The notes under the pieces: generated by a model
What the model was told of the DNA's origin: nothing
The model's input: the letters and a program-made list of their open reading frames with translations, nothing else
Databases searched by the model: none
Part shown: positions 1 to 64,000 of the stretch, one piece after another
Position numbering within the stretch: the first letter of the stretch is position 1
Layout: each line of letters starts with the position of its first letter
NCBI GenBank assembly: GCA_947053455.1
Contig: CAMRSV010000001.1
Span: 113,010 to 177,009 of the forward strand
From: an uncultured Alphaproteobacteria bacterium
Lineage (GTDB): Bacteria > Pseudomonadota > Alphaproteobacteria > Rs-D84
Reading direction: 5' to 3'
Length of the DNA stretch: 64,000 nucleotides
Program-made: the position numbers and the translations under genes

Positions 1-1
1 G

Positions 2-349
2 ACCGACGGCGAAAAATTTTTCCCACTGTCCGTTGATGGAACTATTGTTAACACCCCCGGACAAACACGCGACAACGACGGCATTTTATTCCGTGGCGAC
101 CTGCCCGAAGATGTTTCGCAGATAACAAACGCGGTACAACGCATTGCCGGCGACATAGATTATATGGAATGGATTGAAAACCGACGCTGGAATCTGGTGA
201 CACAGGGCGGTATAACGGTTATGCTGCCGGAAAAGAATGCGGCAGACGCGATTGGCGCATTGATTGTTATGAATACAAACCATGGCATTTTGAACAAACA
301 AATTAGCGTCATTGACATGCGCGACAGTGCACGCATACTAGTAAAATAA
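2..349 (+). CDS. ftsQ: Cell division protein FtsQ, C-terminal part (5' truncated by window edge)
   Basis: Frame 2 is open from the window start to TAA at 347-349. The C-terminal translation ...RWNLVTQGGITVMLPEKNAADAIGALIVMNTNHGILNKQISVIDMRDSARILVK matches the FtsQ beta-domain pattern (RW.L.L.NG..V.LG ... IDLRY). It lies immediately upstream of ftsA, as in the dcw cluster. Confidence 0.6.
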   Translation, partial: TDGEKFFPLSVDGTIVNTPGQTRDNDGILFRGDLPEDVSQITNAVQRIAGDIDYMEWIENRRWNLVTQGGITVMLPEKNAADAIGALIVMNTNHGILNKQISVIDMRDSARILVK

Positions 350-356
350 AAACGAA

Positions 357-2138
357 ATGAACCTGTTTGATTCATCTTTTCTGTGTCTTGACATCGGGAC
401 AAGCGGCGTTCGCGGCATTGCACACCGAATAAAATCGGGTCAGATTGACAAGTCCGCGGTATTTTCAATACAAAGCCCGGACATCGCATTCGCATTGATG
501 TCAGTGGTTGACGAATTGGAACGCCAAATCGGGGTTCATTTTGATTCTGCCTTTGTTACCGGAAATTTTGGAAATGCCGCATTTGACATATCGTTAAAAA
601 GCATACGCTGGTCTGGGGAACATAAAATAACACCCGCCGACATTAAAATGCAGGCTTCACAAATAACACCACCGGACGGTTTTTTCCCCATGCACATAAT
701 ACCGCTGCGATATGATACGCCCGGGGCACGAAACATGGACAGTCCAATTGGCCACACGGATAGACAACTGATGTCTATATTTTCATCAATATCATATGCA
801 CACGCCAGACTGGACAAAATCCAGGCGGCATTGCGCCGCGCGCATATCCAGGCCAACGGATTCTATGACCCGCAATTTTTAATGAACGCCACCATACGTC
901 AAAAAAAGCAGGTTGCAATGTTCATTGATTTTGGCAATGAATTCGTATCTGCATCCATCTGGACGGATCGCGGACCTGTGTGGCTTGAAAAATTTCCAAA
1001 TGGCGGCGGTGAAATCACAACCGCAATTTCAGAAAAAATGCAAATAGACCCGACAGAGGCCACACGCATCAAACACGCCAGCATCAGCATGATACCACGC
1101 GAAATGGATAGGTTCACACCGGCCGATACCGCGTATGAATTTTCACGCGCTGACATTTGCGAAATTGCGGTTCCGCATATCATGAACACAATCGCCGCCA
1201 TACTTGAGGCGGCCAGCAGCGTTCTGGAAAAATACAAACCGTCCCTAATAACAATATGCGGTGGCGGCGCAGAAATCGACGGTATTTCAGACGTAATTGA
1301 AAGCGCCTTTGGAATAAAAGTTGACGTCGCACCGCCGGATGCGGTTGTACGTGCATTGTCAAATTACATATGGAATTGCGAAGAGGCACACCGCCAAGCC
1401 TATTCGGCCAGGCGCGAAAAATTAGCGCGTTATAAAGAAAAAATAACAAAATTATTTCACCGCCGCCGTATCAAAAAACGCACACGTTTCATCCCGATTT
1501 TGCCAAGCACACTGTGCTTTAACATGAAAAGTCCGGTAACATATTCACTGTTTCAGTCGGGCGGAATATCTATGATTCATGTCGATATAATGGATGGCCT
1601 TTATGTTGACCGCATTGCGGGCGGAATTGATGAACTAAAATATATTCGGGCACACACACGTGCACATCTTCATGTCCATTTAATGACCGAAAGCCCGGGT
1701 GTCTGGGCGGCGGACGCGGCGGCGGCGGGCGCGAACACAATAATATTATCGACAAACACATCGGGATTGCGCGCCGCGCTGCGCGCAGTGCGTGCGGGCG
1801 GCCGACGGGCGGGCGTCGCACTTAACCCCGATTCACCTGTTTCATTATTAAAACCGATTTTACGTGATGTGGATGAAATAATGGTGATGACTGTCGCCCC
1901 TGGTGCGGCAGGTCAGGCGTTTCATCCCGAATGCCTACATAAAATATCTGTACTGGCGGCGACACGCAAAAAATATGGATTAAAATTTACAATATCCGTG
2001 GACGGCGGAATAAACGACAAAACGGCGCCCCTATGCTGGGAGGCTGGTGCCGACCTGCTGGTTAGCGGTTCATACCTGGCACGCAGTTCTGATTTTCCAC
2101 TTGCGGTCCAAAGCCTGCTAAAGAAAAGCGGTGATTAA
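357..2138 (+). CDS. FtsA-like actin-fold ATPase (about aa 1-365) fused in-frame to ribulose-phosphate 3-epimerase (about aa 375-593)
   Basis: N-terminal LCLDIGTSGVRG and ITICGGGAEIDGI motifs are typical of FtsA/PilM actin-like ATPases. The C-terminus has the Rpe hallmarks IHVDIMDG, HLHVHLMTESP, MVMTVAPGAAGQAF and ISVDGGIN. It is a single ORF with no stop between the domains. An in-frame ATG at 1524 could also give a stand-alone Rpe of about 204 aa. Confidence 0.6.
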   Translation: MNLFDSSFLCLDIGTSGVRGIAHRIKSGQIDKSAVFSIQSPDIAFALMSVVDELERQIGVHFDSAFVTGNFGNAAFDISLKSIRWSGEHKITPADIKMQASQITPPDGFFPMHIIPLRYDTPGARNMDSPIGHTDRQLMSIFSSISYAHARLDKIQAALRRAHIQANGFYDPQFLMNATIRQKKQVAMFIDFGNEFVSASIWTDRGPVWLEKFPNGGGEITTAISEKMQIDPTEATRIKHASISMIPREMDRFTPADTAYEFSRADICEIAVPHIMNTIAAILEAASSVLEKYKPSLITICGGGAEIDGISDVIESAFGIKVDVAPPDAVVRALSNYIWNCEEAHRQAYSARREKLARYKEKITKLFHRRRIKKRTRFIPILPSTLCFNMKSPVTYSLFQSGGISMIHVDIMDGLYVDRIAGGIDELKYIRAHTRAHLHVHLMTESPGVWAADAAAAGANTIILSTNTSGLRAALRAVRAGGRRAGVALNPDSPVSLLKPILRDVDEIMVMTVAPGAAGQAFHPECLHKISVLAATRKKYGLKFTISVDGGINDKTAPLCWEAGADLLVSGSYLARSSDFPLAVQSLLKKSGD

Positions 2139-2165
2139 AAATCCCGGGTAAACCCGGGATTTTCG
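2136..2165 (+). terminator. Rho-independent terminator after the ftsA-rpe ORF
   Basis: Hairpin ATCCCGGG-taaa-CCCGGGAT followed by TTTCG. Confidence 0.6.
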
Positions 2166-2439
2166 AACAATGCTCTTTTCTGAACTCATCTGAATTCAAA
2201 TGAATCCATAGGGATGTGGGTTCGGGACTATAAAAGCCCTCGATTAGGCAGTGCTCGCATGCGTTATTTATCCGCACGGTTGCATTCGCAACAAAAGCAC
2301 TATGACCCATATTTAATGAAAATATAACAAGTACCTTTTCCCAGGAAACATTGCAACGCTTGTATTTTTTTATTCGTTCTGATAGCATAACAATGAAACC
2401 AAATGGGATATGGTTTTAGGACCGTTAGAAAGTCCTTGA

Positions 2440-2638
2440 TTCGACGGCGCATTGCGCGCTGGTTTTTGCGTCGGTGTTTTTTAACGCCGATGGTTCCTGA
2501 CATTTATCCTGGTCAGGAAGCTGCTGTCATACAACAGGGATTACCCGAAAGCAGCAGGGTCATTTCGAATCATGATTTTCTAAACTTCCTGACCGCCGAT
2601 TCCCATGGCGGTTTCTTCGTTAAACCAAGGAAGATATC
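2440..2638 (+). promoter_or_regulatory. Structured 5' leader (attenuator-like) upstream of the Cys-rich secreted protein gene
   Basis: Three elements: TTCCTGAC (2494-2501), GGTCAGGAAG (2511-2520) and CTTCCTGACC (2585-2594). The middle element can pair with either outer one. The third overlaps the left arm of the hairpin CCGCC-gattcccat-GGCGG + TTTCTTCG (2593-2619), 20 nt before the ATG. Confidence 0.5.
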
Positions 2639-3076
2639 ATGAAAAAAACTGTTACATTTTCGTTATTGTTACTAGGCACCATTTCAACAAACGCATTTGC
2701 TATCGTACGGCCCGATTGCAATGATAATACAACATGTTTTGATATAACAAATGGTCAAAGATGTACTACAGTATGCCCGACCTGTGACCAAGTAACACTT
2801 GGATGCCCATGCTGCATCGAATACGATACCACCGTATCCTGTACCTGCAATTCCGGGTATCATTCGGCGACAAATGCCACATATGGATGCGAATGCAAAA
2901 AAAATTGCGCCGCCGGATATTATGGTGATGGCACAACGTGCACAAAATGTCCAACACCCGGCACAACAACCGGATATGCACAAACCATCACAGATTGCTA
3001 TGTACCACAAAACACATCGGTAACAGATTCAAGCGGCACATATAACTATTCTAGCAATTGTAAGTACAATCTATGA
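2639..3076 (+). CDS. Small secreted Cys-rich protein, paralog family member 1
   Basis: Signal peptide MKKTVTFSLLLLGTISTNAFA and about 20 Cys. Shares C.AGYY..G..C..CP and C-terminal Y.Y[ST].NC.Y motifs with 58647-58913. Confidence 0.7.
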   Translation: MKKTVTFSLLLLGTISTNAFAIVRPDCNDNTTCFDITNGQRCTTVCPTCDQVTLGCPCCIEYDTTVSCTCNSGYHSATNATYGCECKKNCAAGYYGDGTTCTKCPTPGTTTGYAQTITDCYVPQNTSVTDSSGTYNYSSNCKYNL

Positions 3077-3475
3077 CACGATAATTTTTCGACCGTCATT
3101 ATGTGCCGTAATATAAATATGGGTTGTATCGGCCGGTAACATATCCGCCGCAATTTCCGGCCATTCTATCAATGTTATATCATTACGCATCGCGTGGTTA
3201 AGTCCGATTTCAATCAATTCCGACGGGTCTTCGACCCGGTACAGGTCAAAGTGCGATATCCCATCATACGATTGCACGATTGTAAATGTCGGGCTGGGGA
3301 CGACTGTATCAGCCCCGCGCAGCGTTTGAATTATTGTGCGTGCGATTTCGGATTTGCCCATTCCCAAATCACCGTGCAGCGCAACCACCACCGGCGCGGT
3401 CAATCGCCCGGCAAAATCCGCCGCAAACTTACGCGTTTGTTCCAGATTTTCGGTTATTATTTCCATATGCATCAT
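3071..3475 (-). CDS. tsaE: tRNA threonylcarbamoyladenosine biosynthesis protein TsaE (YjeE-family P-loop ATPase)
   Basis: P-loop LHGDLGMGKSEIARTI. Size about 134 aa. Confidence 0.7.
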   Translation of the reverse strand: MMHMEIITENLEQTRKFAADFAGRLTAPVVVALHGDLGMGKSEIARTIIQTLRGADTVVPSPTFTIVQSYDGISHFDLYRVEDPSELIEIGLNHAMRNDITLIEWPEIAADMLPADTTHIYITAHNDGRKIIVS

Positions 3476-3483
3476 ATCGCCTT

Positions 3484-5475
3484 TTATTCTAATAACAGTA
3501 AATCATCCTCTAATTTATGTATCGCGTCACGCAGTTCGGCGGCCGTTTCAAATTCCAAATCCTCGGCCGCACGGCGCATCTTCTTTTGCAGGTCTTTGAT
3601 TTCCTTTCTGATGGAAACCGCATCCATGACACCACCTGATTTGTCGTAAACAAAGCGACGCTTTTTATCAGCCTTTTCTTCCTTGTCGCCAACCTCGGCA
3701 AAGACCGCCTTGGCCACAGTTTTAGGCGTAATGCCGTGCGCCGCGTTGTACGCCATTTGTTTTTCACGACGACGCGCCGTTTCACCCAGCGCAGCGCGCA
3801 TAGAATCAGTTATGCGGTCGGCATACAGTATCACGCGACCATTCGCGTTTCGTGCCGCGCGCCCAATTGTCTGGATAAGCGAACGCGTCGAACGCAGGAA
3901 TCCCTCCTTGTCGGCGTCCATAATCGCAACCAGTTCGCATTCTGGAACATCCAACCCCTCGCGCAGCAAATTAATCCCGACCAAAACGTCAAATTTACCC
4001 AACCTTAAATCACGCAACAATTCTATACGTTCCAGTGTTTCTATATCGCTGTGCAGGTATCTGGCACGCACCCCGTTTTCATTGAAATAATCAGTCAGTT
4101 GCTCGGCCATTTTTTTGGTCAGCGTTGTAACCAGTACGCGCCCTTTTATCCCCTTTACCTCTGCCAGCAGGTCATCAACCTGATGTTCGGTGGGTCTAAC
4201 CTCGCACACAGGGTCGAGCAGACCCGTCGGTCGTATAACCTGTTCAGACACAATCCCGCCCGACTGTTCCAATTCCCACGCGGCGGGCGTTGCCGACACA
4301 AATACGGTTTGTGGACGCAATGCGTCCCATTCCTCAAACGTCAATGGGCGGTTATCAATACACGCCGGCAATCGGAATCCGTATTGTGATAAAGTTTCCT
4401 TGCGCGCGCGGTCACCACGGCTCATTGCGCCGATTTGCGGAACGGTTACATGGCTTTCATCAATAAACAATACGGCGTCACGCGGCAAATATTCAAACAA
4501 TGTCGGTGGCGGCTGTCCCGGGGCGCGACCCGACAAATAACGCGAATAATTTTCAATACCGCGACATGTCCCCGTGGATTCCATCATTTCAATGTCAAAA
4601 TTAACACGTTCGCGCAGACGCTGCTCTTCTATATACTTCATGTTTTCGTGAAAGTATTTTAACCGTTCGTCCAAGTCATCACGGATTTGGCTGATTGCCT
4701 GCAAAATACTGGGCATCGGGGTTGCATAGTGCGTGTTCGGATATATCGCAATTCGATCAAGTTTATGTAGCTTTGCCCCGGTCAGTGTGTCAAATTCCCA
4801 TATATCCTCTATCTCGTCACCAAAGAACGATATTTTCCATGCCCTGTCCAGGGAATGCGACGGGAACACATCCAGCGTATCGCCACGCACACGAAAATCA
4901 CCGCGCTCAAAAGCTGTGTCATTTCGCTTGTACTGAATATCAACCAATGCCCGCATCACATCTTTTTGGCCGATTTTATCCCCAGAATTTAGAACCAATT
5001 TCATGCCCGAATACTGTTCCGGCGAACCCATACCGTAAATTGATGACACAGATGATACGACAACGACATCCTTTTCCTCTAGCATGGCGCGCGTGGCACT
5101 GTGACGCATACGATCCAACTGTTCGTTTATGGACGCATCCTTGTCGATATACGTATCGGTTGTCGGCATGTACGCCTCGGGCTGATAATAATCATAATAT
5201 GATACGAAATATTCGACATGATTGTTTGGAAAGAAATATTTCATTTCCGTATACAACTGCGCCGCCAAAATTTTGTTCGGCGCCATAATCAACGCGGGGC
5301 GCCCCAATTCGGCGATAACGTTCGCCATGGTGAACGTCTTGCCGGATCCGGTCACGCCCAACAACACCTGCGAACGGCGCCCTTCGTTTATCCCAGACAC
5401 CAATTCGGATATAGCCGTGGGCTGATCACCCATGGGTTTGTAATCACTCTGAAGATCAAAGATTTTTTTATTCAC
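3484..5475 (-). CDS. uvrB: Excinuclease ABC subunit B
   Basis: 663 aa. Motifs [10 protein letters not shown], helicase motifs and the C-terminal UvrB/UvrC interaction helix ([19 protein letters not shown]). Confidence 0.9.
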
Positions 5476-5522
5476 AAGGTTTAGTATAATTCATTATAAT
5501 CAAAATACAAGAGGGAGAATAC

Positions 5523-7997
5523 ATGGCATTAAAACCTAGGTATAAGCGCAGAATATTGTGGACGGTTATTTCGGCAATCGGATTGCTGGCCGTGGCGATT
5601 GTGCTGGTGCCTCCCCTTATCACATTAAATTATATGAAACCCAAAATAGAGGCCGCCATCACGGCGCAAACAGGCGTTACGGCAAAAATCAATGGGAACG
5701 TGCATTTTAGTCTGCTGGGGCATGCGACAATCGTTGCACACGATGTTGTGATTCCAATGGGCACAATAAACTCTGCCGTGTTTAGGGTGCCGCTTTCATC
5801 CATACTTGATGCGGGTAACACATCGCTTACGGGTAATATCGTTGTATACGGCGCAAACCTGCACATTGAACGATTGGAACCACAATCATTTAATTATAAT
5901 ATTGAAATAAAAAACTCGCAGATAATGTTTATGGGCAAACCGTATTATATATTAAACGGAACTGTCTTTGATGGAAAGTTCACAGGACTTGTCCGCACAG
6001 ACGACCATAAATATGAAATCGAATTTCAAGGTGACGCATTCCACGTGCGCAACCGCGACAATGCATTGAATCTGACGGGGTATCTGTTTTCAGACGGTGC
6101 GGCACGCGGTAAAATCGCGCTGGCGACCGATGACATAAACCGCTGGTTTGAATTTGATACGCCGCGAATTGACCGCCCGATACAAATGACGGCAAACTTT
6201 GAATGGGACGGTGCAAACGGCGTTAAATTCCAAGACATACATGCAAATTCCTTTACTGGGAACATTGACTTGAACGGCGACGGTTCACGCCGCGTTCAGT
6301 TGGCGTCAAAAAACATGGACTTTGATTTTTCATTCCTGTTAAAACCCAATGACGTTTTATACCGCACCGCGTTTGATTTGGATTTTTATGGCAATATGAA
6401 ATTAGGGTCGAAAAAAATACACCATCTAAAAGTATTAGCAAACGGTGCCCGCGACAAAATACAAATCCGGGAAATCGTTGCGGACGACACGACCATATCT
6501 GGTGGGTACATTGATGCAAACGGTGCCCATAATATTATGATACGCACCCCGTTTGATGGTGTCACGGTCACATGCCTGTTTTCAGGGACGCCGGATAAAT
6601 GGCAATGCGGCGAATTTTCTTATAACCACATAACAGGCCAAATATCTGTTGACGGCGACAAATTTAACATATATGTACAGAGCCCAAAAAACATACCCGG
6701 CGACGATGAAATACGCCGGATGGCACTGCGTTTTGGAAAACATGGGACGGTTGAATTTAAATTTAACGACGCCGCCGGCCGCATGGAAATAAGCGAAAAG
6801 GAAATGTCACGCGAATACACCTTTGCCAGAAATAGGAGCCTTGAATGGTTTGGTGGTGACATAAAATTTATGCCGGAATTTATGCGGCGCGCCACTGGTG
6901 ATTTCACATGGTCTGGCGACAAAATGCATTTCAAGCCGAAATCAGAACAATGGATTCTCACCGTGCAGGGGGGCAAATTTACAATTCGCGGAAAAAACGC
7001 CAAGCAGTGGTTACCAGGTATTGATTTACAGGCACTTAATGATTTGCCATATGAAATATCCGGCACATATGCAGGCGACGCGATTGACAATTTAAACATA
7101 ATAATCGCCGGCCAAGAATTTTCTGGCACCGCAACGGCTGGCGCAATAACATTGAAAACAAACCTGCTGGATATGGATGCATTCACGAACCAATCATTTG
7201 TCGATAACTTTGAAGAACTAGAATTCACGACTATGCATCCGCTGATGATACCGTTTGATGTCGGTACAAATATTTCGATTTCGGCGGCGCACGTTATATA
7301 CAACGGTAATGAATATAGCAACTTTGTATATTCAATGCGCGGAAATACCCAGACATTCTCTATCACAGACGACGCACGGGGCGGAATTTTGATGACTGTG
7401 CGCCGCGACAAAAACAAATACGACATTTCCGCGGCATTGTCGCGTTTCAAGATTGCCGGATTTTTACTAAACAATGTGATGCCACTAAATGTTAGCGACA
7501 CACTGATTACGGGCGAAATTGAAATAACCACGTTCGGCAAAGTCGCGCACGACATACTTTACAATATGGCAGGTGAAATTGACACAACATTTGACGGCGG
7601 AATGATAACGGGTATTGGGGTTGACGGTTTTTATCAGTCTGCCGAAAATATAACAAAACTAAACGCTGAATATGCATTGAGCGCTGCATTGACAAGTGGC
7701 GAAACCGCGTTAAAGAGCATGCGCGTCATCGGTCACTATGAAAACGGCAACTTTGAAACAACGCGCCCACTGGAAATATCAATGCGTCATTCGACAGCCA
7801 CGGGGCAAATGCAAATTATAGATGGCCGCATGTCAGCAAATCTGAAAATCGTAATGCGTGGCGTCGCGCCGGCACCATCTCCAATCGAACTGCAAATAAA
7901 TCCAAATGGGACGCGTAATTATTCGCTGTCCCAGATAATGATGGATTTGGACACGGGATATATGCGTGAATTTGTGAAAACACATGCAAAGTTCTAG
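5523..7997 (+). CDS. AsmA-family outer-membrane biogenesis protein
   Basis: N-terminal membrane anchor followed by the AsmA-like start (MKPKIEAAITAQTGVTAKINGNVHFSLLGHATIVAHDVVI). Large beta-rich periplasmic body, 824 aa. Confidence 0.55.
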   Translation: MALKPRYKRRILWTVISAIGLLAVAIVLVPPLITLNYMKPKIEAAITAQTGVTAKINGNVHFSLLGHATIVAHDVVIPMGTINSAVFRVPLSSILDAGNTSLTGNIVVYGANLHIERLEPQSFNYNIEIKNSQIMFMGKPYYILNGTVFDGKFTGLVRTDDHKYEIEFQGDAFHVRNRDNALNLTGYLFSDGAARGKIALATDDINRWFEFDTPRIDRPIQMTANFEWDGANGVKFQDIHANSFTGNIDLNGDGSRRVQLASKNMDFDFSFLLKPNDVLYRTAFDLDFYGNMKLGSKKIHHLKVLANGARDKIQIREIVADDTTISGGYIDANGAHNIMIRTPFDGVTVTCLFSGTPDKWQCGEFSYNHITGQISVDGDKFNIYVQSPKNIPGDDEIRRMALRFGKHGTVEFKFNDAAGRMEISEKEMSREYTFARNRSLEWFGGDIKFMPEFMRRATGDFTWSGDKMHFKPKSEQWILTVQGGKFTIRGKNAKQWLPGIDLQALNDLPYEISGTYAGDAIDNLNIIIAGQEFSGTATAGAITLKTNLLDMDAFTNQSFVDNFEELEFTTMHPLMIPFDVGTNISISAAHVIYNGNEYSNFVYSMRGNTQTFSITDDARGGILMTVRRDKNKYDISAALSRFKIAGFLLNNVMPLNVSDTLITGEIEITTFGKVAHDILYNMAGEIDTTFDGGMITGIGVDGFYQSAENITKLNAEYALSAALTSGETALKSMRVIGHYENGNFETTRPLEISMRHSTATGQMQIIDGRMSANLKIVMRGVAPAPSPIELQINPNGTRNYSLSQIMMDLDTGYMREFVKTHAKF

Positions 7998-8368
7998 CGT
8001 GATTCATCCTTGATTGCACGTCGGAATGCATCGCGCGATATAGCGCGTCCGCTGGCATCGGCATAATACTTGTTTCGTCCGACAGTAATGCAATGAAATC
8101 CGCCCGCACAGAATTTTAATCCGCGCACCGCGCGCAGCATGGTTTTATCAGGCCCAATAAGGTCGGCCGTCTTTCCAAACAGCAGACGTGAAATTCCGCG
8201 TATAAAGCCGTTCGCTGCATGCGGCGCGTAAAGGACGCCACCACGCTTTACCAAACCATTAACATCATATTTGCCCGCACCCGATGTGATTGTCTGTGTC
8301 TGATACGGCGTCAGATTCATTGTATAGCAAATTTTGTTTATATCAGTTGTCATGCGAAATCCCCCCAT
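7994..8368 (-). CDS. Hypothetical protein (about 120-125 aa from an internal Met; the long ORF is 154 aa)
   Basis: ORF with plausible starts at 8368 (MGGFR) or 8353 (MTTDIN). No family recognised by eye. Confidence 0.3.
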   Translation of the reverse strand: MGGFRMTTDINKICYTMNLTPYQTQTITSGAGKYDVNGLVKRGGVLYAPHAANGFIRGISRLLFGKTADLIGPDKTMLRAVRGLKFCAGGFHCITVGRNKYYADASGRAISRDAFRRAIKDESR

Positions 8369-8474
8369 ACGCTTTTTATAAAAATTATATATGGAAAAAA
8401 TTCTGCTGTAATAGGTATGATTTCCGAATAAAAACGGGGCCGCAAATTGCGGCCCCATGTAACGCGCGCGGGCA

Positions 8475-10229
8475 TTAATTTTTCTTGCGAACAGTGATGT
8501 GCACCTCGCGCAGTTGGGTTTCGGTCACCTCTCGTGGCGCCCCCAGCATCAAATCCTGGCCGCGCTGGTTCGTTGGGAACAGCACAACTTCGCGCAAATT
8601 TGGTTCGGCACGCATGATTTGAACCAAACGGTCGATTCCGAACGCGCATCCACCGTGGGGCGGTGCACCGTACTGGAATGCCGCATACATTCCGCCGAAT
8701 TTTTCACGAACAACCTCTTCGCCGTAACCCGCAATTGCAAAGGCCTTTACCATTGTTTCCGGGTTATAGTTGCGCAGACCCCCACTGCAGATTTCCGCAC
8801 CATTTAACACCATATCAAACTGGTTCGCTTTTATCTTTAATGGGTCGCCATCTAATTCACCCTTGGGCAGTGAAAACGGATTATGTCCGAAATCAATTGC
8901 GCCCGTTTCTTCGTTTAGCTCGTACATTGGGAAATCTTCTATCCAGCAAAGACGGAATTCGGTCGGGTCAATCAGATTCAAATCTTCACCCAGCTTGATA
9001 CGCAGTTTACCCGCAGCCTTGGCCGCGGCATCGGGCGCATCACAAACAAAGAATAAAGATGAATTGTCACCAGATATTTCACGCAGCTTTGCAATACGCG
9101 CCTCGTCCAGTTTTTTGGCGACCGGTCCCTTGGCCTCGTCCGCAAAGACAATGTAGCCAAGTCCACCCAGCCCCAATTCTTTTACCGCATAATCGCCCAG
9201 TTTATCAAACCATGAACGCGGCCGGTCGGCGGAATTGGGCGCCGGTATGGCACGCACAACAGAGCCATTTTCAATTGCGGACGCAAAGATTCCAAAATCC
9301 GACCCGCGGAAAACATCTGTCACATCATGAATGATAATAGGGTTACGCAAATCTGGCTTGTCGCACCCATATTTCAGCATGGCTTCTTCAAATGGTATAT
9401 GCGGGATTTCCGGATGTATTTTTGCATTCGGTACAAATTCGCGAATCATCGCCGGCATCAGTTCGTCGCCAACCGCCTGAATGTCACGCAAATCGACAAA
9501 CGACATTTCCAAATCCAACTGATAAAATTCCAGCAACCGGTCGGCGCGCAAATCTTCGTCACGAAAGCATGGTGCAATCTGGAAATAGCGGTCAAATCCA
9601 GAAATCTGAACCAATTGCTTGAACTGCTGCGGTGCCTGGGGCAATGCATAGAACATGCCATGATGATTGCGGCTGGGGACGATAAAGTCACGCGCACCCT
9701 CCGGGCTAGAGACAGTCAAAATCGGGGTTTGGAATTCGGAAAAGCCCATATCCCACATTTTATCGCGCATGAATTTTATCACGCGGTTGCGGAACAGAAT
9801 GTTGTTGTGAAGACTTTCACGACGCAAATCGATATAACGGTATTTCAAGCGCAAATCTTCGGAAACATTGCCGTCATCACCGAACACCTGGAACGGCAGA
9901 ACATCCGAATTAGTCAATACAGACCAGGATGTGACCTGAACCTCAATCGCGCCGGTGGGTAATTTGTCGTTCACGGCGGACGCGTCGCGGGCAACCACGG
10001 TGCCTGTAACCATTATAACGGATTCGGGGCGGACTTTTTCCAAGGCTTCATTTCCGCCGTCAAATACAATTTGCGTCATGCCATAGTTGTCGCGCAGGTC
10101 AATAAATAACAACGAGCCATGGTCACGCTTTCTATGTACCCAGCCCGACAGTGTAACGGTTTCGCCGACGTTTTTTGCGTTTAATTCACCGCATGTGTGC
10201 GTTCTGTATTTTGATTTAAGTGTTAACAT
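8475..10229 (-). CDS. aspS: Aspartate--tRNA ligase
   Basis: 584 aa. N-terminal OB-fold and class II aaRS motifs (FRDEDLRADR, GGCAFGIDRL). Confidence 0.9.
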   Translation of the reverse strand: MLTLKSKYRTHTCGELNAKNVGETVTLSGWVHRKRDHGSLLFIDLRDNYGMTQIVFDGGNEALEKVRPESVIMVTGTVVARDASAVNDKLPTGAIEVQVTSWSVLTNSDVLPFQVFGDDGNVSEDLRLKYRYIDLRRESLHNNILFRNRVIKFMRDKMWDMGFSEFQTPILTVSSPEGARDFIVPSRNHHGMFYALPQAPQQFKQLVQISGFDRYFQIAPCFRDEDLRADRLLEFYQLDLEMSFVDLRDIQAVGDELMPAMIREFVPNAKIHPEIPHIPFEEAMLKYGCDKPDLRNPIIIHDVTDVFRGSDFGIFASAIENGSVVRAIPAPNSADRPRSWFDKLGDYAVKELGLGGLGYIVFADEAKGPVAKKLDEARIAKLREISGDNSSLFFVCDAPDAAAKAAGKLRIKLGEDLNLIDPTEFRLCWIEDFPMYELNEETGAIDFGHNPFSLPKGELDGDPLKIKANQFDMVLNGAEICSGGLRNYNPETMVKAFAIAGYGEEVVREKFGGMYAAFQYGAPPHGGCAFGIDRLVQIMRAEPNLREVVLFPTNQRGQDLMLGAPREVTETQLREVHITVRKKN

Positions 10230-10471
10230 TTCGGTCCCTTTTTTTATTGCCGGGACGCATCAAATTGCGGCACCGGTATTGTTTATGCACGGGGGCGCAA
10301 AATTTTATTCGCGCGGTGCCACCCCGAATTTATAACTTTTGGTTATGGGTTTTGAACATTCCGCGGTTGTCAGTCGCATCACCACATTCGCGCCCGAAAA
10401 ATCTGTATCGGATTTTAACGCCCGTCCACCCAAAATGCAAGAAATTATTATTTTGTACCACGCACATCAGA

Positions 10472-10506
10472 TTTACCAGATTGCCACGCTACGATCGCAA
10501 TGACAA
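10472..10506. repeat. 35-bp direct repeat copy 1 (TTTACCAGATTGCCACGCTACGATCGCAATGACAA)
   Basis: Exact second copy at 11287-11321. Confidence 0.8.
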
Positions 10507-10592
10507 GTTCGTTATTAAGTTCTTAATCTCTTTACTTTATCATTGCGAGCAAGTGCATCTGCACACAGCGAAGCAATCCAACATATAATAAA

Positions 10593-10868
10593 TTATTTCC
10601 CGCGATACGCATCGGCGTCATCGCCCCAATACCACGCGGGGATGCCGTATGTAAATATAAATATTAAAAATACTGTCGGAAATGGGGCACAGCCGGATTC
10701 TATATCCCGCAATTTTTCGACCGTTATACCAATGTCACGCGCAAACTGTTCCAACGATATTTGTGAATTTTCACGTATACTGCGGAAAAGTTCACCCGGC
10801 GGCATCCCGGTATCTTCTAGTGATACCAGTTTTTTTATCCCCGCCATTATATCGGCATTGTTGGTCAT
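10593..10868 (-). CDS. XRE-family helix-turn-helix transcriptional regulator, with a hydrophobic C-terminal tail
   Basis: Cro/C1-type HTH signature ISLEQFARDIGITVEKLRDIESG. Start chosen at MTNNADIM (ATG 10868). Confidence 0.5.
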   Translation of the reverse strand: MTNNADIMAGIKKLVSLEDTGMPPGELFRSIRENSQISLEQFARDIGITVEKLRDIESGCAPFPTVFLIFIFTYGIPAWYWGDDADAYRGK

Positions 10869-10917
10869 GTTTATACCCCCGTTGTGCAAAAACAAAAACC
10901 ACCGAAAAATTTCAAGT

Positions 10918-11060
10918 GGTTGGAGGTTCACGACTATGTAAGAAATAGTGTATGTGTATTCAATATATTTTCACATACCCTCCAACCTAGGATTGGAGAG
11001 ATAGTTTTTTGTCTTATCTAGACATCTTACGCGGAGTCGTGAAACTCCGTGATGGAATTA
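10918..11060. repeat. Structured repeat unit A (long hairpin GGTTGGAGG...CCTCCAACC plus a second hairpin)
   Basis: Near-duplicate of 11122-11245. Second hairpin is GGAGTcgtgaaACTCC. Confidence 0.6.
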
Positions 11061-11121
11061 CCATCAATGATTATTATAGTATATTAGGGAAAAATATCAA
11101 TAAAAAAACCGCTTTATTGCG

Positions 11122-11245
11122 GTTGGAGGTTCACAACTATCGTAAGAAATAGTGTCGTTTATTCATATATATCACGACCCTCCAACCATGGTTGAAGTTT
11201 CTCTTACGAGGGGTTGTGACACCCCACCGATGGAATACCCTTCGG
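11122..11245. repeat. Structured repeat unit B
   Basis: GGTTGGAGGTTCACAACTATCGTAAGAAATAGTGT...CCTCCAACC. The second hairpin GGGGttgtgacaCCCC differs from unit A but keeps pairing. Confidence 0.6.
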
Positions 11246-11286
11246 CACAATTATTATATCAACACAAAAATCAAATTGCAAATTTA

Positions 11287-11321
11287 TTTACCAGATTGCC
11301 ACGCTACGATCGCAATGACAA
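11287..11321. repeat. 35-bp direct repeat copy 2
   Basis: Identical to 10472-10506. Confidence 0.8.
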
Positions 11322-11370
11322 AGCAATCCAGTTAATAATAAAATTTAATAAAGCGCATAATAATATACAT

Positions 11371-11402
11371 CAAAAAACCCGGTGATTTCCGGGTTTTTAT
11401 TA
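11371..11402 (-). terminator. Rho-independent terminator downstream of infB
   Basis: AACCCGG-tgattt-CCGGGTT with a flanking A/T run. Confidence 0.6.
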
Positions 11403-11418
11403 ACATTATGCCGCCACA

Positions 11419-13797
11419 TTACAACTTGGCGCGAACTTCCTCCACCTCATAACATTCGACGCGGTCACCCTCTTTCAAGTCGTTGTACTTGTCAAACGAC
11501 ATACCGAATTCAACGCCGCCAGATACTTCCTTGACTTCGTTCTTTTCGCGACGCAGTTCACCGATTTTACCATCGTATATAACAACGTTGTTGCGCAACA
11601 GGCGTACAAATGCATCCTTTTTTATCATACCCTCGGTCATGCGGCAACCGGCAACACGCGTGCCCTTGCCCACCGTAAACAATTGGATAACGTCGGCGTA
11701 TCCAATAAAGTTCTCGCGACGTTCCGGCGCCAGTTTTCCAGACAATATTTCCTTTACCTCGTCCGTGATACGGTAGACTACACTGTGGTATCTGATGTCG
11801 ACATTCGCACCGCGTGCCATGTCGCGTACGGCCGCATCTGCACGAACATTAAACGCAATTATAACCGCGTTTGATGCCGACGCCAGGCGTATGTCGCCCT
11901 CTGTAATCTGTCCAACGCCAGATGACAAGATTTCAACCCCAGCTTTGTCCGTATTAATTTCGCGCAGCATGTCGGAAATCGCCTCTACACTGCCCTGAAC
12001 ATCAGCGCGCAAAATTATCGGCAAAATCAGCTTCTTATTTTCGTCACGCTTGGCAAACAGTTCTTCTAGCGATGAACGCTTTACCGCATTTGCCTTATCG
12101 CGCGCCTTTTGTGCGCGGTATGCGGCAACTTCACGGGTTTGTGCCTCGGTCTCCATAACACGCAGGTCGTCACCCGCGGCCGGTACCGCATCAAGGCCAA
12201 GTACCACAACTGGTTGACCCGGTTTTACCGATTTAACGCGTTCGCCCGACGAATTTATAAGCCCGCGCACGCGCCCGAATGTTTCGCCGACAACAAACAC
12301 ATCGCCAATCTTTAGCGTTCCCTGACGCATCAAGACGGTTGCAACCGCGCCCAGCCCCTTTTCCATTTTTGCCTCAACCACGTATGCGATGGCCGGCATT
12401 TCCGGGTCGGCTTTCAAATCCATCATTTCCGCCTGCAGCAAAATGGCCTCTTCCAACTTATCCAGATTGATTTTTTTCGTCGCAGAAATTTCAACGCATT
12501 GAATATCACCACCCATTTCTTCAACCTGAACTTCCTGTTGCAACAGGTCTGTTTTTACGCGTTGGGCGTTTGCCTCTGGCAAATCAATTTTGTTAATCGC
12601 AACAATAAACGGAACGTTCGCGGCGCGAATGTGATTAATCGCCTCAATCGTTTGGGGCATTATGGAATCGTTTGCCGCAACAACCAAGACAACAATGTCC
12701 GCCATTTGGGCACCGCGGGCGCGCATGGCCGTAAATGTTTCGTGCCCCGGTGTGTCCAAGAATGTTATTACGGCGCCAGATTTGGTCTTTACCTCGTAGG
12801 AAGATACATGCTGGGTGATACCGCCTGCCTCTGATGCAACAACGTTTGCATTGCGAAACGCGTCCAATAATGATGTTTTACCATGGTCAACGTGTCCAAC
12901 AACGGTTACAACGGGTGCGCGCGGCTGTAATTTTGTCGCATCCGGTTCACGTTCCAAAATATCCGCATAAGGCTTCATATCAACGCGCTTTACCGTTGCA
13001 CCGAATTCGGTCGCAACCAGTTCGGCCGTATCAGCATCAATCGACTGATTTACAGACGCCATCATGCCCATTTCCATCAATTTCTTGATAACATTTCCGA
13101 CCTTTTCTGCCATTGCCGCCGCCAGGTCTTTAACCGTTATCGTATCTCCCAGTTGAACAACACGTTCAACCTTTTGTGGGGCGGCAAACATTGCGCGCGC
13201 CTTTTCCCGGAAACGTTTAAGTGACGCCTCTGATCTGCGGCGGTTCGCACCACGCAGACCGATTTCGTCATCATCGTCATCACCGCCACCCATTACGATG
13301 TCGTGCAGTGATATTTTTCCGGACTTTTTAAAATCACGATTTTTCCCATTGTTAAACTTTGACGGACGGGCGTCATCCTCTTCGCCGCGAGCCGTGCGTC
13401 TCGTAGCCGGCTGCATATTATTTTGGAATTTCTTTGACACCGGTGCGGGTTCAACCGTATCGGCCGCGGGCGCGCCTTCACGTGCAGCCAACTGCTCTTT
13501 TACCTGTTCGTATTCACGCGTCTCTCTGGCAATTTCCGCTTCACGCGCTAGGCGCTGCGCCTCTTCGGCGGCCTCGCGGGCTTTGCGTTCTTCTTCTCTC
13601 GCGCGGGCGGCCTCTAAAACGGCGCGCAGTTTTTCATCGGCCGCATTTCGCGCCGGGGTGGGTGACGCGGGTTCGTCGCGCAATTCACGCGCGCCGGGTG
13701 CCACAACGCGACGACGGCGTTCAACAAAAACCGCGTCGCCCTTCTTACTTGCAACCTGGTCTATGGTCACAGATTTTCCCAGTGTCAATGTTGCCAT
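11419..13797 (-). CDS. infB: Translation initiation factor IF-2
   Basis: 792 aa with G-domain [20 protein letters not shown] and NKID motifs. Confidence 0.9.
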
Positions 13798-13836
13798 TTA
13801 ATCTACTCCGTTCAGTTATGTGTTCGGGTTTGTACT

Positions 13837-15372
13837 TTATTCCTCGTCTTGAGTAATGTTATAAACCACCTCGCGAGCCTTCATAATTATACGCGCAGCC
13901 AACCGCGGTGACATTGCGTCTTCGCCCAGAATTTCAATCAGTTCATCAGACGCCAAATCCGCCAGGTCTTCCAGGGACTTTATTCCAGCACGCCCCAGCG
14001 CCATAATTGTGGGCCGCTTTATAAAATCAAACTCCAGCAAATCGTCCTTCATCCCCATCGCATGGCCTTCGTCTTTGTAATCCTGCTCGATTTTGGCCAG
14101 ATAATCCTTGGCACGCTTTTGCAGTTCTGATGCCAGTTCCGCATTGAATCCCTCAATCGCGGTAAGTTCTGCCTCATCAACAAATGCGATTTCTTCGATT
14201 GTGCGGAACCCTTCGGTAATCAGCAGGTGCGCAATCATTTCATCAACATCCAATCCCTTTATAAACAGTTCTGTCTTTTCCTTGAATTCATTGGCGCGGC
14301 GTTCCTGTTCGGTCTGTTCGTTCATGACGTCAATGTTCCATCCCGTCAGTTGGGACGCCAATCGCACGTTCTGCCCGCGACGACCGATGGCCAATGATTG
14401 CTGGTCATCATTTACAACAACGGCCGCTGTGCGTGTGTCTTCATCGACGATAATTTTTGCAACTTTGGCCGGCTGCATCGCATTTACAATGAACACCGCC
14501 GGGTCTTCGGAATATAAAATAACGTCGATTTTTTCACCATGACATTCGTTAATAACCGGCTGAATACGTGTACCCTTGATACCGACCGTCATGCCGACTG
14601 CATCAATTGACGGATCCTGGGTTTCAACGGCGATTTTCGCGTGCGAACCCGGTGCACGTGCAACAGATTTGATTTTGATTATGCCCTCGTAAATTTCGGG
14701 TACTTCCTGAACAAACAGTTTTTCCATAAACATAGGATGCGTACGGGTCAGGAAAATCTGCGGACCGGAATTGGAACGCGCAACATCCATAATCAGCGCG
14801 CGCACACGGTCACCCACCGCTAGGCGTTCGCCCGGTATCAATTCAGTGCCCTTGATATACCCTTCGGCCTTGCCGTTAATGTCAACAAATATATTGCCGA
14901 ATTCTACACGCTTTACAACACCGGATACAATATCACCGATATTATCTTTGAATTCTTCGTACTGGCGCCCCTTTTCTGCGTCGCGCACGCGTGCTGTCAT
15001 TATCTGGCGCGCGGTCTGGAACGCCATACGGCCAAATTCTGGTTCCGGCAACGGATCTTCAACAAATTCACCAATAATTGGGTTTTTAGAATACTTTTTA
15101 GCCTGCGCAACCGTCAACATTGTGTTAGCATCATATTCTTCAACAGATTGCGGGGATTCAATAACCTCGAACAAGCGTTTAACATAAATCGCACCGTTTT
15201 TACGGTCAATATGCGCCGTGATATTGAACTCTTCGCCATACTTGTGCTTGGCGATTTTGGCGATTGCCGCCTCTAATGATTCTATAACAATTTCACGGTC
15301 TATCAGTTTTTCCTGGGCCAGGGAATCGATAGCCAGCAGCAAATCCTGACGGGGCATTGAAACAAAAGACAT
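13837..15372 (-). CDS. nusA: Transcription termination/antitermination factor NusA
   Basis: 511 aa with S1 and KH domains. Conserved order nusA-infB. Confidence 0.85.
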   Translation of the reverse strand: MSFVSMPRQDLLLAIDSLAQEKLIDREIVIESLEAAIAKIAKHKYGEEFNITAHIDRKNGAIYVKRLFEVIESPQSVEEYDANTMLTVAQAKKYSKNPIIGEFVEDPLPEPEFGRMAFQTARQIMTARVRDAEKGRQYEEFKDNIGDIVSGVVKRVEFGNIFVDINGKAEGYIKGTELIPGERLAVGDRVRALIMDVARSNSGPQIFLTRTHPMFMEKLFVQEVPEIYEGIIKIKSVARAPGSHAKIAVETQDPSIDAVGMTVGIKGTRIQPVINECHGEKIDVILYSEDPAVFIVNAMQPAKVAKIIVDEDTRTAAVVVNDDQQSLAIGRRGQNVRLASQLTGWNIDVMNEQTEQERRANEFKEKTELFIKGLDVDEMIAHLLITEGFRTIEEIAFVDEAELTAIEGFNAELASELQKRAKDYLAKIEQDYKDEGHAMGMKDDLLEFDFIKRPTIMALGRAGIKSLEDLADLASDELIEILGEDAMSPRLAARIIMKAREVVYNITQDEE

Positions 15373-15523
15373 TTGTTTTTCTCCTTGCTTGTATTAAACG
15401 CCTTTATGATTAAGGGCGAGGTTTTTTAACCCCGCCCTTAAAAAATTATTTTTTAAGAACAATTAGATTATACATCCCGATTACGCAAATGCAAGGAAAA
15501 AGTCAAAAAAAACATTAAATTAT

Positions 15524-16618
15524 TTGACGGTCGGGCTTTTGGGCTTTATACTGCAAAATATGAAAATTATTAATCGATATTTTTTGCGCCAATTGGTGAC
15601 CATTTTTATAATGCTGCTGATGGTTCTGACGGGGCTGGCCTGGATGGTGCAGATTATGGCACTGATGAAATTCCTGCTGAACTATGGCGTTAATGTGACA
15701 AGTTTCCTGGGGCTAACCATTTTAATGGTGCCGTTTATCGTGTCTATTATAGTTCCGTTCGTAACATTTATCGCCGTTATTTTCGTATACAATAAAATGA
15801 TTGCCGATAACGAGATAACCGTCATGGCGGCATCAACCCTGTCACCGGCACAGATTGCGCGCCCGGCACTAAAATTGGCAACGGTACTGACGGTGATAAA
15901 TTTCATTTTAAACCTGTGGGTGGTTCCGGCATCCCAACGACAATTTTATAACACACAATGGAATCTGCGATATGGTCTGGCGCATATGAAATTACAGGAA
16001 TCGGCCTTTACGCAATTATCGCGCGGACTGGTGGTATATGTGGACAAAGTGTCCGGGCACGATTTGTCACAGGTAATGCTGTCCGACATGCGCGACGAAA
16101 AATCGACAATGACGATATTTGCAGAAAAGGGAAAACTAGTTTCAACCAGCCGCGGTCTGTCAATCATAATGGACAATGGTTCCATTCAATCAACGGGCGA
16201 CACCGTGGCAATCGGAACGTTTGAATCATTTGACATGGATTTAAACGTTGCAGAAAAGAATATTGATGACGCGTTCCGTGTTCGGCGGGTGCCGACGGGC
16301 GCGTTGCTGTCTTCGGTTCTGGATTCACCGACCGCCAAACGTCACAAAGTTGTTGTAGGTGAACTGGCGAACCGCTTTATCATGCCGTTTATGAATCTGC
16401 TGCTGGTGGCGTTGTGTACATTAATTTTACTGCGTACATCATTGTTGCGTCGCCGTGCCAGTTTTGCGCCCGTATTGGCCGTTGGCGCAATGGCCAGCAC
16501 AATGGGACTGTTCATGGCCGCATCCAGTATGATTGAAAATTTGACGCAGTTAGGGTTGCTGGCCTTAACAGTGGCAATAGCGATAACTGTTGTATTTGGT
16601 GTATTATATAAGAAATGA
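15524..16618 (+). CDS. LptF/LptG-family LPS export permease (YjgP/YjgQ)
   Basis: Six-TM permease followed by lptD. A likely true start is ATG 15560 (MKIINRYF). Confidence 0.7.
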   Translation: MTVGLLGFILQNMKIINRYFLRQLVTIFIMLLMVLTGLAWMVQIMALMKFLLNYGVNVTSFLGLTILMVPFIVSIIVPFVTFIAVIFVYNKMIADNEITVMAASTLSPAQIARPALKLATVLTVINFILNLWVVPASQRQFYNTQWNLRYGLAHMKLQESAFTQLSRGLVVYVDKVSGHDLSQVMLSDMRDEKSTMTIFAEKGKLVSTSRGLSIIMDNGSIQSTGDTVAIGTFESFDMDLNVAEKNIDDAFRVRRVPTGALLSSVLDSPTAKRHKVVVGELANRFIMPFMNLLLVALCTLILLRTSLLRRRASFAPVLAVGAMASTMGLFMAASSMIENLTQLGLLALTVAIAITVVFGVLYKK

Positions 16619-18627
16619 AAATCAGTATCGCCTTTTTTGCCATATTGCCGATTTGCGCGAACGCCATAGCCGCGCCCATGGATTTCAATACCCCAAAAAC
16701 AATAACTGCCGATAAAATAGAATATGACATAAAGTCCGAATCCATAAAAACCAGCGGCACAACAGAAATCGTAAATGCCGGCGGCGGACGCGTAACACTT
16801 ACGGATTCATACCTGTCACAACGGGGCGCCGAACTGTCCGGTGACGATATAAAAATATGGCTGGGGCAGCATATTTATCTTGAATCAGATAACATAACGC
16901 GCGAAAACAATAAAACAATTGCACGCGACGCACTATTTACGGCATGCGATGGTTGCAATCCGATTGGCAACGCATGGGAAATCAGTGCAACCAAAATAAT
17001 ATATGATGAAACCGATGAAATGATGCGGTTTCACAATCCGGTATTCTGGATATACAACGCACCGATTATCTGGATTCCATACTATGAAATGCCCGGCCCC
17101 GGCGTAAAATATAAAAGCGGTTTGTTAATGCCGGGCTTTGAATCAACCAATAACATGGGCAGCCAGATTAACCTGCCGATTTACATAAACTTTTCCGATA
17201 CACATGACGCAACACTTACACTGTCATATTTGACCAAGGAAAATCCCCTGTTTCAGTTGCAGCATCGGTTAAACCTGCCACATTCGGAATTCCGAACAAA
17301 GGGCTCTTTTACGCGCAATCGCCAAGGCGAAAACCGTTGGCACATATTTAACAATGATGTTATAGAAATGGGGCCATATGCGCGGGCATCAATATTCCTG
17401 GAACGCGCATCGGATAAAACATACCTGCAAAAATATGGATTCTATGACGATCAGCCATATTTGGATTCTGGTGCAAAGTTGGAATTGTTTGGCGTGTCCA
17501 GCTATATCGTTGCAGATGCGCATATCTTCCAGGAACTGCGCAGTACGTCTGTAAATTATTCAACGCCGTCTGGTAACATTTTGCCCAATGTGCGCGCCGT
17601 ATATCAGACCAAGCCGATATACAAGGAAACCTATGCCACTTTTGGTGGCGACGTTCTGGGAATATACGACGACGGCACAACCAGCCAACGCTTAATCGGC
17701 GAAGCGCGCATTGTATCACCATGGACGCTATGGGGCGGCAACCGCATAACGGCAAGCGTTGCCACACGATATGATATATATAATTTTAGCAACACGGACA
17801 TGATTGATGGCGACAAGTTCACGGGGCTAAAGACAAGGTTCCTGCCCAGTGGATATGTGGAATGGGGGTTGCCAATGTTTCGCCCAACATCAACATGGAC
17901 ACAAATTCTGGAACCGCGCGCAAGACTGACGATAATGCGCCATACAGATAAAGACCAATTTGCACTGAACAATGATTCGGCGGGCGCGTTTTTATCGGAC
18001 ACCACATTGTTTTCAGATAATCGGTTTGCGGGTCTTGATTTATGGGAAAACGGAACCTTTGCCGATTACGGTGTGCGTTGGGCGGCGTTCAACGACAAGG
18101 GGCATAATTTCGAATTGTTTTTTGGGCAAACATATGACTTCACCGATCGTGCCGCCACAGATTCAAACAGCGGATTTTTTAACGGTCAATCTGACTATGT
18201 CGGGCGAATCAATTATTCAAATTCAAAGTGGGTTGATTTATCAACAAGATTCCGCTTTGGGCGGGACAATTTTGCACTGCGCCACATGGAAACAAGCGCG
18301 GTTATCGGAACCCAGCGAAACTATTTCAACATAGGCCATATCTGGTCACAGCGTTTCATAGACGAACAAACACTGGGTGACGATATAAACGAAGCAATAA
18401 CAGGGATTGGTATCCAATTGACTGGGCGATGGTCTGTGCGCTTTAATGCGGCATATAACTTTGAGGAAGGAATGTTCCAGCGCCACACGGGCGAACTGCA
18501 TTATGATCACCCGTGCTATTATCTGATATTCGGATATCGCCGGGACAATGCATCCAAGGAAGACTATGTAGGAAATACAACCTACCAGTTCCGTTTTGGT
18601 ATGAGCATAGAGGGGCAGCGCTATTAA
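16615..18627 (+). CDS. lptD: LPS-assembly protein LptD (OstA/Imp)
   Basis: Signal peptide, 670 aa beta-barrel, OstA-like N-terminus, aromatic C-terminus. Start overlaps the permease stop. Confidence 0.8.
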   Translation: MKISIAFFAILPICANAIAAPMDFNTPKTITADKIEYDIKSESIKTSGTTEIVNAGGGRVTLTDSYLSQRGAELSGDDIKIWLGQHIYLESDNITRENNKTIARDALFTACDGCNPIGNAWEISATKIIYDETDEMMRFHNPVFWIYNAPIIWIPYYEMPGPGVKYKSGLLMPGFESTNNMGSQINLPIYINFSDTHDATLTLSYLTKENPLFQLQHRLNLPHSEFRTKGSFTRNRQGENRWHIFNNDVIEMGPYARASIFLERASDKTYLQKYGFYDDQPYLDSGAKLELFGVSSYIVADAHIFQELRSTSVNYSTPSGNILPNVRAVYQTKPIYKETYATFGGDVLGIYDDGTTSQRLIGEARIVSPWTLWGGNRITASVATRYDIYNFSNTDMIDGDKFTGLKTRFLPSGYVEWGLPMFRPTSTWTQILEPRARLTIMRHTDKDQFALNNDSAGAFLSDTTLFSDNRFAGLDLWENGTFADYGVRWAAFNDKGHNFELFFGQTYDFTDRAATDSNSGFFNGQSDYVGRINYSNSKWVDLSTRFRFGRDNFALRHMETSAVIGTQRNYFNIGHIWSQRFIDEQTLGDDINEAITGIGIQLTGRWSVRFNAAYNFEEGMFQRHTGELHYDHPCYYLIFGYRRDNASKEDYVGNTTYQFRFGMSIEGQRY

Positions 18628-18654
18628 ACGCTGCACCACAAAAGGAAGAGAAAA

Positions 18655-19473
18655 ATGAAAAAAATATTAATACTGATTGCGGCATTGTTTATTGCGCCAG
18701 CGCATGCCGCCAGCATTATCGCAACGGTTGCCGGCACCCCCATAACAGATGCGGATGTGACCGCACGCACAAAACTTATGGCACGCCAAGGCAATGCACC
18801 CGCCGATAATCGCCGGGTGGCGCTGCAAAACATCATTGACGATTACATAAAAACCTCCTATGCGTCAAATTTTGATGCGGTTCCAGACGACAAGACAGTT
18901 GAACAAGAATTAAAGAAAATGAACATGGACGGCATGTCGGCGACAGAATTGGAAATGACACGACGCGCGTTAAAGGCGGATATCGCATGGCAGATTGTGG
19001 TTGCACGCACCATTTTGCCGACGATTGAAACATCTTCGGACGAGATAAACGCAGAAAAACGTGCCCTGGCGGCAGAGCATGGATTGCCCCTGGAAATGAC
19101 GATAATCCGCCTGATTGACATACCGGCCAGCGCGGCAGATAAACTAACCAAACCTAAAAGTTGCGATGATGCGTTGAAAATGGCGGAAAGTTTGGGTGGG
19201 GCCCCGCAAAAATTCACTGCGATGCAGTATGAATTGTCACGTGACATTCGTGAACGCGTCGCGGGATTACCTAATCTTGTATGGTCGCCGCGTATTGATG
19301 ATTCTGTTTTACTGGTGTGCAGTTCCAAAAAGACGGCCGAATATGGAAAAATAGACGAGATAATAAAACAGAACACAATGTTCAAGCGCGCTATGTTTAT
19401 CGCCGACCAGCAATTAAAACAACTGCGCCGCAAAGCGGTTATAGTAATAAATGACGACAGATACAAATTATAA
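18655..19473 (+). CDS. SurA N-terminal-domain periplasmic chaperone (no obvious PPIase domain)
   Basis: Signal peptide. Sits in the conserved lptD-surA neighbourhood. 272 aa. Confidence 0.5.
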   Translation: MKKILILIAALFIAPAHAASIIATVAGTPITDADVTARTKLMARQGNAPADNRRVALQNIIDDYIKTSYASNFDAVPDDKTVEQELKKMNMDGMSATELEMTRRALKADIAWQIVVARTILPTIETSSDEINAEKRALAAEHGLPLEMTIIRLIDIPASAADKLTKPKSCDDALKMAESLGGAPQKFTAMQYELSRDIRERVAGLPNLVWSPRIDDSVLLVCSSKKTAEYGKIDEIIKQNTMFKRAMFIADQQLKQLRRKAVIVINDDRYKL

Positions 19474-19487
19474 ATAAGGGGCATAAT

Positions 19488-19847
19488 ATGAAACCAACAG
19501 ATAAAAAAACAAATACTACGCGGGCAAATAAAGCCATACTTACCCTATCTCTGGCGCTATCTTGTTTGGTTGCAGCGGACTTGGTAACATCGGCTGAACG
19601 TACACGGGATATTATGAGAAAAATGAACTCTCTGCAGGAACAAAGGGATTATCTGCGCACAATGATAAGTATTTCTGATACACTCATAACACGATACAAT
19701 TCAACCGCAGCGCGCAAGGCAGCACGGGACGCATCCTATGAATTACAGAAAATTGACAGCGCATATAATCGGGCTGTAATGGAATATGATGCAAACAAAA
19801 TGTATCTTCAGCGCATAATTGATAAAATCCAATCAAAAGAAAAATAA
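19488..19847 (+). CDS. Hypothetical small protein with N-terminal hydrophobic segment
   Basis: ORF only. Coiled-coil-like C-terminus. Confidence 0.3.
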   Translation: MKPTDKKTNTTRANKAILTLSLALSCLVAADLVTSAERTRDIMRKMNSLQEQRDYLRTMISISDTLITRYNSTAARKAARDASYELQKIDSAYNRAVMEYDANKMYLQRIIDKIQSKEK

Positions 19848-19852
19848 TTATA

Positions 19853-20965
19853 ATGTCAAACAAACCCATTTTGTTTAACATGACCGGCGGCGAATTGGAA
19901 AAGTTTGTCACCGACATGGGACAGCCGCGTTTTCGTGCGACGCAAATAAGCCAATGGTTGCAACGTGGTGCGCCAAATGCGGCGGCGATGAAAAATCTGC
20001 CGGAAACTTTGCGGCACGATTTGGATGCGGTGGCGCAAACACTGCCCGTACAGATTGTAAAAAAACTGCAATCGGCAGACGGCGAAACAACTAAATTTTT
20101 GCTGCAACTGCAGGACGGCGAACAAATCGAATGTGTTCTGATGCGTACAACATACGGCAACAGCGTATGCGTCAGTTCCCAGGCTGGATGCGCCATGGGT
20201 TGCAAATTCTGTGCCAGTACACTGCTGGGGCTGAAACGAAATCTGTCCGTAAACGAAATACTTGCCCAGGTATTGATTGCACAATGGGAACTGCGCAGCG
20301 CGCATGCAACAAAATGCAACAGCCGCCCAAACGGCGATGCGAACAACGGCGATGTGTCACATATAGTGATAATGGGCACGGGTGAACCACTGCAAAACAC
20401 CGAAAATGTAATCGGTTTTATTGAACGGGCAAATGCAGACCTTGGCATCGGGTGGCGGCGAATAACATTATCCACATGCGGCGTCGTTCCCGGCATACGC
20501 GATTTGATAAACTGGGGCCGGCCAATAAATTTGGCAATATCACTGCATGCGCCAACCGATGAATTACGCAGTCAAATTATGCCAATAAACAATCGCTATA
20601 AACTAAACGAAGTGTTGGCGGCGGCGGATGATTTTGCCGCACTGCATAATCGGCAATTGATGATAGAATACATACTGCTGGGGCGTCGTGATGAAAATGG
20701 TGACACAGTTTTATATAATTCATCGCCCGAACATGCGGAACAATTGTCAAAATTACTGGCGGGAAAAAATTGCATGGTAAACTTGATACCATGGAACGCG
20801 GTTGATGAGCGTGATTTCGCATCCATTTCGGGTAATGCGGTACACCGTTTTCAGGACACGCTGATTAAAAACGGAATTCATACGCGCATTCGCCGGGAAC
20901 GCGGCACAGACATCGGCAGTGCATGCGGGCAACTGCGACTGAACAGCGCCCGAAAAAAAGATTAA
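19853..20965 (+). CDS. rlmN: Dual-specificity rRNA/tRNA adenine-C2 methyltransferase RlmN (radical SAM)
   Basis: CAMGCKFCAST radical-SAM motif. 370 aa. Confidence 0.85.
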   Translation: MSNKPILFNMTGGELEKFVTDMGQPRFRATQISQWLQRGAPNAAAMKNLPETLRHDLDAVAQTLPVQIVKKLQSADGETTKFLLQLQDGEQIECVLMRTTYGNSVCVSSQAGCAMGCKFCASTLLGLKRNLSVNEILAQVLIAQWELRSAHATKCNSRPNGDANNGDVSHIVIMGTGEPLQNTENVIGFIERANADLGIGWRRITLSTCGVVPGIRDLINWGRPINLAISLHAPTDELRSQIMPINNRYKLNEVLAAADDFAALHNRQLMIEYILLGRRDENGDTVLYNSSPEHAEQLSKLLAGKNCMVNLIPWNAVDERDFASISGNAVHRFQDTLIKNGIHTRIRRERGTDIGSACGQLRLNSARKKD

Positions 20966-20995
20966 TCCGCCATATGGCGGATTTTTATTTCTCTT
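20964..20995 (+). terminator. Terminator after rlmN
   Basis: Perfect palindrome ATCCGCCATATGGCGGAT followed by TTTTTATTT. Confidence 0.6.
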
Positions 20996-21236
20996 TAATC
21001 TTTGCCTGCGCTCTTAAATATTTAGAAACAATAAAAAATTGTTGCGCACATGGAACATGTTCCTTGCGTTTCTTGCGGTTTATGCAATCACCCCCGCGAT
21101 GTCCACATCCCCATCCGCATGACATAATATATTTGCCCGGCACAACATCAATATTCGACGAAATTTCATCGGGACGAACCGTCATCAACATATTGTCCAA
21201 CACCCCGCGTGTTATACAGCACTTCGGATATTGAAA

Positions 21237-21533
21237 CTACCTCTGTCTTGAATCAACTAATTTAAATTTCACGCCGTGCCACATTGTATCGACATTTCCA
21301 CAAGGAAAAACGTTTAATTTACATTCAGTTTGACTAATATCTGATTTCGGTGCCGTAATAACACGCGCCGATGCCGACGGGTCACCAAAAATCACATGAG
21401 TATATTTCGCGGACACCATGCACAACATTGAAATACATGCTAAAATAATCGTCGCAGAACGTTCCGGATATTTATCCAGGGCGCGACTTGTCAACCTATC
21501 AAAATTTACCAAAATTCTATTCATTTTTTGCAA
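21237..21533 (-). CDS. Hypothetical small membrane protein at the distal end of the pilus-like cluster
   Basis: ORF with one hydrophobic segment. No canonical prepilin leader. Confidence 0.25.
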   Translation of the reverse strand: MQKMNRILVNFDRLTSRALDKYPERSATIILACISMLCMVSAKYTHVIFGDPSASARVITAPKSDISQTECKLNVFPCGNVDTMWHGVKFKLVDSRQR

Positions 21534-21612
21534 ACACTTATCAGTCTATATTTTTCATACACAAAAATATAGACAAAATTTGCAAAATGTCGACTATTTT
21601 ATATAAAAATTA

Positions 21613-22362
21613 TTAATATTTTGATTTTTTGCGGTTTTCGCGCGCCATTTCTTTGGCTTCACGGGCATCACGCGCTTCCTGTATAAGTTTAATTTTATCG
21701 CGCTTTATGTTTTCAATATATGTTTGTTGGTACAATTCCTGATATACATTACGGAAAAATCGGTCAAAGACGGGCGCCAATTCATCCGGATAACAGGTCA
21801 AAGGAATCTTTTTAGATCTGTTAGATTCCCTATCAATGTATAATTCCTTGCACGGCTTGCGCTTTGCATATAATTCGGGGTAATTTTTCCGTGCCTCGCT
21901 GTTAAAACGGCGGCTAACTGACAAATCGGGACGAATTCCGACAACATCGCCCAACTTGTTGTCGATAATGTCTGATAACAACGGGTCAATACGTTCAAAC
22001 GCAACAAAATATCCATCCGGAACGCGCGTTAAATCTATATTGCTGCGCCGGGCGATATCCGCAGCCATACCCGGATCATGCTGAATTTCATTTAGCATCT
22101 TTGGCGTCAAATTTATATCTATTTTACATGTTTTGCATGATTTTTCCTGAACTTCGGTTTGTGTTCTGGACGCAATTATATGTGTAAGTGTAACAAACCC
22201 CAGCACCATTACAACCAATATTAATAATACAACTTTTCCCGATACCCCGTGACTGTTATTGATGTTTGTTTCAGTTATGGAATTATTATTGCCACGTTGA
22301 ATAACGGTTTTACCAGATTTTGGTTTTATGAAACTGATAAGCCAAGATAATATCTTCGTCAT
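21613..22362 (-). CDS. Hypothetical bitopic membrane protein (pilus-cluster associated)
   Basis: Basic N-terminus, one TM (KVVLLILVVMVLGFVTLTHIIA), K/R-rich C-terminal tail. Lacks Glu+5, so not a canonical type IV pilin. Confidence 0.3.
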   Translation of the reverse strand: MTKILSWLISFIKPKSGKTVIQRGNNNSITETNINNSHGVSGKVVLLILVVMVLGFVTLTHIIASRTQTEVQEKSCKTCKIDINLTPKMLNEIQHDPGMAADIARRSNIDLTRVPDGYFVAFERIDPLLSDIIDNKLGDVVGIRPDLSVSRRFNSEARKNYPELYAKRKPCKELYIDRESNRSKKIPLTCYPDELAPVFDRFFRNVYQELYQQTYIENIKRDKIKLIQEARDAREAKEMARENRKKSKY

Positions 22363-22428
22363 GAAAACAATCCCTTCCGCATTTTTATAATATAGGATTT
22401 ATTTCCTTTGGGCAAGTCAGATTTAATT

Positions 22429-23532
22429 TTATCCCAATGCGGTGGTTATTTGGTCTTGCATCTGGAATGTTCCCAGAACAACCCATGCGATTATAGCGGA
22501 CACCAGCAAAATACCAAGACTGTTCATCGTACTGGAAATTGATTCCATTTTTCGGATGGATTCATCCAAATAATCATTTGCCACCGCAGACAAATTCGCG
22601 TCAAATCCGTTCATATCTGCATATATCGTCAAATCCCCGATTATTTCACGACTTGGAAAATCGCGGTCTGCATGATTAAGCGCCATTCCCAGATTGTCAC
22701 CGTTTGCGATAAACCCCAGTGTTCTATCCAATATACCGCCCAAATACCTGTTTGCATTATCGGCCAACATACGCATAGCAGCAGGTATTGTCACGCCCGC
22801 CGACACCATTGATGCCAAACTCATCAACCATGTGACGGAAACTTGAATCTTGTATATGCTCCATGGGGGAATTTCATCAAATTTAGAACGCAGCCATCCG
22901 GACCAGTTGGAAAGACTCAACCATATAACCAGCACGGACAGCAAAAATCCAATTACAATTGCAAACCAATAATTTATCGCAAAATCAGACATCCATATCA
23001 GTCCACGCGCAGTTCCGCGCCAAACAACATCATCACCCGCAACAGATGCCAACGGTGGCACCAGATAAACACCTACCATGATGATTATTCCAAATGTCAG
23101 CGCCAATAAGAACAACGGGTACGCAATTGCGCTGCGCATGGCGCGCTTTATACGTTGTGTACCATCGACAACACGACCGACATTTTCCAGCGCAACCACC
23201 AAATTGGACAAATTCCCCGACGTCACCAGCAACGTTTCATCCATCGGCACCCAGCCGCGCGTTGCATCGGAAAAGCTCATTCCGCGTTCCAGGTTTTTTT
23301 GCCATTCACGCATAACAATTGCAAAGGGTTCGTTTGGCTTTTTTCCGTTGTCGCTTTCTATCATTTCCAGACGACCCAGCGCATCCATCAATGTAAAATC
23401 ATTGCGCAGCAACGATGCCAATTTGCGCGCTGTCGCCATTCGCTTTTGTGTATTGAGCCGGAATACCATTTTGGCATAAAGTTTTTCGAGCGCTTCCATA
23501 TCAATACACCCCCGGTCTATCCAACAGACCAA
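22429..23532 (-). CDS. GspF/PilC-family inner-membrane platform protein (R64 PilR / TcpE / BfpE-like)
   Basis: 367 aa with three TM blocks in GspF-like topology. Immediately downstream of the GspE-type ATPase. Confidence 0.55.
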   Translation of the reverse strand: MVCWIDRGCIDMEALEKLYAKMVFRLNTQKRMATARKLASLLRNDFTLMDALGRLEMIESDNGKKPNEPFAIVMREWQKNLERGMSFSDATRGWVPMDETLLVTSGNLSNLVVALENVGRVVDGTQRIKRAMRSAIAYPLFLLALTFGIIIMVGVYLVPPLASVAGDDVVWRGTARGLIWMSDFAINYWFAIVIGFLLSVLVIWLSLSNWSGWLRSKFDEIPPWSIYKIQVSVTWLMSLASMVSAGVTIPAAMRMLADNANRYLGGILDRTLGFIANGDNLGMALNHADRDFPSREIIGDLTIYADMNGFDANLSAVANDYLDESIRKMESISSTMNSLGILLVSAIIAWVVLGTFQMQDQITTALG

Positions 23533-25135
23533 CCCATCTTTCCAACTCGTCTACACCGATTATTCCGCGCAGCATTAATTCCATGGCCGATTCTTTTAAT
23601 GTACGGCCATCCATTTCTTCTAGCCAATAACGTATCGCACCGTCTGTATTCCCGGACAAGGCTAAACCCAAAAATTCACTATTTGTGATAATGATTTCGC
23701 CGGCCTTGATACGCCCCAACGTTCCCGTTCCGTTGCATTCCGTACATCCAGCACCACGAATATAAACTTGACGCAGTCCAATTTCTCCAAATGCGTCCAA
23801 AACACGCTGATACGCCGGATTTTCTGGATGGTCCGCCAAACGTTCCCGGCAATATGGACATAATTTTTTAAAAAGACGCATGGAAACCAAACCGCGCATC
23901 ATCGTTTCTTCTTTAAGTTTGAAACCTTCTATGCCTAAATCCAGCAATCGCGTCAAAGCCGCGATGGCAGAATTGGCGTGCAGCGTTGTCCAAACATTAT
24001 GTCCAGACAACGCGCCACGTATAGTCAACTGCGCCGCGGCCAGAGTTCTGATTTCCCCCACCATCAGCGTATCAGGGTCGCTGCGTAATGCCGCGGCCAG
24101 TGCCTCGGTATACTTTTCGTCACGCTGTTCTTCGGTCGTAGTGTTTACAACCGGCATTTGATGGGCGCCGAATATTTTTTGTTCGACCGGATTTTCAACC
24201 GTTATCATGTTTATTTCATAATGCCGCTCTTTTAGCATAAGCGACATGTTCCGCGCCAATGTTGTCGATTTTCCGGAACTGGTGGGACCTGCGACAATCA
24301 CCAGCCCCGTCGGGAATGCTCGCAGACGCATCAACAACCTTTGTTCATATTCACCAAATTCCTGCTCGGTTTTTATACCTTCTGATGGATTATCATACAG
24401 TAGGCGCATAACAACGTAACGACTGCCGAAGGCAATGGGATTGAACTGCATACGAATGCTTAATATCCCCGCTGGCAGATATAAATCCTTGGTTCCGCGC
24501 AATGGTGTGCGCCCATCTTTCTGTGCGGACTGATATTCATTCTGCGCATAGTTAGCGTTTGACATGTCGGACGACGCAAATGCCGCGCGAACAAAAGATT
24601 CACCCCACCCAGAGTTATATTCCAAAACCGGCTGCATACTTCCGTCGATACGGAAATAAATCGTTGTCTGGTCTGCAACCTCTATGTGAATATCGGAAAC
24701 TTTTTGTGCAGCGGCCTTGGCAATTATATCGACAAAATCCTTTTGCATTTGGTTGTCGAAATCGCGGGTTGCGCGGCCACTGCCCAATTTTAATTCATAA
24801 GACTTGTATATCGCGGAAACCAAGCCCAAATCAGAATAGAACGGGCGGCGCATAGCGCGTCCCCGCTTTTCCAACAAATCCAGAAACGCCAGTACGCGCC
24901 CGTCATATCTATGCGTACGTGAAATTATAATCTCGCCGCCGGAAAAATACGCAATCAAACTCTGTGTATCTTTGGGCAATTCCAGTTCCGCCCCGGTCGC
25001 CGTCAGCAGTCGGTTCCCATTTGCAAATAGATAGTCAACCACGTCTTTTATTTCGGCGTTTTCCAACCCCGTTGGCACGGAATCTGTTTGCACCAGAGAA
25101 ATATTTTCCAAAGAATCGTTGTTCTGCTTTTTCAT
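23501..25135 (-). CDS. GspE/PilB-family secretion ATPase (R64 PilQ / BfpD-like)
   Basis: Walker A VAGPTSSGKSTT. Tetracysteine zinc motif CPYC...CTECNGTG, characteristic of the GspE/PilB C-terminus. Confidence 0.75.
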   Translation of the reverse strand: MKKQNNDSLENISLVQTDSVPTGLENAEIKDVVDYLFANGNRLLTATGAELELPKDTQSLIAYFSGGEIIISRTHRYDGRVLAFLDLLEKRGRAMRRPFYSDLGLVSAIYKSYELKLGSGRATRDFDNQMQKDFVDIIAKAAAQKVSDIHIEVADQTTIYFRIDGSMQPVLEYNSGWGESFVRAAFASSDMSNANYAQNEYQSAQKDGRTPLRGTKDLYLPAGILSIRMQFNPIAFGSRYVVMRLLYDNPSEGIKTEQEFGEYEQRLLMRLRAFPTGLVIVAGPTSSGKSTTLARNMSLMLKERHYEINMITVENPVEQKIFGAHQMPVVNTTTEEQRDEKYTEALAAALRSDPDTLMVGEIRTLAAAQLTIRGALSGHNVWTTLHANSAIAALTRLLDLGIEGFKLKEETMMRGLVSMRLFKKLCPYCRERLADHPENPAYQRVLDAFGEIGLRQVYIRGAGCTECNGTGTLGRIKAGEIIITNSEFLGLALSGNTDGAIRYWLEEMDGRTLKESAMELMLRGIIGVDELERWVGLLDRPGVY

Positions 25136-25156
25136 TTACTGCGCTTATATTTTGGT

Positions 25157-25870
25157 TTAGCGGTTTGCACTGATGTTTAGGTTTTGCGTCATACCATCTT
25201 TGATAAATTCAACCCCGTCGTACAATGATATTGATTTGACCGTGAACCCGTCCAACGTCTTGCCAACAGAAATCCGTTTATTTTGACCGGTCTGTAAATC
25301 CGTGACTGTTGCCTGTAATTGGGAACCTGCACCAAAAACATTAACCAGGCGATATTTTTCACCTAAATCAATATCAGTTTCAATCGGTTCATTGGCAACT
25401 TGCACCGGCGCGGTTGCAGATGCAGCTTCTGCCTGGGCTTGCAGTCGCTCCTTTTCACGGGCAAGACGGGCGGCCTCTGCCTCTAATTTCGCCTTTTCAG
25501 TTTCTATTTCCTGCTTTTGCGCCTCGGCACGCCCGGACAGCGTGTCTATTTCCATATGCAGTTTTATTTTTTCTGCCGCCAGCCGGTCTAACTCCAAATC
25601 CAACTGTGCACGTTCTTTTTCCAGCTGCATTAAAACCTTTTCCTGCTCCAATGTAGTTATCTGTTGAAAAAGGGAACCATCCGCGTTATACGCCGCAACC
25701 GCATCCGCGGTAAGTGAATCTAATTCATCATCTGTGTACCCCATATCCGGCGTCTGTGCAACCATCATCGGTTCGCTTTGAAAATCGGACGTGTCCATTT
25801 CTGCGAATGCCGGTGCGATACATGTCGCGACAAAAACAGACATTATGAAAAAATTTATCTTATTTGGCAT
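25157..25870 (-). CDS. PilP-like periplasmic protein (signal peptide, long coiled coil, C-terminal beta domain)
   Basis: C-terminus LVNVFGAGSQLQATVTDLQTGQNKRISVGKTLDGFTVKSISLYDGVEF matches the PilP/GspC HR-domain pattern. Confidence 0.4.
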   Translation of the reverse strand: MPNKINFFIMSVFVATCIAPAFAEMDTSDFQSEPMMVAQTPDMGYTDDELDSLTADAVAAYNADGSLFQQITTLEQEKVLMQLEKERAQLDLELDRLAAEKIKLHMEIDTLSGRAEAQKQEIETEKAKLEAEAARLAREKERLQAQAEAASATAPVQVANEPIETDIDLGEKYRLVNVFGAGSQLQATVTDLQTGQNKRISVGKTLDGFTVKSISLYDGVEFIKDGMTQNLNISANR

Positions 25871-27122
25871 ATATTATCACCTCATAGTTCCATATCCGAC
25901 GTGATGCATCCCAAGCGCATCGCGTCATATAAACACCGCCGAATTCATCGAATATACGCATAAATTGCGACGGTACAAGTTTTGATTCAACCGCAATTTC
26001 CACAATGTTTAGTGACATCGTGTCAACCCCATTCGACAAAACATCAACAACAATCTGGGATTCAATTGGCGTTCCGATTGACTGAAAAGCAGACTGAACA
26101 TCGCGCAAGAGTGTTTCCGCATCGCGTTCATCTTGACTTGCCACCGATTGAACCGCAGGCAACGGCACACTAACCCGCAGCATATCCTCGTTTTGCTTTG
26201 TAACGATAGCACCCGGCATTAATTCTGTTGCCATTACGTAAAAATCATCGAGAGTTCCAAAATCACGTTGAAATTCGGCGACGGCGTTCAATTCTGTGCA
26301 CTCAACAGACGTCTGGTTCCATCCGGTTACATTCTGCATTACAAATGCCATCGCACGAAAACACATATCCGCCCGCGCGGAGACATCCGGTAAACTGTCA
26401 TATGGCGGTACAATCGGTTCCGGTTCTGGTTCCTTTTCAATATTAAACTCTGCGTCTAGTTCACGATTTTTTTCTTCTATTTGTCGCTTGTACTCGGCCG
26501 CCAGTTCCGGATTTATCTGTGAAATCTGGGGGCGCGGCATCATCATTTGATGCAGCGGTTCGCGAAATATTGACCCGATAAGAGCCAAAAACAAAACAAT
26601 TATTACCAATGGCCCAAGAGCCGCACGAACACGGCTAATAGAACGTAAAACCGCGCGTGCGCCACCGGAAACAACCTCGGAAATAGTTCGTTCAACCGCG
26701 CGCGGCATACCCCATGTACCGGGTGCGACAAACGTCCCCCAATCTGGTATCTGGGATAATTTTGAATATTCAGCGCGAGCTTCGCTTTCCGTTGCAAATA
26801 ATTTGTCTTCTAAAATGACACCGTTTCGCATCGCAACCAGGTAATAACCCTTGTCTACCTGAAACACGGCTAAAAAAGATGAAAATTCCGGGAATGAATC
26901 CACAATGGAGGCCGCCGCGGATGGCATTGCGGTTCGATGTCCAAATTTTCGCGCCCCCAAGCCAACCATTGAACGATATTCTGTAAACAGGTTAAGTTTT
27001 TTATCAACGCCACGTGCAAGACTGCGTGCATAATTACGTGCAAAAAAGCCCGTTGCAACCGGCTGCCAAAACAGACCGACCGCGTATTTTTTTCTGTTAA
27101 CAGATATGACTTGGTTTGCCAA
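25860..27122 (-). CDS. PilO-like pilus assembly protein of the type IVb (R64 / S. Typhi pil) family
   Basis: 420 aa. N-terminal VISVNRKKYAVGLFWQ-type start and a central TM, as I recall for the R64 PilO accessory-protein family. Assigned from memory of that family only. Confidence 0.4.
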   Translation of the reverse strand: MANQVISVNRKKYAVGLFWQPVATGFFARNYARSLARGVDKKLNLFTEYRSMVGLGARKFGHRTAMPSAAASIVDSFPEFSSFLAVFQVDKGYYLVAMRNGVILEDKLFATESEARAEYSKLSQIPDWGTFVAPGTWGMPRAVERTISEVVSGGARAVLRSISRVRAALGPLVIIVLFLALIGSIFREPLHQMMMPRPQISQINPELAAEYKRQIEEKNRELDAEFNIEKEPEPEPIVPPYDSLPDVSARADMCFRAMAFVMQNVTGWNQTSVECTELNAVAEFQRDFGTLDDFYVMATELMPGAIVTKQNEDMLRVSVPLPAVQSVASQDERDAETLLRDVQSAFQSIGTPIESQIVVDVLSNGVDTMSLNIVEIAVESKLVPSQFMRIFDEFGGVYMTRCAWDASRRIWNYEVIIYAK

Positions 27123-27234
27123 TTTCTCCCTCTTACGATAAATTATAGCACAAAAAGATAAACCTTGGCAAATATAGAATGAAAAATACCCGATGAAAAT
27201 ATCGCCGGGTATTCAAACTTTTTTTATCTGCGTA

Positions 27235-27648
27235 TTACTTGCATCCGTATACCGGGTCACACACAGGTCCCACACCATACACCGCGGTCGAACCTGCACC
27301 ATTGGCCGCCGTGTGAACACGGTTCGGATACGGACAATCATAAACGTTTGCCGCCAATACGAATGCGCGTTCAGGGCCAAATATCACCCATTCATTTGGA
27401 CGCGTGCGCTGGCTGGTTATCCAGTATGCATTTCCGCCACGCGCCTGATCGACGATACGGTTTTCTAAATAACGACGGGCATCATCCGCGTCATATACAG
27501 AAACTTCTGATTCTATTTTGTACAAATACGTACAACCCATTGGCTCTGCATTAAGTTGTGTCAAATATTCGCTGCCGTTTTCATTCTTTATAAGTCCGCC
27601 GCACGCCGTCAGTGTTGTGAGCATTACGACCGCAAAAATCTTTTTCAT
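27235..27648 (-). CDS. Lipoprotein (lipobox LTAC), first gene of the pilus-like module
   Basis: MKKIFAVVMLTTLTACGG. 137 aa. Confidence 0.5.
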   Translation of the reverse strand: MKKIFAVVMLTTLTACGGLIKNENGSEYLTQLNAEPMGCTYLYKIESEVSVYDADDARRYLENRIVDQARGGNAYWITSQRTRPNEWVIFGPERAFVLAANVYDCPYPNRVHTAANGAGSTAVYGVGPVCDPVYGCK

Positions 27649-27684
27649 TTTTTGTTCCTTTTTTATTATGCGTCTACACCAATT

Positions 27685-28641
27685 TTAAGCCCTTTTCTGT
27701 CTACTTTCAACTATATCATAATTTGCCGGGTCGCTAAACAATTTTTTCAGCACTAGATTGTTCATCGCGTGGCTACCCTTGTATGATTCGACGCAACCGC
27801 ACACAAATCCGCCACTTGTCGCCATGTCACCGATTACATCTATGATTTTATGCCTAACAAATTCATCGGGCCAGATTACCGAATTCAATGTCCCGTCGCC
27901 GGCATCATTCAATGCGATAACATTTGTCGCGTCCGCGCCACGACCCATGCCGCGCGCCTTTAGATATTCCCATTCGGAATATTTTCCAAATGTACGCGCG
28001 CGCGATATGTTCTTAACAAAATTAGCAACTGATTTTTTCGAACCATCAAAAGAATATTCAAAAGTCTGTGTCCCGATTATTTTTTCCGGATAAACCAATG
28101 TTGCCCGCACATCCAGCGTTTTGCCACCATTTGGCGACAGTTTCACAAAACCATTTGACCGGCGCCCAGAAACAATGTTAAAAAAATAAATTTTCATGCG
28201 CGTCAAAAACGGCAATTCGCGTAAAATTTCATGCGCCCTTGCAATAACGGTACGCTTTACAATGACGCGACGCGTGAACGCGCCCACCGGTTGTGCGACC
28301 GCTGAAATTTTGGAATAAAATTCGGCTGCACTACCGTCCAATATCGGTGTTTCTGGCCCATCAATTTCAACAATGGCGCTATCTATGCCCGACAAAAACA
28401 ACGCGGCCATCAAATGCTCAATCGTTTGAACGTGCGCACCATGAACACTGCCAATTGTGGTGTTACGCATTTTTGTTTCACCGACATTATCATATCGCGC
28501 CATAATTAAATCAGAAGCCTTTATATCCGTGCGGCGAAAAAATATGCCATATTTTTTAGAAGGCTTTATAACCATGTTAACCGGCAATCCGGAATGTATA
28601 CCTACACCAGAAATTTTAATTTGTTTTTCAACTGTTCTCAT
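27685..28641 (-). CDS. lpxC: UDP-3-O-acyl-N-acetylglucosamine deacetylase
   Basis: HTIEHLMAALFLSGIDSAIVEIDGPETPILDGSAAEF motif. Confidence 0.9.
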   Translation of the reverse strand: MRTVEKQIKISGVGIHSGLPVNMVIKPSKKYGIFFRRTDIKASDLIMARYDNVGETKMRNTTIGSVHGAHVQTIEHLMAALFLSGIDSAIVEIDGPETPILDGSAAEFYSKISAVAQPVGAFTRRVIVKRTVIARAHEILRELPFLTRMKIYFFNIVSGRRSNGFVKLSPNGGKTLDVRATLVYPEKIIGTQTFEYSFDGSKKSVANFVKNISRARTFGKYSEWEYLKARGMGRGADATNVIALNDAGDGTLNSVIWPDEFVRHKIIDVIGDMATSGGFVCGCVESYKGSHAMNNLVLKKLFSDPANYDIVESRQKRA

Positions 28642-29543
28642 TTTATCTTATCCCCCAACCATTCAAAAAACGCGTCATCTATTTTGGTGACAAGTTTTGC
28701 ATATTTTATTTTATCGCGCACCCCATCCGGCAGACGAACCCAATCTTTTTCTGTGGTGACAAGTTTTGCCCCCTTCTTCTTGGCCAGCGCAAACAAAGAA
28801 TCCAAATCTGCAAATGTGTACTGATAATGGTCTGCAAACGCGCGCGTTGCCACAATATTCGGCAATGATGCAAAGAACTTTTTCGGAAATCCGATACCGG
28901 CGAACGCAACCAATTTTTCATTCCCTTCATACGGGTTCAGCGTTTCATTTTCTGCATAAAACACCGGCACCCCGCGTGGCAGGACAAAATCTTTTCTGGG
29001 GCGATTGGCACGGATAACAATTATTGCATCGGCACGGCGCGCGGCACGCTTTGGCTCGCGCAGAGGGCCGGCCGGCAGTAAAAAACCGTTGCCATATCCG
29101 ATTCCTTCATCAAAGACAGCAATCGTCACATTCTTTTTTATCGACGGATTTTGCATTCCGTCATCCATTATAATTGGGCGACGGTCACCTTTTTGCCGGT
29201 TAAGCAATATTATATTGCTTTTTCTGTCACCTGTATGCACCTGCAATCCATCGCGAGACATCATTGTCGCCTCGTCCCCGGCATTTCCGGTTTGTGCACT
29301 TTTTTTATACCCGCGCATAACAACAGGGGCATCAAAATAATTTGCAATTGCGCGAACAACCGGTGTTTTACCAACACCGCCCGCCAATATGTTGCCGACA
29401 CACACTATTGGCCGGCGTGATGACATCGCGAACATGCGCCGCCATAGCCATACAATACGACCAATAATATAATACATCACGCCCACCGGCAGTAATAAAA
29501 ACGATACCGGATTTTTATGCATAAACCACCAAGGTGTTTTCAT
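28638..29543 (-). CDS. lpxK: Tetraacyldisaccharide 4'-kinase
   Basis: VGNILAGGVGKTP P-loop. 301 aa. Confidence 0.8.
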   Translation of the reverse strand: MKTPWWFMHKNPVSFLLLPVGVMYYIIGRIVWLWRRMFAMSSRRPIVCVGNILAGGVGKTPVVRAIANYFDAPVVMRGYKKSAQTGNAGDEATMMSRDGLQVHTGDRKSNIILLNRQKGDRRPIIMDDGMQNPSIKKNVTIAVFDEGIGYGNGFLLPAGPLREPKRAARRADAIIVIRANRPRKDFVLPRGVPVFYAENETLNPYEGNEKLVAFAGIGFPKKFFASLPNIVATRAFADHYQYTFADLDSLFALAKKKGAKLVTTEKDWVRLPDGVRDKIKYAKLVTKIDDAFFEWLGDKIK

Positions 29544-29552
29544 AACATATCC

Positions 29553-30371
29553 TTATTTTTTTGAACGCTGTTGCGATTTTTTCTGCCGCTTTTGTGTTTT
29601 CTTTTGTTTTTTTGCGTCTCGCATACTTTGCTTGAATTCGCCTGCATTCAAATCCTGTTCAACTTTGAACAAATTAAATTCGGCATCCATTTCACGAACC
29701 TGTTTTACCATTTCGTCCTCTATACGGCGGCGAATAGATTCAAACTGTTCGGGTGACGCCTTGGCGTCAATGAAGACGGGTTCTGATACTTTGCATGTTA
29801 TTTTTGAAAATGGCAATGCGACCAAATACCTGTCCCAGCGTTTCTGAAACCATGCATGCGATGCGGAAAAACACACTGGAATAATCGGCGCACCTGTCAT
29901 TTTTGCAAAATACAGGGCACCATCTTGAACACGCATAGACGGGCCACCGGGGCCGTCTGGCGAAATACATATGCCGTAACCGCCCGCGCGTAATATACGC
30001 ACCCCCTGGCGCAAAACAGATATTCCACCATCAGACGTACTGCCATAAATGGGCTTTAATCCGAACAATCTTTGCAATTTTGCCATCATACGTCCATCAC
30101 TGTGGCGCGACGCAACAGCGTACGCGTGCATGCCGCCCAATGCAATAATCGGCGACAGCATCATACTGCGCCCATGCCAAAATACAAAGACGGCCGGTTT
30201 GCGGCGATATTTCTTGAATATTTCATATCCCGTTATGCGTTTGCGCGATGTGAAGTATATAAACCAAATGCACAACGCCATAATCCCGGCAATAGTCCAC
30301 TGAATAATTGGACAGTGCAAAATTGGCTGCCAGAATTTTTTCCAAATCTTTCTAAAAGTTTTATTATTCAT
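29553..30371 (-). CDS. DUF374-type lysophospholipid/lipid A acyltransferase-family protein
   Basis: N-terminal TM and FWHGRSMML motif. Commonly sits next to lpxK/waaA in alphaproteobacteria. Confidence 0.5.
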   Translation of the reverse strand: MNNKTFRKIWKKFWQPILHCPIIQWTIAGIMALCIWFIYFTSRKRITGYEIFKKYRRKPAVFVFWHGRSMMLSPIIALGGMHAYAVASRHSDGRMMAKLQRLFGLKPIYGSTSDGGISVLRQGVRILRAGGYGICISPDGPGGPSMRVQDGALYFAKMTGAPIIPVCFSASHAWFQKRWDRYLVALPFSKITCKVSEPVFIDAKASPEQFESIRRRIEDEMVKQVREMDAEFNLFKVEQDLNAGEFKQSMRDAKKQKKTQKRQKKSQQRSKK

Positions 30372-30473
30372 AAATATTCCTTTAACACAAATTCATATGA
30401 ATATTAGCAAGAATAAATTCATATTTCAAGACGGACGCTAAAAACCTTATATTTTAATTTTTTTTATGGTAAA

Positions 30474-30878
30474 ATGCCTATTATGACCAAAGCGATTACA
30501 ATATGGCAGCCCTATGCGGCGGCAATTGCATGCGGATTAAAGCGGTATGAAACGCGCGGTTGGGCAACAAAATACCGCGGCCCGCTGATTATTCATGCAT
30601 CAATGCGGCGATTAAATTCTGTGGGGCGTGAACTGGCCGAAAAATATAATATATTGTCGAACGCGCATCACACCGGCGAATTTATTGCAATATGCGACAT
30701 TGTTGATTGTATTGAAATTACTGCGGAATTTATCGAAAAACAAAGCGAAACCGAAAAAATTTTTGGAATCTGGGCCATTGGGCGATATGCATGGAAACTT
30801 GAAAACGTTCGTCCTTTGCCACATGGCATAAAATCACGCGGATATCAGGGATTATGGAACGCACCAAATTTTAATTGA
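30474..30878 (+). CDS. ASCH-domain protein
   Basis: 134 aa; ASCH-domain-like size and N-terminal pattern (MPIMTKAITIWQPYAAAI... then ...YETRGW...). Confidence 0.5.
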   Translation: MPIMTKAITIWQPYAAAIACGLKRYETRGWATKYRGPLIIHASMRRLNSVGRELAEKYNILSNAHHTGEFIAICDIVDCIEITAEFIEKQSETEKIFGIWAIGRYAWKLENVRPLPHGIKSRGYQGLWNAPNFN

Positions 30879-30915
30879 CATGTAATATATTTAATATATA
30901 ATACACATACTTTAT

Positions 30916-30992
<77 letters not shown>

Positions 30993-31003
30993 AGATTCAT
31001 CTC

Positions 31004-31036
31004 CGTCCCCAAAAAGTACTTTGGGGATTTTTTATA
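31004..31036 (+). terminator. Bidirectional terminator after the tRNA
   Basis: TCCCCAAA-aagtac-TTTGGGGA + TTTTTTAT. Confidence 0.6.
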
Positions 31037-31039
31037 AAC

Positions 31040-31315
31040 CTATACCTCGCCCGTCTTCATATCTACGCCGATATAATATTTGTATTTTTCCGGCATGAAT
31101 CGCATCAATATAAAATTTTCAACATCTGGGCCGCCATATCCGAACCTTTGATACTCGTCGCGCCAATATTTATTTCGTGTAGCGGCATCTGTTACAAATT
31201 CAATAAATCCAAACAATCGCAGCGCATGACGCGTTTCGGGGTATCCATCCGCCCCATTTGTAGACAAGTGCACATATGTACACGCACGAACTATTTGCAT
31301 TATATAGTCATTCAT
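31040..31315 (-). CDS. Small pyridoxamine-5'-phosphate-oxidase-like protein (start at MNDYIM)
   Basis: YVHLSTNGADGYPETRHALRLF resembles PNPOx split-barrel strands. The upstream part of the long ORF looks non-coding. Confidence 0.35.
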   Translation of the reverse strand: MNDYIMQIVRACTYVHLSTNGADGYPETRHALRLFGFIEFVTDAATRNKYWRDEYQRFGYGGPDVENFILMRFMPEKYKYYIGVDMKTGEV

Positions 31316-31417
31316 TATTCCCCCACCGTTTATTGAAATAAATATACCAAAACATATTTTTAATTTCACCCGGAATAAAACCTTGCACACGGCGGATAAA
31401 TTCATACAATAACCGGC

Positions 31418-33031
31418 ATGCGGGCACATAATCTATCATTATCATTTGGCACAACCGTAATTTACGACGGGGCGGAATTTAACCTGGCGCCGCGTGATAA
31501 ATGCGGGATAGTCGGCGTAAACGGTGCTGGAAAAACCACATTGTTTCGAATAATAACCGGTGAAATATCGCCCGATGCCGGCTTTGTCGATACAGGTGGC
31601 CGACGTATAGGATATCTGCCACAGGTTATAAAAATCCAAGACCAAAACCAAACCGTGTGGGATTTTTTATTATCAGGCCGCCCCATTGAAAGGCTAGAGG
31701 CGCAGATGCGCAGCCTCTACAACCAACTGGCACAAAATCCAGAGGATGAAAATTTATCGACACAAATTGCCAACACGCAACATGAACTGGATTATTACGA
31801 GGTGTACACCGCCGAAGATGAATTGCTGCGACTGATTGAAAGTATGAAGATTGATTCCCAATGGCTGGATATGAAATTATCCGAACTGTCCGGTGGTCAA
31901 AAATCCAAGGTAGCGTTTACGCGAATGTTGTATTCCATGCCAGAAATATTGTTACTAGACGAACCGACAAATCATCTGGACGCCCAGACGCGCGAATTTA
32001 TCGCATCATATCTGAACAAATACCGCGGATGCATTTTAGTAATCAGCCATGACCGCGATTTTCTAAACGCCGTAGCTGGCAAAATCATGCTGATTGATAA
32101 GCGGGATAAAAAAATATCTGTATTTGACGGTAACTATGACGCGTATTTGAACAAGGCCGCCGAATTAAAGCGTGCGCGTGCACAACAAATAGAAGCAGAA
32201 AACAGAAAAATTGAACACCTGTCTGATTTTGTAAAGCGTGCCGATGCCGCCAGCCCCACACGCCATGCAATGAAACGCGCGGGCAAGGTTCGCGCCGCAA
32301 TTTTGGAAAAAATCATTGCAAACCGAACAGAACGTGAAGCGATATATAAAAAAGTTCGAATGAATCTGGCACCAAAAAGCGACGGTGCAAAATTCCCGAT
32401 TACGGTTCAAGACCTGTGGTTCCGATATCCTGGCGCGCGGTTACTGTACCGGAAACTGTCTTTTTACATAACAGGTGGCGAAAGGTTTTTAATTGTTGGT
32501 GAAAACGGCGCGGGGAAATCTACACTTTTAAAACTGATAATGGGGATGCTGTCACCGGAACGGGGAAAAATTGAAATCAATCCAAAGACTGACATTGCAT
32601 ACTACGCCCAAGAACTAGAGCAACTGGATTTATCAAAAACAATTTTGGAAAATGTTGCATCCGATGAATACACAGACGACCAATTACGCGCAGCGCTGGG
32701 GAATTTTTTATTTTCTGGCACCGACGTATTTAAAAAATTAGACACATTATCACCGGGTGAACGGGCGCGTGTCGCATTATGCAGGGTTTTGTTACGGCGT
32801 GCCAATATGTTAATACTGGACGAGCCGACAAACCATTTAGATCCGGAAACCCAGCGCATAATCGGCGACAACTTTCGCGACTTTGTTGGTACAATTATCG
32901 TCGTAAGCCATAACCCGGATTTTGTTGAACAAATTGGAATAACGCGCATGCTGGTACTGCCCGACGGACGCATAGAAGATTATGACCACGACAAACTGGA
33001 ATATTACTATGAATTAAACAGTGAAAAATAA
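31418..33031 (+). CDS. ABC-F family ATPase (two ABC domains, no TMD)
   Basis: Two Walker A motifs (GVNGAGKTT, GENGAGKST) and two signature motifs (LSGGQKSKV, LSPGERARV). Confidence 0.85.
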   Translation: MRAHNLSLSFGTTVIYDGAEFNLAPRDKCGIVGVNGAGKTTLFRIITGEISPDAGFVDTGGRRIGYLPQVIKIQDQNQTVWDFLLSGRPIERLEAQMRSLYNQLAQNPEDENLSTQIANTQHELDYYEVYTAEDELLRLIESMKIDSQWLDMKLSELSGGQKSKVAFTRMLYSMPEILLLDEPTNHLDAQTREFIASYLNKYRGCILVISHDRDFLNAVAGKIMLIDKRDKKISVFDGNYDAYLNKAAELKRARAQQIEAENRKIEHLSDFVKRADAASPTRHAMKRAGKVRAAILEKIIANRTEREAIYKKVRMNLAPKSDGAKFPITVQDLWFRYPGARLLYRKLSFYITGGERFLIVGENGAGKSTLLKLIMGMLSPERGKIEINPKTDIAYYAQELEQLDLSKTILENVASDEYTDDQLRAALGNFLFSGTDVFKKLDTLSPGERARVALCRVLLRRANMLILDEPTNHLDPETQRIIGDNFRDFVGTIIVVSHNPDFVEQIGITRMLVLPDGRIEDYDHDKLEYYYELNSEK

Positions 33032-33032
33032 A

Positions 33033-33062
33033 AAAACACCGGCAAATTCCGGTATTTTTATA
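33033..33062. repeat. Palindromic terminator-repeat family, copy 1
   Basis: AAAAACACCGGcaaattCCGGTATTTTTAT between convergent genes. Confidence 0.7.
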
Positions 33063-33066
33063 TAAT

Positions 33067-33909
33067 TTAATATGAATTTGTGGCAAATTCAGCCAGTGCC
33101 TTTTTCAAGCTGTCGCGCCAATGCGGAACCGAAACACCAAAGTCACGAACAATATCATCCTTGTCAAGAACACTATAGTGCGGACGCTTCGCGGGCGTTG
33201 GATATTGCGCCGTATTTATCGGATTTACTTTACATTTCAAACCAGATAATTCCATTATGCTGTGCGCAAAATCATACCAAGAGCACGCGCCGGCATTTGA
33301 ATAATGATATATTGCCTGCATTCCCGGCTTTATTTCGCCAGCAATTTTTACAATTGCCGCCGCCAAATCCGCCGCCCAAGTTGGTGTTCCAATCTGATCT
33401 GCGACAACATTTAATTCTGCGCGTTCCGCCCCCAGGCGTCGCATTGTCTTTACAAAATTGTTTCCAAACGCCGAATATAACCATGCGGTGCGTATAATAA
33501 CCGCAGTATTCGCCACACCCATAATTACATTTTCGCCTTGAAGTTTTGTTTGCCCATAAACCGATACAGGATTCGTTTTATCAGAAGGTGAATATGGCCT
33601 GTGACCTTTGCCATCAAATACATAGTCCGTTGATATGTGAATTAACGGCACACCAGTTAATGCCAGATTGCGCACGCCATCAACATTAACACGCCGCGCG
33701 ATATCCGGTTCTGATTCCGCCTTGTCTACCGCGGTGTATGCAGCGCAATTTATTATCAAATCAATATTTTTTTCGCGCACAAAATTCATTACATCCGTAG
33801 TACCCGTTATATCCAACATTTTAGAATCAGCAAAAACAGCATTCGGAATCAATCGGCGCAATTCGCACCCCAATTGCCCATTAGCCCCGGTAACCAACCA
33901 CATCGTCAA
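33067..33909 (-). CDS. rfbD: dTDP-4-dehydrorhamnose reductase
   Basis: MTMWLVTGANGQLG Rossmann start. 280 aa. Confidence 0.8.
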   Translation of the reverse strand: MTMWLVTGANGQLGCELRRLIPNAVFADSKMLDITGTTDVMNFVREKNIDLIINCAAYTAVDKAESEPDIARRVNVDGVRNLALTGVPLIHISTDYVFDGKGHRPYSPSDKTNPVSVYGQTKLQGENVIMGVANTAVIIRTAWLYSAFGNNFVKTMRRLGAERAELNVVADQIGTPTWAADLAAAIVKIAGEIKPGMQAIYHYSNAGACSWYDFAHSIMELSGLKCKVNPINTAQYPTPAKRPHYSVLDKDDIVRDFGVSVPHWRDSLKKALAEFATNSY

Positions 33910-34432
33910 ATCCTTTTGCTAATTTATCTTTTTCAGAAATAACCGCCTTATCCGCTGGAATCCGCCAATCAATGCCGAACGCCGGGTCATCAAAACGCAC
34001 ACCGAATTCAGATTCCTTGTTATACAGGTTGTCGCACTTATATGCAAAAATTGCCGTTTCACTTAACACAGAAAATCCGTGCAGGAATCCGCGCGGCATA
34101 AACAATTGACGGTTGTTTTCCGCGGACAACTCAACGGCGACATGCTTTCCAAATGTCGGTGAACCCTCGCGAATATCAACCGCCACGTCAAGAACAGTTC
34201 CCTGCAAAACACGAACCAATTTCGCCTGGGCATGCTCGTCCAACTGGCAATGCAGGCCGCGAATAACACCATATGATGACTTTGATTGATTATCCTGAAC
34301 GAACTTGTTTGTTATTCCGTTTTTAATAAACTCTGCCTCGTTATAACTTTCGAAAAAGTACCCGCGGTCATCGGCGAAAACACGCGGTTCAACAATAATG
34401 ACACCTTCTATTTCGGTTTTTATAAAGTTCAT
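33881..34432 (-). CDS. rfbC: dTDP-4-dehydrorhamnose 3,5-epimerase
   Basis: ADDRGYFFESY and GVIRGLHCQ motifs. Confidence 0.8.
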   Translation of the reverse strand: MNFIKTEIEGVIIVEPRVFADDRGYFFESYNEAEFIKNGITNKFVQDNQSKSSYGVIRGLHCQLDEHAQAKLVRVLQGTVLDVAVDIREGSPTFGKHVAVELSAENNRQLFMPRGFLHGFSVLSETAIFAYKCDNLYNKESEFGVRFDDPAFGIDWRIPADKAVISEKDKLAKGFDDVVGYRG

Positions 34433-34443
34433 TTTTTCACCAC

Positions 34444-35055
34444 TTATTCAAAACATTTTTTAAGAGCCGCACCAGTATCAACCTGGTCTACGCGTTTGTT
34501 GCGTATTTCCTCGGCCGCCTTTATCTTTTGTTTTGCAATTATCAAATCCGGATGCGATTGCAGTTCTGTATTCAACCTGTCCACTGCATCAGATATTTCG
34601 GATTCAGTCCTAACAAATACAGGCATTATTGAATCCGCCGCCCCATAAACCGCATTATAAAGTTCGGTTTTATTATCTTCAATAACAGATAAATATGCGC
34701 GAATATGTTCATCTTCGTGTGATAAAATTGCATCATATGAACAGGTATCAGGACTGTGCCTCAAATCAATTTTAACCAGAAAATCACTGTACCCTATTGT
34801 AGCCGCAACAGATTTTAACCCAACGCAAAATCCGTCTTCAATCGGTGTTATATCTGCCGTTATATCATAATTATCAACCATTGTCGCAATTACGTTTCCA
34901 TGCAAATAATCCATCGGTGTCAAGGGTTGTACAACCTCCTTGGTCCAATCGGGTGTTTCGATATCAATTCGCGGCTTTAGTTTATAATCCAGGCAATCAT
35001 CAGCACGCGCCGACATCGCAAAAATTAAAAGAAATCCGATAATAAACCGTTTCAT
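34444..35055 (-). CDS. Secreted putative Zn-metallopeptidase (DUF922-like; HEDEH motif)
   Basis: Signal peptide MKRFIIGFLLIFAMSARA. HExxH motif SHEDEHIRAY. Confidence 0.4.
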   Translation of the reverse strand: MKRFIIGFLLIFAMSARADDCLDYKLKPRIDIETPDWTKEVVQPLTPMDYLHGNVIATMVDNYDITADITPIEDGFCVGLKSVAATIGYSDFLVKIDLRHSPDTCSYDAILSHEDEHIRAYLSVIEDNKTELYNAVYGAADSIMPVFVRTESEISDAVDRLNTELQSHPDLIIAKQKIKAAEEIRNKRVDQVDTGAALKKCFE

Positions 35056-35115
35056 ACCATGATTATATCGGATAAAAATGTAAATTTCTATTATTTTAAT
35101 CAGGCAACGCCATCG

Positions 35116-37536
35116 TTAAAAATCACCGGCACCCTGCTTTTTTAGGTATTCGGCAACAAATGCGCTGCCGTATTGACGGTATAGTTCCTCGGCCAACAAC
35201 ACTGACGAACGACCGGATTCAAACAGTCGCAATAAACTACCCAGTCCGCCCAGTTCTGTATTTAAAATAACAGATTCACCGGTCACTGGCCGCGATAACA
35301 ATACCGCGCGTTTTAGATTCGGATATGCCTTGCCCTGAATAAACGCCATTTCAATCGGATTTAGATTCCAATGTGCATAATCGTTTGCGTCCGCCCCGGG
35401 ATTACGGAAGAACATCACCGTCTGCACCTGGCCACGAACAACGTCGCCAATCCCCAGTTTATCTAAAACGTTCGCACGCTGAAACGCGACCATGTATGCC
35501 TGGCGATTTTTGCGCCCTTCCTGCAGGCCCATTATAAAATTATCACGGAACATCTTGTTTTCCAGCATTGGCGCCGTTTCGTCAATCATAATCAGTGACG
35601 GATTACCGCCAGATACGGTTATATTATTAATTCTGTGCAATATATAAGATATAACCGCAGGGGCAAGCGTCTCGTCCTGTAATATATCTGTAAAGTCAAA
35701 TGTGGTAAGTCGCGCCTGCAAATCAAGCGTATCGGACGCATCATTAAACATGTCGCCGTACTGCAACGGATCAACCCATTTTTTCAGCGCCGGACGCATG
35801 TTGCCCGCGGATGAAAAACAACTTTCCCACAAGTTTTTAAGCAATCTGTCACGTTCGGGCAAATAATCAAAATTTACCGAAACCGCACGCGCGATTTCAT
35901 CCATGGACGTGGCGTCATTTTGCCCTGTTATCATTGCAAACCAACGTCGCAGGAACGCCCTGTTTGCCGCTGTGTCCGCCATTTTCAGCGGATTCAGACG
36001 TGTTTCAAATTGTGCGGCCATGGGGTCGGTGTTTTTTTCGCGCCCTTGCATTGTGACATATTTTCCACCAACCGAAAGTGTAAATATCTCTGCACCCTTG
36101 TTTCTATCAAAGAAAAAGGCTTTTAACTTTTGATGACGCATTGCCTGCGCAATCAGGAAACTAAACAACGTAGTTTTACCACCACCGGTCGGCCCTATGG
36201 TAAGGGTATGCCCCACCGCCGCGGGTGCATCAGATACATGAAATTGAAACTGATACGGGGTTCCCTGCGCCGTCGGGAATACAACCAATGGTCCCGACCC
36301 CCAGTCGGAATTTGCAACACCACGCGGCTGGGTTGACATGGGAATGCTTATCGCGGCCGTCCGCGACAACATCTTGAAACTGCGCGGAAAAACATCAAAA
36401 CCCGGAATCTGTGAAAACCACGAAACCTTTGATGCAAATGTTTCAACAATTGGCGACACACCAAAAGACGCGGAAATCTTTCTAAATTCATCGATATATT
36501 TATCCAGTTTCCCCGGCGTTTTTCCAAACAATACGAACAACGGATAATAATTTACCAAGCTTTGATTACCGGACAGATTTTCATCCATCGCGCGATTTGC
36601 GGCGTCAATCTGGGAATGAGTGGAATCATTTTCCTCTTCTGCGGTTGTGCGACGCTGACGCAGGGCAACCTCTACATCCGCGGCGCCCATTACGCGGAAA
36701 CCGTTCATACAAATCATTTCAGTCTGAATTGTGGAAACGGTGGTAAAAAATTCCTCGTCCAGGTAATCGGGCGATATGCGAAAGGACAACATCGCCGCAT
36801 AAGATTCTTCGTTGCCGCTTATATACCTAACCAGGCCATTTTGCAAAAATTCCACATTATCAACGGCAACCAAATCAGAAATATTGTTATCACACACGGC
36901 GGGCGTGGGCTTTGAAATCGGGGACAAAATACGCCCAAAAAATCGCGCCATATTGTCTGGCGACGTATTTTTCAATACGCTTGGTCTGTACGCCGCCAAA
37001 ATCGATTCAATGTAATTTCCATACTGATTTAATTTGCCACGCGCGGACGCACCAGACACCGACAGCACAATATAATAACTGTTCAGAAAAATGCGCAATC
37101 CCTGCGATTTCCATTTGTCATATATTTTTTGCAGCACAGGCTGATGAAACTCGTAATCTGTGTTTTCGTCGGCTGCGTCACGAACCATATAAAAACGCAA
37201 AGTGACACTGGGGTCATGTATCTGGTTGAACAATTGCGTGCGTAAATCCAAAAATTTTTCACGGGTTGCGTCATCTTGCATACTGGTTTGAACCCCAACA
37301 ACACGATATACACGAACAAGTGACCCGTCCGTTAATTCAATTGAATTATCGTCAAAAACTGTCTTGAACGGCAGGTATCTGGCATATGATGCATAGCCAA
37401 ACCGAGGAAACACCCGGCGAACCAATGCCGGCACGTACATCATCATCACAACAAAGACCAGCACCGTTATCATCGCCAGAACGATTGTTGTTATCGGGAA
37501 TCCGCCACCTGCAAAGTATTCAAAAAATCCGTTCAT
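35116..37536 (-). CDS. virB4: Type IV secretion system ATPase VirB4
   Basis: 806 aa. N-terminal TM, Walker A TIGPTGGGKTTLFS, overall VirB4/TrbE architecture. Confidence 0.85.
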   Translation of the reverse strand: MNGFFEYFAGGGFPITTIVLAMITVLVFVVMMMYVPALVRRVFPRFGYASYARYLPFKTVFDDNSIELTDGSLVRVYRVVGVQTSMQDDATREKFLDLRTQLFNQIHDPSVTLRFYMVRDAADENTDYEFHQPVLQKIYDKWKSQGLRIFLNSYYIVLSVSGASARGKLNQYGNYIESILAAYRPSVLKNTSPDNMARFFGRILSPISKPTPAVCDNNISDLVAVDNVEFLQNGLVRYISGNEESYAAMLSFRISPDYLDEEFFTTVSTIQTEMICMNGFRVMGAADVEVALRQRRTTAEEENDSTHSQIDAANRAMDENLSGNQSLVNYYPLFVLFGKTPGKLDKYIDEFRKISASFGVSPIVETFASKVSWFSQIPGFDVFPRSFKMLSRTAAISIPMSTQPRGVANSDWGSGPLVVFPTAQGTPYQFQFHVSDAPAAVGHTLTIGPTGGGKTTLFSFLIAQAMRHQKLKAFFFDRNKGAEIFTLSVGGKYVTMQGREKNTDPMAAQFETRLNPLKMADTAANRAFLRRWFAMITGQNDATSMDEIARAVSVNFDYLPERDRLLKNLWESCFSSAGNMRPALKKWVDPLQYGDMFNDASDTLDLQARLTTFDFTDILQDETLAPAVISYILHRINNITVSGGNPSLIMIDETAPMLENKMFRDNFIMGLQEGRKNRQAYMVAFQRANVLDKLGIGDVVRGQVQTVMFFRNPGADANDYAHWNLNPIEMAFIQGKAYPNLKRAVLLSRPVTGESVILNTELGGLGSLLRLFESGRSSVLLAEELYRQYGSAFVAEYLKKQGAGDF

Positions 37537-37539
37537 ATT

Positions 37540-37836
37540 TTACGCCACCAGTTTATTCGGTATCTTTTTTTTCATCAGTTGTATTTTTGCCGCGACAATC
37601 TGACCCAGTTGTGGATCGCGCTTTGAAAATGCCGCCAAAATCATATGTACCACAATGACGGACAACAAAAACCACAAAGGATTAATTACACCCTGCCCCT
37701 TTGTAAGAACCAAGCTTACGACAAAAATCGCCATAAATATCAAAAACTGAAGGGTAAAGTTTATCACAGCCAGCATATATGGCACATAAAATATACGCGC
37801 CGGGTTTGCCAATGCTTTCAGAACTTGCTGTTTCAT
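37540..37836 (-). CDS. virB3: Type IV secretion system protein VirB3
   Basis: About 98 aa with two TM segments and the NPLW...PLWF-like motif. Stop is 4 nt from the virB4 start. The long ORF to 37932 is probably upstream read-through. Confidence 0.7.
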   Translation of the reverse strand: MKQQVLKALANPARIFYVPYMLAVINFTLQFLIFMAIFVVSLVLTKGQGVINPLWFLLSVIVVHMILAAFSKRDPQLGQIVAAKIQLMKKKIPNKLVA

Positions 37837-37868
37837 AATCTCTCCCCTTGTGTTAAAAATTATAACAA

Positions 37869-38061
37869 TTTCAACAATTTTCAACAAGCATAAAAAATAT
37901 ATGAAATATTTTGTTAAAAGTGTTGAAAACATGATAGTTTTTTAACAGTTAATTAAATGCATAAGTTTTCAACAAATTTCTAAAAATCCGCAGAAAATTA
38001 ACAAAAAATTGTTGAAAACTTGTTAAAAAATACATAATAAACGTTTTCAACAGTTTCAACA
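37869..38061. promoter_or_regulatory. Array of seven TTTCAACA 9-mers (5 direct, 2 inverted) in the virB3/rpmJ divergent intergenic region
   Basis: Copies at 37869, 37878, 37921(inv), 37966, 38010(inv), 38044, 38054. TTAA-N7-TTAA at 37942-37956. Confidence 0.5.
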
Positions 38062-38146
38062 GGCACTATAAAAACAACAAATAATATAATAATTATTTGA
38101 TTTTTTCCAAAAAGCGTTTATAATCGGCAGGTAAAAAGGATTTGAT

Positions 38147-38281
38147 ATGAAATTTTTAAGTTCATTAAAGGCTTGGAAAAAACGCGGCAATGTAAAACAG
38201 ATTCGTCGTGGTAAGCAGATTATCCTGATTGATCCGGATAATCCGAAATTCAAGGCCAAGCAGGGCTTTAAGAAAAAATAA
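38147..38281 (+). CDS. rpmJ: Ribosomal protein bL36, zinc-independent paralog (no Cys)
   Basis: MKFLSSLKAWKKRGNVKQIRRGKQIILIDPDNPKFKAKQGFKKK. SD AAGGA 7 nt upstream. Below the ORF-track size cutoff. Confidence 0.7.
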   Translation: MKFLSSLKAWKKRGNVKQIRRGKQIILIDPDNPKFKAKQGFKKK

Positions 38282-38311
38282 AGCCGATTGTCGTAATTGC
38301 GACATATGATA

Positions 38312-38342
38312 TTTATGCCCTTTATCGGGCATATTTTTTATT
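38312..38342. terminator. Bidirectional terminator between rpmJ and the SufD-like gene
   Basis: ATGCCC-tttatc-GGGCAT + TTTTTTATTT. Confidence 0.55.
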
Positions 38343-39022
38343 TAAAATAACGGCAAATCATTCATAAATGCGTCACGCATGGCGACGTCTACCTCTGCCC
38401 TGGACAGACCGGCCGAACGTAAAAATTCTATTTGTGGTTTGGTCGGGTGAAAAATTGCAGCGCCGTGTTCGGCTGATTTAGGAATGGCATTTATTCTTTG
38501 CATGGGCATGAATGTTATTTTTGCCGTTTTGTCCGACAACGCCGAAAAAGATATGTCGGAAATTACGGATGTTGCGTTTCTTTCAATTTCAGCCGCACCA
38601 GACAATTTTGTCACCGAATTTTTATTTGCAACGATTTTTGTGTTAATTAAAATCGTTGTATTTGGCGCCAAATGTTTTGCGTTTATATTCAAATTAAATG
38701 TGTCGCTGTTTTCAATAATAACATGACAACGAATTTCAGAATTTTCCCCGATGTTTTTTATAAAAAAATTCAAAAAGGCCGGCTTTTTATTTTTTAAATT
38801 TACGCTAACAAACACTTTTTGATGTGCCACCCGCAGGTCTATGTTCAATTCATTTTGACCAGATAATTCACCGACATATATTATATGAATTGGCAAATCA
38901 TAGTTTTTATCTATTACCCCGTTATTTATTGTCGACAATTCGGGTACAAACACGCCGTCACGGTAAACTATTGTTTCCGCGGGAAATGTTTTTATATTGA
39001 ATTGATTCCACATGTATGACAT
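38342..39022 (-). CDS. Short SufB/SufD-family protein (C-terminal beta-helix plus helical domain only, 226 aa)
   Basis: C-terminus HGAAIFHPTKPQIEFLRSAGLSRAEVDVAMRDAF parallels the SufD C-terminus [21 protein letters not shown]... Confidence 0.5.
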   Translation of the reverse strand: MSYMWNQFNIKTFPAETIVYRDGVFVPELSTINNGVIDKNYDLPIHIIYVGELSGQNELNIDLRVAHQKVFVSVNLKNKKPAFLNFFIKNIGENSEIRCHVIIENSDTFNLNINAKHLAPNTTILINTKIVANKNSVTKLSGAAEIERNATSVISDISFSALSDKTAKITFMPMQRINAIPKSAEHGAAIFHPTKPQIEFLRSAGLSRAEVDVAMRDAFMNDLPLF

Positions 39023-39049
39023 ATTATTTGCATTATAAAGGATTTTGAC

Positions 39050-40129
39050 ATGGGATTCAATTGTGGAATTGTCGGCCTGCCGAATGTTGGTAAATCGACA
39101 CTATTTAATGCCTTGACGCAAAGCGCCGCCGCAGACGCGCAAAATTATCCGTTCTGTACAATAGAACCAAATACCGGACGTGTGGTTGTGCCGGATGCAA
39201 CACTAATGCAGTTGGCGGGCGCCGCAAAGTCGCAAAAGATTATTCCGACACAACTGGAAATAGTTGATATTGCGGGTCTGGTCAAGGGTGCAAGTGCTGG
39301 CGAGGGACTTGGAAACAAATTTCTGGGAAATATCTTGGCGACGGACGCAATAATTCATGTTGTTCGCTGCTTTGAAAATGATGACATAGTTCATGTCAAT
39401 GGCCGTATTGACCCGTTGATGGACATTGAAACCATTGAAACGGAATTAATGCTGGCGGATATGGAAAGTCTGGAAAAGCAGATAAAAAATTTAGAGAAAA
39501 AAGCACGCGGACTTGATAAAGAGGCGGCAAAGTTGTTGTCTGATGCATGTGCCATTCGTGATGCGTTATCACGCGGCGTGCCGGCACGTTCGGGTGACAC
39601 AGATGCGGCGCCGTTTAATCTGCTAACGGCAAAGCCGGTGATTTATGTTTGTAATGTAGAGGAATCTGCCGCCGCGCATGGCAACAAATATTCGGACATG
39701 GTTCGTGAAAAATTTGGAAACAATGCGCCGGTGTTGGTAATATCATCAAAAATCGAAATGGAAATCTCTCAAATTGTAGATTTAGATGAACGTAAAATGT
39801 TTTTGGATGATTTGGGGCTAAACGAATCCGGCCTTGATAAGGTTATAAAGACTGGTTATGCAACGCTTGGTCTGCAGACATTTTATACAATCGGTCCCAA
39901 GGAAGCGCACGCATGGACAATTACGCGCGGGATGACCGCCCCCCAGGCGGCCGGAAAAATCCACACCGATTTTGAAAAAGGATTTATTCGTGCAGAAATT
40001 ATAACACCGGCGGATTTTTTGGAGTTTGGTGGCGAAGTTGCCGTCAAAGAGGCAGGTCGCATGAAACTTGTCGGGCGCGATTATATAATGCAAGATGGGG
40101 ATATTTGTCATTTCCTGTTTAATAATTAA
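39050..40129 (+). CDS. ychF: Ribosome-binding ATPase YchF
   Basis: GIVGLPNVGKSTLFNALT, TGS domain. 359 aa. Confidence 0.9.
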   Translation: MGFNCGIVGLPNVGKSTLFNALTQSAAADAQNYPFCTIEPNTGRVVVPDATLMQLAGAAKSQKIIPTQLEIVDIAGLVKGASAGEGLGNKFLGNILATDAIIHVVRCFENDDIVHVNGRIDPLMDIETIETELMLADMESLEKQIKNLEKKARGLDKEAAKLLSDACAIRDALSRGVPARSGDTDAAPFNLLTAKPVIYVCNVEESAAAHGNKYSDMVREKFGNNAPVLVISSKIEMEISQIVDLDERKMFLDDLGLNESGLDKVIKTGYATLGLQTFYTIGPKEAHAWTITRGMTAPQAAGKIHTDFEKGFIRAEIITPADFLEFGGEVAVKEAGRMKLVGRDYIMQDGDICHFLFNN

Positions 40130-40139
40130 AAGATTATAA

Positions 40140-40170
40140 AAATACCGGCATTGGCCGGTATTTTTATATT
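40140..40170. repeat. Palindromic terminator-repeat family, copy 2
   Basis: AAAATACCGGCattgGCCGGTATTTTTAT between ychF and dnaG. Confidence 0.7.
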
Positions 40171-41783
40171 GAAATAAGTGTTTCCAGTTTGTCGTTTGTG
40201 CGTGCAATCTCGTTGTCTATGTGCATGATTTCTTCGCGTGCCGACACATCGCCATTTAACATTTTTGACATTAATTCGCGTTTTTGTAAATTTAGTTTTT
40301 CAATATATTTTTGTGCCTTTAACGACACTAGATATTTTTCGGCACCTTCATGTGATAGATTAATGTCTGTTGTGTCACGGTCAAAATCTATGTTTAGCGA
40401 CGCCAGAAAATCGCCATATCTTTCTGCCAAATCTGGGTATGTGCCGATGATATAGACCAGTGTATTTATCGTGACAGTATCAATTTCCGGCACAGGTGCG
40501 GCAGTTTTTGTATTGCCGCCCCGCTTCCATTTATGCCATTGGTTGAATTTTCGTGAATCATATTCATTGGCGTATTCGCGACGCAGACCAGAATCTTGTA
40601 TTTTTTCGAGTTCTTTATTTAAAAACTTTTCCGCGGCTGCCCGCCCGCCCGGTGTCGAAACAAGAAAATTGCTGTTTGTTGTATTCCATAAGAAATCCAC
40701 CAATGGTGTTGCATCGTCTATAATTTTGCGCATCTGCGCTTCACCGCCATTTTTTAATACTTCGTCTGGGTCTTTACCGCTTGTTACAAAGGCAAAACGA
40801 ATGTCAGATGTATCGCGTAAAAACGGCATGACAATTGTACATGCGCGTGCGGCGGCCTTTTGTCCCGCTTTATCCCCGTCAAAGCAAAATGTGATATTTC
40901 GATTTGATTTGCATAATATTGCGATATGGTCTTCGGTCAATGCGGTACCAAGCGGCGCGACCGTTTCGCCAAAACCATGTGATTGCATTTGAATGGCATC
41001 AATCTGACCTTCGACAACTATGCTGCGGCCGGAACGGTAAATTGCGTCGCGTGCAAAGTTTAAACCGAATATTGTTTTGCGCTTGTGAAACATTTCGGTA
41101 TCAGTCGTGTTCATGTATTTGGGTTCGCTTCCATCCATGCTGCGGCCAGAAAATGCGACAATTTGTCCACGTGCGTTGAATATTGGGAACATTAAACGGT
41201 CACGGAAAAAATCGTACATTCCGTATTCGCCCCGCCGGCAAAGCCCGGTTGAAACAAGTGCATCCTGTTTCACGTTTGCCATTGTGTTTGCGATAATATT
41301 ATTTTTAGGCGCGTATCCGATGCGGTATTTTTTTATCATTTCATCCGTAAAGCCGCGTCCACGTATATATGAAAGTGCATGCGCGCCCGTGTCTTCGAAT
41401 AACTTTTGCTGGTATAATTTTGCAGCGCGTTCTGTAATTGATAAATATGTGTCTTCGCGGGCAACCTGCGCTGGGTCACGCGGTTTGTATTCTGGTAATT
41501 TTAATCCGGCTTGGTTGGCAAGTTCCGCAATCGCCGCGCGGAAATCCATATTGTTCGTTTTCATTGTAAACGAAATTATGTCGCCGTGTTCCCCACATCC
41601 GAAACAATGGTAAAACCCCTTTTCCTCGTTTACAGAGAAACTGGCGGTTTTTTCATTATGGAACGGACAGCAACCCCAGTAATTCTGCCCCTTTTTGGTA
41701 AGCGGTACACGCCGCCCAACAACATCCACGATTGACAATCGTGTACGCAGTTCATCTGTAAAATTGCGGTCATATGACGGCAT
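40164..41783 (-). CDS. dnaG: DNA primase
   Basis: Zinc finger CPFHNEKTASFSV...CFGCG. TOPRIM domain. 539 aa, which is short. Confidence 0.85.
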   Translation of the reverse strand: MPSYDRNFTDELRTRLSIVDVVGRRVPLTKKGQNYWGCCPFHNEKTASFSVNEEKGFYHCFGCGEHGDIISFTMKTNNMDFRAAIAELANQAGLKLPEYKPRDPAQVAREDTYLSITERAAKLYQQKLFEDTGAHALSYIRGRGFTDEMIKKYRIGYAPKNNIIANTMANVKQDALVSTGLCRRGEYGMYDFFRDRLMFPIFNARGQIVAFSGRSMDGSEPKYMNTTDTEMFHKRKTIFGLNFARDAIYRSGRSIVVEGQIDAIQMQSHGFGETVAPLGTALTEDHIAILCKSNRNITFCFDGDKAGQKAAARACTIVMPFLRDTSDIRFAFVTSGKDPDEVLKNGGEAQMRKIIDDATPLVDFLWNTTNSNFLVSTPGGRAAAEKFLNKELEKIQDSGLRREYANEYDSRKFNQWHKWKRGGNTKTAAPVPEIDTVTINTLVYIIGTYPDLAERYGDFLASLNIDFDRDTTDINLSHEGAEKYLVSLKAQKYIEKLNLQKRELMSKMLNGDVSAREEIMHIDNEIARTNDKLETLISI

Positions 41784-41786
41784 TTG

Positions 41787-42182
41787 TTATCTCTGTAGTG
41801 CGTGTTGCGCCTTTTCAAATATTTTTTTTGCACGATTCCCGTAAAAGCAATAGTTATTAAGATTCTCGTCTTCAACTTTTACACTGTATTCAGGACCCAC
41901 ACATAAACCAGAGTGGACAGCAGTTATACGCATGTCTTTTATATCCATAAAAATAATAGAACTACGAAACAGATTTATATTTTCCGAAATATTCTTTGGG
42001 GTACCAGACATCAGTTTTTTGAATAACAACCATTTTTCAAAAAAGTTTAATTTTTTGGGTGAATCCATTTTTTTAATATCTATTTGAAACTCTTGTTGAA
42101 TATTTTTCAATTCAATACGGTAGCGTATTGTCTGGATTTCATCTTTTATATTTTGAATTTTGTTTTTGATATATTGTTTCAT
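41787..42182 (-). CDS. Hypothetical K/I-rich protein tightly packed between topA and dnaG
   Basis: Overlaps both neighbours' termini by 4 nt. No recognisable domain. Confidence 0.3.
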   Translation of the reverse strand: MKQYIKNKIQNIKDEIQTIRYRIELKNIQQEFQIDIKKMDSPKKLNFFEKWLLFKKLMSGTPKNISENINLFRSSIIFMDIKDMRITAVHSGLCVGPEYSVKVEDENLNNYCFYGNRAKKIFEKAQHALQR

Positions 42183-44452
42183 TTTTTTATTCCTTTCTTA
42201 AACCGTGTTGATGGCTTTTTATTATTTATCAATTCAATCGCCGTTTCCAAATCGGGTTGTGATTTTACAGACACGTTAACCTTGTTTGACGATATGTATG
42301 CGCCATATCGCCCGGTCGGATAGAAATAAATCGGTTTGCCGGTTGCAGGGTTTTCGCCGATTTCAATCGGTTCAGCTTTTTTCGCGCCGCCGGCCAATAA
42401 TTCGCGCGCAATATCAAGGGTTATCGTTTCTGATGTGTATTGTTTTGCCGCGACATTTTTTTCACCGTTTGTAACATACGGGCCAAATCGTCCAACACGG
42501 AATGATATTCCATCGCCCAGGTCTATATTCGTTGGCGCACCCTTTGCAGATGATGTGTCTGTGTCGCTGGGTTTTTGTGTTTCGTCTGAACTGTCGTCCA
42601 TGCGACGCGTGTAATTACATTCCGGATATTTTTCACACCCGATAAATGCACCATATTTTGATAATTTTATCCCAAGTTTTCCGCCGCAATTTGGGCATAC
42701 GCCATCTGTATCGCCAAACATGTGCGAATGCATAAAACCATTTATTTCGTTTATTATTTCGGTTGTTTTAATATCGCGGGCACCGTCAATCATTGTCTTG
42801 GTTGGGCTCCAGAAATTGGACAGAGCCACAATCTTGTCCTGTTTTCCGTTTGAAACATCGTCAAGAGTGTCTTCGGTCTTTGCGGTAAAGTTTACATTGA
42901 CCAATTCATTAAAATATTTGTTTAGATACGATGCAATCACCCATCCGCCCGATGTCGGGTGGAAACGGCGTTGTTTGTCCTGCTCAACATACTTGCGGTC
43001 AACGATGGTGGACATGATTGTCGCATATGTTGATGGCCGGCCGATGCCCAGTTCTTCTAGTTTTTTAACTAGGGACGCTTCGGTATAACGGGCGGGCGGC
43101 TGTGTAAAATGCTGCTCGGGGTCAAGTTTTGTTATGGTTATCGTGTCGCCGACATTTAATGGCGGCAGTTTAGATTCCGCCGCATCGTTTGCGTCGTCGC
43201 GTGCCTCTATATATACGCGCATAAATCCGTCAAAGGTACGTGTTGTGCCAACCGCATGAAATAATGCGTTACGCTTTTCGGTTTCTATGTCCGCAGACAC
43301 TACGTCGAATTCTGCGTTCGTCATTTGACATGCTATCGTGCGTTTCCATATCAGGTCGTAAAGCTTTTCTTCGTCCCCGGAAAGCGCGGGCGCGTTTCCA
43401 TCAAAATGCGTGGGACGAATAGCTTCGTGTGCCTCTTGTGCGTTTTTTGATTTTGTTACGTAAATATTGGGTGTTTTCGGAACAAATTTATCACCATATT
43501 GCGCCGCAATATGCGCGCGAATTTCGGAAATCGCATCCGCCGAAAGGTTTGTTGCATCGGTTCGCATGTATGTGATAAGACCCTGTTCGTATAATTTTTG
43601 CGCAGCGTTCATTGTGCGCTTGGACGAGAAATAGAGTTTCCGCGCGGCTTCCTGCTGCAGGGTGCTGGTGGTAAACGGCGCGGCGGCGCGGCGCGTTGTT
43701 TTCTTTTTATCGATTGCTGCAACTGATGCATTTATTTCCGGCGTACCGATTTGTGCAAGTATTTCATCCATACGCGCACGGTTAGTAATGGACATTTTTT
43801 CAATTTTTTCACCGCAAATTTCAGATAGATTCGCATTGAATATTCCAGAAGTTGCCCCGCATTGCGCAGACAGCGACCAATATTCATCCGGCCGGAATGC
43901 CTCTATCTCGCGTTCGCGGTCAACAACCAGTTTTACCGCAACAGATTGTACGCGACCGGCTGATTTTCCCAAATTACGCCGCCACAATAACGGCGATATG
44001 CCAAATCCGATTAAATAATCCAACGCGCGGCGAACCAAATATGCATCAACCAAGTTTGTATCTATTTCGCGCGGGTTTTCAATCCCGGCCAGAACCGCTT
44101 TTTTTGTGATTTCATGAAATGCGACCCTATAAACTTTTTTACCGTTTAGCAGCTTTTTTGATTTCAAAATATCCAGTATATGCCAAGCAATAGCTTCTCC
44201 TTCGCGATCCGGGTCGGATGCAAGATAAATCGCGTCGGCCTTTTTCACCTCTTCTGTGATAAGTTTGATTTGCTTTTCCTTGCCCGGCATAATCTGCCAG
44301 CGCATTGCAAAATTGTTTTCCGTATCAACACTGCCATTTTCTGGAACCAGGTCGCGCACATGTCCGACCGATGCAATGACGCGCCATCCACGCCCTAGAT
44401 ATTTTTCGATTGTTTTGGCTTTTGACGGTGATTCAACAATAAGCAAATTCAT
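42179..44452 (-). CDS. topA: DNA topoisomerase I
   Basis: MNLLIVESPSKAKTIEKYLG TOPRIM start. C-terminal zinc ribbon CPNCGG...CEKYPEC. Confidence 0.9.
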   Translation of the reverse strand: MNLLIVESPSKAKTIEKYLGRGWRVIASVGHVRDLVPENGSVDTENNFAMRWQIMPGKEKQIKLITEEVKKADAIYLASDPDREGEAIAWHILDILKSKKLLNGKKVYRVAFHEITKKAVLAGIENPREIDTNLVDAYLVRRALDYLIGFGISPLLWRRNLGKSAGRVQSVAVKLVVDREREIEAFRPDEYWSLSAQCGATSGIFNANLSEICGEKIEKMSITNRARMDEILAQIGTPEINASVAAIDKKKTTRRAAAPFTTSTLQQEAARKLYFSSKRTMNAAQKLYEQGLITYMRTDATNLSADAISEIRAHIAAQYGDKFVPKTPNIYVTKSKNAQEAHEAIRPTHFDGNAPALSGDEEKLYDLIWKRTIACQMTNAEFDVVSADIETEKRNALFHAVGTTRTFDGFMRVYIEARDDANDAAESKLPPLNVGDTITITKLDPEQHFTQPPARYTEASLVKKLEELGIGRPSTYATIMSTIVDRKYVEQDKQRRFHPTSGGWVIASYLNKYFNELVNVNFTAKTEDTLDDVSNGKQDKIVALSNFWSPTKTMIDGARDIKTTEIINEINGFMHSHMFGDTDGVCPNCGGKLGIKLSKYGAFIGCEKYPECNYTRRMDDSSDETQKPSDTDTSSAKGAPTNIDLGDGISFRVGRFGPYVTNGEKNVAAKQYTSETITLDIARELLAGGAKKAEPIEIGENPATGKPIYFYPTGRYGAYISSNKVNVSVKSQPDLETAIELINNKKPSTRFKKGIKK

Positions 44453-44455
44453 TTT

Positions 44456-45601
44456 TCAACTTCCTTTGGCCGATAATTGCTGGTCTTTGTGAATGTGTGC
44501 GTTTTGGCAAAGTCCGAATCCGAACATTAGTGAAAGCAAGCTGCTGCCGCCGAAGGACATTAATGGCAGCGGTACACCAACCGTGGGCATCAGACCCAAA
44601 ACCATGGAAATATTTATAAAGTAATAAATGAAAAAGTTCAACATAAAACCAAAACAGATAAGTTGTCCGAATCTATTCCGGCATGTCTTGGCGCACCAAA
44701 ACAGCATCAATATTATGATACTGTAGAGCGCGATAAGCGCGAACGCCCCGATAAATCCTAATTCTTCACCCAGCATTGTAAAGATGAAATCTGTCTGCTT
44801 TTCCGGCAGGAAAGATTGCTGGGATTGTGAGCCATTCATATACCCCTTGCCCAGCATGCCGCCACTACCGAATGCGATTTTTGCCTGATTAATCTGGTAA
44901 CCGGCGCCACGTGCGTCGTGATCTGGGTTTATAAAGGTTATAATTCGCGCCCGCTGGTAATCATGCAGACCGCCAAACCATACAACGGGCGCGGCCAATG
45001 CACCCAAAATTGCGGCGATAATAAACCATTTTTTTTGCGCACCTACAATATAAAATATTCCGACCGTAATCATCCCAAGTGACAATGCAGTGCCCAAATC
45101 CGGCTGTGCCACAATTAGCAAAAATGGCACCAAAAGCATCACCGTCGGTACCAAATAATTTTTTATTTGAGACAATTCAACGGAATTCATCCATGCAAAG
45201 TACCGACCCAACGCCAATACTAATGCGATTTTTATCATTTCTGATGGCTGAATATGGATAAACCCCAGATTTAACCACCGTTGCGCGCCCATTCCGGTAT
45301 GCCCGACAAATGTAACCAGTATAATCATTAGTAATGCCGCCGCATAAATCCAGTATGCCGATTTTATCCATGTTTTTATGTTTGTAAACGCCGCGACAAA
45401 GAATACGACAAATCCCATGATGATTTTTATTGTTTGTGATAAAGCAAACGGCCGCCATGCACCACCGCCCGCGGAATATAAAACGACGATTGACGTGGCC
45501 AACACCAGGCACATCGGCACAAATAGCCCCCATGAAAAACGGTTCAGTTTTTCAGATATTGTCATCATGGATGCATTTGAAACGCGTGTTTGTCTTGCCA
45601 T
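44456..45601 (-). CDS. mrdB: SEDS-family peptidoglycan polymerase RodA
   Basis: 10-TM FtsW/RodA family, immediately downstream of PBP2. Confidence 0.75.
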   Translation of the reverse strand: MARQTRVSNASMMTISEKLNRFSWGLFVPMCLVLATSIVVLYSAGGGAWRPFALSQTIKIIMGFVVFFVAAFTNIKTWIKSAYWIYAAALLMIILVTFVGHTGMGAQRWLNLGFIHIQPSEMIKIALVLALGRYFAWMNSVELSQIKNYLVPTVMLLVPFLLIVAQPDLGTALSLGMITVGIFYIVGAQKKWFIIAAILGALAAPVVWFGGLHDYQRARIITFINPDHDARGAGYQINQAKIAFGSGGMLGKGYMNGSQSQQSFLPEKQTDFIFTMLGEELGFIGAFALIALYSIIILMLFWCAKTCRNRFGQLICFGFMLNFFIYYFINISMVLGLMPTVGVPLPLMSFGGSSLLSLMFGFGLCQNAHIHKDQQLSAKGS

Positions 45602-45605
45602 GGTA

Positions 45606-47381
45606 TCAGTTTCCTGTCTTTAATAGTTCACGCATTGTCGCGGCGGCAACGCGAGCAGCCGTTGAACTGGTGCCGCTATGTTCCGTTACGACGCATATTG
45701 CATACTTTGGTTTATCTGTGGGTGCATACCCAACAAACAGACCGTGGTCACGCATATTCCATTGAATCTGCTCTTTTGGAATCTTGCCGCTTTCACGTTC
45801 GGCCTTGGAAATGCTGCGAACCTGTGATGTACCCGTCTTGCCCCCCATACGCGCGCCGTTTACGTTTATCGCGCTGCCTGATGCTGTACCGCCCTTTTTC
45901 GTAACCTGCTCTAGGCCATTTAAAACAGCGTTTATATTCTTGCGCTGTAACCCCAAACTTTGGAATTTGGGAACCTTTTCCGTATTTAACAAACGTGGCA
46001 ATATGTTCCGGTTTGTTGCCGCGCGTCCCATCATAACCGCCAGTTGTAGGCAGTTTGTAAGAATATAACCCTGACCGATGCCGGAAATAATTGTATCGCC
46101 ATGAACCCAATGGGCACCGACATGTTTTTCCTTCCATTTTCTGTCTGGAATTATACCCGCCATTTCACGCGAGATGACGTCGTTCATATACTTTTCGGAC
46201 AGTCCTAGTTTTAACGCCATTTCTTTGATTGCATCAATTCCGATGCGCAGCGCCATCTGATAAAAGTATATGTCGCATGAATGTTTTAATGCCCCCGCCA
46301 GGTCTACGTATCCGTGTCCCTTGTGTTCCCAGCAATGATAACGCCGGTCGCCATAGTCCCAGTGACCGGGGCAGAATATTTTTTCATTTGGTGTGGTTGC
46401 CCCAGATTCCAATGCAGCCAGTGCAACTATAATCTTAAACGTTGAGCCTGGTGGGTAAAGCCCTTCGACCGTCTTGTTCATAAAGGGTTTTGCAAAGTCT
46501 GCACGCAGTGACGCAATATATTCATCTGCATCATCGGCTTCAAATTTGTTTGCATCAAAACTGGGTACCGACACCATCGCCAGAATATCGCCGTTTTCCA
46601 AATCCAGCGCCACACCCGCGCCGGAACGGTTCTGGCTCAATGCGTCGTACATAACCTTTTGTGCGCCAGGGTTTATTGTTGTGTGCAAATCAGTGCCCCG
46701 CACAGCTGGGGCGAACTGTGATTTATCCTCGCCCGTAACACGCCCCAGCGCATTGGTTATCATAACAGTTTGACCAGGCGTTCCGAACAATTGTTCGTTG
46801 AAACGCTTCTCTAGGCCTGTGATTCCGGTTGTATAAAACGGTGTGTTTGCCATCGCGCGTTCGGGGGCACCAACATACCCAAATATATGGGCACCGGCCG
46901 GCCCCATTTCATAATGGCGTGAAAATCCGCTAGAAACGCGTAACCCCGGCAGATTTTTAGCCTGTAATTTAGCAAGTTGAGCCCAGTCCGAATTTTCACT
47001 TAACAAAATCGGCTGAAATTTAGGCTGTTTTTTCATCTGCTTGCGTATTCTTTTTAATGCTTTTTCCGACAGACCCAAATCCACAGCCGCAATTTTTATC
47101 AGTTCTTCGGGGTCATTCGCTTCTTCTGGGACTATATATATTCTATATATGTGCCGGTCGCCGGATATTGTACTGCCGTCAGAGGCCAATATTGACCCCC
47201 GTTCAGGCATATCATGCTGAATCCGGAAAGAATTGCTTTGGCTTTTTTTCGTGTATGTGCGGTAATTAAACAACTGCATCTGCAGCATACGCAGCACAAG
47301 CACGGACGTTAAAATCGTTCCACCCGTTAAAAACAGGGCTGATCTGCGATCGAATTGGCGTGCGACTTCGGTATCAATCAC
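45606..47381 (-). CDS. mrdA: Penicillin-binding protein 2
   Basis: 591 aa. Transpeptidase motifs STFK, SCD, KTGT (KTGTSQV). Confidence 0.85.
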   Translation of the reverse strand: MIDTEVARQFDRRSALFLTGGTILTSVLVLRMLQMQLFNYRTYTKKSQSNSFRIQHDMPERGSILASDGSTISGDRHIYRIYIVPEEANDPEELIKIAAVDLGLSEKALKRIRKQMKKQPKFQPILLSENSDWAQLAKLQAKNLPGLRVSSGFSRHYEMGPAGAHIFGYVGAPERAMANTPFYTTGITGLEKRFNEQLFGTPGQTVMITNALGRVTGEDKSQFAPAVRGTDLHTTINPGAQKVMYDALSQNRSGAGVALDLENGDILAMVSVPSFDANKFEADDADEYIASLRADFAKPFMNKTVEGLYPPGSTFKIIVALAALESGATTPNEKIFCPGHWDYGDRRYHCWEHKGHGYVDLAGALKHSCDIYFYQMALRIGIDAIKEMALKLGLSEKYMNDVISREMAGIIPDRKWKEKHVGAHWVHGDTIISGIGQGYILTNCLQLAVMMGRAATNRNILPRLLNTEKVPKFQSLGLQRKNINAVLNGLEQVTKKGGTASGSAINVNGARMGGKTGTSQVRSISKAERESGKIPKEQIQWNMRDHGLFVGYAPTDKPKYAICVVTEHSGTSSTAARVAAATMRELLKTGN

Positions 47382-47829
47382 GTGACAGCCTCCTTATTAT
47401 CTCGGTGATGGGGATATATAATATTGTTGCCCATATAAACATCCAGCCGGAACGCAGCAGGTTTGTGGCGCTTATATGCGTCAGAAATAAAATAATGGTG
47501 CATATACCGAAATACGCCATAAATGCATGTATGCCATGCCGGTTCATTCGCGATATTTCGACAATTGTTTGAAACCCGTATGCGGCGTAAACCATGCAAT
47601 ATGTTGCCGTCCAGAACAGAACTGTGTCAAAATTATAGTCAATCAAAAAACAAAACAGAGCGCCAAACGGCGCGAACCACGGCACGGGGCGCACGAATGT
47701 GCAGTAAAATATCGGTATTATTGCTAATATGCCCGCTGGATTCCACACCGGCGCCGACAGACGCCACAAAAACACCGTCGCGAAAAACGGAAACAACGCG
47801 CGTAAAAAATTAATAATGCTTTTTTTCAT
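47374..47829 (-). CDS. mreD: Rod shape-determining protein MreD
   Basis: 151 aa polytopic protein in mreC-mreD-mrdA order. Confidence 0.6.
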   Translation of the reverse strand: MKKSIINFLRALFPFFATVFLWRLSAPVWNPAGILAIIPIFYCTFVRPVPWFAPFGALFCFLIDYNFDTVLFWTATYCMVYAAYGFQTIVEISRMNRHGIHAFMAYFGICTIILFLTHISATNLLRSGWMFIWATILYIPITEIIRRLSRD

Positions 47830-48651
47830 TTATTTGTATTTGTTTGCGTCATCAAATCGCAGAACCATGACACGCGATATCTGCGAAGGCGCGTGAACCC
47901 TTACGTCAGTTTCGTTAATCATGTCGCCGACGATTACTCCGGCCGGTAGAACACCAGAAATATTGCTGGTAACAATGCGCTGGTTTGGCGCGGGTTTGAA
48001 TTCGGGGTCACTGAACAGGCCAATTGTTGGTCGGTTTGTACCGTTTCCAATCATAAATCCGTATATTTCCGTGCCCGCGACACGTACGGCAATATTGCTT
48101 TTAGAATCCGTCAGTGCGCGTACACGCGAAAAACGGTTGCCGGCGTCCGTTATGATTCCGCCCAGAAATCCGTCCGTCGTAATGACAATCATGCCATTTT
48201 CAATTCCATGGTCTGTACCACGGTTTATCATAAATGTTTCATGGTTCAGAGCCGTATTGTCATGTATTACGTCCGCAATTATAGATGCGGTCGGTCGCGC
48301 ATTTATTAAATCAAGTTCACGGGTCAGTTTCTGGTTTTCATCAATTGCAATGCGGCATTCGTTCTGGTTTAGCAGCGCCGCGTTAAGCCGCGCGCGCAAT
48401 TCTTCGTTTTCTGCGCGTATTGATGCCAGTTCGCGCATATTTGTTGCCGCGCGCCCGATTGCGCGTACAGGCCACGTGATGATGTCACCTACCAAGTTTG
48501 CTGTTGGAACAACTACATGCGCCATGGCATTCATTATGCGATAATCTGGTTTTGCAATCATTATATATGTGAACAATAACGGCAAAACCGCCGCAGATGC
48601 CGCAGATTTTATCAGCGCATGCGCCTTTGAAGATAATTTATTAGCTTTCAT
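47830..48651 (-). CDS. mreC: Rod shape-determining protein MreC
   Basis: N-terminal TM, coiled coil, beta domains. 273 aa. Confidence 0.7.
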   Translation of the reverse strand: MKANKLSSKAHALIKSAASAAVLPLLFTYIMIAKPDYRIMNAMAHVVVPTANLVGDIITWPVRAIGRAATNMRELASIRAENEELRARLNAALLNQNECRIAIDENQKLTRELDLINARPTASIIADVIHDNTALNHETFMINRGTDHGIENGMIVITTDGFLGGIITDAGNRFSRVRALTDSKSNIAVRVAGTEIYGFMIGNGTNRPTIGLFSDPEFKPAPNQRIVTSNISGVLPAGVIVGDMINETDVRVHAPSQISRVMVLRFDDANKYK

Positions 48652-48790
48652 TAAATGACACTTTAATAATTAAAATGAAAACATTCAATAAAAACTTGAT
48701 TTTTCCATTGTTTATGTCACAATAGCCCGTGCATAAGTAAATCCAAAGTGGCAAATTGGCTGCCACCAGGATAAGAAAAGAGGTAGAAAA

Positions 48791-48997
48791 ATGCCAAAAT
48801 TGAAAACAAAGTCGTACTTGAAAAAGCGCGCATCTATGACTGCGACCGGAAAAATCCGTGTTGCCAGAAATGCCCACAAAAAATTACTGCGTAAGAAATC
48901 GGCCCGTGCAAACAATGCCGGATCAAAGCCGCAGTATCTGAACGAAAACATGGTCGGTCAGGCAAGAATCTTGGCCCCATATGGTCTGAAAAAATAA
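48791..48997 (+). CDS. rpmI: Ribosomal protein bL35
   Basis: MPKLKTKSYLKKR... Confidence 0.85.
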   Translation: MPKLKTKSYLKKRASMTATGKIRVARNAHKKLLRKKSARANNAGSKPQYLNENMVGQARILAPYGLKK

Positions 48998-49012
48998 TAA
49001 GGGGGTAGATTC

Positions 49013-49381
49013 ATGGCAAGAGTTAAACGCGGAACAACCGTAAAACAGAAACATAACAAGATATTGGCGCGTGCAAAGGGATATCTGGGTCGTCACAGCA
49101 CAACATACCGTGCCGCACGCGAAAAAACAGAAAAGGCGGGTCAGTACGCATATCGCGATCGTCGTGTTAAAAAACGCGAATTCCGTGGACTGTGGATTGT
49201 CCGCATCAATGCAGCATGCCGTATGAACGGCCTGACATATAGTCAGTTCATGAACGGTCTGAAAAAGGCCGGTGTCGCCCTGGATCGCAAGGTTCTGGCC
49301 GAAATGGCATACGCAGGTGACGAAAATTTCACCAAATTGCTGGAAACTGCAAAACGATTTAACAGCACTGAATCCAAATAA
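49013..49381 (+). CDS. rplT: Ribosomal protein bL20
   Basis: [24 protein letters not shown]... Confidence 0.9.
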
Positions 49382-49458
49382 TCGCTTGGCGGTGGTGTTT
49401 CGTTTTGTAATAATAAAGCCGTCAAATGACGGCTTTTTAATTATTCGGGGTTAATAAA

Positions 49459-50418
49459 ATGCAGGAACAGATTAAAAATATACAAACGTTGGAAGATTTA
49501 CAGGCGCTTTATTCGTCAGTCTTTGGCAAAAATGGTTCAATGACTGCAAGGTTGCGTGAAATGAAGAATCTGGACAATGATGCGCGTGCGGCACTTAATG
49601 CGGAAAACGTGATGCTGCGTGAATTATTCAAAACGCGCCAGACGGAAATTGAAAATGCGGTGATATTGGCTGGTCTTGAAAAGCAGAAACTGGATTCAAC
49701 GCTAAATCCAATGCCGGAAAATCGCGGGACGCTGCATCCGTTGACCAAATCGTTATGTGAAATTTCTGCGATTTTGGAATCTTTTGGGTATGAAATGCGC
49801 ACCGGTCCCGAGGTTGAAGACGACTGGCACAACTTTACGGCACTAAACACCCCAGCGCACCACCCTGCGCGCGACATGCAGGACACTTTCTTTTTAGAAA
49901 ACGGAAACGTTTTGCGTACCCAGACATCTGCCATTCAAATTCGCGCAATGGAGACGGACGGGGTTCCAATCAAAATGTTCGGTATTGGCGCCACATATCG
50001 CAAGGAAATGGATGCAACCCATTCGCCCATGTTCCATCAAATAGAGGGACTTTACATCGACAAGAATGTAACAATGTCTGATTTGATTGGTGATATTCGC
50101 GCATTTTTAAAGAGTTTTTTCGAATTGGATGATGTAGAACTGCGTATTCGGCCGTCTTATTTTCCGTTTACGGACCCCAGTATAGAGGTTGATATTAAGT
50201 GGCACGGCGGTAAACTGGACGGAAAGTGGTTGGAAATCATGGGGGCCGGAATGGTTCATCCAAATGTTTTGAAAAATTGTGGGATAAATCCAGATGAATA
50301 TCAGGGTTTTGCATTTGGTTTTGGCTGGGATAGATTGGCCATGCTGAAATACGGGTTGGATGATTTGCGCGAATTTTATAACGGCGATGTGCGCTGGTTG
50401 CATAACAGCGGGTTTTAA
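49459..50418 (+). CDS. pheS: Phenylalanine--tRNA ligase alpha subunit
   Basis: Class II motifs. FHQIEGL. Confidence 0.9.
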   Translation: MQEQIKNIQTLEDLQALYSSVFGKNGSMTARLREMKNLDNDARAALNAENVMLRELFKTRQTEIENAVILAGLEKQKLDSTLNPMPENRGTLHPLTKSLCEISAILESFGYEMRTGPEVEDDWHNFTALNTPAHHPARDMQDTFFLENGNVLRTQTSAIQIRAMETDGVPIKMFGIGATYRKEMDATHSPMFHQIEGLYIDKNVTMSDLIGDIRAFLKSFFELDDVELRIRPSYFPFTDPSIEVDIKWHGGKLDGKWLEIMGAGMVHPNVLKNCGINPDEYQGFAFGFGWDRLAMLKYGLDDLREFYNGDVRWLHNSGF

Positions 50419-50435
50419 AACGAAAGGAAGTTGAT

Positions 50436-52739
50436 ATGAAATGGACTTTGGATTGGTTGTTGGAATATCTAAAAACGGATTTGAGCGCTGATGAAATCGC
50501 CGATGTTTTGACTAAAACTGGACTAGAGGTGGACGATGTTTTCGCGCCCATTGCGCCCGTTGCTGCAAAAATTGTGGAATGCGCCCCGGTAGAGGGTAGT
50601 GACCACCTGCATGTACTAAAGGTTGATGACGGCGCGTCAGATTTGCGCCAAGTTGTATGCGGCGCACCAAATGCACGCGTGGGACTTGTTTCTGCATTGG
50701 CACGACCCGGGTGCATTGTCGCAGGTCACAAAATAGAATCTGGCAAACTGCGCGGTGTTGTATCAAACGGCATGATGTGCAGTGAACGGGAATTGGGAAT
50801 TGGGGAAAATCACGACGGAATTATGGAATTACCAGCTGATACGCCCCTGGGGGCGCCCGTTTTGGATGTGGATACTGTATTTGATGCCGGAATTACACCA
50901 AATCGCCCGGATTACCTGGCGGTGCGTGGAATTGCACGGGATTTGATGGCCGTCGGTGCGGGGCAATATATTGCACCGATGGATTCGGAAATTTCCGATG
51001 TACCGACCGCGCGGCGCGTTATTGTTGAAACTGAAAAATGTCCAATTTACAGGTTCTGCGAAATTGCTGATATTAAAATGGCGCCAAGTGACAAGAAAAT
51101 CGCGCGGCGCTTGGCTGCAATCGGTATAAATCCGAAAAATGCGCCGATTGATGCAACAAATTACATCTGCTATGACATGGCGCAGCCTATGCATTGCTTT
51201 GACGCGGACGAAATCCAGGGGGATATAATTGTTCGTATGGCAAAGGATGGTGAAGAATTTACAGATTTGTTCGGGGCGACGCACGCATTATGCGATACAG
51301 ATATTGTAATCGCGGATAATGCCGGAATTTTGGCGCTGGCGGGTGTTATTGGTGGTGCGCGCGGGGCAACAACCGATAAAACCAAAAATATCATCCTAGA
51401 AAGCGCGTATTTCGATTCAGTTTGCGTACGCAAGACGTCAAAGCGTATCGGTGTGTCGACCGATGCATCATACAGGTATGAACGTGGAATTGACCCGACA
51501 ATATCAGGTGTTGCGATTGCGTCGGCGGCGCGCATTATAATGGATGCGTGTGGTGGTAAAATTGTCGGAACGGGTATTGGGGGCGCCGGCGTTAAAGATG
51601 CGCCGCAAATCGAATATTCGCCCGATTTATTCATGAAAAAGACAGGGATTGATATGCCTGCCATGCATCAGCGCCAGATTTTGGAAAATTTAGGCTTTGT
51701 TGTACGTGAATCCGGTGAAAAGTGGATTGTAACGCCACGTGCCGCGCGCGTGGATGTTCAAATTCCGGAAACTATTGTTGCAGAGTTGATGCGCATTTAT
51801 GGTTATGATAAAATTTCTGGCGCAAAATCAACTATTTGTACCGAACCGCGTCAACACGATATGCATGAAATGATGATAAAGACGCAGCTGGCGGCACGTG
51901 GGATAAATGAATGTAAATCATTCGGTTTTGGCAATAGTGCAACAGAAGTCGCATTGTTTGACCGGACGCCATTAAAAATTGCAAACCCGATTACGTCGGA
52001 TTTGGACACAATGCGTGGCGATTTGCTGGGGAATCTGTTAGTTGCGGTTGCAAATAATGAAAAGCGCGGATATCCGGATTTATCATTGTTTGAATTGGGG
52101 ACGGTTTTTACAGGATTTAACCCGGGCGAGCAGAAAACGTCGCTAACCATTGTGCGTACTGGGGCGACAGGACCAAAACATTGGTCCGGGCGCGCGCGCG
52201 CATACGACATATATGACGTCAAGGCGGATTTAATCGCATTAATGCAAGGTCAGCGCTTTACAGTTGATGCATCTAATCCACCCCGTTGGGCACATCCGTT
52301 TAGATATGGTGCAATTTATCAGGGTAAGAAGAAAATTGCCCAATTTGGGGAATTATCACCGGTTGTGGCAAAAAAATTGCGGATAAAGACCAATGTTGTT
52401 GTTGCAATTGTTGATGATATCGCCAATCTGCCCGGCATCAGACGCCCGAAAAATACGGTTCTGTCGGAATTTCAACCGATTACACGCGATTTTGCGTTTA
52501 TAACGGATGCAGACGCACAGGCCGAAAAAATAGTTGCCGCCGCTGCATCGGCCGATGCGCGCATAACTAATGTTGTTGTGTTTGATGCGTTTAATATGGG
52601 AGATGGAAAAAAATCAATTGCATTTACAATAACGGTTCAGCCGACTGCCAATATGTCGGATGAAGATTTATCCGCGCTGCAAAATGCGGTTATATCCCGT
52701 GTGGAATCAAAATGCGGTGCAAAAATCCGTGATAAATAA
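50436..52739 (+). CDS. pheT: Phenylalanine--tRNA ligase beta subunit
   Basis: 767 aa. tRNA-binding, B3/4, B5 and FDX-ACB domains. Confidence 0.9.
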   Translation: MKWTLDWLLEYLKTDLSADEIADVLTKTGLEVDDVFAPIAPVAAKIVECAPVEGSDHLHVLKVDDGASDLRQVVCGAPNARVGLVSALARPGCIVAGHKIESGKLRGVVSNGMMCSERELGIGENHDGIMELPADTPLGAPVLDVDTVFDAGITPNRPDYLAVRGIARDLMAVGAGQYIAPMDSEISDVPTARRVIVETEKCPIYRFCEIADIKMAPSDKKIARRLAAIGINPKNAPIDATNYICYDMAQPMHCFDADEIQGDIIVRMAKDGEEFTDLFGATHALCDTDIVIADNAGILALAGVIGGARGATTDKTKNIILESAYFDSVCVRKTSKRIGVSTDASYRYERGIDPTISGVAIASAARIIMDACGGKIVGTGIGGAGVKDAPQIEYSPDLFMKKTGIDMPAMHQRQILENLGFVVRESGEKWIVTPRAARVDVQIPETIVAELMRIYGYDKISGAKSTICTEPRQHDMHEMMIKTQLAARGINECKSFGFGNSATEVALFDRTPLKIANPITSDLDTMRGDLLGNLLVAVANNEKRGYPDLSLFELGTVFTGFNPGEQKTSLTIVRTGATGPKHWSGRARAYDIYDVKADLIALMQGQRFTVDASNPPRWAHPFRYGAIYQGKKKIAQFGELSPVVAKKLRIKTNVVVAIVDDIANLPGIRRPKNTVLSEFQPITRDFAFITDADAQAEKIVAAAASADARITNVVVFDAFNMGDGKKSIAFTITVQPTANMSDEDLSALQNAVISRVESKCGAKIRDK

Positions 52740-52752
52740 GTTGAATAAATGC

Positions 52753-52788
52753 ATAAAAATACCGGCATTTGCCGGTATTTTTATATGT
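52753..52788. repeat. Palindromic terminator-repeat family, copy 3
   Basis: AAAAATACCGGCatttGCCGGTATTTTTATATG between pheT and gpsA. Confidence 0.7.
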
Positions 52789-53644
52789 TTAATTTCTTGC
52801 GCATTTGATTTAGAACAGGTGTTGCCACATTATATTTTTCCGCGCGTGATAGCAAACCCAATAGTGCGGTTATACCTTCGACTGTACCGACGGGGGCGTT
52901 ACCGCGTGCAATATCCGCGCCGCCGGAAAAATTACGGCTGGTATATGACGTTGCCGACAGGAACAAATCCCCTATTCCACATAATTCGAAAAATGTTTCA
53001 AGTTTTGCGCCCGCGGCGGTTCCAATTTTTACAACTTCGCCCCAGGCTAGTGTGAATATTAATGCGCGTTCGTTTTCACCAGCCGCCGCCACAGAATTAT
53101 ACCCACAAATCAATGCTACGGCATTTTTGCCTATTCCGCAGATTTCGGCGCCTATTACGTCTTCGCTGTCGGTTAGGTACAGATTGCGTAGCGCATCATG
53201 TGCGGCGTTACGTGCGATTGACGTACCTGCTATGGTAGAACCCGTCGGGATGCCACGCGCCACCTCTGATGCAAATTGTGGCCCTGATAAAATGCCAAAA
53301 TTTTTGCATTCAGGTATCTCGGCATGCAAAATTTCAGACATAAAGCAGCCCGTTTCCGGTTCTGCCCCCTTGGTACAGATTATAATCGGCACGTTTTTAT
53401 AATGTTGCCGTGCCTTGCGCGCGGTTTCACGAAAAAATGCCGCTGGTGTTACCATAATCCATGCATCGCATCCGGACAAATCATGCATTTCACGGGTTAT
53501 TTGTATGTTTTTTGGTGTATCAACACCGTCAAAATCTGCGATTTTACCGTCATAAGACCATATTAAAACATCCGCACCACTGCGGGCAGCGCATATTCCC
53601 AGTGCTGTTCCCCATGCACCCGCGCCAATGATTGCCAGGTTCAT
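52781..53644 (-). CDS. gpsA: Glycerol-3-phosphate dehydrogenase [NAD(P)+] (short form, 287 aa)
   Basis: MNLAIIGAGAWGTALG Rossmann start. Confidence 0.8.
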   Translation of the reverse strand: MNLAIIGAGAWGTALGICAARSGADVLIWSYDGKIADFDGVDTPKNIQITREMHDLSGCDAWIMVTPAAFFRETARKARQHYKNVPIIICTKGAEPETGCFMSEILHAEIPECKNFGILSGPQFASEVARGIPTGSTIAGTSIARNAAHDALRNLYLTDSEDVIGAEICGIGKNAVALICGYNSVAAAGENERALIFTLAWGEVVKIGTAAGAKLETFFELCGIGDLFLSATSYTSRNFSGGADIARGNAPVGTVEGITALLGLLSRAEKYNVATPVLNQMRKKLNI

Positions 53645-55257
53645 TTTAATTTCCTTATTTTCTTTTTTAATTGCGGCGCCACGGTCAAACCATCGCCGGA
53701 CAATTCCAGGGCGCGCATATACGCATCGCGGGCGGCGTTAGTATTGCCCAATGCCTTATGCTGATCACCGATATTTTCAAACAGTGCGGAATTTGAATTG
53801 GATACCTCGCCTACGCGTTCTAATAATTTTAATGCCTCATCGGCACCTTCACGTGCCGCAACGACGCGCCCCAGCGTATCCCATGCCATAATATCGGTAG
53901 GGTTGCGTTTAATTATAGCCATTGCATAATCATATGCGTTTTCAATTTCGCGATTTTGAGCCGCCCATATTTTTGCCTGCAGTGATAATATTTCATCGTC
54001 CATTGACAAAACAGCCGCCGCATCATGCAAATCCGACTGGGCACGGTCAAGGTCGCCGAATACGAAATATATGTGCGCCCTGCTCTTTTTAAAGAACGCG
54101 CGTCCATCATCGCCAAGATTTTTACTTTTTAATGCACGGTTTACAACGCGCAAAGCCCGCTTTTGTTCGCCCTGTTCTATGTATTTTGCGACAAGCACAT
54201 TTGACGCCGACACGAACAACGGATTATCATCCAGCATTGTTTGTAATGCGTTTATGTCATTGCGTTTTTCCGCCATTCGCAGAACGGCAAACGGATAAAA
54301 CGGACTTTGTGGTTTTATCGTTTCAAAATATGTTGCCCAATCGCCAGTATTATTAAAGAAAAACTGACCCAGATAGTAATTTACGGCATCACCGTTTTTA
54401 CTGAAATCGTGTCCAACTATTTGTGCAAAGCGTAACAATAAAATTGCCAAATCAGAATACATCATAATCTGGGTGTGCGATACATTCTGAACCAGGCTGA
54501 AAGCCAAGGCATTTTTTAAACCTGAAAATGTGTTCCAATCTGGAAAATCACAAAATTCGGCCATAAACATTCCGCCCGGCATCGCAGTAAAACGCGCCCG
54601 CAATTTTTCGGCCGCCCCGTCCATATCATGTGCACGGAAAAAGGCCATTAAATACAAATAGTCGTTGATATTCATAAATTCCGGGCGAACCTTCTCGAAT
54701 TCGGTCGCAGCCTGTTCGGTGTTACCTGTTTCGGCATAAATTTGACCGGTGACAAATGATTTCCATGATTCGTTTGTCGGCAATTTTTTTATGAATTTCA
54801 ATGCATCCTGGGTGCGTCCGGTTGCAACCGAAGACCAAACACGCAATGGTGCAGCTAATGCCGATTCATCGTTCTTGTGGCGTTTGTATAATTCATCCCA
54901 ATTGCTTTCTGTGACTAGGTGCGCGTCGTATATTAATCTTGCGGCCAACCCGCCCTCGTCCGACAATTGGGCGGCGCCATCCGGCATGCGTCCGCTTAAA
55001 AATTCTGACATAATGCGCGTATTTTCAATGATTGGATAGTCTGTGTCTGAAACAGATTTCATTTCAAACGTCGCGCGGTCAAAATCATTTACATAAATTG
55101 CATGCTGGGCAGCCAAAAAGGCCCCATATTTTGTTGTTTGTTGATTTTCCGCAACGGTTTGCCCGACGCGGGTGCAATGTTGCCAAATCGTTATTCCGGT
55201 TGTGGCAACCCCAGCCAATAATATTGCGCTGATAAATAAGTTTTCTCTTTTTCTCAT
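53641..55257 (-). CDS. Tetratricopeptide-repeat protein with N-terminal TM anchor
   Basis: Start chosen at MRKREN (ATG 55257), followed by TM LFISAILLAGVATTGITIW. TPR-like helical repeats throughout. Confidence 0.5.
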   Translation of the reverse strand: MRKRENLFISAILLAGVATTGITIWQHCTRVGQTVAENQQTTKYGAFLAAQHAIYVNDFDRATFEMKSVSDTDYPIIENTRIMSEFLSGRMPDGAAQLSDEGGLAARLIYDAHLVTESNWDELYKRHKNDESALAAPLRVWSSVATGRTQDALKFIKKLPTNESWKSFVTGQIYAETGNTEQAATEFEKVRPEFMNINDYLYLMAFFRAHDMDGAAEKLRARFTAMPGGMFMAEFCDFPDWNTFSGLKNALAFSLVQNVSHTQIMMYSDLAILLLRFAQIVGHDFSKNGDAVNYYLGQFFFNNTGDWATYFETIKPQSPFYPFAVLRMAEKRNDINALQTMLDDNPLFVSASNVLVAKYIEQGEQKRALRVVNRALKSKNLGDDGRAFFKKSRAHIYFVFGDLDRAQSDLHDAAAVLSMDDEILSLQAKIWAAQNREIENAYDYAMAIIKRNPTDIMAWDTLGRVVAAREGADEALKLLERVGEVSNSNSALFENIGDQHKALGNTNAARDAYMRALELSGDGLTVAPQLKKKIRKLK

Positions 55258-55278
55258 GATTATGTTAGAATACCCAAT

Positions 55279-55854
55279 ATGATTGATAATGTCAAATTTG
55301 AACAATACGAAAAAATGTTGCGCGATTGGTCGGCGCGCATGAATTTGGTTGCCCCCAGCACGCTGGCCGACATAAAGATGCGACATTTTGCCGATTCGGC
55401 ACAGTTGGCAAATTTACTGCCGCGTGATGCGCAGATTGTAGATTTGGGCAGCGGTGCCGGATTCCCCGGCGTGGTTTTGGCCATATTGGGATGGCGCGTG
55501 ACATGTATTGAATCTATTGGCAAAAAGGCTGCATTTTTGTCGGCATTAAAAGATGAATTAGATTTGCCGAATTTAACCGTGTTTCATGGCCGGGTTGAAG
55601 ACTATATAAAAAAATTACGCCCCGTGCCCGAAAATTTGATTTTTACTGCCCGCGCATTTGCCTCATTAACCAAAATTCTGGATTATGTCGCACCGGCAAA
55701 TCGCCAATTGTTTTTATTAAAAGGCCGGGATATTGCATCCGAGATTGATGCCGCAAAACAAAAATATAAGTTTGATTACGAACTTGTGCCGTCCAAAACA
55801 GGTGATGGTTTTGTGATTATTATTAAAAATTGCCGGTTGTTTCATGTGAAATAA
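55279..55854 (+). CDS. rsmG: 16S rRNA (guanine527-N7)-methyltransferase
   Basis: GidB family: SAM motif VDLGSGAGFPG. Confidence 0.85.
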   Translation: MIDNVKFEQYEKMLRDWSARMNLVAPSTLADIKMRHFADSAQLANLLPRDAQIVDLGSGAGFPGVVLAILGWRVTCIESIGKKAAFLSALKDELDLPNLTVFHGRVEDYIKKLRPVPENLIFTARAFASLTKILDYVAPANRQLFLLKGRDIASEIDAAKQKYKFDYELVPSKTGDGFVIIIKNCRLFHVK

Positions 55855-55871
55855 GCTGTAACTTATTGTTT

Positions 55872-56789
55872 TTAGCGTGTTTTAATGTTTTTATAAAAAT
55901 GCTTGTTTTGGCCGGCGATTTTTATAACCAAAGAATCTATTTTTGTAATCAAGTTAGTTTTTGTGAGATTTGATGAATGTATCCATGGGTTAACCGTGCC
56001 GCGACGACTTTCGAATTGCCATAATGGTTCCCATATGTTTAAGTCCGGATTAAACAGCGAATACTGCGCGGTTTCGCAATGTTCGCATGGTATATATAAT
56101 ATTTGTCTGTTGGCCAGCTTTTCGGAAATTGCCTTGCGGTAAAGGTGACTGTGTTTTAAAAAATATTCGCCGGCATGTCTAATGGTTATGTCTGCAATTT
56201 TTTGGTTATTGAAATCAATCGGCCATTCCAGATTGGTTGCCTTTATTTCTGCTAAAATCTCGTTGCGCGCCAATCGTGTCAAGTTATCCAATCCTGGGTA
56301 CTTTTTCCCGGTATCAAATTCATAATCCAATGCGGCGATTATTTCGGCGGTACATGAAACTATTTCATTAAAAACCTCTACACGGGCGCGGGTTGTTCCG
56401 GTGTAAACCGGTTTGTTGACCAGAGCCGCCTTTCGTGCATGTTCCATTTCGTGTCGCATCACAGTAATTCTGCGCGTGCAAATATATTTGCAAAAATTTT
56501 GTATTTCAGTGGTGCTATCCTGTGCCAGATAGTGGTTAATTTTGATTCGGTTTTTATAATTATTAAAACTTCCCAGCGTATATCGTTTTTTTATTTTATT
56601 AAAATTTTCACGGCTGATATAAATCGTATCGTGTGTAAAATCTAGTTTTTGTGGCCATAATGGCATACCGGTATTTGCCGGTATTTTTTCGATTGTTTTG
56701 TGTCTTGATATGGGGCCGTTTGTTGTCATAATAAACGCCACAGACAAAACAAATGCAATTGATAAAAACGCTTTTTCTGAATATTTCAT
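55872..56789 (-). CDS. Hypothetical secreted or membrane protein with an HEMEH metalloprotease-like motif, inserted between rsmG and parA
   Basis: RHEMEHARKAAL HExxH. Alternative starts at 56813, 56789 and 56666. A copy of the palindromic repeat lies at 56667-56684 inside the N-terminal region. Confidence 0.4.
   Translation of the reverse strand: MKYSEKAFLSIAFVLSVAFIMTTNGPISRHKTIEKIPANTGMPLWPQKLDFTHDTIYISRENFNKIKKRYTLGSFNNYKNRIKINHYLAQDSTTEIQNFCKYICTRRITVMRHEMEHARKAALVNKPVYTGTTRARVEVFNEIVSCTAEIIAALDYEFDTGKKYPGLDNLTRLARNEILAEIKATNLEWPIDFNNQKIADITIRHAGEYFLKHSHLYRKAISEKLANRQILYIPCEHCETAQYSLFNPDLNIWEPLWQFESRRGTVNPWIHSSNLTKTNLITKIDSLVIKIAGQNKHFYKNIKTR
56660..56690. repeat. Palindromic repeat family, variant copy (TACCGGtatttgCCGGTA + T-run)
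   Basis: Same arms as the other copies. Located within or just upstream of the N-terminus of the HExxH ORF. Confidence 0.55.
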
Positions 56790-56961
56790 ACAAAAAATAT
56801 AGTTCAAAAACACTTGTTTGTCAATAAAAACGTTTGTTATTTCATGTGAAACAAACTTTATCTCATTGTTTATTCTATGTTTTTATAATTTTGTGTTTAA
56901 ATATCTTGACATGGTAAAGGTGGTTTTAATAACCTTCAACATGAAAAAGAAACGGATTAAA

Positions 56962-57744
56962 ATGACAAAAGTAATCGCATTTGCAAATCAAAAGGGCGGG
57001 GTTGGTAAAACCACAACCGCCATTAATATCGGTGCGTCGTTGGCGGCGATAAAAAAACGTGTGTTGTTAATTGATTTAGACCCCCAAGGTAATGCAGGAA
57101 CGGGCCTTGGGTTTGTTCGCGCATCACATCGACAAAGTGTTTATGGCGTTATAATGGGAATGGCGTCGGCGGCTGATAACATTTTATCAACTGCGGTGCC
57201 GGGGCTGCATATTATGCCATCGTCCCAGGCACTATCTGGGGCAGAGGTTGATTTGCTGGATATGGATAACCGTGAATATCGTTTGCGTGACGCATTGGCG
57301 TCCGTGCGCGACCATTATGATTACATATTATTGGATTGTCCGCCGGCGTTGGGGTATTTGACGCTAAATGCGCTGACGACAGCCGACGCGGTAATAATCC
57401 CGTTACAGTGCGAATTCTTCGCGTTGGAGGGTATTCAGCACCTGGTCAACACAATTTCAGAGGTTCAGACAAAATGGAACCCTAATTTGGAAATTCTGGG
57501 GGTTTTGCTAACCATGTACGACAAACGGTATGGCTTGACACGAGCGGTTGACGAAGATGTAAGAAATACGTTTGGTGACCGGGTTTTCAAAACCGTTGTC
57601 CCACGTAATGTTCGTGTGTCCGAGGCACCAAGTCACGGCAAGCCGGCATTGTTTTATGATTTTAATTCAAGTGGCGCCCAGGCGTACCTGCGCGTCGCGA
57701 CAGAGGTTGTTCAAAAAACAGAAGGGGATTTAACAAATGTCTAA
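56962..57744 (+). CDS. parA: Chromosome partitioning ATPase ParA
   Basis: KVIAFANQKGGVGKTTT deviant Walker A. Start ATG 56962 (alternatives 56941, 56818). Confidence 0.85.
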   Translation: MTKVIAFANQKGGVGKTTTAINIGASLAAIKKRVLLIDLDPQGNAGTGLGFVRASHRQSVYGVIMGMASAADNILSTAVPGLHIMPSSQALSGAEVDLLDMDNREYRLRDALASVRDHYDYILLDCPPALGYLTLNALTTADAVIIPLQCEFFALEGIQHLVNTISEVQTKWNPNLEILGVLLTMYDKRYGLTRAVDEDVRNTFGDRVFKTVVPRNVRVSEAPSHGKPALFYDFNSSGAQAYLRVATEVVQKTEGDLTNV

Positions 57745-58612
57745 ATTTGGATTGGGACGCGGCTTGGCCGACTTAAAAAATGAAATGGGGACAATTCCCG
57801 ATATATCGATTTTAACCGGTGCAGAGCGCGTTGTTGTAAAGCAGATTCCAATAGTTCAAATTGGCGCCAACCCTGATCAGCCACGCAAGACTTTTTCTGA
57901 TAATGAATTGTCGGATTTGGCAGCATCTATCAAAGAAAAGGGTGTTTTACAGCCAATATTGCTGCGTGCGGTGTCAGGGCGCCCGTATTTGTACGAAATT
58001 GTCGCCGGTGAACGCCGTTACCGAGCTAGCAAAATGGCTGGATTGTCCGAAATACCCGCGCTGGTAAAGACTTTGAATGACGAAAATGCAATGGAAATTG
58101 CATTGATTGAAAATGTGCAGCGTGAAAATCTAAATCCAATAGAAGAGGGCGCTGCATATAAAAACTTGATGGAAAAGTGCGGATACGAATTGGCAGATGT
58201 GTCGCGTCTTATCGGAAAATCAGAAAGTTATATAAAAAACATAATGCGCTTGGATGCTTTGCCGGCTGATGTAAAGGTCATGGTGGAGGATGGGGCGCTT
58301 TCCGCGTCACATGCCCGAACAATTTCAGTGGCAGAAAACCCGTCAGAGATTGCGCGTGAAATTGTTGCAGAAAAATTATCAGTTTCCGAAACACAGAAAC
58401 GCGTAAAAAGTGGCGCCCGATGTGTCACAAGCCGCGCAAGCACAAGTAGCGGCATGCAGGCTGATGAAATTTGTGAAATAGAAAGGCAGTTGGAATCCGC
58501 AATTGGGGCGCCGGTTAAATTACAGGAACGACGCGGTGGTGCAGGGCAGTTTGTGATACAATTTTCAACCCGGACACAGATGCGTGAATTAATTGAAAGA
58601 TTAACCAAATAA
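57737..58612 (+). CDS. parB: Chromosome partitioning protein ParB
   Basis: ParB box GERR (AGERRYRAS). HTH. 291 aa. Confidence 0.85.
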   Translation: MSKFGLGRGLADLKNEMGTIPDISILTGAERVVVKQIPIVQIGANPDQPRKTFSDNELSDLAASIKEKGVLQPILLRAVSGRPYLYEIVAGERRYRASKMAGLSEIPALVKTLNDENAMEIALIENVQRENLNPIEEGAAYKNLMEKCGYELADVSRLIGKSESYIKNIMRLDALPADVKVMVEDGALSASHARTISVAENPSEIAREIVAEKLSVSETQKRVKSGARCVTSRASTSSGMQADEICEIERQLESAIGAPVKLQERRGGAGQFVIQFSTRTQMRELIERLTK

Positions 58613-58617
58613 ATATA

Positions 58618-58652
58618 TAAAAAACACCGGCATTTGCCGGTGTTTTTTAATT
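58618..58652. repeat. Palindromic terminator-repeat family, copy 4
   Basis: AAAAAACACCGGCatttGCCGGTGTTTTTTAAT between parB and the Cys-rich gene. Confidence 0.7.
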
Positions 58653-58913
58653 AGAATAATTGCAGTTTGCCGTGTATTGGAAATCACCGGTTGAATCTGA
58701 TTTCTGGGTGCCTGATGGCAGATAGCAGGCGGTCTTGCCGGTTTTATTTCGGTCGGCAGATGTGCCGCCATCCGGACAGGGCAGGCATTGGCCGTTTTCA
58801 AGGTAATATCCCGCCTTGCATGCGGTATAAGATATTGGGTTTGCAACGCAGGCGGCATATGCTATGCCAGGCCCCATGGCAAATAAAACAAAAAATAATG
58901 ATTTTTTTAGCAT
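58647..58913 (-). CDS. Small secreted Cys-rich protein, paralog family member 2
   Basis: Signal peptide ending AYA. CKAGYYLENGQCLPCPDGGTS and DFQYTANCNYSN align with 2639-3076. Confidence 0.65.
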   Translation of the reverse strand: MLKKSLFFVLFAMGPGIAYAACVANPISYTACKAGYYLENGQCLPCPDGGTSADRNKTGKTACYLPSGTQKSDSTGDFQYTANCNYSN

Positions 58914-58934
58914 ATAAACTTCCTTTAGTATATT

Positions 58935-59300
58935 TTAAATTTTGTCCCCAGGATAAAGATAGCTGCATATAAAACATTTATTTATGCCTCCTGGCGTGTG
59001 GTTTGTATAGTAAAAGCATGTTTCTCTTGATGGGGTTGCAGCGCATGTGCCATATGTTTGCGAGTAATATCCCTTATTATCGCTGGTTTCCCGGTCTTTT
59101 ATACGCGTGCAGGTGTTTCCGGTCAATGATAATATCCAGCCAGTTGGGCAAGAGTATGTTGTTTCTGTTTCCAGACTCGGGCAACAATAACCGCTTTCTT
59201 TATTAGCGCAGCATTCTAATTGATCTGGGCATGTTAACGAGGCTTGTGCTGTTGTAATAAATGCAAACGCAAGAATAAAAAACGGTATAAATTTTGTCAT
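58935..59300 (-). CDS. Small secreted Cys-rich protein, divergent family member 3
   Basis: Signal peptide ending AQA. 14 Cys. GYY..x..G.C element. Confidence 0.55.
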   Translation of the reverse strand: MTKFIPFFILAFAFITTAQASLTCPDQLECCANKESGYCCPSLETETTYSCPTGWILSLTGNTCTRIKDRETSDNKGYYSQTYGTCAATPSRETCFYYTNHTPGGINKCFICSYLYPGDKI

Positions 59301-59450
59301 TTTTGGCCTCTTTATTGGTTAAAACAAAACCACCAGGTTTTTTTGGTGGTCAGGAGGCTGAGAACAATTGCACGAATTGCACGATTTATTGGTTATTTAA
59401 TCGCCCTCCTGACCGTGGTCAGGAGTTTGTTTATCGTCGTAATAAAAACG
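59301..59450 (-). promoter_or_regulatory. Structured 5' leader (attenuator-like) of the Cys-rich gene pair
   Basis: GGTCAGGAGG (59348-57), CCTCCTGACC (59405-14) and GGTCAGGAG (59417-25) give alternative pairings. On the mRNA a CCACCA-n8-TGGTGG hairpin plus U-run lies directly adjacent. Architecture is the same as 2440-2638. Confidence 0.5.
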
Positions 59451-59599
59451 GCATGATACGCCACAAATATATTCCGACGTGTGCAATAGGGATTCTCAGG
59501 CCCTGCCGCGGTAACCCACCGCGATATAAAGATTATATGAATTTTCATGAATTGTGTAAAGTCAAAAAGGCCATATTGATAAATATTGCATTACAAACA

Positions 59600-60560
59600 A
59601 AAGCTTTGTCAATTTTATTTTAGTAAAATGTATAAAAATACCGGTTTTCTGCGGTTTTTAGAAATTTCTTGAATCGTTTCAAAGGATTTTTGCGGGTACA
59701 TATTGCCGTGTTTGTCGGCGCAAAAACAGCCATATTTCAGGTGTTTTTTTGCCATATTATAGTGTGCTTTTGTGGGGTATAAATCTTGCTATATGATAAG
59801 CGGATTTATCTAAAATGTATATGGCGTTATTGCATGACTGTGTGGTGGCGTTTTTTTTATCAAATGGTTGTGTCATGATGGCTTTTTATTAGTAATTCTT
59901 TATAAAACATATGTTTTTTAAGGCCTAATGTACGGTTAAAATACAATTTTTTGCGTATGATTTTGTTATAAAATTGTCGGCAAATACCGGTATTTTAATT
60001 TATAAAATATCTATATCGATAGATATATGCAAAATGTGAGTGTATTTTGTTAATTTTTAATAAAATGCCGATTTGAAAAAGCCGTTTTTCTTGTGCGGTT
60101 CATGATTGGATGCTAAAAAAATATAAAATAATATTAAAAAAAGCATGCTTGTTGATGATGAAATTTCCGTAAATATTACCGCATTTCTTAAACATTTGCC
60201 AAATAATATATGTACCAATAATCGTGTTGTCAATAAAAAAGACCTTTTTGTTATTTCATTGTATTTTTTAGTCTAAATAAGTATAATGATTCTATGATTT
60301 TTTTCAGGTTTTCTGCGGCTTGTAGGGATTTATTGCAAAGTTATAGTGATGTAGGGTAAAGATAATACCGGTACATATTGCCGTGTTTGTCAACCTGTTT
60401 TTTGTGGTTTTTAGGGAAAAAGTTGTATTACTTATTTGTTGTCTTGAATTTATTGTCAATATTGTTAAATAGATTGCGTATTTTATATGGTTATGTGTGG
60501 TTTTTAGGACTGTGTTGGGTATTTATTTATCTTTAATATGTCATCAATGGGGATTGGCAT
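59600..60560. repeat. Repeat-rich AT-rich non-coding tract with degenerate direct repeats
   Basis: Exact 21-bp repeat GTACATATTGCCGTGTTTGTC at 59699 and 60374. Recurring TTTTCTGCGG, GTGGTTTTTAGG and TACCGGTA motifs. No ORF with coding character. Confidence 0.5.
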
Positions 60561-60918
60561 ATATGTTTTTTTAATAATGGCATCCATAATGCTTGGTCAT
60601 GGGCGGATGGTTTGTTTTACATCAAGGCATTTGATTTTAATTAGGGGCACGGGGATTTTTCATCTGATGCCCCCAGTTGCGGGCAGATTACAGTATTTTA
60701 ATACCTTTATCTGCATTTTTGGTCTGTTTTAGTATTTTATTTACCTATAATATATCGCCACAGCCGGGTGATTTTCATATTTTATGTCATTATGTGCGTT
60801 TTTTTTTTGTCTGTGGTGATATGCTTATCTGCTTGATTTCATAAAGTGCCGGTATTTTTAATGGCAAATGGTCAATATAGTTAAAATTTGATGATGATAT
60901 ATGAATATTTATAAAAAA

Positions 60919-60950
60919 AGCGCGGACAATTGTCCGCGCTTAAACAACGT
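60919..60950 (-). terminator. Terminator downstream of pal
   Basis: Perfect palindrome AGCGCGGACAATTGTCCGCGCT with an A/T run. Confidence 0.6.
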
Positions 60951-60958
60951 AACTGTTA

Positions 60959-61375
60959 TTATTTAACAGTTGTTGTGGCGTTACGATTCCATTTCCAGAC
61001 ATTTTCGCCAGTACCTTTAACCAACGGGCGTTCTTTGCCATAAGAAATTGTGGAAATACGGTTTGCCTCAACACCATCTTTTACCAAAACAGTCTTGGCT
61101 GCGTTCGCACGACGTGCGCCCAACGCCAAGTTGTATTCGCTTGAACCGCGTTCGTCGCAGTTACCAGCGATTTGAATCTTGGTATCTGCATGGTTTTTCA
61201 TATACAGAGCCTGACCCAGCAGGTTATCGCGCGCTTCGTCAGAAATTTCATACGAATTGAACGCAAAGAATACACGCTGGTCATTCAGGTCCGCCGGTTC
61301 AACGATATTAGAGCCACCACAAGCAGCCAAAATGCCCGCTGCGCCAGCCAACAAAGCAAAGTTTTTAATTTTCAT
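60959..61375 (-). CDS. pal: Peptidoglycan-associated lipoprotein (OmpA-family)
   Basis: Lipobox LAACGG. OmpA-like NLALGARRANAAKTVL. Confidence 0.85.
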   Translation of the reverse strand: MKIKNFALLAGAAGILAACGGSNIVEPADLNDQRVFFAFNSYEISDEARDNLLGQALYMKNHADTKIQIAGNCDERGSSEYNLALGARRANAAKTVLVKDGVEANRISTISYGKERPLVKGTGENVWKWNRNATTTVK

Positions 61376-61452
61376 GAAAATACTCCCTTGAGTTTCTGTT
61401 GCTCGTGTTTTAGTGTATAATAAAATAATGGCGAAATCAAGGGGAAAACAAA

Positions 61453-62253
61453 ATGTCGTTGGATATGTTGCGTGATTTGGAACTGGCCGGTGTTAAGTGG
61501 GAGATAAATGAAATACCCGCGGCATTGATGGCTGATGTCGCGGCGGCAACCGTTCATGACGGTGGGGCGCAAAAAAATATCGCGCAGACACATTGTGTTC
61601 CGCCATCGGCCGTGTCGCGCACGCGTGCATCTGTTGTACCGCCGGTGGCACCGGTGCGGCCCATTTCGGTGGAAACAGCGCGCGCAATGGCGGCGCGTCC
61701 CGGTGACATGCGGGCATTGTGCCGCATGATTGGCGAATTTAACCATCCACTGCGCGCCGGTGCAACAAATGTTGTTTTGCCGCATATCGCCGATGTCCAG
61801 GATTCAATGGTGATAATTACCGATATTCCCGGAACGGAAGATGACGCAACGGGGCGCATTTTGTCCGGGGGGGCGGGCGAACTTATGGATAAGATGTTGT
61901 CTGCAATTGGATTGACGCGCGACGTGGTGTCAATTGTTCCAATGTTGTTTTGGCGAACGCCGGGGGGGCGAACACCGACGGCGGAAGAACTAGACCTGTC
62001 GCGGCCATTTGTGGATAGGGCAATTGAACTGCTGCGGCCACGTGTTATTTTAACGCTTGGGACATTGGCCGCACAAGAGATTGCCAATGTTGCCCTGGGG
62101 CGTGGGCATGGGCAAATAACCCGATTGCCATCTGGCGCGGATTGCATGCCGATTTATCATCCAAACTATCTATTGCTAAAACCAGCGGCAAAGCGTGATG
62201 TGTGGGCGGCGTTGCAGGTTGTGCAAAATTTGTTGAAAAGTGCCCAATTATAG
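61453..62253 (+). CDS. Uracil-DNA glycosylase superfamily protein (family 4-like C-terminal domain with N-terminal extension)
   Basis: GTEDDATGRILSGGAGELMDKMLSAIGL and YHPNYLL motifs. No Fe-S cysteine cluster seen. Confidence 0.55.
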   Translation: MSLDMLRDLELAGVKWEINEIPAALMADVAAATVHDGGAQKNIAQTHCVPPSAVSRTRASVVPPVAPVRPISVETARAMAARPGDMRALCRMIGEFNHPLRAGATNVVLPHIADVQDSMVIITDIPGTEDDATGRILSGGAGELMDKMLSAIGLTRDVVSIVPMLFWRTPGGRTPTAEELDLSRPFVDRAIELLRPRVILTLGTLAAQEIANVALGRGHGQITRLPSGADCMPIYHPNYLLLKPAAKRDVWAALQVVQNLLKSAQL

Positions 62254-62288
62254 TTAATAATTTCATGGCATATTAAAAGGAGCATACA

Positions 62289-62837
62289 ATTAAAACAACA
62301 AATAACCGTGATAATCGCCGGGACACGGGCCCGCGCATGAATAATCGGATTTTTGCCAAAATGGTTCAGGTCATAAGTGCAGATGGGCAAAATCTGGGCA
62401 CAATGGCGACATCTGCTGCGTTGCAAATGGCAATGGACGAAGGAATGGATTTAGTTGAAATCAATGCCAACTCCACACCGCCAATTGTGAAAATAATGGA
62501 TTACGGCAAATTCAAATACGAACAGAAAAAACGTGCAAACGAGGCACGCAAAAACCAAAAAACGGTCGAAATGAAGGAACCTTGGGTAAAACCATTTATC
62601 GAGGAAAACGACCTGAATATAAAAATGAAAAAGGTTTTTGAATTCTTGGACGGCGGTAACAAAGTAAAAATTGCTGTTATGACGCGCGGTTCTAAAAAGG
62701 TTTTGGCACGCGGTAAGGATGCGGTTCCAGAACTTTTTGCACGCATTTTGGAAATTATTGGTGCGCGCGGAACGCTGGAGGCAAAGTCAAAGCCGGATGA
62801 ACGGACAAAATCAATTATCGTTGCCCCATCTAAATAA
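62289..62837 (+). CDS. infC: Translation initiation factor IF-3, AUU start codon
   Basis: Homology extends upstream of the first ATG (IKTTNNRDNRRDTGPRMNNRI aligns with the E. coli IF-3 N-terminus). ATT at 62289 is preceded by AAGGAG at an 8-nt spacing. Confidence 0.7.
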   Translation: MKTTNNRDNRRDTGPRMNNRIFAKMVQVISADGQNLGTMATSAALQMAMDEGMDLVEINANSTPPIVKIMDYGKFKYEQKKRANEARKNQKTVEMKEPWVKPFIEENDLNIKMKKVFEFLDGGNKVKIAVMTRGSKKVLARGKDAVPELFARILEIIGARGTLEAKSKPDERTKSIIVAPSK

Positions 62838-63006
62838 ATTATAGCGGCATATCTGCGAAAAAAACGGGTTGTTTAGGTAGTGTATATGTACTAGGCAACC
62901 CGTTTTTCACATGTTTGCGCTTTTCTAATTTATTTTGTGCTTCTGATTTTTTTATAGAAATTCTGATTTTTATTTTGTATCTTGAAGATGAATAAAAGGA
63001 TAGGAC

Positions 63007-63201
63007 GTGGACGAAAAAAAATTGTCTTTTGAAGAGGCTTACAAGCAGTTGATTGAACTGGTGAAAAAAATGGAAAGCGGTGAAATGCCGCTGTCTGATG
63101 CCGTGGCTGCGTATGAGCAGGGCATTAAATTAAAAGCATATTGCGAGCAATTGCTCAAAGAAGCTGAATTAAAAATCGAAACGCTGAAGGTCAACGCGTA
63201 A
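63007..63201 (+). CDS. xseB: Exodeoxyribonuclease VII small subunit
   Basis: 64 aa: LSFEEAYKQLIELVKKMESGEMPLSDAVAAYEQGIKL. GTG start with AAGGA SD. Confidence 0.75.
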   Translation: MDEKKLSFEEAYKQLIELVKKMESGEMPLSDAVAAYEQGIKLKAYCEQLLKEAELKIETLKVNA

Positions 63202-63234
63202 TCAATTAAATATTTCTAAACAAATGGATTTATT

Positions 63235-64000
63235 GTGGCGGAGAAAAAAATAAGTCCGGTAATGCAGCAATACCTTGACATGAAATCGGAAAATCCCGAT
63301 GCGCTGCTGATGTTCCGGTTGGGTGATTTTTACGAGGCGTTTTTTGACGACGCACGCGTAATAAGCGAAACATTGGGACTGGTCTTGACCCAGCGTGGGA
63401 CGGCAACCATGCCGGACGGCGAAAATATCCCGATGTGTGGCATTCCGTGGCATGCGGCGGATAATTATTTCGGACGCCTAGTTCGTGCAGGGCACAAGGT
63501 TGCGCTGGTTGAACAAATGGAAACCCCGGCCGAGGCCAAGGAACGTGGCCATAAGTACATAGAACGCAAGGTTATACGCGTGTTGACGCCGGGAACGCTG
63601 ACGGATGAAAATTTGCTGACACCAAAGAATTCAAATTTTCTGGTTGCGGTGTTACCCATGCCCGACGGCGGATTTGATATTGCCGGGTGCGATATTTCAA
63701 CGGGTGAATTTTTTGTCGGAAAAACAACTAATTTGATTGACGATTTGGTACGCGTTAACCCGGCCGAGGTTATTTATCCGGCCGCCGCCGCCGAAACAGA
63801 ACCGGTTATGAAACTGCGCGGATTATTTAAAACGACGCCTGTTTATGAAAAGTTATATACCCGTCAGGACATTGGTAAAATTGTTTCACGTATATTTGGC
63901 GGCGCAATATCTGGTGAAGGCGTCGCGTGTGAAAGTGCGGTTGCGCTGCTGGCCGGATATTTGTTTAATACACAGCGCGGGGCGAACATAATCTTTCGTG
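63235..64000 (+). CDS. mutS: DNA mismatch repair protein MutS (3' truncated by window edge)
   Basis: MQQYLDMKSENPDALLMFRLGDFYEAFFDDA N-terminal signature. Open to the end of the window. GTG 63235 or ATG 63262 as start. Confidence 0.8.
   Translation, partial: MAEKKISPVMQQYLDMKSENPDALLMFRLGDFYEAFFDDARVISETLGLVLTQRGTATMPDGENIPMCGIPWHAADNYFGRLVRAGHKVALVEQMETPAEAKERGHKYIERKVIRVLTPGTLTDENLLTPKNSNFLVAVLPMPDGGFDIAGCDISTGEFFVGKTTNLIDDLVRVNPAEVIYPAAAAETEPVMKLRGLFKTTPVYEKLYTRQDIGKIVSRIFGGAISGEGVACESAVALLAGYLFNTQRGANIIFR

Follow-up and report, generated by a model that had tools for sequence, protein, structure and literature searches.

Genes between rlmN and lpxC

The window, by which we mean the whole 64-kb stretch of DNA that was analysed, belongs to Candidatus Enterousia, a gut alphaproteobacterium of the order Rs-D84 with a genome of <1 Mb. 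Genomes of Rs-D84 measure ~0.8-1 Mb, show no respiration and hold few biosynthetic pathways. Translation of the open reading frames places seven minus-strand ORFs between rlmN (19853-20965, plus strand) and lpxC (27685-28641, minus strand). The initial annotation had listed these as seven co-directional genes of one module. All seven ORFs are real, but only four of them form a conserved module, at 22429-27122 on the minus strand: pilO2, pilP, a pilQ-type assembly ATPase and a pilR-type platform. The seven-gene grouping was rejected because two ORFs, of 249 and 98 aa, are unconserved past the nearest relative, and because the larger of them is BstA-like. A predicted sigma-70-like promoter (TTGCCA-18-TATAAT, TG-extended, 27142..27171, minus strand) lies in the 112-bp gap that precedes pilO2; it is an 11/12 match to the consensus alone and not functional evidence.

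The 249-aa and 98-aa ORFs had been described as two unknown membrane proteins. Both are genuine reading frames, but the 249-aa product has a BstA_C abortive-infection domain. Outside the window species they occur in its nearest relative alone, where their identities are 93% and 37%. A comparison of the cluster with its flanks, which had been proposed as a check, gives a GC of 0.45-0.49 for the pilO2-pilP-pilQ-pilR module, equal to that of the flanks, and only 0.39-0.40 across 21-23 kb, which supports a separate origin of these two ORFs. Neither was retained as a non-canonical pilin (Gly, then a hydrophobic helix), since they are unconserved and the larger one is BstA-like.

Between lpxC and pilO2 lies a gene for a 137-aa lipoprotein (27235..27648, minus strand) with two invariant Cys; its lipobox, LTAC, bears out the earlier description. 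The gene is syntenic in ~130 related loci, at 32-91% identity, and is missing upstream of pilO2 in the eight genomes where the pil module has been relocated away from lpxC. The protein gave no Pfam, NCBIfam or PDB match, and its AF2 single-sequence model (pLDDT 40) is unusable. It is a conserved neighbour whose membership of the pilus machine is unproven. Its assignment as PilL, PilM, TcpQ or a pilotin was rejected as having no sequence support.

Components of the pilO2-pilP-pilQ-pilR module

Sequence, fold and synteny with annotated type IVb pilus (T4bP) loci all support the assignment of four genes to R64 PilO, PilP, PilQ and PilR. The 420-aa product of pilO2 (25860..27122, minus strand) matches the Pfam family PAP_PilO (PF06864) at 44.5 bits, above the cut-off of 26.7, so that the PilO-like call held up in the profile check. 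Its architecture is that of the PilO2-family bitopic proteins of R64/Tfp7 T4bP: a cytoplasmic actin-like domain of PilO2/BfpC type, one transmembrane segment, and a periplasmic ferredoxin-fold domain like those of GspL, GspM and PilO.

The reading frame of pilP (25157..25870, minus strand; 237 aa) shares 11 nt with that of pilO2 and sits between pilO2 and the ATPase gene, as in R64. The protein has a signal peptide, a coiled coil that is near-invariant in the family alignment, and a C-terminal beta domain. By itself it scores 32.9 bits against the NCBIfam model TIGR03021 (pilP_fam), just below the cut-off of 34.65. All 29 of the 29 PilP homologues scanned match this model at E<=1e-3 (best E 2.5e-11). 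Single-sequence searches of PDB sequences returned nothing for PilO, PilP or the 137-aa lipoprotein, and a PilP family profile likewise found nothing in the PDB.

The third gene (23501..25135, minus strand) encodes a 544-aa assembly ATPase of the GspE/PilB family, which reaches 207.8 bits against T2SSE (PF00437). The translation retains an intact Walker A motif (GPTSSGKST), Asp box, Walker B and His box, together with the zinc-binding tetracysteine CPYC...CTEC that had been reported. Its best plasmid matches are ATPases of T4bP loci, from Bosea (35%) and from E. coli MPF_I plasmids (33%). The adjoining inner-membrane platform of the GspF/PilC family (22429..23532, minus strand; 367 aa, or 356 aa from the start at 23499 preferred by other gene callers) shows two T2SSF domains (PF00482, 75.7 bits), in agreement with the earlier call, and is 35% identical to the Bosea T4bP platform (E 3e-72); its best plasmid matches, like those of the ATPase, come from T4bP loci. 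A PilB/GspE-class ATPase and a GspF/PilC platform thus stand directly beside pilO2 and pilP.

That this pair might belong to a canonical type II secretion system (T2SS) had been named as an outcome that would overturn the pilus assignment. The equivalog models for GspE (216 bits, cut-off 630) and GspF (67 bits, cut-off 424) were missed by far, and no GspC, GspD or GspG-K set was found. The resemblance of the module to a T2SS is architectural only.

A secretin and TcpQ at a second locus

The 64-kb window holds no secretin, A24 peptidase, lytic transglycosylase or Gly-1/Glu+5 prepilin, and to that extent the initial annotation was accurate. It does carry virB3-virB4, as noted there, at ~35.1-37.8 kb and 8 kb from the pil module. 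Multi-component machines are often scattered in reduced genomes, so absence from a window does not amount to absence from the genome.

The window's own assembly (ERZ13632118) contains a second locus, which encodes a TcpQ protein and a PilN-like lipoprotein secretin. The secretin (P0534) is found on NODE_891 (coverage 8.2) of this assembly, whose NODE_486 (coverage 7.8) matches window positions 1-30540 at 100% identity. It also occurs on a 362,456-bp NCBI contig, and the exact ATPase of the window is likewise on a 362,456-bp contig. Judged by its domains, the protein is clearly a secretin: it exceeds the PF00263 cut-off of 27.5 with 53.2 bits, has the lipobox IVSGC, and finds its best NCBIfam match in TIGR02520 (PilN) at 245.5 bits, which does not reach the equivalog cut-off of 287.65. 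The gene immediately upstream supplies the TcpQ/PilL-type partner (PF10671, 64.9 bits, cut-off 27).

All of the close relatives examined have the TcpQ-secretin pair. In the closest species it shares one 327,652-bp contig with the pil module, and dprA and dnaA lie within 5-7 kb downstream of the secretin (L173); at another locus (L159) the pair is ~7 kb upstream of the module. Matches to the secretin family number 819; the best 120 are 79-94% identical. Relatives whose PilO proteins share 44% identity have secretins that are 82% identical, which indicates strong constraint on the secretin.

These observations bear directly on the proposal that the module is a partial, T4bP-derived machine with neither secretin nor pilin, a novel surface or secretion apparatus that perhaps crosses the outer membrane by a different conduit, for instance the VirB T4SS. 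The window taken alone invites such a proposal, since secretin, pilin and peptidase are all missing from it and virB3-virB4 are only 8 kb away. It is contradicted by the TcpQ-secretin pair in the same assembly (and, in the closest species, on the contig that bears the module), by the constraint on the secretin, and by the lineage-wide conservation of Glu+5 prepilins described below; we give it hardly any credence.

Pilins at a third locus

In related genomes, a third locus between uvrC and a rluD-like gene encodes a 154-aa major prepilin with the leader MxQESG, a mature sequence beginning RSMIEM, Glu+5 and a C-terminal disulfide pair. Canonical prepilins of this kind were found at four loci (L069, L083, L024 and L089), and the consensus of 118 aligned members consists of MxQESG followed by RSMIEMLGVLAIMG, with two conserved Cys. 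The lineage, as represented by these related genomes, therefore has a prepilin with a class III signal peptide (Gly-1, Glu+5), and the family extends to 628 database clusters at 70-91% identity. On an 886,885-bp contig of GCA_964313715.1, the pilin gene is ~146 kb from the pil module. The cluster membership of ten pilin clusters did not lead to the pilin of the window's own strain.

The prepilin differs from the type IVb style, in which a leader of ~15-30 aa precedes a large mature pilin of the PilS family (PF08805). Its leader is 5-6 aa in 98 of the 118 sequences, the mature protein has ~148 aa, and the PF08805 score of 14.6 bits is below the cut-off of 22. From these features the Enterousia pilin looks type IVa-like or pseudopilin-like; it bears a weak likeness to pseudopilins (ComG and GspH), and in some NCBI records it goes under the name ‘type II secretion system protein’. 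A further part of the machine would be three genes for large pilin-like proteins (400-450 aa), present in at least some species.

The small pilin, its short leader, the ComG/GspH likeness and the T2SS names could mean that the same machine works chiefly in DNA uptake, as a competence pilus, or in T2SS-like protein export, in the manner of the toxin-coregulated pilus (TCP) that exports TcpF, and not as an adhesive filament. The position of dprA, 4 kb from the secretin, would fit uptake, and imported DNA would be useful to Rs-D84 bacteria, which lack nucleotide biosynthesis. Protein secretion is known for some type IVb pili. Against this, dprA is widespread and hence non-diagnostic, the three 400-450 aa pilin-like proteins suit tip adhesins better than a short pseudopilus, and the components match T4bP families and not those of the T2SS, for which the GspE and GspF scores fall far short. 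We consider a mainly uptake or export function unlikely.

Conservation and chromosomal dispersal

The pil module occurs at ~160 related loci, 80 of them in species genomes and 80 on metagenome contigs. Most of these loci retain the block lpxK-lpxC-lipoprotein-pilO-P-Q-R down to 38% PilO identity; synteny with lpxC is broken in eight genomes and a few distant contigs. Across 106 related genomes, mean identity to the window is 84% for the ATPase and 73% for the platform, compared with 67% for LpxC and 63% for LpxK, and the secretin too is more conserved than LpxC and LpxK (>100 genomes). The pilus parts occupy at least three chromosomal loci amid housekeeping genes, ~130-146 kb apart in two genomes, and do not form the single contiguous operon of a plasmid or ICE. 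The system is vertically inherited.

A search of ~2.7 Mb of fetched related DNA, which is highly redundant and represents few genomic neighbourhoods, returned no A24 prepilin peptidase, PilT retraction ATPase, lytic transglycosylase or PilV-type adhesin. The A24 peptidase was sought with an E. coli A24 query (tblastn, phmmer) and by a scan of all fetched ORFs for GxGD[x]K with >=3 transmembrane segments. The PAPI-1 and Tfp7 loci are likewise without a prepilin peptidase (PMC3984277).

The module had also been suggested to be a degenerating acquisition, that is, a non-functional remnant of a T4bP cluster gained horizontally from a plasmid or ICE. R64-type T4bP loci are indeed mostly borne on such elements, and the scattering of the genes, together with the peptidase, PilT and PilV not found in the fetched DNA, could be read as decay. 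The module is, however, among the best-conserved genes of its neighbourhood, which argues against decay, as do the intact catalytic motifs of the ATPase. Recent acquisition is countered by the fixed position among housekeeping genes, kept in most relatives with PilO identities as low as 38%, and the module shares the GC of its flanks. Rs-D84 genomes, moreover, have high coding density and do not accumulate pseudogenes. A remnant is in our judgement most improbable.

Interpretation and proposed role

We think it highly probable that positions 22429-27122 of the window are a pilO2-pilP-pilQ-pilR operon for a T4bP of the R64 thin-pilus/Burkholderia Tfp7 kind, the machine for which is dispersed over several chromosomal loci. 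The secretin in the same assembly and the pilin in related genomes point to such a dispersed system and not to a secretin-less novelty. The dispersed Enterousia T4bP is apparently functional.

The products of the operon would make up a cytoplasmic motor and an inner-membrane/periplasmic alignment subcomplex. A hexameric PilQ ATPase would rotate the PilR platform and so raise processed pilin out of the inner membrane, while PilO2 would couple the ATPase to the periplasm in the way of GspL or BfpC. The filament would leave the cell through the TcpQ/PilN secretin, to which PilP is predicted to connect the alignment subcomplex. The most likely role of the pilus, in a bacterium for which dependence on other cells is predicted, is attachment to mucus or to a partner or host cell.

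Candidatus Enterousia and other Rs-D84 are common uncultured bacteria of the human and animal gut with extremely reduced genomes. The analysis indicates that they have kept a type IVb pilus with every testable component class, the prepilin peptidase excepted. We found no link between Enterousia or Rs-D84 and type IV pili in the literature available to us, and the sole paper describing Rs-D84 genomes does not report type IV pili for them. A motor and secretin more conserved than the adjoining LPS-biosynthesis genes suggest that a surface filament is central to the biology of these bacteria. One could go further and suppose that the dispersed T4bP is a core, possibly indispensable, organelle of a partner-dependent (epibiotic or parasitic) Rs-D84 life, serving attachment to other cells or uptake from them, maybe together with the VirB-type T4SS (compare the R64 thin pilus in liquid mating) and maybe matured without an A24 peptidase; this extended proposal is speculative and, as a whole, rather doubtful. 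By targeting the pilin, the secretin and the three large pilin-like proteins, one could image, enrich or capture the cells and put symbiont and parasite hypotheses to the test.

Comparison with known systems

The EPEC bundle-forming pilus (BFP; BfpC, BfpB/BfpG) and the V. cholerae TCP (TcpQ/TcpC) use accessory proteins that differ from those of Enterousia, and both have long-leader type IVb pilins and operons on plasmids or pathogenicity islands. The GspL-GspM-GspE-GspF set of the T2SS is analogous, with a bitopic actin-like/ferredoxin-like protein, a zinc-binding GspE-type ATPase and a GspF platform.

Closer are the IncI1 R64 thin pilus (pilI-pilV) and its relatives, the PAPI-1 and SPI-7 pil operons and the E. 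coli MPF_I locus (L088). R64-type loci share with Enterousia a secretin with PilN (TIGR02520) as its best family, PilO (PF06864), a probable PilP (TIGR03021), and PilQ and PilR (each ~33%). They also have genes for a peptidase (pilU), a transglycosylase (pilT) and a shufflon adhesin (pilV), for which no counterpart was found in the Enterousia DNA fetched. Mobile elements bear the R64-type loci, which function in liquid mating, whereas the Enterousia genes are on a vertically inherited chromosome. Tfp7 of Burkholderia pseudomallei is a variant of the R64 thin pilus (TcpQ2, PilN2, PilO2, PilP2, PilQ2, PilR2, PilS2, PilM2 and PilV2), and the gene order of the Tfp7/R64 operons agrees with that of the Enterousia module (PMC3984277).

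Within the plasmid collection, the closest annotated relatives are those on pBSY19_1 of Bosea sp. RAC05 (L087), also an alphaproteobacterium, at 30% identity for PilO2 and 35% for both the ATPase and the platform; the secretins of the two are only ~25% identical. The Bosea locus is contiguous, on a megaplasmid, and includes PilT and PilV, whereas that of Enterousia is scattered. On pBSY19_1 and at the E. coli MPF_I plasmid locus, the order is TcpQ-secretin-PilO2-PilP-like-ATPase-platform, with which the gene order of the Enterousia module agrees.

Genes at the locus

Seven ORFs, all on the minus strand, lie between rlmN (19853-20965, +) and lpxC (27685-28641, -), and their genes overlap or are almost contiguous. 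Profile searches identified the 420-aa protein as PilO2 (PF06864 at 44.5 bits, against a gathering score of 26.7), the 544-aa protein as a GspE/PilB-class ATPase (PF00437, 208 bits) and the 356/367-aa protein as a GspF/PilC platform with two T2SSF domains, as the initial annotation had proposed. The translated ATPase contains a Walker A motif (GPTSSGKST), Asp box (ITVENPVE), Walker B motif (DPDTLMVGEIRT), His box (SGHNVWTTLHANSA) and a tetracysteine motif, CPYC...CTEC. The proposed PilP-like protein of 237 aa scores slightly below the cut-off of the R64 PilP model TIGR03021 (32.9 versus 34.65 bits); 29 of 29 scanned homologues match this model (best E 2.5e-11). The 112-bp gap upstream of pilO2 holds a strong sigma-70-like match, TTGCCA-18-TATAAT, TG-extended, which is a consensus match only.

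A PilO2 family profile of diverse members matches the two solved PF06864 representatives, BfpC (3vhj, E 4e-6) and Burkholderia pseudomallei PilO2 (4byz, E 2e-4); a Foldseek search with a PilO2 model was uninformative. These matches make PilO2 a bitopic connector of the GspL kind, in which a single TM segment joins an actin-like domain in the cytoplasm to a ferredoxin-like domain in the periplasm. The coiled coil of PilP (LFQQITDLEQEKVLMQLEKERAQLDLELDRLAAEKIKLHMEIDTLSGRAE; gene at 25157-25870, -; columns ~150-200 of the PilP homologue alignment A2) is nearly invariant among relatives in which PilO2 and the C-terminal beta domain of PilP have diverged to 40-50% identity, a contrast that suggests a tightly constrained interaction surface.

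Conservation of the block

The host is Candidatus Enterousia, placed in the order Rs-D84 by GTDB and labelled 'uncultured Rickettsiales' in some records. According to a 2025 paper, Candidatus Enterousia is a gut lineage whose genomes measure less than 1 Mb, lack respiration and encode few biosynthetic pathways; its lifestyle is predicted to be that of an obligate symbiont or parasite. Across 80 species genomes and 80 metagenome contigs, the order DUF374-lpxK-lpxC-lipoprotein-pilO2-pilP-ATPase-platform is kept in most, including rumen and termite-gut relatives whose PilO2 is just 38-50% identical to that of the window; the exceptions are eight genomes and a small number of distant contigs. Averaged over 106 genomes, identity to the window proteins is 84% for the ATPase, 73% for the platform, 70% for the lipoprotein, 67% for LpxC, 63% for LpxK, 58% for PilP and 57% for PilO2.

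The 137-aa lipoprotein (27235-27648, -) has no family match in profile searches. Its gene keeps its place between lpxC and pilO2 wherever that synteny persists, and the eight genomes with a relocated module lack it upstream of pilO2; we treat it as a conserved neighbour of the module. On the other side, most genomes have the platform gene followed by an opposite-strand 189-aa gene and then a gyrB/parE-type gene.

The ORFs found in that position here do not belong to the pilus. The 249-aa ORF (21613-22362, -) and the adjoining 98-aa ORF (21237-21533, -) occur only in the window's species and its closest relative (93% and 37% identity, respectively), in a stretch of lower GC (0.39-0.40). A single N-terminal TM segment is present in the 249-aa protein, which ends in a BstA abortive-infection domain (PHROG 6287, E 2.7e-11; PADLOC BstA, E 3.8e-11); the profiles match only from about position 158, and the protein apparently lacks the region N-terminal to the domain. 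Both ORFs were ruled out as pilus components on these grounds, so that the seven-gene module first proposed is reduced to four pil genes conserved together. A small insertion with a defence gene between pilR and rlmN probably accounts for the stretch, and the 98-aa ORF, only 37% conserved in the nearest relative, may not be a real gene.

Secretin, TcpQ and pilins

No gene in the window looks like a secretin, TcpQ, A24 peptidase, transglycosylase or Gly-1/Glu+5 prepilin, and to this extent the absences first reported are real. They had been taken as a possible sign of a novel machine without secretin or pilin, or else a decaying acquisition, readings that are not supported once other contigs are considered. 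Assembly ERZ13632118 includes NODE_486 (coverage 7.8), which matches window positions 1-30540 with 100% identity, and NODE_891 (coverage 8.2), which encodes a secretin, P0534, with an adjoining TcpQ (PF10671, 64.9 bits). P0534 has a lipobox (IVSGC) and a PF00263 match; its best NCBIfam model is the PilN family TIGR02520, at 245.5 bits, short of the cut-off of 287.65. It is also found on an NCBI contig of 362,456 bp, a length shared by the contig that carries the window's exact ATPase.

In a relative whose PilO2 is 44% identical to that of the window (L159), the DNA 7 kb upstream of the module encodes a TcpQ-like protein and a lipoprotein secretin of 559 aa. The databases contain 819 relatives of this secretin; the top 120 are 79-94% identical, and one bears the name Candidatus Enterousia merdequi. 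In the closest species (PilO2 90% identical), TcpQ and secretin share the module's 327,652-bp contig, ~130 kb away. There dprA and dnaA (L173 15415-16437, +, and 16759-18048, +) lie 4-7 kb downstream of the pair, and the pilin gene is expected ~10 kb further on by synteny with another locus, L089; the outer-membrane and pilin loci may thus be loosely grouped into a second cluster close to the replication origin.

Prepilins likewise occur in the lineage, in a family of 628 database clusters. Among 118 aligned full-length members, all show the pattern MxQESG/RSMIEMLGVLAIMG with Glu+5, 115 have exactly two cysteines and 98 have a leader of 5-6 residues; in its short leader and small size, this pilin resembles type IVa pilins or pseudopilins rather than classical type IVb pilins. 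A 154-aa prepilin lies 9 kb downstream of the module in one locus (L024), and two others (L069 and L083) have a 152-aa ORF (MKSESG/RSLIEV...) 2 kb upstream of pilO2. GCA_964313715.1 has its pilin gene on an 886,885-bp contig, flanked by uvrC and an rluD-like gene and separated from the pilO2 module by ~146 kb. A search through the membership of ten pilin clusters did not find the pilin of the window's own strain. L069 (2002-5869, -) and L083 (2023-5896, -) also encode three consecutive large pilin-like proteins of 403-451 aa (RG/ASITEV, RG/NMLVEL and RG/SFLMQA), which have no family match and might serve as minor pilins or tip adhesins; the next genes encode a membrane protein with a zinc ribbon and a secreted protein of 150 aa. 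The fetched DNA, which covers a few neighbourhoods, yielded no A24 prepilin peptidase or PilT-like ATPase.

Because ATPase and secretin are so highly conserved in such small genomes, the sequences argue for an important function.

Other features of the window

The reported virB3 and virB4 (98 and 806 aa; 35116-37840, -) are present and stand alone, followed by a 203-aa protein without family match and dTDP-sugar genes; this scattering of T4SS genes is Rickettsiales-like and parallels the dispersal of the pilus genes. GCA_964017585.1 (L086) matches the window at 99.3% from 30952, a point inside tRNA-Met (30916-30992), and upstream of it (L086 1-1904) its DNA differs and includes a gene with a Bro-N domain; the tRNA therefore looks like the integration site of a mobile element that differs between strains. 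Adjoining ftsQ, a 593-aa ORF (357-2138, +; PF14450 and PF00834) joins an FtsA-like actin-fold N-terminal part to a C-terminal ribulose-phosphate 3-epimerase domain, an unusual fusion if real. No Pfam family matches a 313-aa protein (55872-56813, -) that has a hydrophobic N-terminal segment and the HExxH-type motif HEMEH; it may represent an undescribed family of metalloproteases, either membrane-anchored or secreted.

Function and relation to known systems

We interpret the locus as the operon for the motor and alignment parts of an R64/Tfp7-type type IVb pilus whose genes are dispersed and vertically inherited. A PilQ hexamer would power the PilR platform, which would pull processed pilin from the inner membrane; PilO2 would connect the cytoplasmic ATPase with the periplasm, and PilP, whose coiled coil is almost invariant across the order, would link these parts to the TcpQ/PilN secretin. 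The pilus most likely attaches the cell to its partner cells or to a host surface; DNA uptake or protein export are alternatives.

The component families are already known, and the NCBI pipeline already names such proteins 'type 4b pilus protein PilO2'. Our literature search gave no paper that connects Enterousia or Rs-D84 with type IV pili, which go unmentioned in the sole genomic description of the group; what stands out is the dispersal and retention of a pilus in a genome of ~0.9 Mb.

In a plasmid collection, the best matches of PilO2 and of the ATPase fall in the same loci. The annotated type IVb clusters of Bosea sp. RAC05 pBSY19_1 and an E. coli MPF_I plasmid run TcpQ-secretin-PilO2-PilP-like-ATPase-platform-PilT and go on with pilin, PilV, A24 peptidase and transglycosylase. 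Such a layout characterizes the 'R64 thin pilus variant' of R64, PAPI-1, SPI-7 and Burkholderia Tfp7, of which PAPI-1 and Tfp7 lack a prepilin peptidase of their own (PMC3984277). The PilO/PilP/ATPase/platform order of the window, rightly recognized as R64-like from the start, is the same as in both plasmid clusters.

Follow-up and report, generated by a model that had tools for sequence, protein, structure and literature searches.

A cluster of DnaA-box-like repeats in the virB3/rpmJ spacer as the putative chromosomal origin of a Candidatus Enterousia genome

The virB3/rpmJ locus and its repeats

The DNA considered here is a 64-kb stretch (the window) from an uncultured alphaproteobacterium, in which two genes of a type IV secretion system (T4SS) and a ribosomal protein gene are transcribed away from a common A+T-rich spacer:

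35116-37536, minus strand: virB4 (Pfam CagE_TrbE_VirB; 77-97% identity over 80 Enterousia loci)
37540-37839, minus strand: virB3 (Pfam VirB3, 8.8e-9)
37840-38146: virB3-rpmJ spacer, 307 bp, 77% A+T; candidate oriC by skew breakpoint, box cluster and conservation
38147-38281, plus strand: rpmJ, ribosomal protein L36 of the Cys-free type (Pfam Ribosomal_L36, 24.7 bits, just below the 26.1 cut-off; 95% identity across loci)

An earlier reading, made from the sequence alone, had named the flanking genes virB3, virB4 and an L36 paralog; Pfam agrees with all three assignments, but no support was seen for the term paralog. The gene directly downstream of virB4 (34444-35055, minus strand) encodes a protein of 203 aa that matches no Pfam family and whose N-terminus resembles a signal peptide; the protein is present in 80/80 related loci (40-68% identity) and may be a T4SS-associated component or substrate. 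A pilus/type II secretion-like operon (21613-27648, minus strand), with a T2SSE ATPase, a T2SSF platform protein, a PilO-like protein and several ORFs with no Pfam match, lies 10 kb from virB, and none of its promoters carries the 9-mer described below. The Rfam search of the window returned a single tRNA and nothing else.

The spacer is marked by a short repeat, TTTCAACA, of which seven exact copies lie within 193 bp, five on the plus strand (37869, 37879, 37967, 38045 and 38054) and two on the minus strand (37921 and 38010). The five direct and two inverted copies of the sequence-only reading are thus borne out where it had placed them, against 0.09 copies expected (mean of 20,000 first-order simulations with the composition of the spacer, maximum 3). 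Its term "9-mers" was loose in length, the exact motif being the 8-mer core of a 9-mer, TTTTCAACA. In the whole window there are 15 copies of TTTCAACA (6.1 +/- 2.25 expected), and the eight copies outside the spacer are dispersed and all coding. The same reading had considered that similar frequencies in other AT-rich intergenic DNA would argue against enrichment; the remaining 7.4 kb of intergenic DNA of the window, with a 1.66-kb stretch at 68% AT, holds no copy, and the enrichment stands. When one mismatch to TTTTCAACA is allowed, ten of the 61 matches in the window fall within 37851-38061 (211 bp), and no other intergenic motif site is found across 82 kb (window plus extensions).

The cluster is strongly conserved. 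A search with VirB4 yielded 80 species-level loci, nearly all from metagenome-assembled genomes of the gut that bear the label Candidatus Enterousia or uncultured Alphaproteobacteria. Candidatus Enterousia is a genus of the order Rs-D84, in which genomes measure 0.75-1.0 Mb (PMC12306168). Motif copies occur at constant offsets upstream of virB4 in 80/80 loci, and about ten sites hold fixed positions in ~75 Candidatus Enterousia species; once 76 spacers are aligned, conservation is highest in islands at the motif sites, and the intervening DNA drifts. The order rpmJ, spacer, virB3-virB4, 203-aa protein is kept in all 75 loci with enough sequence. A second motif cluster is absent within +/-6 kb in 79/80 genomes, as it is elsewhere in the window, the sole exception (L057) being a minor cluster of three copies ~2.8 kb upstream.

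The sites lie in both orientations, as four tandem pairs 9-11 bp apart (S2-S3, plus, 10 bp; S4-S5, minus, 9 bp; S8-S9, minus, 11 bp; S10-S11, plus, 9 bp) and two single plus-strand sites (S6 and S7). They are as follows, with conservation counted over the 76 aligned genomes:

37868-37876, plus strand: S2, predicted DnaA box, ATTTCAACA; exact core in 67/76; falls near -16 to -24 in the predicted promoter of virB3
37878-37886, plus strand: S3, TTTTCAACA; exact in 74/76; over the -35 region of the predicted virB3 promoter
37912-37920, minus strand: S4, cTTTTAACA, a weaker variant; WWWYAACN in 73/76
37921-37929, minus strand: S5, TTTTCAACA; TTTTCAACA in 30/76, TTTTTAACA in 27/76
37939-37947, plus strand: S6, TTTTTAACA in the window, genus consensus TTTTCAACT; relaxed motif in 66/76
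37966-37974, plus strand: S7, TTTTCAACA; exact in 41/76, relaxed in 68/76
38010-38018, minus strand: S8, TTTTCAACA; TTTTCAACA in 42/76 and TTTTTAACA in 34/76, hence the motif in 76/76
38021-38029, minus strand: S9, TTTTTAACA, in other species TTATTAACA or TTATCAACA; relaxed motif in 53/76, position 3 alternating between A and T
38044-38052, plus strand: S10, TTTTCAACA; exact core in 59/76, relaxed in 73/76
38053-38061, plus strand: S11, GTTTCAACA, in tandem with S10; exact core in 27/76, relaxed in 40/76

Strand composition and gene neighbourhood

The raw cumulative GC skew of the window falls to ~38 kb, stays flat to ~48 kb and then climbs. Since this curve tracks gene orientation, a gene-wise regression was used, in which GC and AT skew at third codon positions (GC3 and AT3) were explained by orientation and by "side", and all 47 inter-gene breakpoints were scanned. 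The best breakpoint in the window is 37993 for GC3 and, independently, for AT3, with side effects of +0.108 (p = 2e-7) and -0.075 (p = 6e-8), respectively. In an 82-kb composite, obtained by joining the window to two overlapping public contigs (10 kb to the left, 8 kb to the right; ~9% of a genome of ~0.9 Mb), the best breakpoint is 38137 (GC3, p = 1e-11; AT3, p = 3e-12), and none of 300 gene-order permutations equals this fit. When the same regression is run within each related locus, the side effect keeps its sign throughout for GC3 (73/73 genomes) and in most cases for AT3 (68/73). On either side, the strand leading away from the spacer has G>C and T>A, and the skew arms reach tens of kb in both directions; judged by proteobacterial skews in general, such polarity marks an origin rather than a terminus. 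The resolution of the skew is ~+/-1.5 kb, and the breakpoint is assigned to the virB3/rpmJ spacer partly because no other non-coding stretch of that interval exceeds 60 bp. The GC-skew check for an origin that the sequence-only reading had proposed therefore comes out in favour of one, with orientation-corrected GC3 and AT3 both switching sign at the spacer.

Two other places were considered as origins and rejected. The mreC/rpmI spacer (48.65-48.79 kb), at the bottom of the raw cumulative GC skew, has no repeats and gives a much poorer orientation-corrected fit, and the A+T-rich region at 59.3-60.95 kb, after parB, has no TTTCAACA and is 20 kb away from the breakpoint in skew. The gene-strand bias on the right-hand side of the virB3/rpmJ spacer is weak, and the 8.5-kb dnaG-mreC block points towards the spacer and would be transcribed head-on.

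A group of origin-indicator genes and parS-like sites is found 17-20 kb to the right of the spacer:

55279-55854, plus strand: rsmG/gidB, origin-indicator gene (Pfam GidB on the identical gene in contig L201)
55838-55853: parS-like palindrome TGTTTCATGTGAAATA (motif count)
56838-56853: second parS-like palindrome (motif count)
56818-58612, plus strand: parA-parB (Pfam AAA_31/ParA and ParB_N/HTH_ParB)

When both strands are counted, TGTTTCATGTGAAATA has four matches against 0.24 expected. The set gidB-parAB-parS is the one usually found close to bacterial origins. Between gidB and parA, and flanked by the two palindromes, there is an unannotated ORF of 305-313 aa (55872-56813, minus strand). 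Neither dnaA nor dnaN nor hemE is found between -10 and +72 kb in window coordinates (82 kb annotated), and uroporphyrinogen decarboxylase, the hemE product, is likewise missing among the annotated genes of the 82 kb.

Just past parB, the stretch 59300-60950 (1.6 kb, 34-35% G+C) has no convincing gene, is kept in three contigs of the same species (L201-L203) and contains the repeats ACCGGTTTTCTGCGGTTTTTAG (four copies), the exact 22-mer GGTACATATTGCCGTGTTTGTC (two copies) and AATACCGGTA (three copies). A 30-nt piece of it (59645-59673) matches the spacer at 37968-37997 (93%, E = 2e-4). The "CCGCAG" element common to the spacer and the 59.6-kb repeats was considered as a core origin element and rejected, as it is present in only ~21/76 species.

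Gene order around the spacer varies in one further respect. In about nine genomes (L015, L026, L034, L042, L044, L047, L055 and L069 among them) the sufBD-like/ychF/dnaG block is inverted and lies on the virB4 side of the spacer, as would follow from an inversion of ~4 kb across the putative origin; in bacterial chromosomes, inversions centred on the origin are the rearrangement seen most often. In seven further genomes a local flip of the ychF/sufBD-like pair is seen.

Identity of the repeats

From 532 aligned sites the profile T.72 T.93 T.89/A.10 T.96 C.72/T.23 A.98 A.99 C.99 A.97 was obtained, which corresponds to the consensus TT(T/a)T(C/t)AACA. The soft positions, 3 (T/A) and 5 (C/T), coincide with those of the DnaA box TTWTNCACA, and the sole systematic departure from it is the A that replaces C at position 6 (A6), a position at which C is almost invariant in the classical consensus. 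Canonical boxes TTWTNCACA are absent from the spacer and form no cluster anywhere in the 64-kb window, so that the cluster of boxes expected of an oriC is found here only for the variant box. GATC and GANTC methylation sites are both absent from the spacer.

The variant itself is documented. TT(T/A)TCAACA has been proposed as the DnaA-box consensus of mollicutes, although a review on phytoplasmas doubts that it is sufficient there (PMC3322544), and a "ttttcaaca" motif served to locate the origin of Lawsonia intracellularis (PMC2671203). As in the present spacer, the mollicute/phytoplasma and Lawsonia boxes are the same 9-mer with A6, clustered in intergenic DNA at a skew switch; in contrast, their hosts are Mollicutes and a relative of Desulfovibrio, with the clusters beside or near dnaA, whereas the present spacer belongs to an alphaproteobacterium and has no dnaA within 80 kb. 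The short list of lineages with the A6 variant would thereby gain an alphaproteobacterial member.

Taken together, these data make it probable that this small-genome gut alphaproteobacterium, a Candidatus Enterousia, uses the virB3/rpmJ spacer (37840-38146) as its chromosomal oriC and the TT(T/a)T(C/t)AACA repeats as DnaA boxes. Further points in favour are the inversions around the spacer, the conserved stability minimum beside S10-S11 and the boxes of this type in contigs L102 and L127 (below); points against are the A at position 6, the absence of dnaA, dnaN and hemE between -10 and +72 kb, and the weak strand bias of the genes on the right with the head-on dnaG-mreC block. By analogy with the documented variant, and given the skew switch and the nearby gidB-parAB-parS, the boxes are most likely bound by DnaA rather than by a transcription factor, whether T4SS-specific or global. 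The same three lines of evidence lend support to a suggestion raised as a possibility in the sequence-only reading, that of an origin-like element. An uncultured and widespread gut lineage would thus have a concrete origin candidate, which can anchor genome start coordinates and whose position can be used in metagenomic growth-rate (peak-to-trough) estimates and in the design of replicative vectors.

A different reading keeps the origin and changes the binding protein: the repeats might be bound by a CtrA-type cell-cycle regulator or another factor, the real DnaA boxes being few and degenerate as in Caulobacter Cori. CtrA sites are known in alphaproteobacterial origins, and the sequence-only reading had drawn attention to a CtrA-type box in the middle of the repeats:

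37942-37956: TTAACAGTTAATTAA, TTAA-N7-TTAA, here judged incidental

The box is present, but a role for CtrA does not follow from it. TTAA-N7-TTAA occurs twice in the 64-kb window against 3.6 times expected. In only 29/76 genomes does the 400-bp segment contain it at any place, and in most species the aligned position is occupied by TCAACTGTTAATTAT; the window has the box because its S6 carries T at position 5. It is true that the variants with T at position 5 contain TTAAC, and that S9-S8, with its 11-bp spacing, reads TTAA-N7-TCAAC in the window and would read TTAA-N7-TTAAC in the ~34/76 species with TTTTTAACA at S8. However, the C found at position 5 in 72% of the sites destroys TTAA, the tandem pairs are spaced by 9, 10, 11 and 9 bp and not by a constant 11 bp, the box is neither conserved nor enriched, and the spacer has no other DnaA-box-like sequence. 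An origin or promoter controlled by CtrA was therefore rejected, as no conserved TTAA-N7-TTAA(C) is found over the 76 genomes, and the wider reading, with a CtrA-type or other binder at a true origin, is considered quite improbable.

Repeats of the same type occur in other bacteria. A metagenome scan for the tandem pair gave 120 loci, mostly unrelated and none of them the Enterousia locus, of which only three, L102, L127 and L162, proved useful. L102 (SKEP01000499.1, 9801-13779; an unrelated bacterium with 44% G+C) has dnaA followed by dnaN, with TTTTCAACA boxes upstream and downstream of dnaA (11090; 12743 and 12774; 13700-13761), and appears to be a dnaA-linked origin using the A6 box variant. 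In L127, a human gut contig with 58% G+C, five TTTTCAACA are interleaved with three canonical TTTTCCACA in one spacer between an OmpR-type regulator gene and ftsH (1780-2110), and in L162 (JABEBW010002983.1, 4900-5240) twelve TTTCAACA lie in one spacer, with groES-groEL on one side and a metallophosphatase/coaD pair on the other. Both spacers are possible origins or DnaA-titration sites.

The array in L162 also bears on another explanation of the Enterousia repeats, namely that they are the iterons at which a Rep protein binds an integrated replicon, of plasmid or ICE type, tied to the virB genes. Iterons are likewise short direct repeats in A+T-rich DNA, virB3-virB4 are conjugation-type genes, and the unrelated contig L162 has twelve copies in one spacer; that array, however, is also chromosomal, lying between groES-groEL and coaD. 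Around the present spacer there is no rep, relaxase or integrase gene, and the flanks are housekeeping (rpmJ, ychF, dnaG, topA, rmlCD). Moreover, skew arms extending over tens of kb on either side and a locus fixed in ~75 species (75/75 genomes) are at odds with an integrated element, which we regard as very improbable indeed. The chromosomal oriC remains the preferred interpretation.

Promoters, unwinding and known origins

Both promoters predicted in the spacer face outwards, and the A+T-rich candidates for duplex opening lie beside the boxes:

37859-37867, minus strand: predicted virB3 promoter, extended -10 TGTTATAAT (reverse complement of ATTATAACA), box-like "S1", read from sequence
37887-37911: possible alternative unwinding element, between the converging S3 and S4/S5; NAN triplets; stability and sequence not conserved
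38062-38066: G+C-rich clamp GGCAC, after S10-S11; local maximum of duplex stability, conserved
38070-38105: candidate unwinding element, with the lowest duplex stability in the spacer, 92-96% AT
38097-38124, plus strand: predicted rpmJ promoter, TTGATT-16-TATAAT; top promoter-like site in the scan (10/12 matches), both hexamers conserved

The box-like ATTATAACA is better read on the minus strand, as a predicted perfect extended -10 for virB3, in which ATTATA is constant among the listed variants and TGn is shared by 74/76 genomes. With the -10 element so placed, S2 and S3 cover the spacer and the -35 region of the virB3 promoter, and this overlap makes it possible that the box-binding protein also controls virB3-virB4, as a side effect.

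The promoters also bear on the first proposal of the sequence-only reading, a multi-site regulator of the T4SS genes. The spacer would then be the operator array of a T4SS-specific or global transcription factor serving the divergent virB3-virB4 and rpmJ promoters, and its coincidence with the skew switch would be accidental. The position of S2 and S3 on the predicted virB3 promoter and of S10/S11 at 45-75 bp upstream of the predicted rpmJ promoter is in line with this, as is the fact that the repeats stayed with virB3 and rpmJ in 75/75 loci; furthermore, response regulators of the winged-helix class typically have tandem direct repeats with a spacing of 9-11 bp as well. On the other hand, ~10 sites over 200 bp in both orientations far exceed what the control of a promoter needs, and not even a pair of sites is found at any other promoter, whether in the 82 kb or in the related DNA (80 x 14 kb). 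Besides, the sequence and its degeneracy profile fit the reported DnaA-box variant, and GC3 and AT3 independently choose this spacer among 47 breakpoints. With the skew switch, the partition genes and the motif all pointing to DnaA, a dedicated regulator is not favoured and appears unlikely. The cluster is most likely an element of a familiar type at a new location rather than a site dedicated to a secretion-system regulator; reading the apparent T4SS regulator array as replication machinery guards against the mis-annotation of a regulon.

As a replication origin, the spacer would work in a manner envisaged here by analogy with the origins of E. coli, B. subtilis and Caulobacter. DnaA would occupy the boxes and oligomerise, and would open a neighbouring A+T-rich stretch, for which 38070-38105 is the best candidate, after which replication forks would leave bidirectionally. 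Transcription from the outward virB3 and rpmJ promoters would leave negative supercoils behind and favour opening, as with gidA at the E. coli oriC, while DnaA on S2/S3 would sit on the virB3 promoter, damp transcription of virB3-virB4 and tie their expression to initiator occupancy.

Judged from its sequence, the stretch 38070-38105, beside S10-S11 and the clamp, is the likeliest candidate for an unwinding element. The minimum of nearest-neighbour energy over 21 bp falls at 38080-38100 in 76/76 genomes (mean -18.4, sd 0.7), and the predicted rpmJ promoter adjoins this least stable DNA. According to the DnaA-trio rule, unwinding sites have the form box-spacer-(NAN)n (PMC8287927). In the test applied here, at least three NAN were looked for within 16 bp of a box with at most two mismatches, on the correct strand. 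A trio run on the expected strand is found beside S4 in 72/76 genomes, a pattern that chance alone would give in A-rich DNA, where the rule is too permissive to weigh much; beside S10-S11 the NAN run is on the opposite strand from the expected one, the strand being assumed from R1 and the 13-mers of the E. coli oriC. The spacer resembles the basal unwinding system of B. subtilis and many other bacteria (PMC8287927, PMC6669920) in that the tandem pairs S4-S5, S8-S9 and S10-S11 abut A+T-rich DNA and a clamp follows S10-S11, but it differs in the (NAN)n run, present on the expected strand only beside S4 (again by a rule too permissive in such A-rich DNA) and absent beside S10-S11.

Other known origins offer both parallels and contrasts. 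The oriC of E. coli, with its gidA and mioC promoters, is generally known to be separate from dnaA and to contain ~10 initiator sites, oriented either way, with an A+T-rich element on one edge and flanking promoters, one of them with a DnaA box, all features with a putative counterpart in the present spacer. By contrast, the spacer has no GATC/SeqA sites, its IHF consensus is not conserved (present in 32/76 genomes), both of its promoters would fire outwards and its boxes differ at position 6. The origins of Caulobacter (Cori), Rickettsia and Wolbachia, which belong to the same bacterial class, are likewise A+T-rich and intergenic, with an internal promoter and gidB-parAB nearby; they are, however, next to hemE, with CtrA and IHF sites, whereas no hemE is found in 82 kb here and TTAA-N7-TTAA is not conserved. 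Their boxes are few and weak, while those of the spacer are numerous and strong.

Seen against these origins, the predicted oriC would be mildly unusual in two respects, in that an alphaproteobacterium has the A6 box variant and that a promoter of secretion genes lies inside the origin. A more far-reaching proposal, which we put forward tentatively and consider doubtful as a whole, is that throughout the order Rs-D84/Enterousia, gut alphaproteobacteria with reduced genomes, the specificity of the DnaA box has shifted to TTTTCAACA (A6, 98% invariant), the origin has moved beside the T4SS operon and the virB3-virB4 promoter within oriC is occluded by DnaA. If this were true, the occluded promoter would couple expression of the secretion machine to the replication cycle.

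At the far left of the window, a single ORF of 593 aa (357-2138, plus strand) carries both FtsA and ribulose-phosphate 3-epimerase domains. Public contigs have the identical product called as a single gene, next to ftsQ, and the ORF is either an unusual fusion or two genes read as one.

What the first reader, a model, noticed from the sequence alone, without database searches (positions are those of the whole stretch)
58647..59300. Paralogous family of small Cys-rich secreted proteins (three members, one distant at 2639-3076)
Proteins at 2639-3076, 58647-58913 and 58935-59300 all carry signal peptides and 8-14 % Cys. The first two align closely:
- C.AGYY..G..C..CP.G.T
- [DA]CY[VL]P...S..[DS]..[GT]...Y..[SA]NC.Y

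The third keeps GYY..x..G.C. I know of no family with this signature. The genes sit at two separate loci with the same leader architecture, which suggests a regulated set of surface or secreted factors, possibly effectors or adhesins of an intracellular bacterium.
Basis: seen in the sequence. Interest (0 to 1): 0.7.

Follow-up and report, generated by a model that had tools for sequence, protein, structure and literature searches.

The report
Secreted cysteine-rich proteins behind RNA switches
Two of the three small cysteine-rich secreted proteins belong to a large, unnamed protein family of uncultured gut Alphaproteobacteria, and both loci sit behind the same structured leader RNA (the sRNA-Xcc1 class), which looks like a transcription on/off switch rather than the free-standing small RNA it is catalogued as.

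Summary
All three ORFs are real, exported and under purifying selection: A 2639-3076 (+), B 58647-58913 (-), C 58935-59300 (-).

**Proteins**
- A and B are homologous (BLASTP E=1e-11).
- They belong to a family of at least 409 cluster representatives. Every member that carries a source name is a "hypothetical protein", nearly all from Alphaproteobacteria MAGs.
- The family is defined by a ~56-residue domain at the extreme C-terminus: C..GYY..C..CP..GTS...CY.P.GT..D.TG.Y.Y..C.Y plus 2 residues.
- This domain is a divergent ephrin-receptor-like / TNFR-like cysteine-rich module with a family-specific cap.
- C is not demonstrably homologous (hhalign probability 8%). It is a conserved operon partner of B.

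**Leader RNA**
- Both loci carry a three-way-junction leader. An upstream hairpin (P0) competes with the closing stem P1, and P1 overlaps an intrinsic terminator 11-20 nt before the start codon.
- Relatives of the leader pass Rfam's threshold for sRNA-Xcc1 (RF02221). The window copy scores 38 bits against a threshold of 53.
- In 29 aligned copies, 23 of 29 pairs show compensatory changes.
- Most of the 31 copies I examined (the 29 plus two near-duplicates) precede genes for signal-peptide, mostly Cys-rich proteins.

The signal sensed and the proteins' function remain unknown.

The parts
2639..3076 (+). Gene A. 145 aa: signal peptide (1-21), a variable Cys-rich N-terminal part, and the family C-terminal domain (residues 90-145).
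   Evidence: ORF. Family HMM 73.4 bits. Orthologues at 96% and 45% identity. AF2 pLDDT 88.3.
2480..2627 (+). Leader RNA of A, sRNA-Xcc1 class.
- P0 5' arm: 2494-2501
- P1 5' arm: 2511-2520
- P2 (with the AUACAACAGGG..CCC internal loop): 2521-2557
- P3: 2558-2577
- P1 3' arm: 2585-2594
- Terminator stem: 2591-2613, followed by a U-run
   Evidence: CM R1 116.3 bits. Rfam RF02221 38 bits, E=1.9e-5, full-length match. Terminator scan. Folding.
58935..59300 (-). Gene C. 121 aa, signal peptide, 11 Cys. First gene of the C-B operon. Not demonstrably related to A or B.
   Evidence: C-type gene followed by a B-type gene also in L006, L013 and L014.
58647..58913 (-). Gene B. 88 aa: signal peptide plus little more than the family C-terminal domain.
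59315..59439 (-). Leader RNA of the C-B operon. Same design as the A leader, with a simplified P2.
- P0 hairpin: 59425-59406
- P1 3' arm: 59357-59348
- Terminator: 59351-59328
   Evidence: CM R1 40.9 bits, E=1e-9. Hairpin and terminator scans. No Rfam hit.
59532..59560 (-). Sigma-70-like promoter of the C-B operon (TTTACA-17-TATAAT, 11 of 12). It places P0 about 100 nt inside the transcript.
   Evidence: This is a consensus match only.
58618..58649 (-). Intrinsic terminator ending the C-B operon.
   Evidence: 14-pair stem followed by a T-run.
10884..11213 (-). Two tandem variant copies of the same leader design (11213-11094 and 11012-10884). The second lies 15 nt before a 91-aa HTH-like ORF (10593-10868).
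   Evidence: CM R1 23.2 and 25.1 bits, E=1e-4 to 4e-5. Sequence. Downstream ORF.

Best explanation
**Proteins (shown).** A and B are two members of a large, unannotated family of Sec-exported, disulfide-rich proteins. So far the family is seen almost only in uncultured gut Alphaproteobacteria. That the window organism belongs with the Rs-D84 / Ca. Enterousia group is an inference. The family is defined by a ~56-residue domain that always ends the protein. It consists of a divergent ephrin-receptor-like / TNFR-like cysteine-rich module plus a family-specific cap: CY.P.GT..D.TG.Y.Y..C.Y-xx-COOH. The N-terminal parts are variable and Cys-rich. C belongs to a different Cys-rich secreted family and is co-transcribed with B in several genera.

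**Regulation (anatomy shown, mechanism inferred).** Both loci are controlled in cis by a leader RNA of the sRNA-Xcc1 class.
1. A small hairpin, P0, forms first and holds the 5' arm of P1.
2. When the three-way junction (P1/P2/P3) is stabilised by a signal that is still unknown, P1 forms instead.
3. P1 then takes up the first three bases of the terminator's 5' arm, so transcription reads through into the gene.
4. Otherwise P0 plus the terminator form and transcription stops 11-20 nt before the start codon.

**Function (inferred, weakest step).** The exported domains are probably binding modules displayed on or released from the cell, used for contact with a partner or host.
For: **Protein family**
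- A versus B: E=1e-11.
- Exhaustive profile search: 409 representatives at E<=1e-3 and 26 at E<=1e-10, mostly 80-300 aa.
A hydrophobic N-terminal run is present in 139 of all 173 proteins fetched.
- Named members are 'hypothetical protein', nearly all from Alphaproteobacteria MAGs.
- PF07699 is hit by 17 of 60 domains, with a best E of 3.3e-6. The full-length multi-repeat relatives P0037 and P0118 pass its cut-off: 34-38 bits against 23.1.
- AF2 models have pLDDT 88-89.

**RNA**
- Rfam RF02221 gives full-length matches at 38 bits (window), 31.7 (L005) and 39.4 (L013). L015 (56.4) and L017 (54.2) are above the gathering score of 53.
- A core-pattern scan of 185,579 species genomes gave 18 loci. 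16 were genuine, against about 2 expected by chance, and all 16 are leaders in front of ORFs.
- Covariation: 97.3% of cells paired and 14 pairs with double changes in 17 sequences. In 29 sequences, 95.9% paired and 23 of 29 pairs with double changes. No shuffle out of 500 reached either value, and slid controls pair at 32-58%.
- P0: 15 of 17 leaders have a perfect complement of at least 6 nt to the P1 5' arm, 3-13 nt upstream (shuffled mean 0.25). It covaries three ways with both P1 arms.
- The MFE fold is usually P0 plus terminator. The P1 state is within 0-6 kcal/mol.
- In 29 of the 31 copies examined the start codon is 11-23 nt after the model's end. 17 of the downstream ORFs carry the family domain at E<1e-4. 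Most of the rest are other signal-peptide proteins.
Against: - No experiment. Ligand, termination and export are all inferred.
- The window proteins themselves do not reach any Pfam cut-off.
- The C leader and the 10.9-11.2 kb copies lack the AUACAA/GGG-CCC internal loop of P2. If that loop is the sensor, these copies cannot sense the same signal.
- Not every leader precedes a secreted protein. Two precede small HTH proteins, one precedes a non-secreted protein 87 nt away, and one has no ORF.
- P2b and P3 are invariant in the 17-sequence set because the search pattern fixed them. The 29-sequence alignment was fitted to the model.
- The literature treats sRNA-Xcc1 as a trans-acting sRNA (PMC2996969; PMC12189769).
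Confidence: 0.7

Rival explanations
1. The RNA is what the literature says it is: an independent, trans-acting ~90-nt sRNA gene with its own terminator. It merely lies upstream of these genes, which have their own expression signals.
For: - sRNA-Xcc1 was detected as a discrete ~100-nt band in Xanthomonas (PMC2996969).
- Xylella homologues were detected as transcripts in cells, and four of the five island copies also in vesicles (PMC12189769).
- Each leader here ends in a terminator.
- One window copy (11094-11213) has no ORF behind it.
Against: - Only 11-23 nt, containing just the RBS, separate the U-run from the start codon in 29 of 31 copies, so there is no room for a promoter.
- Orientation always matches the downstream gene.
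- The conserved, covarying P0 competitor of P1, and the overlap of P1 with the terminator, have no role in a simple sRNA.
- A prematurely terminated leader would also appear as a ~100-nt band.
- Elsewhere the element also sits directly upstream of genes: symE and ORF6N.
Confidence: 0.12
2. The proteins are secreted antimicrobial or toxin-like peptides (a bacteriocin-like arsenal) rather than binding or adhesion modules.
For: - They are small, exported and disulfide-rich.
- Several loci occur per genome, with variable N-terminal parts on a constant C-terminal domain.
- The same RNA class precedes a toxin gene (symE) in integron cassettes.
Against: - No immunity, processing or export genes are adjacent. 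The neighbours are housekeeping genes: ftsA/tsaE/uvrB, parAB, dnaJ.
- The nearest folds and Pfam hits are receptor-type binding repeats.
- B is under strong purifying selection, dN/dS 0.11.
Confidence: 0.15
3. One reading: A, B and C form one three-member paralogous family of effectors or adhesins of an intracellular bacterium.
For: - All three are Cys-rich and carry signal peptides.
- C and B are in one operon, and A and C share the leader.
- C has short motif-level echoes of the family: CPTGW..G.TC and SD.KGYY..TYGTC.
- In L024 a C-type and a B-type gene are joined at a shared GSDSTG.
Against: - C against A or B and against the family profile is not significant.
- Relatives come from gut-lumen MAGs, with no sign of an intracellular habit.
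Confidence: 0.1
4. Attenuation is driven by translation of a leader peptide, as in trp-type attenuators, rather than by the RNA junction.
For: - The three-hairpin logic (1:2, 2:3, 3:4) is that of classical attenuators.
- ORFs of 49-79 aa overlap some leaders, and gene callers called some of them.
Against: - Across 17 leaders no frame has a conserved start or stop, and loop indels break the frame.
- Substitutions come as compensatory pairs.
Confidence: 0.03

Closest known systems
Pfam PF07699 Ephrin_rec_like (GCC2/GCC3-type cysteine-rich repeat) and the TNFR-superfamily cysteine-rich domains
   Same: - The first ~35 residues (C..GYY..G..C..CP.G.TS......C) follow the repeat's cysteine and G-Y / C-P spacing.
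- 17 of 60 family domains hit PF07699 at E<=0.01. Full-length multi-repeat relatives pass its cut-off.
- The nearest solved folds are TNFR CRDs, the EphA2 CRD and Elapor1.
   Different: - This family is bacterial, whereas the known examples are eukaryotic surface receptors.
- It is always C-terminal and ends in a conserved 25-residue cap (CY.P.GT..D.TG.Y.Y..C.Y-xx) that the Pfam model lacks.
- A and B themselves score below every cut-off.
Rfam RF02221 sRNA-Xcc1 (Xanthomonas campestris integron-encoded sRNA)
   Same: - Same three-way junction, and similar P1 sequence (GGnCGGGG / CCCCGnCC).
- Same AUACAA-hairpin-GAA internal loop in P2, and a U-run after P1.
- Full-length model matches, two of them above the gathering score.
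- It also lies directly upstream of genes in integrons and in the APSE phage.
   Different: - It is catalogued and discussed as a trans-acting sRNA. I found no paper that calls it cis-regulatory or a riboswitch.
- Here it sits in chromosomal 5' UTRs of a reduced-genome gut lineage, with an added upstream competitor hairpin (P0) and a regulon of secreted Cys-rich proteins.
- The window copies score 38 bits, or not at all.
Terminator-type riboswitches and classical three-hairpin attenuators
   Same: - Mutually exclusive anti-antiterminator (P0), antiterminator (P1) and terminator.
- P1 closes a conserved, covarying junction, as in many ON-riboswitches.
- The two states are nearly isoenergetic.
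   Different: - No ligand is known.
- There is no leader peptide.
- The controlled genes give no metabolic hint.
- Some copies have a stripped-down P2.

Membership tests
Pfam PF07699 Ephrin_rec_like | Whole-protein score at or above the curated cut-off (23.1 bits). | tested here: not met
   A has no hit. B has only Furin-like_2 at E=0.017. B's domain alone has 0 families.
Pfam PF07699 Ephrin_rec_like | Relatives linked to A and B by a significant profile match belong to the family. | tested here: met
   P0037 scores 34.2 bits and P0118 38 bits. 17 of 60 C-terminal domains hit at E<=0.01. Precomputed PF07699 on P0070, P0204, P0213 and P0229.
TNFR-superfamily cysteine-rich domain (fold level) | Significant structural superposition on solved CRDs. 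| tested here: inconclusive
TNFR-superfamily cysteine-rich domain (fold level) | Canonical disulfide connectivity of the A/B modules. | not testable with these tools
   Model coordinates cannot be inspected. The domain has 5 invariant Cys, and in B a sixth Cys lies upstream of it (sequence).
Rfam RF02221 sRNA-Xcc1 | Bit score at or above the gathering score (53). | tested here: not met
   Window A leader 38 bits. C leader no hit. Close relatives of the A leader score 56.4 and 54.2 bits, so the class is the same but the window copies are divergent.
Rfam RF02221 sRNA-Xcc1 | P1/P2/P3 three-way junction with the AUACAA...GAA internal loop in P2. | tested here: met
   Met for the A leader: full-length alignment to model positions 1-87 and covariation. 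The C leader keeps P1, P3 and the terminator but has a plain P2.
Rfam RF02221 sRNA-Xcc1 | Acts in trans as a free ~90-nt sRNA. | not testable with these tools
   No expression data. The anatomy argues for action in cis.
Riboswitch (terminator type) | Conserved structured domain supported by covariation. | tested here: met
Riboswitch (terminator type) | Expression platform whose terminator is mutually exclusive with the domain's closing stem. | tested here: met
   P1's 3' arm and the terminator's 5' arm share 3 nt. P0 competes for P1's 5' arm. Alternative states lie within 0-6 kcal/mol. In silico only.
Riboswitch (terminator type) | Direct binding of a small-molecule ligand. | not testable with these tools
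   No ligand can be inferred from the gene set.
Sec-dependent secreted protein | N-terminal signal peptide with an AXA-type cleavage site. | tested here: met
   Read from the sequences: NAFA|IV, AYA|AC, AQA|SL. No SignalP was available.

The most novel reading that the evidence does not exclude
The sRNA-Xcc1 class, catalogued as a trans-acting sRNA of mobile elements, is in fact an orphan cis-acting switch: a riboswitch or a factor-dependent attenuator. In the reduced-genome, partner-dependent gut Alphaproteobacteria it has been recruited to control a whole secretome of TNFR / ephrin-receptor-like cysteine-rich proteins, the organism's interface with its partner or host, in response to one shared, still unknown signal.
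Probability: 0.4. Interest if true: 0.8.

Novelty: new variant of a known kind. Interest (0 to 1): 0.68.

Why it matters
**Protein side.** Bacteria of the Rs-D84 / Enterousia type have genomes under about 1 Mb, lack most biosynthesis, and are thought to live off other cells (PMC12306168). Yet relatives keep several genes for exported disulfide-rich proteins built from a receptor-type repeat otherwise typical of eukaryotic surface receptors. These proteins are obvious candidates for the contact or recognition machinery of an uncultured lineage. They are invisible to current annotation.

**RNA side.** A catalogued 'sRNA' family turns out to have the full anatomy of a terminator-type switch, with strong covariation and a coherent set of downstream genes. 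That gives a concrete, testable orphan-switch candidate. It also suggests re-reading sRNA-Xcc1 copies in integrons, phages and plant pathogens as leaders of the genes behind them.

Tried and rejected
- **Word-indexed homologue searches.** A and C gave only 2-3 close hits. The family appeared only with the exhaustive profile search.
- **The search for related loci.** I used the genome scan for the RNA core pattern instead.
- **NCBIfam.** Nothing.
- **PDB by sequence profile.** Nothing.
- **AFDB fold library.** Not available.
- **Rfam at gathering threshold on the window.** Only a tRNA. The leader showed up only in E-value mode on the short region.
- **C as a remote family member.** Tested by BLASTP and hhalign and rejected as unproven.
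- **Leader-peptide attenuation.** Rejected: no conserved ORF.
- **MITE or repeat origin of the leaders.** Rejected, because orientation and the 11-23 nt distance to the start codon hold in all but two copies.
- **Degenerate family pseudogenes in the AT-rich 59.3-60.96 kb gap.** None found.
- **Chance or spurious ORFs.** Rejected by dN/dS and by orthologues.
- **Name of the window's own species.** Not obtained. Its closest NCBI record is GCA_964017585.1, and the pattern scan did not return it.
Full report
**1. What is at the coordinates**

Three ORFs exist as described.
- A: 2639-3076 (+), 145 aa.
- B: 58647-58913 (-), 88 aa.
- C: 58935-59300 (-), 121 aa.

C and B are 21 nt apart on the minus strand. 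B has its own AAGGAAG ribosome-binding site, and a strong terminator follows it (58649-58618). They form one operon.

Each protein opens with a Sec-type signal peptide: MKKTVTFSLLLLGTISTNAFA|IV, MLKKSLFFVLFAMGPGIAYA|AC and MTKFIPFFILAFAFITTAQA|SL. This is read from the sequence.

Cysteine content is 11.7% (A), 6.8% (B) and 9.1% (C).

A scan of all ORFs of at least 40 aa found no other Cys-rich signal-peptide ORF. A family HMM run on all ORFs and all stop-to-stop segments found the domain only in A and B.

All three proteins recur in other assemblies. Compared with orthologous loci, dN/dS is 0.11 for B, 0.41 for C and 0.11-0.29 for A, against 0.057 for the neighbouring parB. These are real genes under purifying selection.

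**2. Are they paralogues?**

A and B are. BLASTP gives E=1e-11 and 41% identity over the last 56 residues.

C is not demonstrably related. BLASTP E is 0.13 and 0.63. A five-sequence C-type profile against the family domain profile gives hhalign probability 8% over 15 columns.

C keeps short echoes of the family (CPTGW...G.TC; SD.KGYY..TYGTC). In a Ca. Enterousia contig, a C-type and a B-type gene appear fused at a shared GSDSTG (L024). That is a lead, not proof.

What is solid is the operon. A C-type gene followed by a B-type gene behind one leader recurs in L006, L013 and L014.

**3. The protein family**

The word-indexed search found only two relatives of A. The exhaustive profile search found 409 cluster representatives at E<=1e-3 and 26 at E<=1e-10.

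Apart from a few eukaryotic multi-repeat receptors that match only the first half, the hits are bacterial proteins of 80-300 aa. They have signal peptides, variable Cys-rich N-terminal parts and one constant C-terminal domain: C..GYY..G..C..CP..GTS..G..IT.CY[IL]P.GT..sDsTG.Y.Yt.nC.Y.

Every member that carries a source name is 'hypothetical protein', nearly all from Alphaproteobacteria MAGs. NCBIfam has nothing.

Pfam gives no hit above cut-off for A, B or C. But 17 of 60 isolated family domains hit PF07699 Ephrin_rec_like at E<=0.01, 4 hit TNFR_ELAPOR1_6th, and the full-length multi-repeat relatives P0037 and P0118 pass the PF07699 cut-off.

AlphaFold2 with family alignments gives confident all-beta models: A at pLDDT 88.3 and B at 89.2.

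I therefore read the domain as a divergent ephrin-receptor-like / TNFR-like cysteine-rich module with a family-specific C-terminal cap. It is a new bacterial variant of a known repeat, not a member by Pfam's own criterion.

**4. The shared leader**

This is the strongest part of the finding.

*In the window.* Upstream of A and of C there is a hairpin, [T/C]TCCTGAC-loop-GTCAGGA[A/G]. A second copy of the 5' arm lies 50-70 nt further on and runs into a terminator hairpin plus U-run just before the RBS. The hairpin pattern occurs twice in 64 kb, with none expected.

*Link to a known class.* The A leader aligns over the full length of Rfam RF02221 (sRNA-Xcc1) at 38 bits, E=1.9e-5. The same holds for the leader of the 45%-identical A orthologue in another species (31.7 bits) and for the leader of a C-B operon in Ca. 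Enterousia (39.4 bits). Two further relatives pass Rfam's gathering score of 53, at 56.4 and 54.2 bits. The class is sRNA-Xcc1, and the window copies are divergent members.

*Wider distribution.* A scan of one genome per GTDB species with the leader core pattern returned 18 loci, against about 2 expected by chance. Two were chance hits in coding DNA. The other 16 were leaders in MAGs from roe-deer caecum, chicken (Ca. Enterousia intestinigallinarum), mouse gut, termite gut and similar sources.

*Structure and covariation.* The structure is a three-way junction. P1 closes it. P2 carries the AUACAACAGGG-loop-CCC-AAA internal loop. P3 completes it.
- In 17 leaders, 97.3% of cells pair. All 7 pairs of P2 and 7 of the 10 pairs of P1 show compensatory double changes. 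No shuffle out of 500 reaches this, and slid controls pair at 38-51%.
- P2b and P3 could not vary in that set, because my search pattern fixed them.
- In the 29-sequence alignment made with covariance model R1, P3 (4 of 6 pairs) and the terminator (3 of 3) also covary. This alignment is fitted to the model, so it leans towards the structure.

*Copies in the window.* Model R1, run with filters off, finds four copies:

| Copy | Bits | E-value |
|---|---|---|
| A leader | 116 | 2e-31 |
| C leader | 40.9 | 1e-9 |
| 10884-11012 (-) | 25.1 | 3.8e-5 |
| 11094-11213 (-) | 23.2 | 1.3e-4 |

The last two are tandem variants.

**5. How the leader probably works**

Three facts define the design.
- The 5' arm of P1 can pair either with the 3' arm (P1, 10 bp) or with an upstream copy of it (P0). 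15 of 17 leaders have a perfect upstream complement of at least 6 nt, 3-13 nt away (shuffled mean 0.25). The three segments covary together: TTCCTGAC / GTCAGGAA / TTCCTGAC in the window, ATCCCGAC / GTCGGGAT / ATCCCGGC in L005, and TCCCCGC / GCGGGGA / TCCCCGC in L020.
- The 3' arm of P1 shares its last three bases with the 5' arm of the terminator.
- In most leaders the minimum-energy fold is P0 + P2 + P3 + terminator. A fold with P1 enforced is within 0-6 kcal/mol.

This is the 1:2 / 2:3 / 3:4 logic of an attenuator, with a conserved junction inside the 2:3 loop. My inference is that the default state terminates, and that whatever stabilises the junction and P1 gives read-through.

There is no conserved leader ORF, so a leader-peptide mechanism is unlikely.

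For the C-B operon, an 11/12 sigma-70-like promoter at 59560-59532 puts P0 about 100 nt inside the transcript.

The signal is unknown. The C leader and the 10.9-11.2 kb copies have a plain P2 without the AUACAA loop. So either that loop is not the sensor, or these copies answer to something else.

**6. What the leaders control**

I examined 31 copies: the 29 aligned ones plus L024 and L026, which are near-duplicates of L013 and L018. In 29 of them a start codon lies 11-23 nt after the model's end.
- 17 of the downstream ORFs carry the family C-terminal domain (E<1e-4).
- Most of the others are different signal-peptide proteins, largely Cys-rich. They include C-type proteins and several larger Cys-rich proteins, two of them truncated. 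One has trypsin-like motifs by inspection.
- Two are small HTH-like proteins.
- One is a non-secreted protein 87 nt away.
- One copy has no ORF.

The element is thus mainly the leader of an exported, disulfide-rich protein set.

Published work places sRNA-Xcc1 upstream of symE in Xanthomonas integron cassettes (bioRxiv 10.1101/2025.06.18.660453). It also lies upstream of an ORF6N gene in APSE phages (10.1101/2020.03.17.996009). In Xylella it occurs as five copies about 385 nt apart in a genomic island (PMC12189769).

It is always interpreted as a trans-acting sRNA, as in its first description (PMC2996969). I found no paper calling it cis-regulatory. A prematurely terminated leader would give the same ~100-nt band.

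**7. Organism and lifestyle**

The window's closest public record is GCA_964017585.1. Its name was not retrievable.

Relatives of both the proteins and the leaders are uncultured gut Alphaproteobacteria, including Ca. Enterousia.

That genus belongs to the order Rs-D84, described as having genomes under about 1 Mb, lacking most biosynthetic pathways, and probably depending on a partner (PMC12306168). Assigning the window to that group is an inference. Nothing indicates an intracellular habit.

**8. Function of the proteins**

This is inferred. The evidence is export, disulfide-rich receptor-type repeats, several loci per genome (three leader loci in one MAG), variable N-terminal parts on a constant C-terminal domain, a conserved two-gene C-B unit, and a common switch. 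All fit a set of surface or released binding modules used for contact with a partner or host.

A toxin or bacteriocin role is the main rival. No immunity or processing genes are adjacent: the neighbours are ftsA/tsaE/uvrB, parAB and dnaJ.

**9. Verdict**

- The protein family is real, large and unannotated, and is a new bacterial variant of the ephrin-receptor / TNFR-like cysteine-rich repeat.
- The leader belongs to a known Rfam class, but here it shows the complete anatomy of a terminator-type switch and a coherent regulon. I did not find that reading in the literature.

Interest is 0.68. What keeps it from being higher is the absence of any expression or binding data and the weak absolute fold scores.

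Noticed in passing
window 10884-11213 (-), ORF 10593-10868 (-): Two tandem variant copies of the leader, with P0/P1 = CTCCAACC / GGTTGGAGG, a plain P2 and their own terminators. The first has no ORF behind it. The second lies 15 nt before a 91-aa HTH-like protein with a hydrophobic tail. L027 1749-1870 also has a leader followed by a small HTH-like gene.
   Followed up: partly
window 59560-60950: About 1.4 kb without ORFs between the ompA-like gene and the C-B promoter. GC is 32% over 59301-60960 (which also includes the C leader), against about 45% for the window. The same gap is present in related strains (L001, L006). It contains no family remnants and no significant RNA-family hit.
   Followed up: partly
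window 357-2138 (+): The orthologue of this 593-aa ORF carries both FtsA and ribulose-phosphate 3-epimerase Pfam hits on one product (L007). This looks like an FtsA-Rpe fusion.
   Followed up: no
L024 4365-4652 (-) versus L013 404-1040: In Ca. Enterousia intestinigallinarum, a single 95-aa ORF joins the N-terminal half of a C-type protein to the C-terminal end of a B-type protein at a shared GSDSTG. A near-identical contig (L013) has the two genes separate. This is either recombination between the two genes or an assembly artefact.
   Followed up: partly
window 2445-2477 (+) and 59464-59448 (-); also L008, L010, L013-L029: Immediately upstream of P0, most leaders by inspection have another GC hairpin followed by a U-run. 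Further upstream lie two more hairpins (for example 59520-59475 in the window). The 5' UTR is therefore about 220 nt and more structured than the modelled part.
   Followed up: no
window 2613-2636 (+): In the MFE fold of the A leader, the CUUCG after the terminator pairs with the GGAAG of the ribosome-binding site. In several relatives the U-run can pair with a following A-rich stretch. This may be a second, translational layer of control.
   Followed up: no
L028 5569-5874 (-), L026 7464-7742 (-), L024 13-195 (+): A further small secreted subfamily (CPSGY ... C[YM]MFAP.GV.Y.D..G...F...C..E). It keeps only the C-terminal cap of the family domain.
   Followed up: no
L019 6709-6836 (-): A variant leader (38 bits) precedes a 543-aa signal-peptide protein with trypsin-like motifs (TARHC, GNSGG) by inspection, not a Cys-rich family member.
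   Followed up: no
window 14746-14753 (-): A sixth TCCTGACC octamer in the window, inside a long ORF. It is probably chance.
   Followed up: no

Follow-up and report, generated by a model that had tools for sequence, protein, structure and literature searches.

A conserved leader RNA with mutually exclusive pairings upstream of secreted cysteine-rich protein genes in Rs-D84 Alphaproteobacteria: a candidate attenuator of apparent phage antisense ancestry

The c4 antisense RNA of phage P1 is a small RNA that is processed from its leader by RNase P. Its layout, which we take to be a1b1-RNA-a2b2, is also that of the phage relatives discussed below. In 1990, Citron and Schuster (cited in PMC8201110) reportedly found that c4 complementarity is kept while the sequences differ, and that this is the basis of P1/P7 heteroimmunity. 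A second described RNA, sRNA-Xcc1 (RF02221), was published as an 88-nt trans-acting sRNA and was detected on Northern blots as a discrete RNA of ~100 nt (PMC2996969). Its published contexts are integron cassettes (upstream of symE), prophages, and a position upstream of an ORF6N gene. Hfq-binding signatures have been reported for its Xylella homologues (PMC12189769). The Rfam model and the literature searched cover the ~88-nt RNA alone, without flanking complementary sites. Finally, in classical three-strand attenuators such as the riboswitch and T-box platforms, exclusive helices share strands, the 5' arm of the terminator overlaps the antiterminator, and the alternative folds are nearly isoenergetic.

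The locus described here has the same three-strand organization. It lies on the minus strand of a 64,000-nt (64-kb) stretch of DNA from an uncultured Alphaproteobacteria bacterium (hereafter the window), in a neighborhood of core genes (parAB, pal, ung, and infC). A preliminary description of 150 nt (59301-59450) had proposed that an alternative pairing between three strands overlaps a terminator-like hairpin ahead of tandem Cys-rich genes, and this pairing turns out to be real and conserved in an alignment of 83 copies. The 150 nt are, however, only the 3' half of the element, which would start ~100 nt further upstream. A hairpin containing G+C is followed by a U-run shortly before the ORF (59351-59321), the 3' strand of helix P1 overlaps this hairpin T by 4 nt, and P0 and P1 share one strand (59414-59406), as in classical attenuators. 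The leader differs from them in that two long-range Watson-Crick helices of variable sequence, formed inside one RNA, dock its sensor part; no leader peptide, tRNA-binding element, or known aptamer was found in it.

Copies, host genomes, and downstream genes

The 121-aa ORF that follows the leader has only three clusters of homologues, all metagenomic. Because these are too few to trace the family, copies were gathered by a DNA pattern scan using one genome per species, which gave at least 120 loci. Among the matches listed, ~85 are true copies, while ~35 of the 120 are chance matches in high-G+C genomes (Streptomyces, Mycobacterium, and others) that were left out because P0 and T elements had to be present on either side. 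The alignment comprises 83 non-identical copies among the matches listed. Almost all of the copies are found in metagenome-assembled genomes (MAGs) of gut Alphaproteobacteria, namely Candidatus Enterousia and its relatives, with several per MAG and at least five in one of them. Enterousia is placed in the uncultured order Rs-D84 and has genomes of ~0.75-1.0 Mb (PMC12306168).

Nearly every one of the 83 copies lies 35-75 nt upstream of an ORF for a Cys-rich protein with a signal peptide, the median downstream ORF having 186 aa and 15 Cys. When 76 of these proteins were searched with Pfam, four gave Ephrin_rec_like, two NCD3G, and two TNFR-like matches, most of the others gave none, and no functional theme suggesting a ligand emerged. 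Pfam assigns no family to the 121-aa or the 88-aa ORF of the window.

The window holds three loci of the family, referred to here as leader 1, leader 2 (the subject of this report), and the third locus, which was found by a profile search of the 64 kb. The element TCCTGACC occurs 6 times in the 64-kb window against 0.62 expected, a number reached in 0 of 100 shuffles. Leader 2 had been presented as independent confirmation of the architecture of leader 1; it cannot serve as such because the two leaders are paralogues. What supports the structure when they are compared is their compensatory differences, since the switch strands of leader 1 carry a matching change (UUCCUGAC, GGUCAGGAAG, and CUUCCUGACC). 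In the third locus, two tandem modules keep PK1 and PK2, the P3 stem is changed compensatorily to CUAU/AUAG, P1 reads GGUUGGAGG/CCUCCAACC, and the P0 5' strand is CUUCAACC or CUCCAAUC. In the first of these modules (~11281-11102), a separate promoter-like site and a terminator-like hairpin are present but no ORF comes after them, and the second (11100-10884) precedes an HTH ORF (10593-10868).

Architecture of the leader

The cis-acting leader RNA would be ~215 nt long, running from ~59525 to 59321 on the minus strand and starting at a conserved promoter-like site, with a predicted transcription start near 59525 (Table 1). This site (TTG...-17-TATAAT) is held in register across the 83-copy alignment. 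The preliminary description had considered a promoter downstream of 59348, from which the elements would never be transcribed; the promoter-like site at 59560-59532 is upstream of all of them. Over the whole structure, pairing holds in 94.5% of alignment cells, and both partners vary at 35 of 52 pairs. The observed value is reached by 0 of 500 shuffles, and slid controls are 36-51% paired. The 265-nt leader stretch itself folds with a z-score of -5.4 relative to shuffles.

Table 1. Positions of the elements of leader 2, of its neighbors, and of the two other loci in the window
Feature	Position	Strand	Details
Promoter-like site	59560-59532	minus	-35 TTTACA 59560-59555, 17-nt spacer, -10 TATAAT 59537-59532; 11/12 match to consensus
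Pa hairpin	59506-59524	minus	UCGCGGU/ACCGCGG, loop GGGUU
Pb hairpin	59488-59504	minus	stem AGGG/CCCU (4 bp), 8-nt loop with CUGAGAA 59499-59493
Linker AUUGCAC (PK2 5' strand)	59481-59487	minus	partner GUGCAAU 59373-59367
Pc helix	59435-59479	minus	CGUCGGAAUA 59479-59470 with UAUUACGACG 59444-35; covaries
Pd hairpin, inside Pc	59462-59450	minus	GGCG-UAUCA-UGCC, then UUUUU 59448-44; covaries
P0 hairpin (putative anti-antiterminator)	59406-59425	minus	CUCCUGACC-AC-GGUCAGGAG
P1 5' strand	59405-59414	minus	GGUCAGGAGG; common to P0 and P1 (shared 59414-59406)
P2 hairpin	59381-59404	minus	GCGAUU/AAUCGU, A/U-rich 12-nt loop; stem covaries
P3 hairpin	59365-59379	minus	CAAUU/AAUUG; loop and 3' side (59373-59367) are the PK2 3' strand
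J3/1 junction strand UUCUCAG (PK1 3' strand)	59358-59364	minus	6-7 nt in the family
P1 3' strand (putative antiterminator strand)	59348-59357	minus	CCUCCUGACC; last 4 nt within the terminator stem
Terminator-like hairpin T	59321-59351	minus	GACCACCA-n8-UGGUGGUU, then UUGUUUU
PK1	59499-93 with 59364-58	minus	CUGAGAA with UUCUCAG
PK2	59487-81 with 59373-67	minus	AUUGCAC with GUGCAAU; 7 contiguous Watson-Crick pairs
Shine-Dalgarno and start codon	59312-59307; 59300-59298	minus	AAGAGG; AUG
Tandem ORFs, signal-peptide Cys-rich proteins	58647-59300	minus	121 aa 58935-59300; 88 aa 58647-58913
14-bp terminator-like hairpin	58649-58618	minus	after the two tandem ORFs
Leader 1 (paralogue)	2385-2638	plus	Pb 2418-2436; P0 5' strand 2494-2501
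Leader 1, P1 and T	2511-2520 with 2585-2594; 2591-2613	plus	
Leader 1, PK1	2425-2431 with 2577-2583	plus	
Leader 1, PK2	2438-2444 with 2565-2571	plus	
Third locus	10884-11281	minus	two tandem minimal modules, each with a promoter-like site

In the 5' domain, hairpin Pa changes on both sides at 7 of its 7 pairs across the family while 97.7% of its cells stay paired, and the Pb stem covaries to GAGG:CCUC and GGGG:CCCC. An A-rich linker separates Pc from the P0 5' strand in the family alignment. Hairpin Pd and the U-run behind it make up a second, internal terminator-like site, which is counted against a simple attenuator reading.

The 3' half is a three-way junction of P1, P2, and P3 that is closed by the 10 bp of P1, with all three helices paired and P2 covarying. 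The P2 loop has the consensus GAAUAUAUUGAAUAA in the family, and some copies carry an inserted hairpin there. The elements flagged earlier are found on the minus strand as reported: CTCCTGACC (59425-59417), AC, and GGTCAGGAG(G) (59414-59405) come first, followed by the 3' partner CCTCCTGACC (59357-59348), which shares bases with GACCACCA-n8-TGGTGGTT (59351-59328), and then by TTGTTTT (59327-59321). The start codon also lies at 59300 as given, at 20 nt rather than ~25 nt from the end of the U-run. The 9-bp palindrome exists, but a loop of 2 nt is too short to close, which leaves an effective local hairpin of 8 bp with a 4-nt loop. What had been called a 46-nt spacer measures 47 nt (59404-59358) and consists of the hairpins P2 and P3. 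The tandem CGTGCAATT within it is present in leader 2 (59383-59366) and peculiar to this copy. It arises from the palindromic P3 stem and a loop that by chance repeats the bases before it, and as it is not conserved among the family copies, a functional repeat was ruled out. Further downstream, 45 of the 83 copies have CAGGAG as their Shine-Dalgarno sequence.

The 5' domain contacts the junction through two covarying long-range helices, PK1 between the Pb loop and J3/1, and PK2 between the linker and the P3 loop. For PK1, 77 of 83 copies carry an exact 6-nt complement within the Pb loop, and 18 different hexamers are in use; 99.4% of the helix is paired, with 5 of its 6 pairs covarying. A copy's own complement is found in the expected region in 76 of 83 cases as compared with 22 of 1411 for foreign complements. 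For PK2, 74 of 83 copies reach 6 or more contiguous Watson-Crick pairs versus 1.1% of foreign pairings, and there are 55 distinct P3 loops among the 83 copies. Both partners of PK1 and both partners of PK2 are always in cis.

Two mutually exclusive pairings are available to GGUCAGGAGG, either with CUCCUGACC in P0 or with CCUCCUGACC in P1. P0 is paired in 99.5% of cells across the 83 copies, and in 15 of these an A-U pair becomes a G.U, a pair that can form only in RNA of the sense strand. The 10 bp of P1 are paired in 83 of 83 copies and are invariant except in leader 1 (G-C to A-U), while T is 100% paired, with A-U changed to G-C in three copies. Because P1 is almost invariant, family covariation says little about it; the same near-invariance holds for P0 and T in the main type, so that covariation in the switch amounts to ~5 sequence variants and not to many independent changes. 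In these variants, the P0 5' strand and both P1 strands change in concert, from CUCC to UUCC in leader 1 and from UCAGGA to UUGGA in the third locus, and the P0 5' strand follows three more P1 variants in the phage relatives. Within the window, the strands show three such concerted sequence variants. Over 82 copies, folding with P1 forced gives a mean of -32.2 kcal/mol, against -33.4 kcal/mol with T forced; in leader 2 the values are -31.3 for forced P1 and -35.2 kcal/mol for forced P0+T. The two states are thus predicted to be nearly isoenergetic, as expected of a switch.

Relationship to phage antisense-type modules

At gathering thresholds, Rfam detects only a tRNA in the whole window, and the c4 models (RF01695 and RF03163) have no match there. 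Searching leader 2 at E <= 10 returns chance-level matches only (sau-41, isrD, and MIR444) and none to sRNA-Xcc1. Ordinary Enterousia copies match no family and no riboswitch class in Rfam 15, and a single weak match of one locus (L022) to c4-a1b1, at 19.7 bits, is at chance level. Leader 1, for its part, aligns to sRNA-Xcc1 with 38 bits (E = 2.9e-5), below the 53-bit gathering threshold. A viral contig (L134) exceeds that threshold at 67.4 bits, and its closing helix P1 is near-identical.

The likeness to sRNA-Xcc1 lies in the three-way junction, with its 9-10-bp closing helix (GGnCnGGAGG/CCUCCnGnCC), two hairpins, and U-rich 3' junction strand. The phage and viral-contig relatives additionally have a hairpin of Pb type upstream, a complementary linker, and a strand of P0 type. 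The P2 internal loop of sRNA-Xcc1 (AUACAA ... GAA) is present in leader 1 and absent from leader 2, whose P2 stem of 6 bp is capped by the loop AAAUAACCAAUA. Unlike sRNA-Xcc1, the Enterousia copies have P2 shortened to a loop, a hairpin and U-run after P1, and the additional Pc and Pd, and leader 2 and the ordinary copies escape its model even at E <= 10. Their setting differs too, since they are chromosomal and precede secreted Cys-rich or HTH genes; leader 2 is not on a mobile element, nor directly before a toxin or antirepressor gene. The module is best taken as a relative of the sRNA-Xcc1 three-way-junction RNA that has been expanded and equipped with a terminator-like hairpin.

In L134, in the Bordetella phage vB_BaM-IFTN1, and in an Stx2a phage, J3/1 and the P3 loop are complementary to the upstream hairpin loop and linker, and in the same three they also match a second hairpin loop together with a stretch that overlaps the Shine-Dalgarno sequence of the next ORF. 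Pfam identifies this ORF as Rha in L134; in the Bordetella phage it carries an antirepressor annotation, and the Stx2a phage record is unannotated. A fourth relative, L030/L132 of Candidatus Contendobacter, precedes a KilA-N gene and shows complementarity to J3/1 in its upstream Pb loop alone.

With c4 of the P1/P7 immI operon, in the layout assumed above, the module has in common a small structured RNA in a regulatory gene's leader, a pair of exposed segments that can each base-pair with one part of a bipartite site upstream (here PK1 and PK2), and complementarity maintained while the sequences differ between elements. The second target copy, which lies at the ribosome-binding site of a gene of antirepressor type, is shared by the phage relatives only. 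The Enterousia copies differ from c4 in having no downstream target set, in whose place stands the intrinsic terminator-like hairpin. Downstream of T, own-target copies are not enriched among the 83 copies; own and foreign matches have similar distributions, and an additional set of a2/b2-like targets close to the Shine-Dalgarno sequence was therefore rejected for the Enterousia copies. The leader is best read as probably derived from a phage-type antisense module.

Proposed switching and alternative explanations

On balance, and with modest conviction, we favor a transcription-attenuating cis leader in which P0 and T would together stop transcription, while the P1 junction clamped by PK1 and PK2 would permit read-through. 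In the stop state, P0 (CUCCUGA:UCAGGAG) would form and leave CCUCCUGACC free, so that T and its U-run could assemble and transcription would halt before the Cys-rich genes. In the read-through state, pairing of GGUCAGGAGG with CCUCCUGACC would close the P1-P2-P3 junction through the 10 bp of P1 and take 4 nt from the T stem. The 5' domain would clamp this junction, with PK1 between the Pb loop and J3/1 and PK2 between the P3 loop and the Pb-Pc linker. The helices, their covariation, the mutual exclusivity of the two folds, and the gene context are established; termination at T, its prevention by P1, and a shift of the balance through 5'-domain docking are inferred. Counting against attenuation, T is a modest hairpin of 7-8 bp and the Enterousia copies are without the ribosome-site targets that supply the phage modules with an obvious mechanism, and counting against PK1 and PK2 favoring P1, both helices are compatible with either state of the switch. 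Our best guess is that the input is of an RNA-RNA or RNA-chaperone kind and not a metabolite. A leader-peptide (ribosome-mediated) attenuator was ruled out, there being no conserved small ORF and P2 indels that would break the frame. A T-box, considered in view of the many copies and variable 'code', was likewise discarded, as the variable segments pair in cis and no T-box model matches.

The element may instead be an sRNA gene, with the promoter-to-T transcript or a processed junction RNA, comparable to the 88-nt sRNA-Xcc1, acting in trans and the downstream genes being expressed by leakage through the terminator. We regard this as unlikely, while granting it some weight. The first module of the third locus, with its promoter-like site, terminator-like hairpin, and lack of an ORF, looks like such a gene, and sRNA-Xcc1 was itself seen as a discrete ~100-nt RNA on Northern blots (PMC2996969). 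When paired by hand, J3/1 and the P3 loop of module 1 fit the Pb loop and linker of module 2 with one G.U, and the reverse pairing of module 2 on module 1 contains an A.C mismatch. Both PK sequences are shared by 0 of 63 same-genome pairs among the matches listed, which would speak for an sRNA gene, but this is not significant, as ~0.6 shared pairs are expected from the between-genome rate. Against an sRNA gene, the 35-75 nt from T to the ORF leave no room for a separate promoter, so ~80 downstream genes depend on passing T, and the partners of PK1 and PK2 are always both in cis.

It is decidedly unlikely that the leader is a small-molecule or ion riboswitch whose junction and docked 5' domain form an aptamer, with the ligand stabilizing P1 and so preventing termination. 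The absence of a metabolic theme among the genes, which encode diverse secreted Cys-rich proteins and HTH regulators, argues against it, as do the failure of any Rfam riboswitch class to match and the high number of copies (at least 5 in one MAG, and 3 loci in 64 kb) in genomes of ~0.75-1.0 Mb. The nearest relatives, moreover, stand before phage antirepressor genes and have evident RNA-RNA complementarity to the ribosome-binding site. A large, pseudoknotted, and strongly covarying fold with a conserved unpaired P2 loop (GAAUAUAUUGAAUAA), Pa loop (GGUGUU), and junction bases is nevertheless what an aptamer would look like, and the classical terminator, antiterminator, and anti-antiterminator platform with nearly isoenergetic states would suit it. 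The suggestion in the preliminary description that conserved unpaired nucleotides might line a ligand pocket has not been borne out: no pointer to a small molecule was found, and the closest relatives are phage antisense-type RNAs.

A shade less credence again is given to protein-dependent attenuation, in which an RNA-binding protein (Hfq, ProQ, or another chaperone, or else an antiterminator) would set the choice between P0 and P1 for the whole set of genes, acting at the conserved loops or at the A-rich linker and P0 5' strand. A common trans-factor would be expected to keep certain blocks invariant among the many copies of a genome, and such blocks are present, but multi-partner pairing constraints explain them as well. 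The A/U-rich loops and U-tailed terminator resemble features of chaperone-binding sRNAs. Hfq-binding signatures are on record for the Xylella sRNA-Xcc1 homologues (PMC12189769). No candidate protein was found or seen to co-occur.

Finally, an element acting as DNA without RNA structure (a mobile repeat, recombination site, or inverted-repeat operator) is extremely improbable, for although there are several repeats per genome, some of them palindromic, many of the compensatory changes give G.U pairs, which only RNA of the sense strand can form, the orientation and distance to the promoter-like site and ORF are fixed, and the long-range complementarity spans ~135 nt with highly variable partner sequences; a MITE or other DNA repeat was ruled out by the strand-specific G.U pairs and the fixed gene context.

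To return to the attenuating leader, its junction is related to sRNA-Xcc1. Rfam 15 and the literature searched contain none of the 5' domain, the double docking, the P0/T platform, the amplification in reduced genomes, or the secreted-protein gene set. If the reading is right, this would be a large and complex cis-regulatory RNA family that Rfam 15 does not contain, built of at least 10 helices and having a pair of long-range Watson-Crick contacts, and it would govern the apparent main secreted-protein repertoire of a genome-reduced gut lineage (Rs-D84/Enterousia). sRNA-Xcc1, which is annotated as a stand-alone, virulence-linked trans sRNA, would then form the central part of a leader module resembling c4, an arrangement that opens its mechanism to direct testing. 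One may go further and suppose, tentatively since we think it rather unlikely, that the family is a domesticated and amplified c4/sRNA-Xcc1-like phage-immunity module in which each paralogue has a private two-part address (PK1 and PK2) for copy-specific control of the secreted Cys-rich repertoire. The address would then serve RNA-RNA control in cis, or in trans by stand-alone sRNA copies, and expression of surface or effector proteins from a fast-diverging repertoire would be selective or variegated and encoded in RNA. The 18 PK1 and 55 PK2 sequences are natural material for studying how RNA-RNA docking specificity evolves and for building orthogonal RNA switches. In the syntenic relative L004, the leader is 90.7% identical, versus 73.8% for the CDS, 85.8% for parB, and 76.7% for the upstream intergenic DNA, and the homologue of the 121-aa protein is 55% identical.

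A third locus of minimal modules

The leader RNA family has a third locus in the window, where two minimal modules follow one another in tandem (Table). Each of them carries its own promoter-like site and its own terminator-like hairpin, and their P1 helix differs from that of the other leaders (GGUUGGAGG / CCUCCAACC). There is no ORF behind the first module, and the second lies upstream of an ORF (10593-10868) encoding a 91-aa protein with sub-threshold Pfam matches to XRE-type HTH domains. By eye, this protein also has a C-terminal hydrophobic stretch. In manual pairing, the junction strand and P3 loop of the first module can pair with the Pb loop and linker of the second, with one G.U; the reverse pairing, of the second module's junction strand and P3 loop with the first module's Pb loop and linker, is not possible.

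In other MAGs, minimal modules of the GGUUGGAGG type often precede small proteins that by eye resemble XRE-type HTH regulators (loci L090, L108, L114, and L073), and others have signal-peptide ORFs behind them (L042, L059, and L069). Cys-rich genes are thus not the only ones that the RNA module accompanies.

Coordinates of the elements described in this part
Feature	Sequence	Position	Strand	Remarks
Third locus of the leader RNA family	window	10884-11281	-	two tandem minimal modules, without Pc or Pd
Second terminator-like site	window	59444-59462	-	G+C-rich hairpin and UUUUU, enclosed by helix Pc
sRNA-Xcc1-type element with flanking target sets	L134	6320-6615		viral contig
sRNA-Xcc1-type element with flanking target sets	L138	800-1042		phage
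sRNA-Xcc1-type element with flanking target sets	L137	790-1030		phage

Additional predicted hairpins in the leaders

Leader 2 contains a second terminator-like site at hairpin Pd, and such a site is found at the equivalent position across the leader family. A functional terminator here would free a transcript of about 80 nt that carries only the upstream partners of the two long-range helices, PK1 and PK2. Further downstream, in many copies of the family alignment (e.g., L013, L097, and L106), a complementary A-run comes after the U-run of the terminator-like hairpin T (UUUUUC...GAAAAA), so that a small extra hairpin could form in read-through transcripts, just before the Shine-Dalgarno sequence.

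Target sets on both sides of sRNA-Xcc1-type elements

In the viral contig and both phages, the sRNA-Xcc1-type element is flanked upstream by a hairpin loop and a linker, and downstream by a hairpin loop and a stretch at the Shine-Dalgarno sequence; each of these two sets is complementary to the junction strand and P3 loop of the RNA. The element of the viral contig is a bona fide sRNA-Xcc1 member (67.4 bits), the only one of the three that was scored with Rfam, the L138 and L137 elements being identified by sequence similarity. The next gene encodes Rha in the viral contig and an antirepressor in L138. No description of this two-sided layout was found in the literature searched.

Protein motifs and minor observations

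Two leader-associated proteins have the motif C-x-AGYY-x(n)-C-x2-CP-x(n)-CY in common: the 88-aa product of the second ORF behind leader 2 (58647-58913) and the protein behind leader 1 (2639-3076), in its C-terminal half. The motif looks similar to the Ephrin_rec_like repeats that Pfam detects in four other family-associated proteins.

Typical leader copies with Cys-rich ORFs also occur in records titled "Bacteroides fragilis" or "Muribaculaceae" (L067, L070, L097, and L099 from CAVGNU01; L111 and L125 from CAZJGX01). The leader is otherwise alphaproteobacterial, and these contigs are probably mis-binned or mislabelled. In an alphaproteobacterial MAG, a palindromic element (L104, 6425-6556) matches Wolbachia sRNA 46 (RF02625) with 46.5 and 41.8 bits on its two strands, below the gathering score of 65.3. 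Finally, a 593-aa ORF of the window (357-2138, plus strand) appears by eye to fuse an FtsA/actin-like N-terminal part to a ribulose-phosphate-3-epimerase-like C-terminal part.
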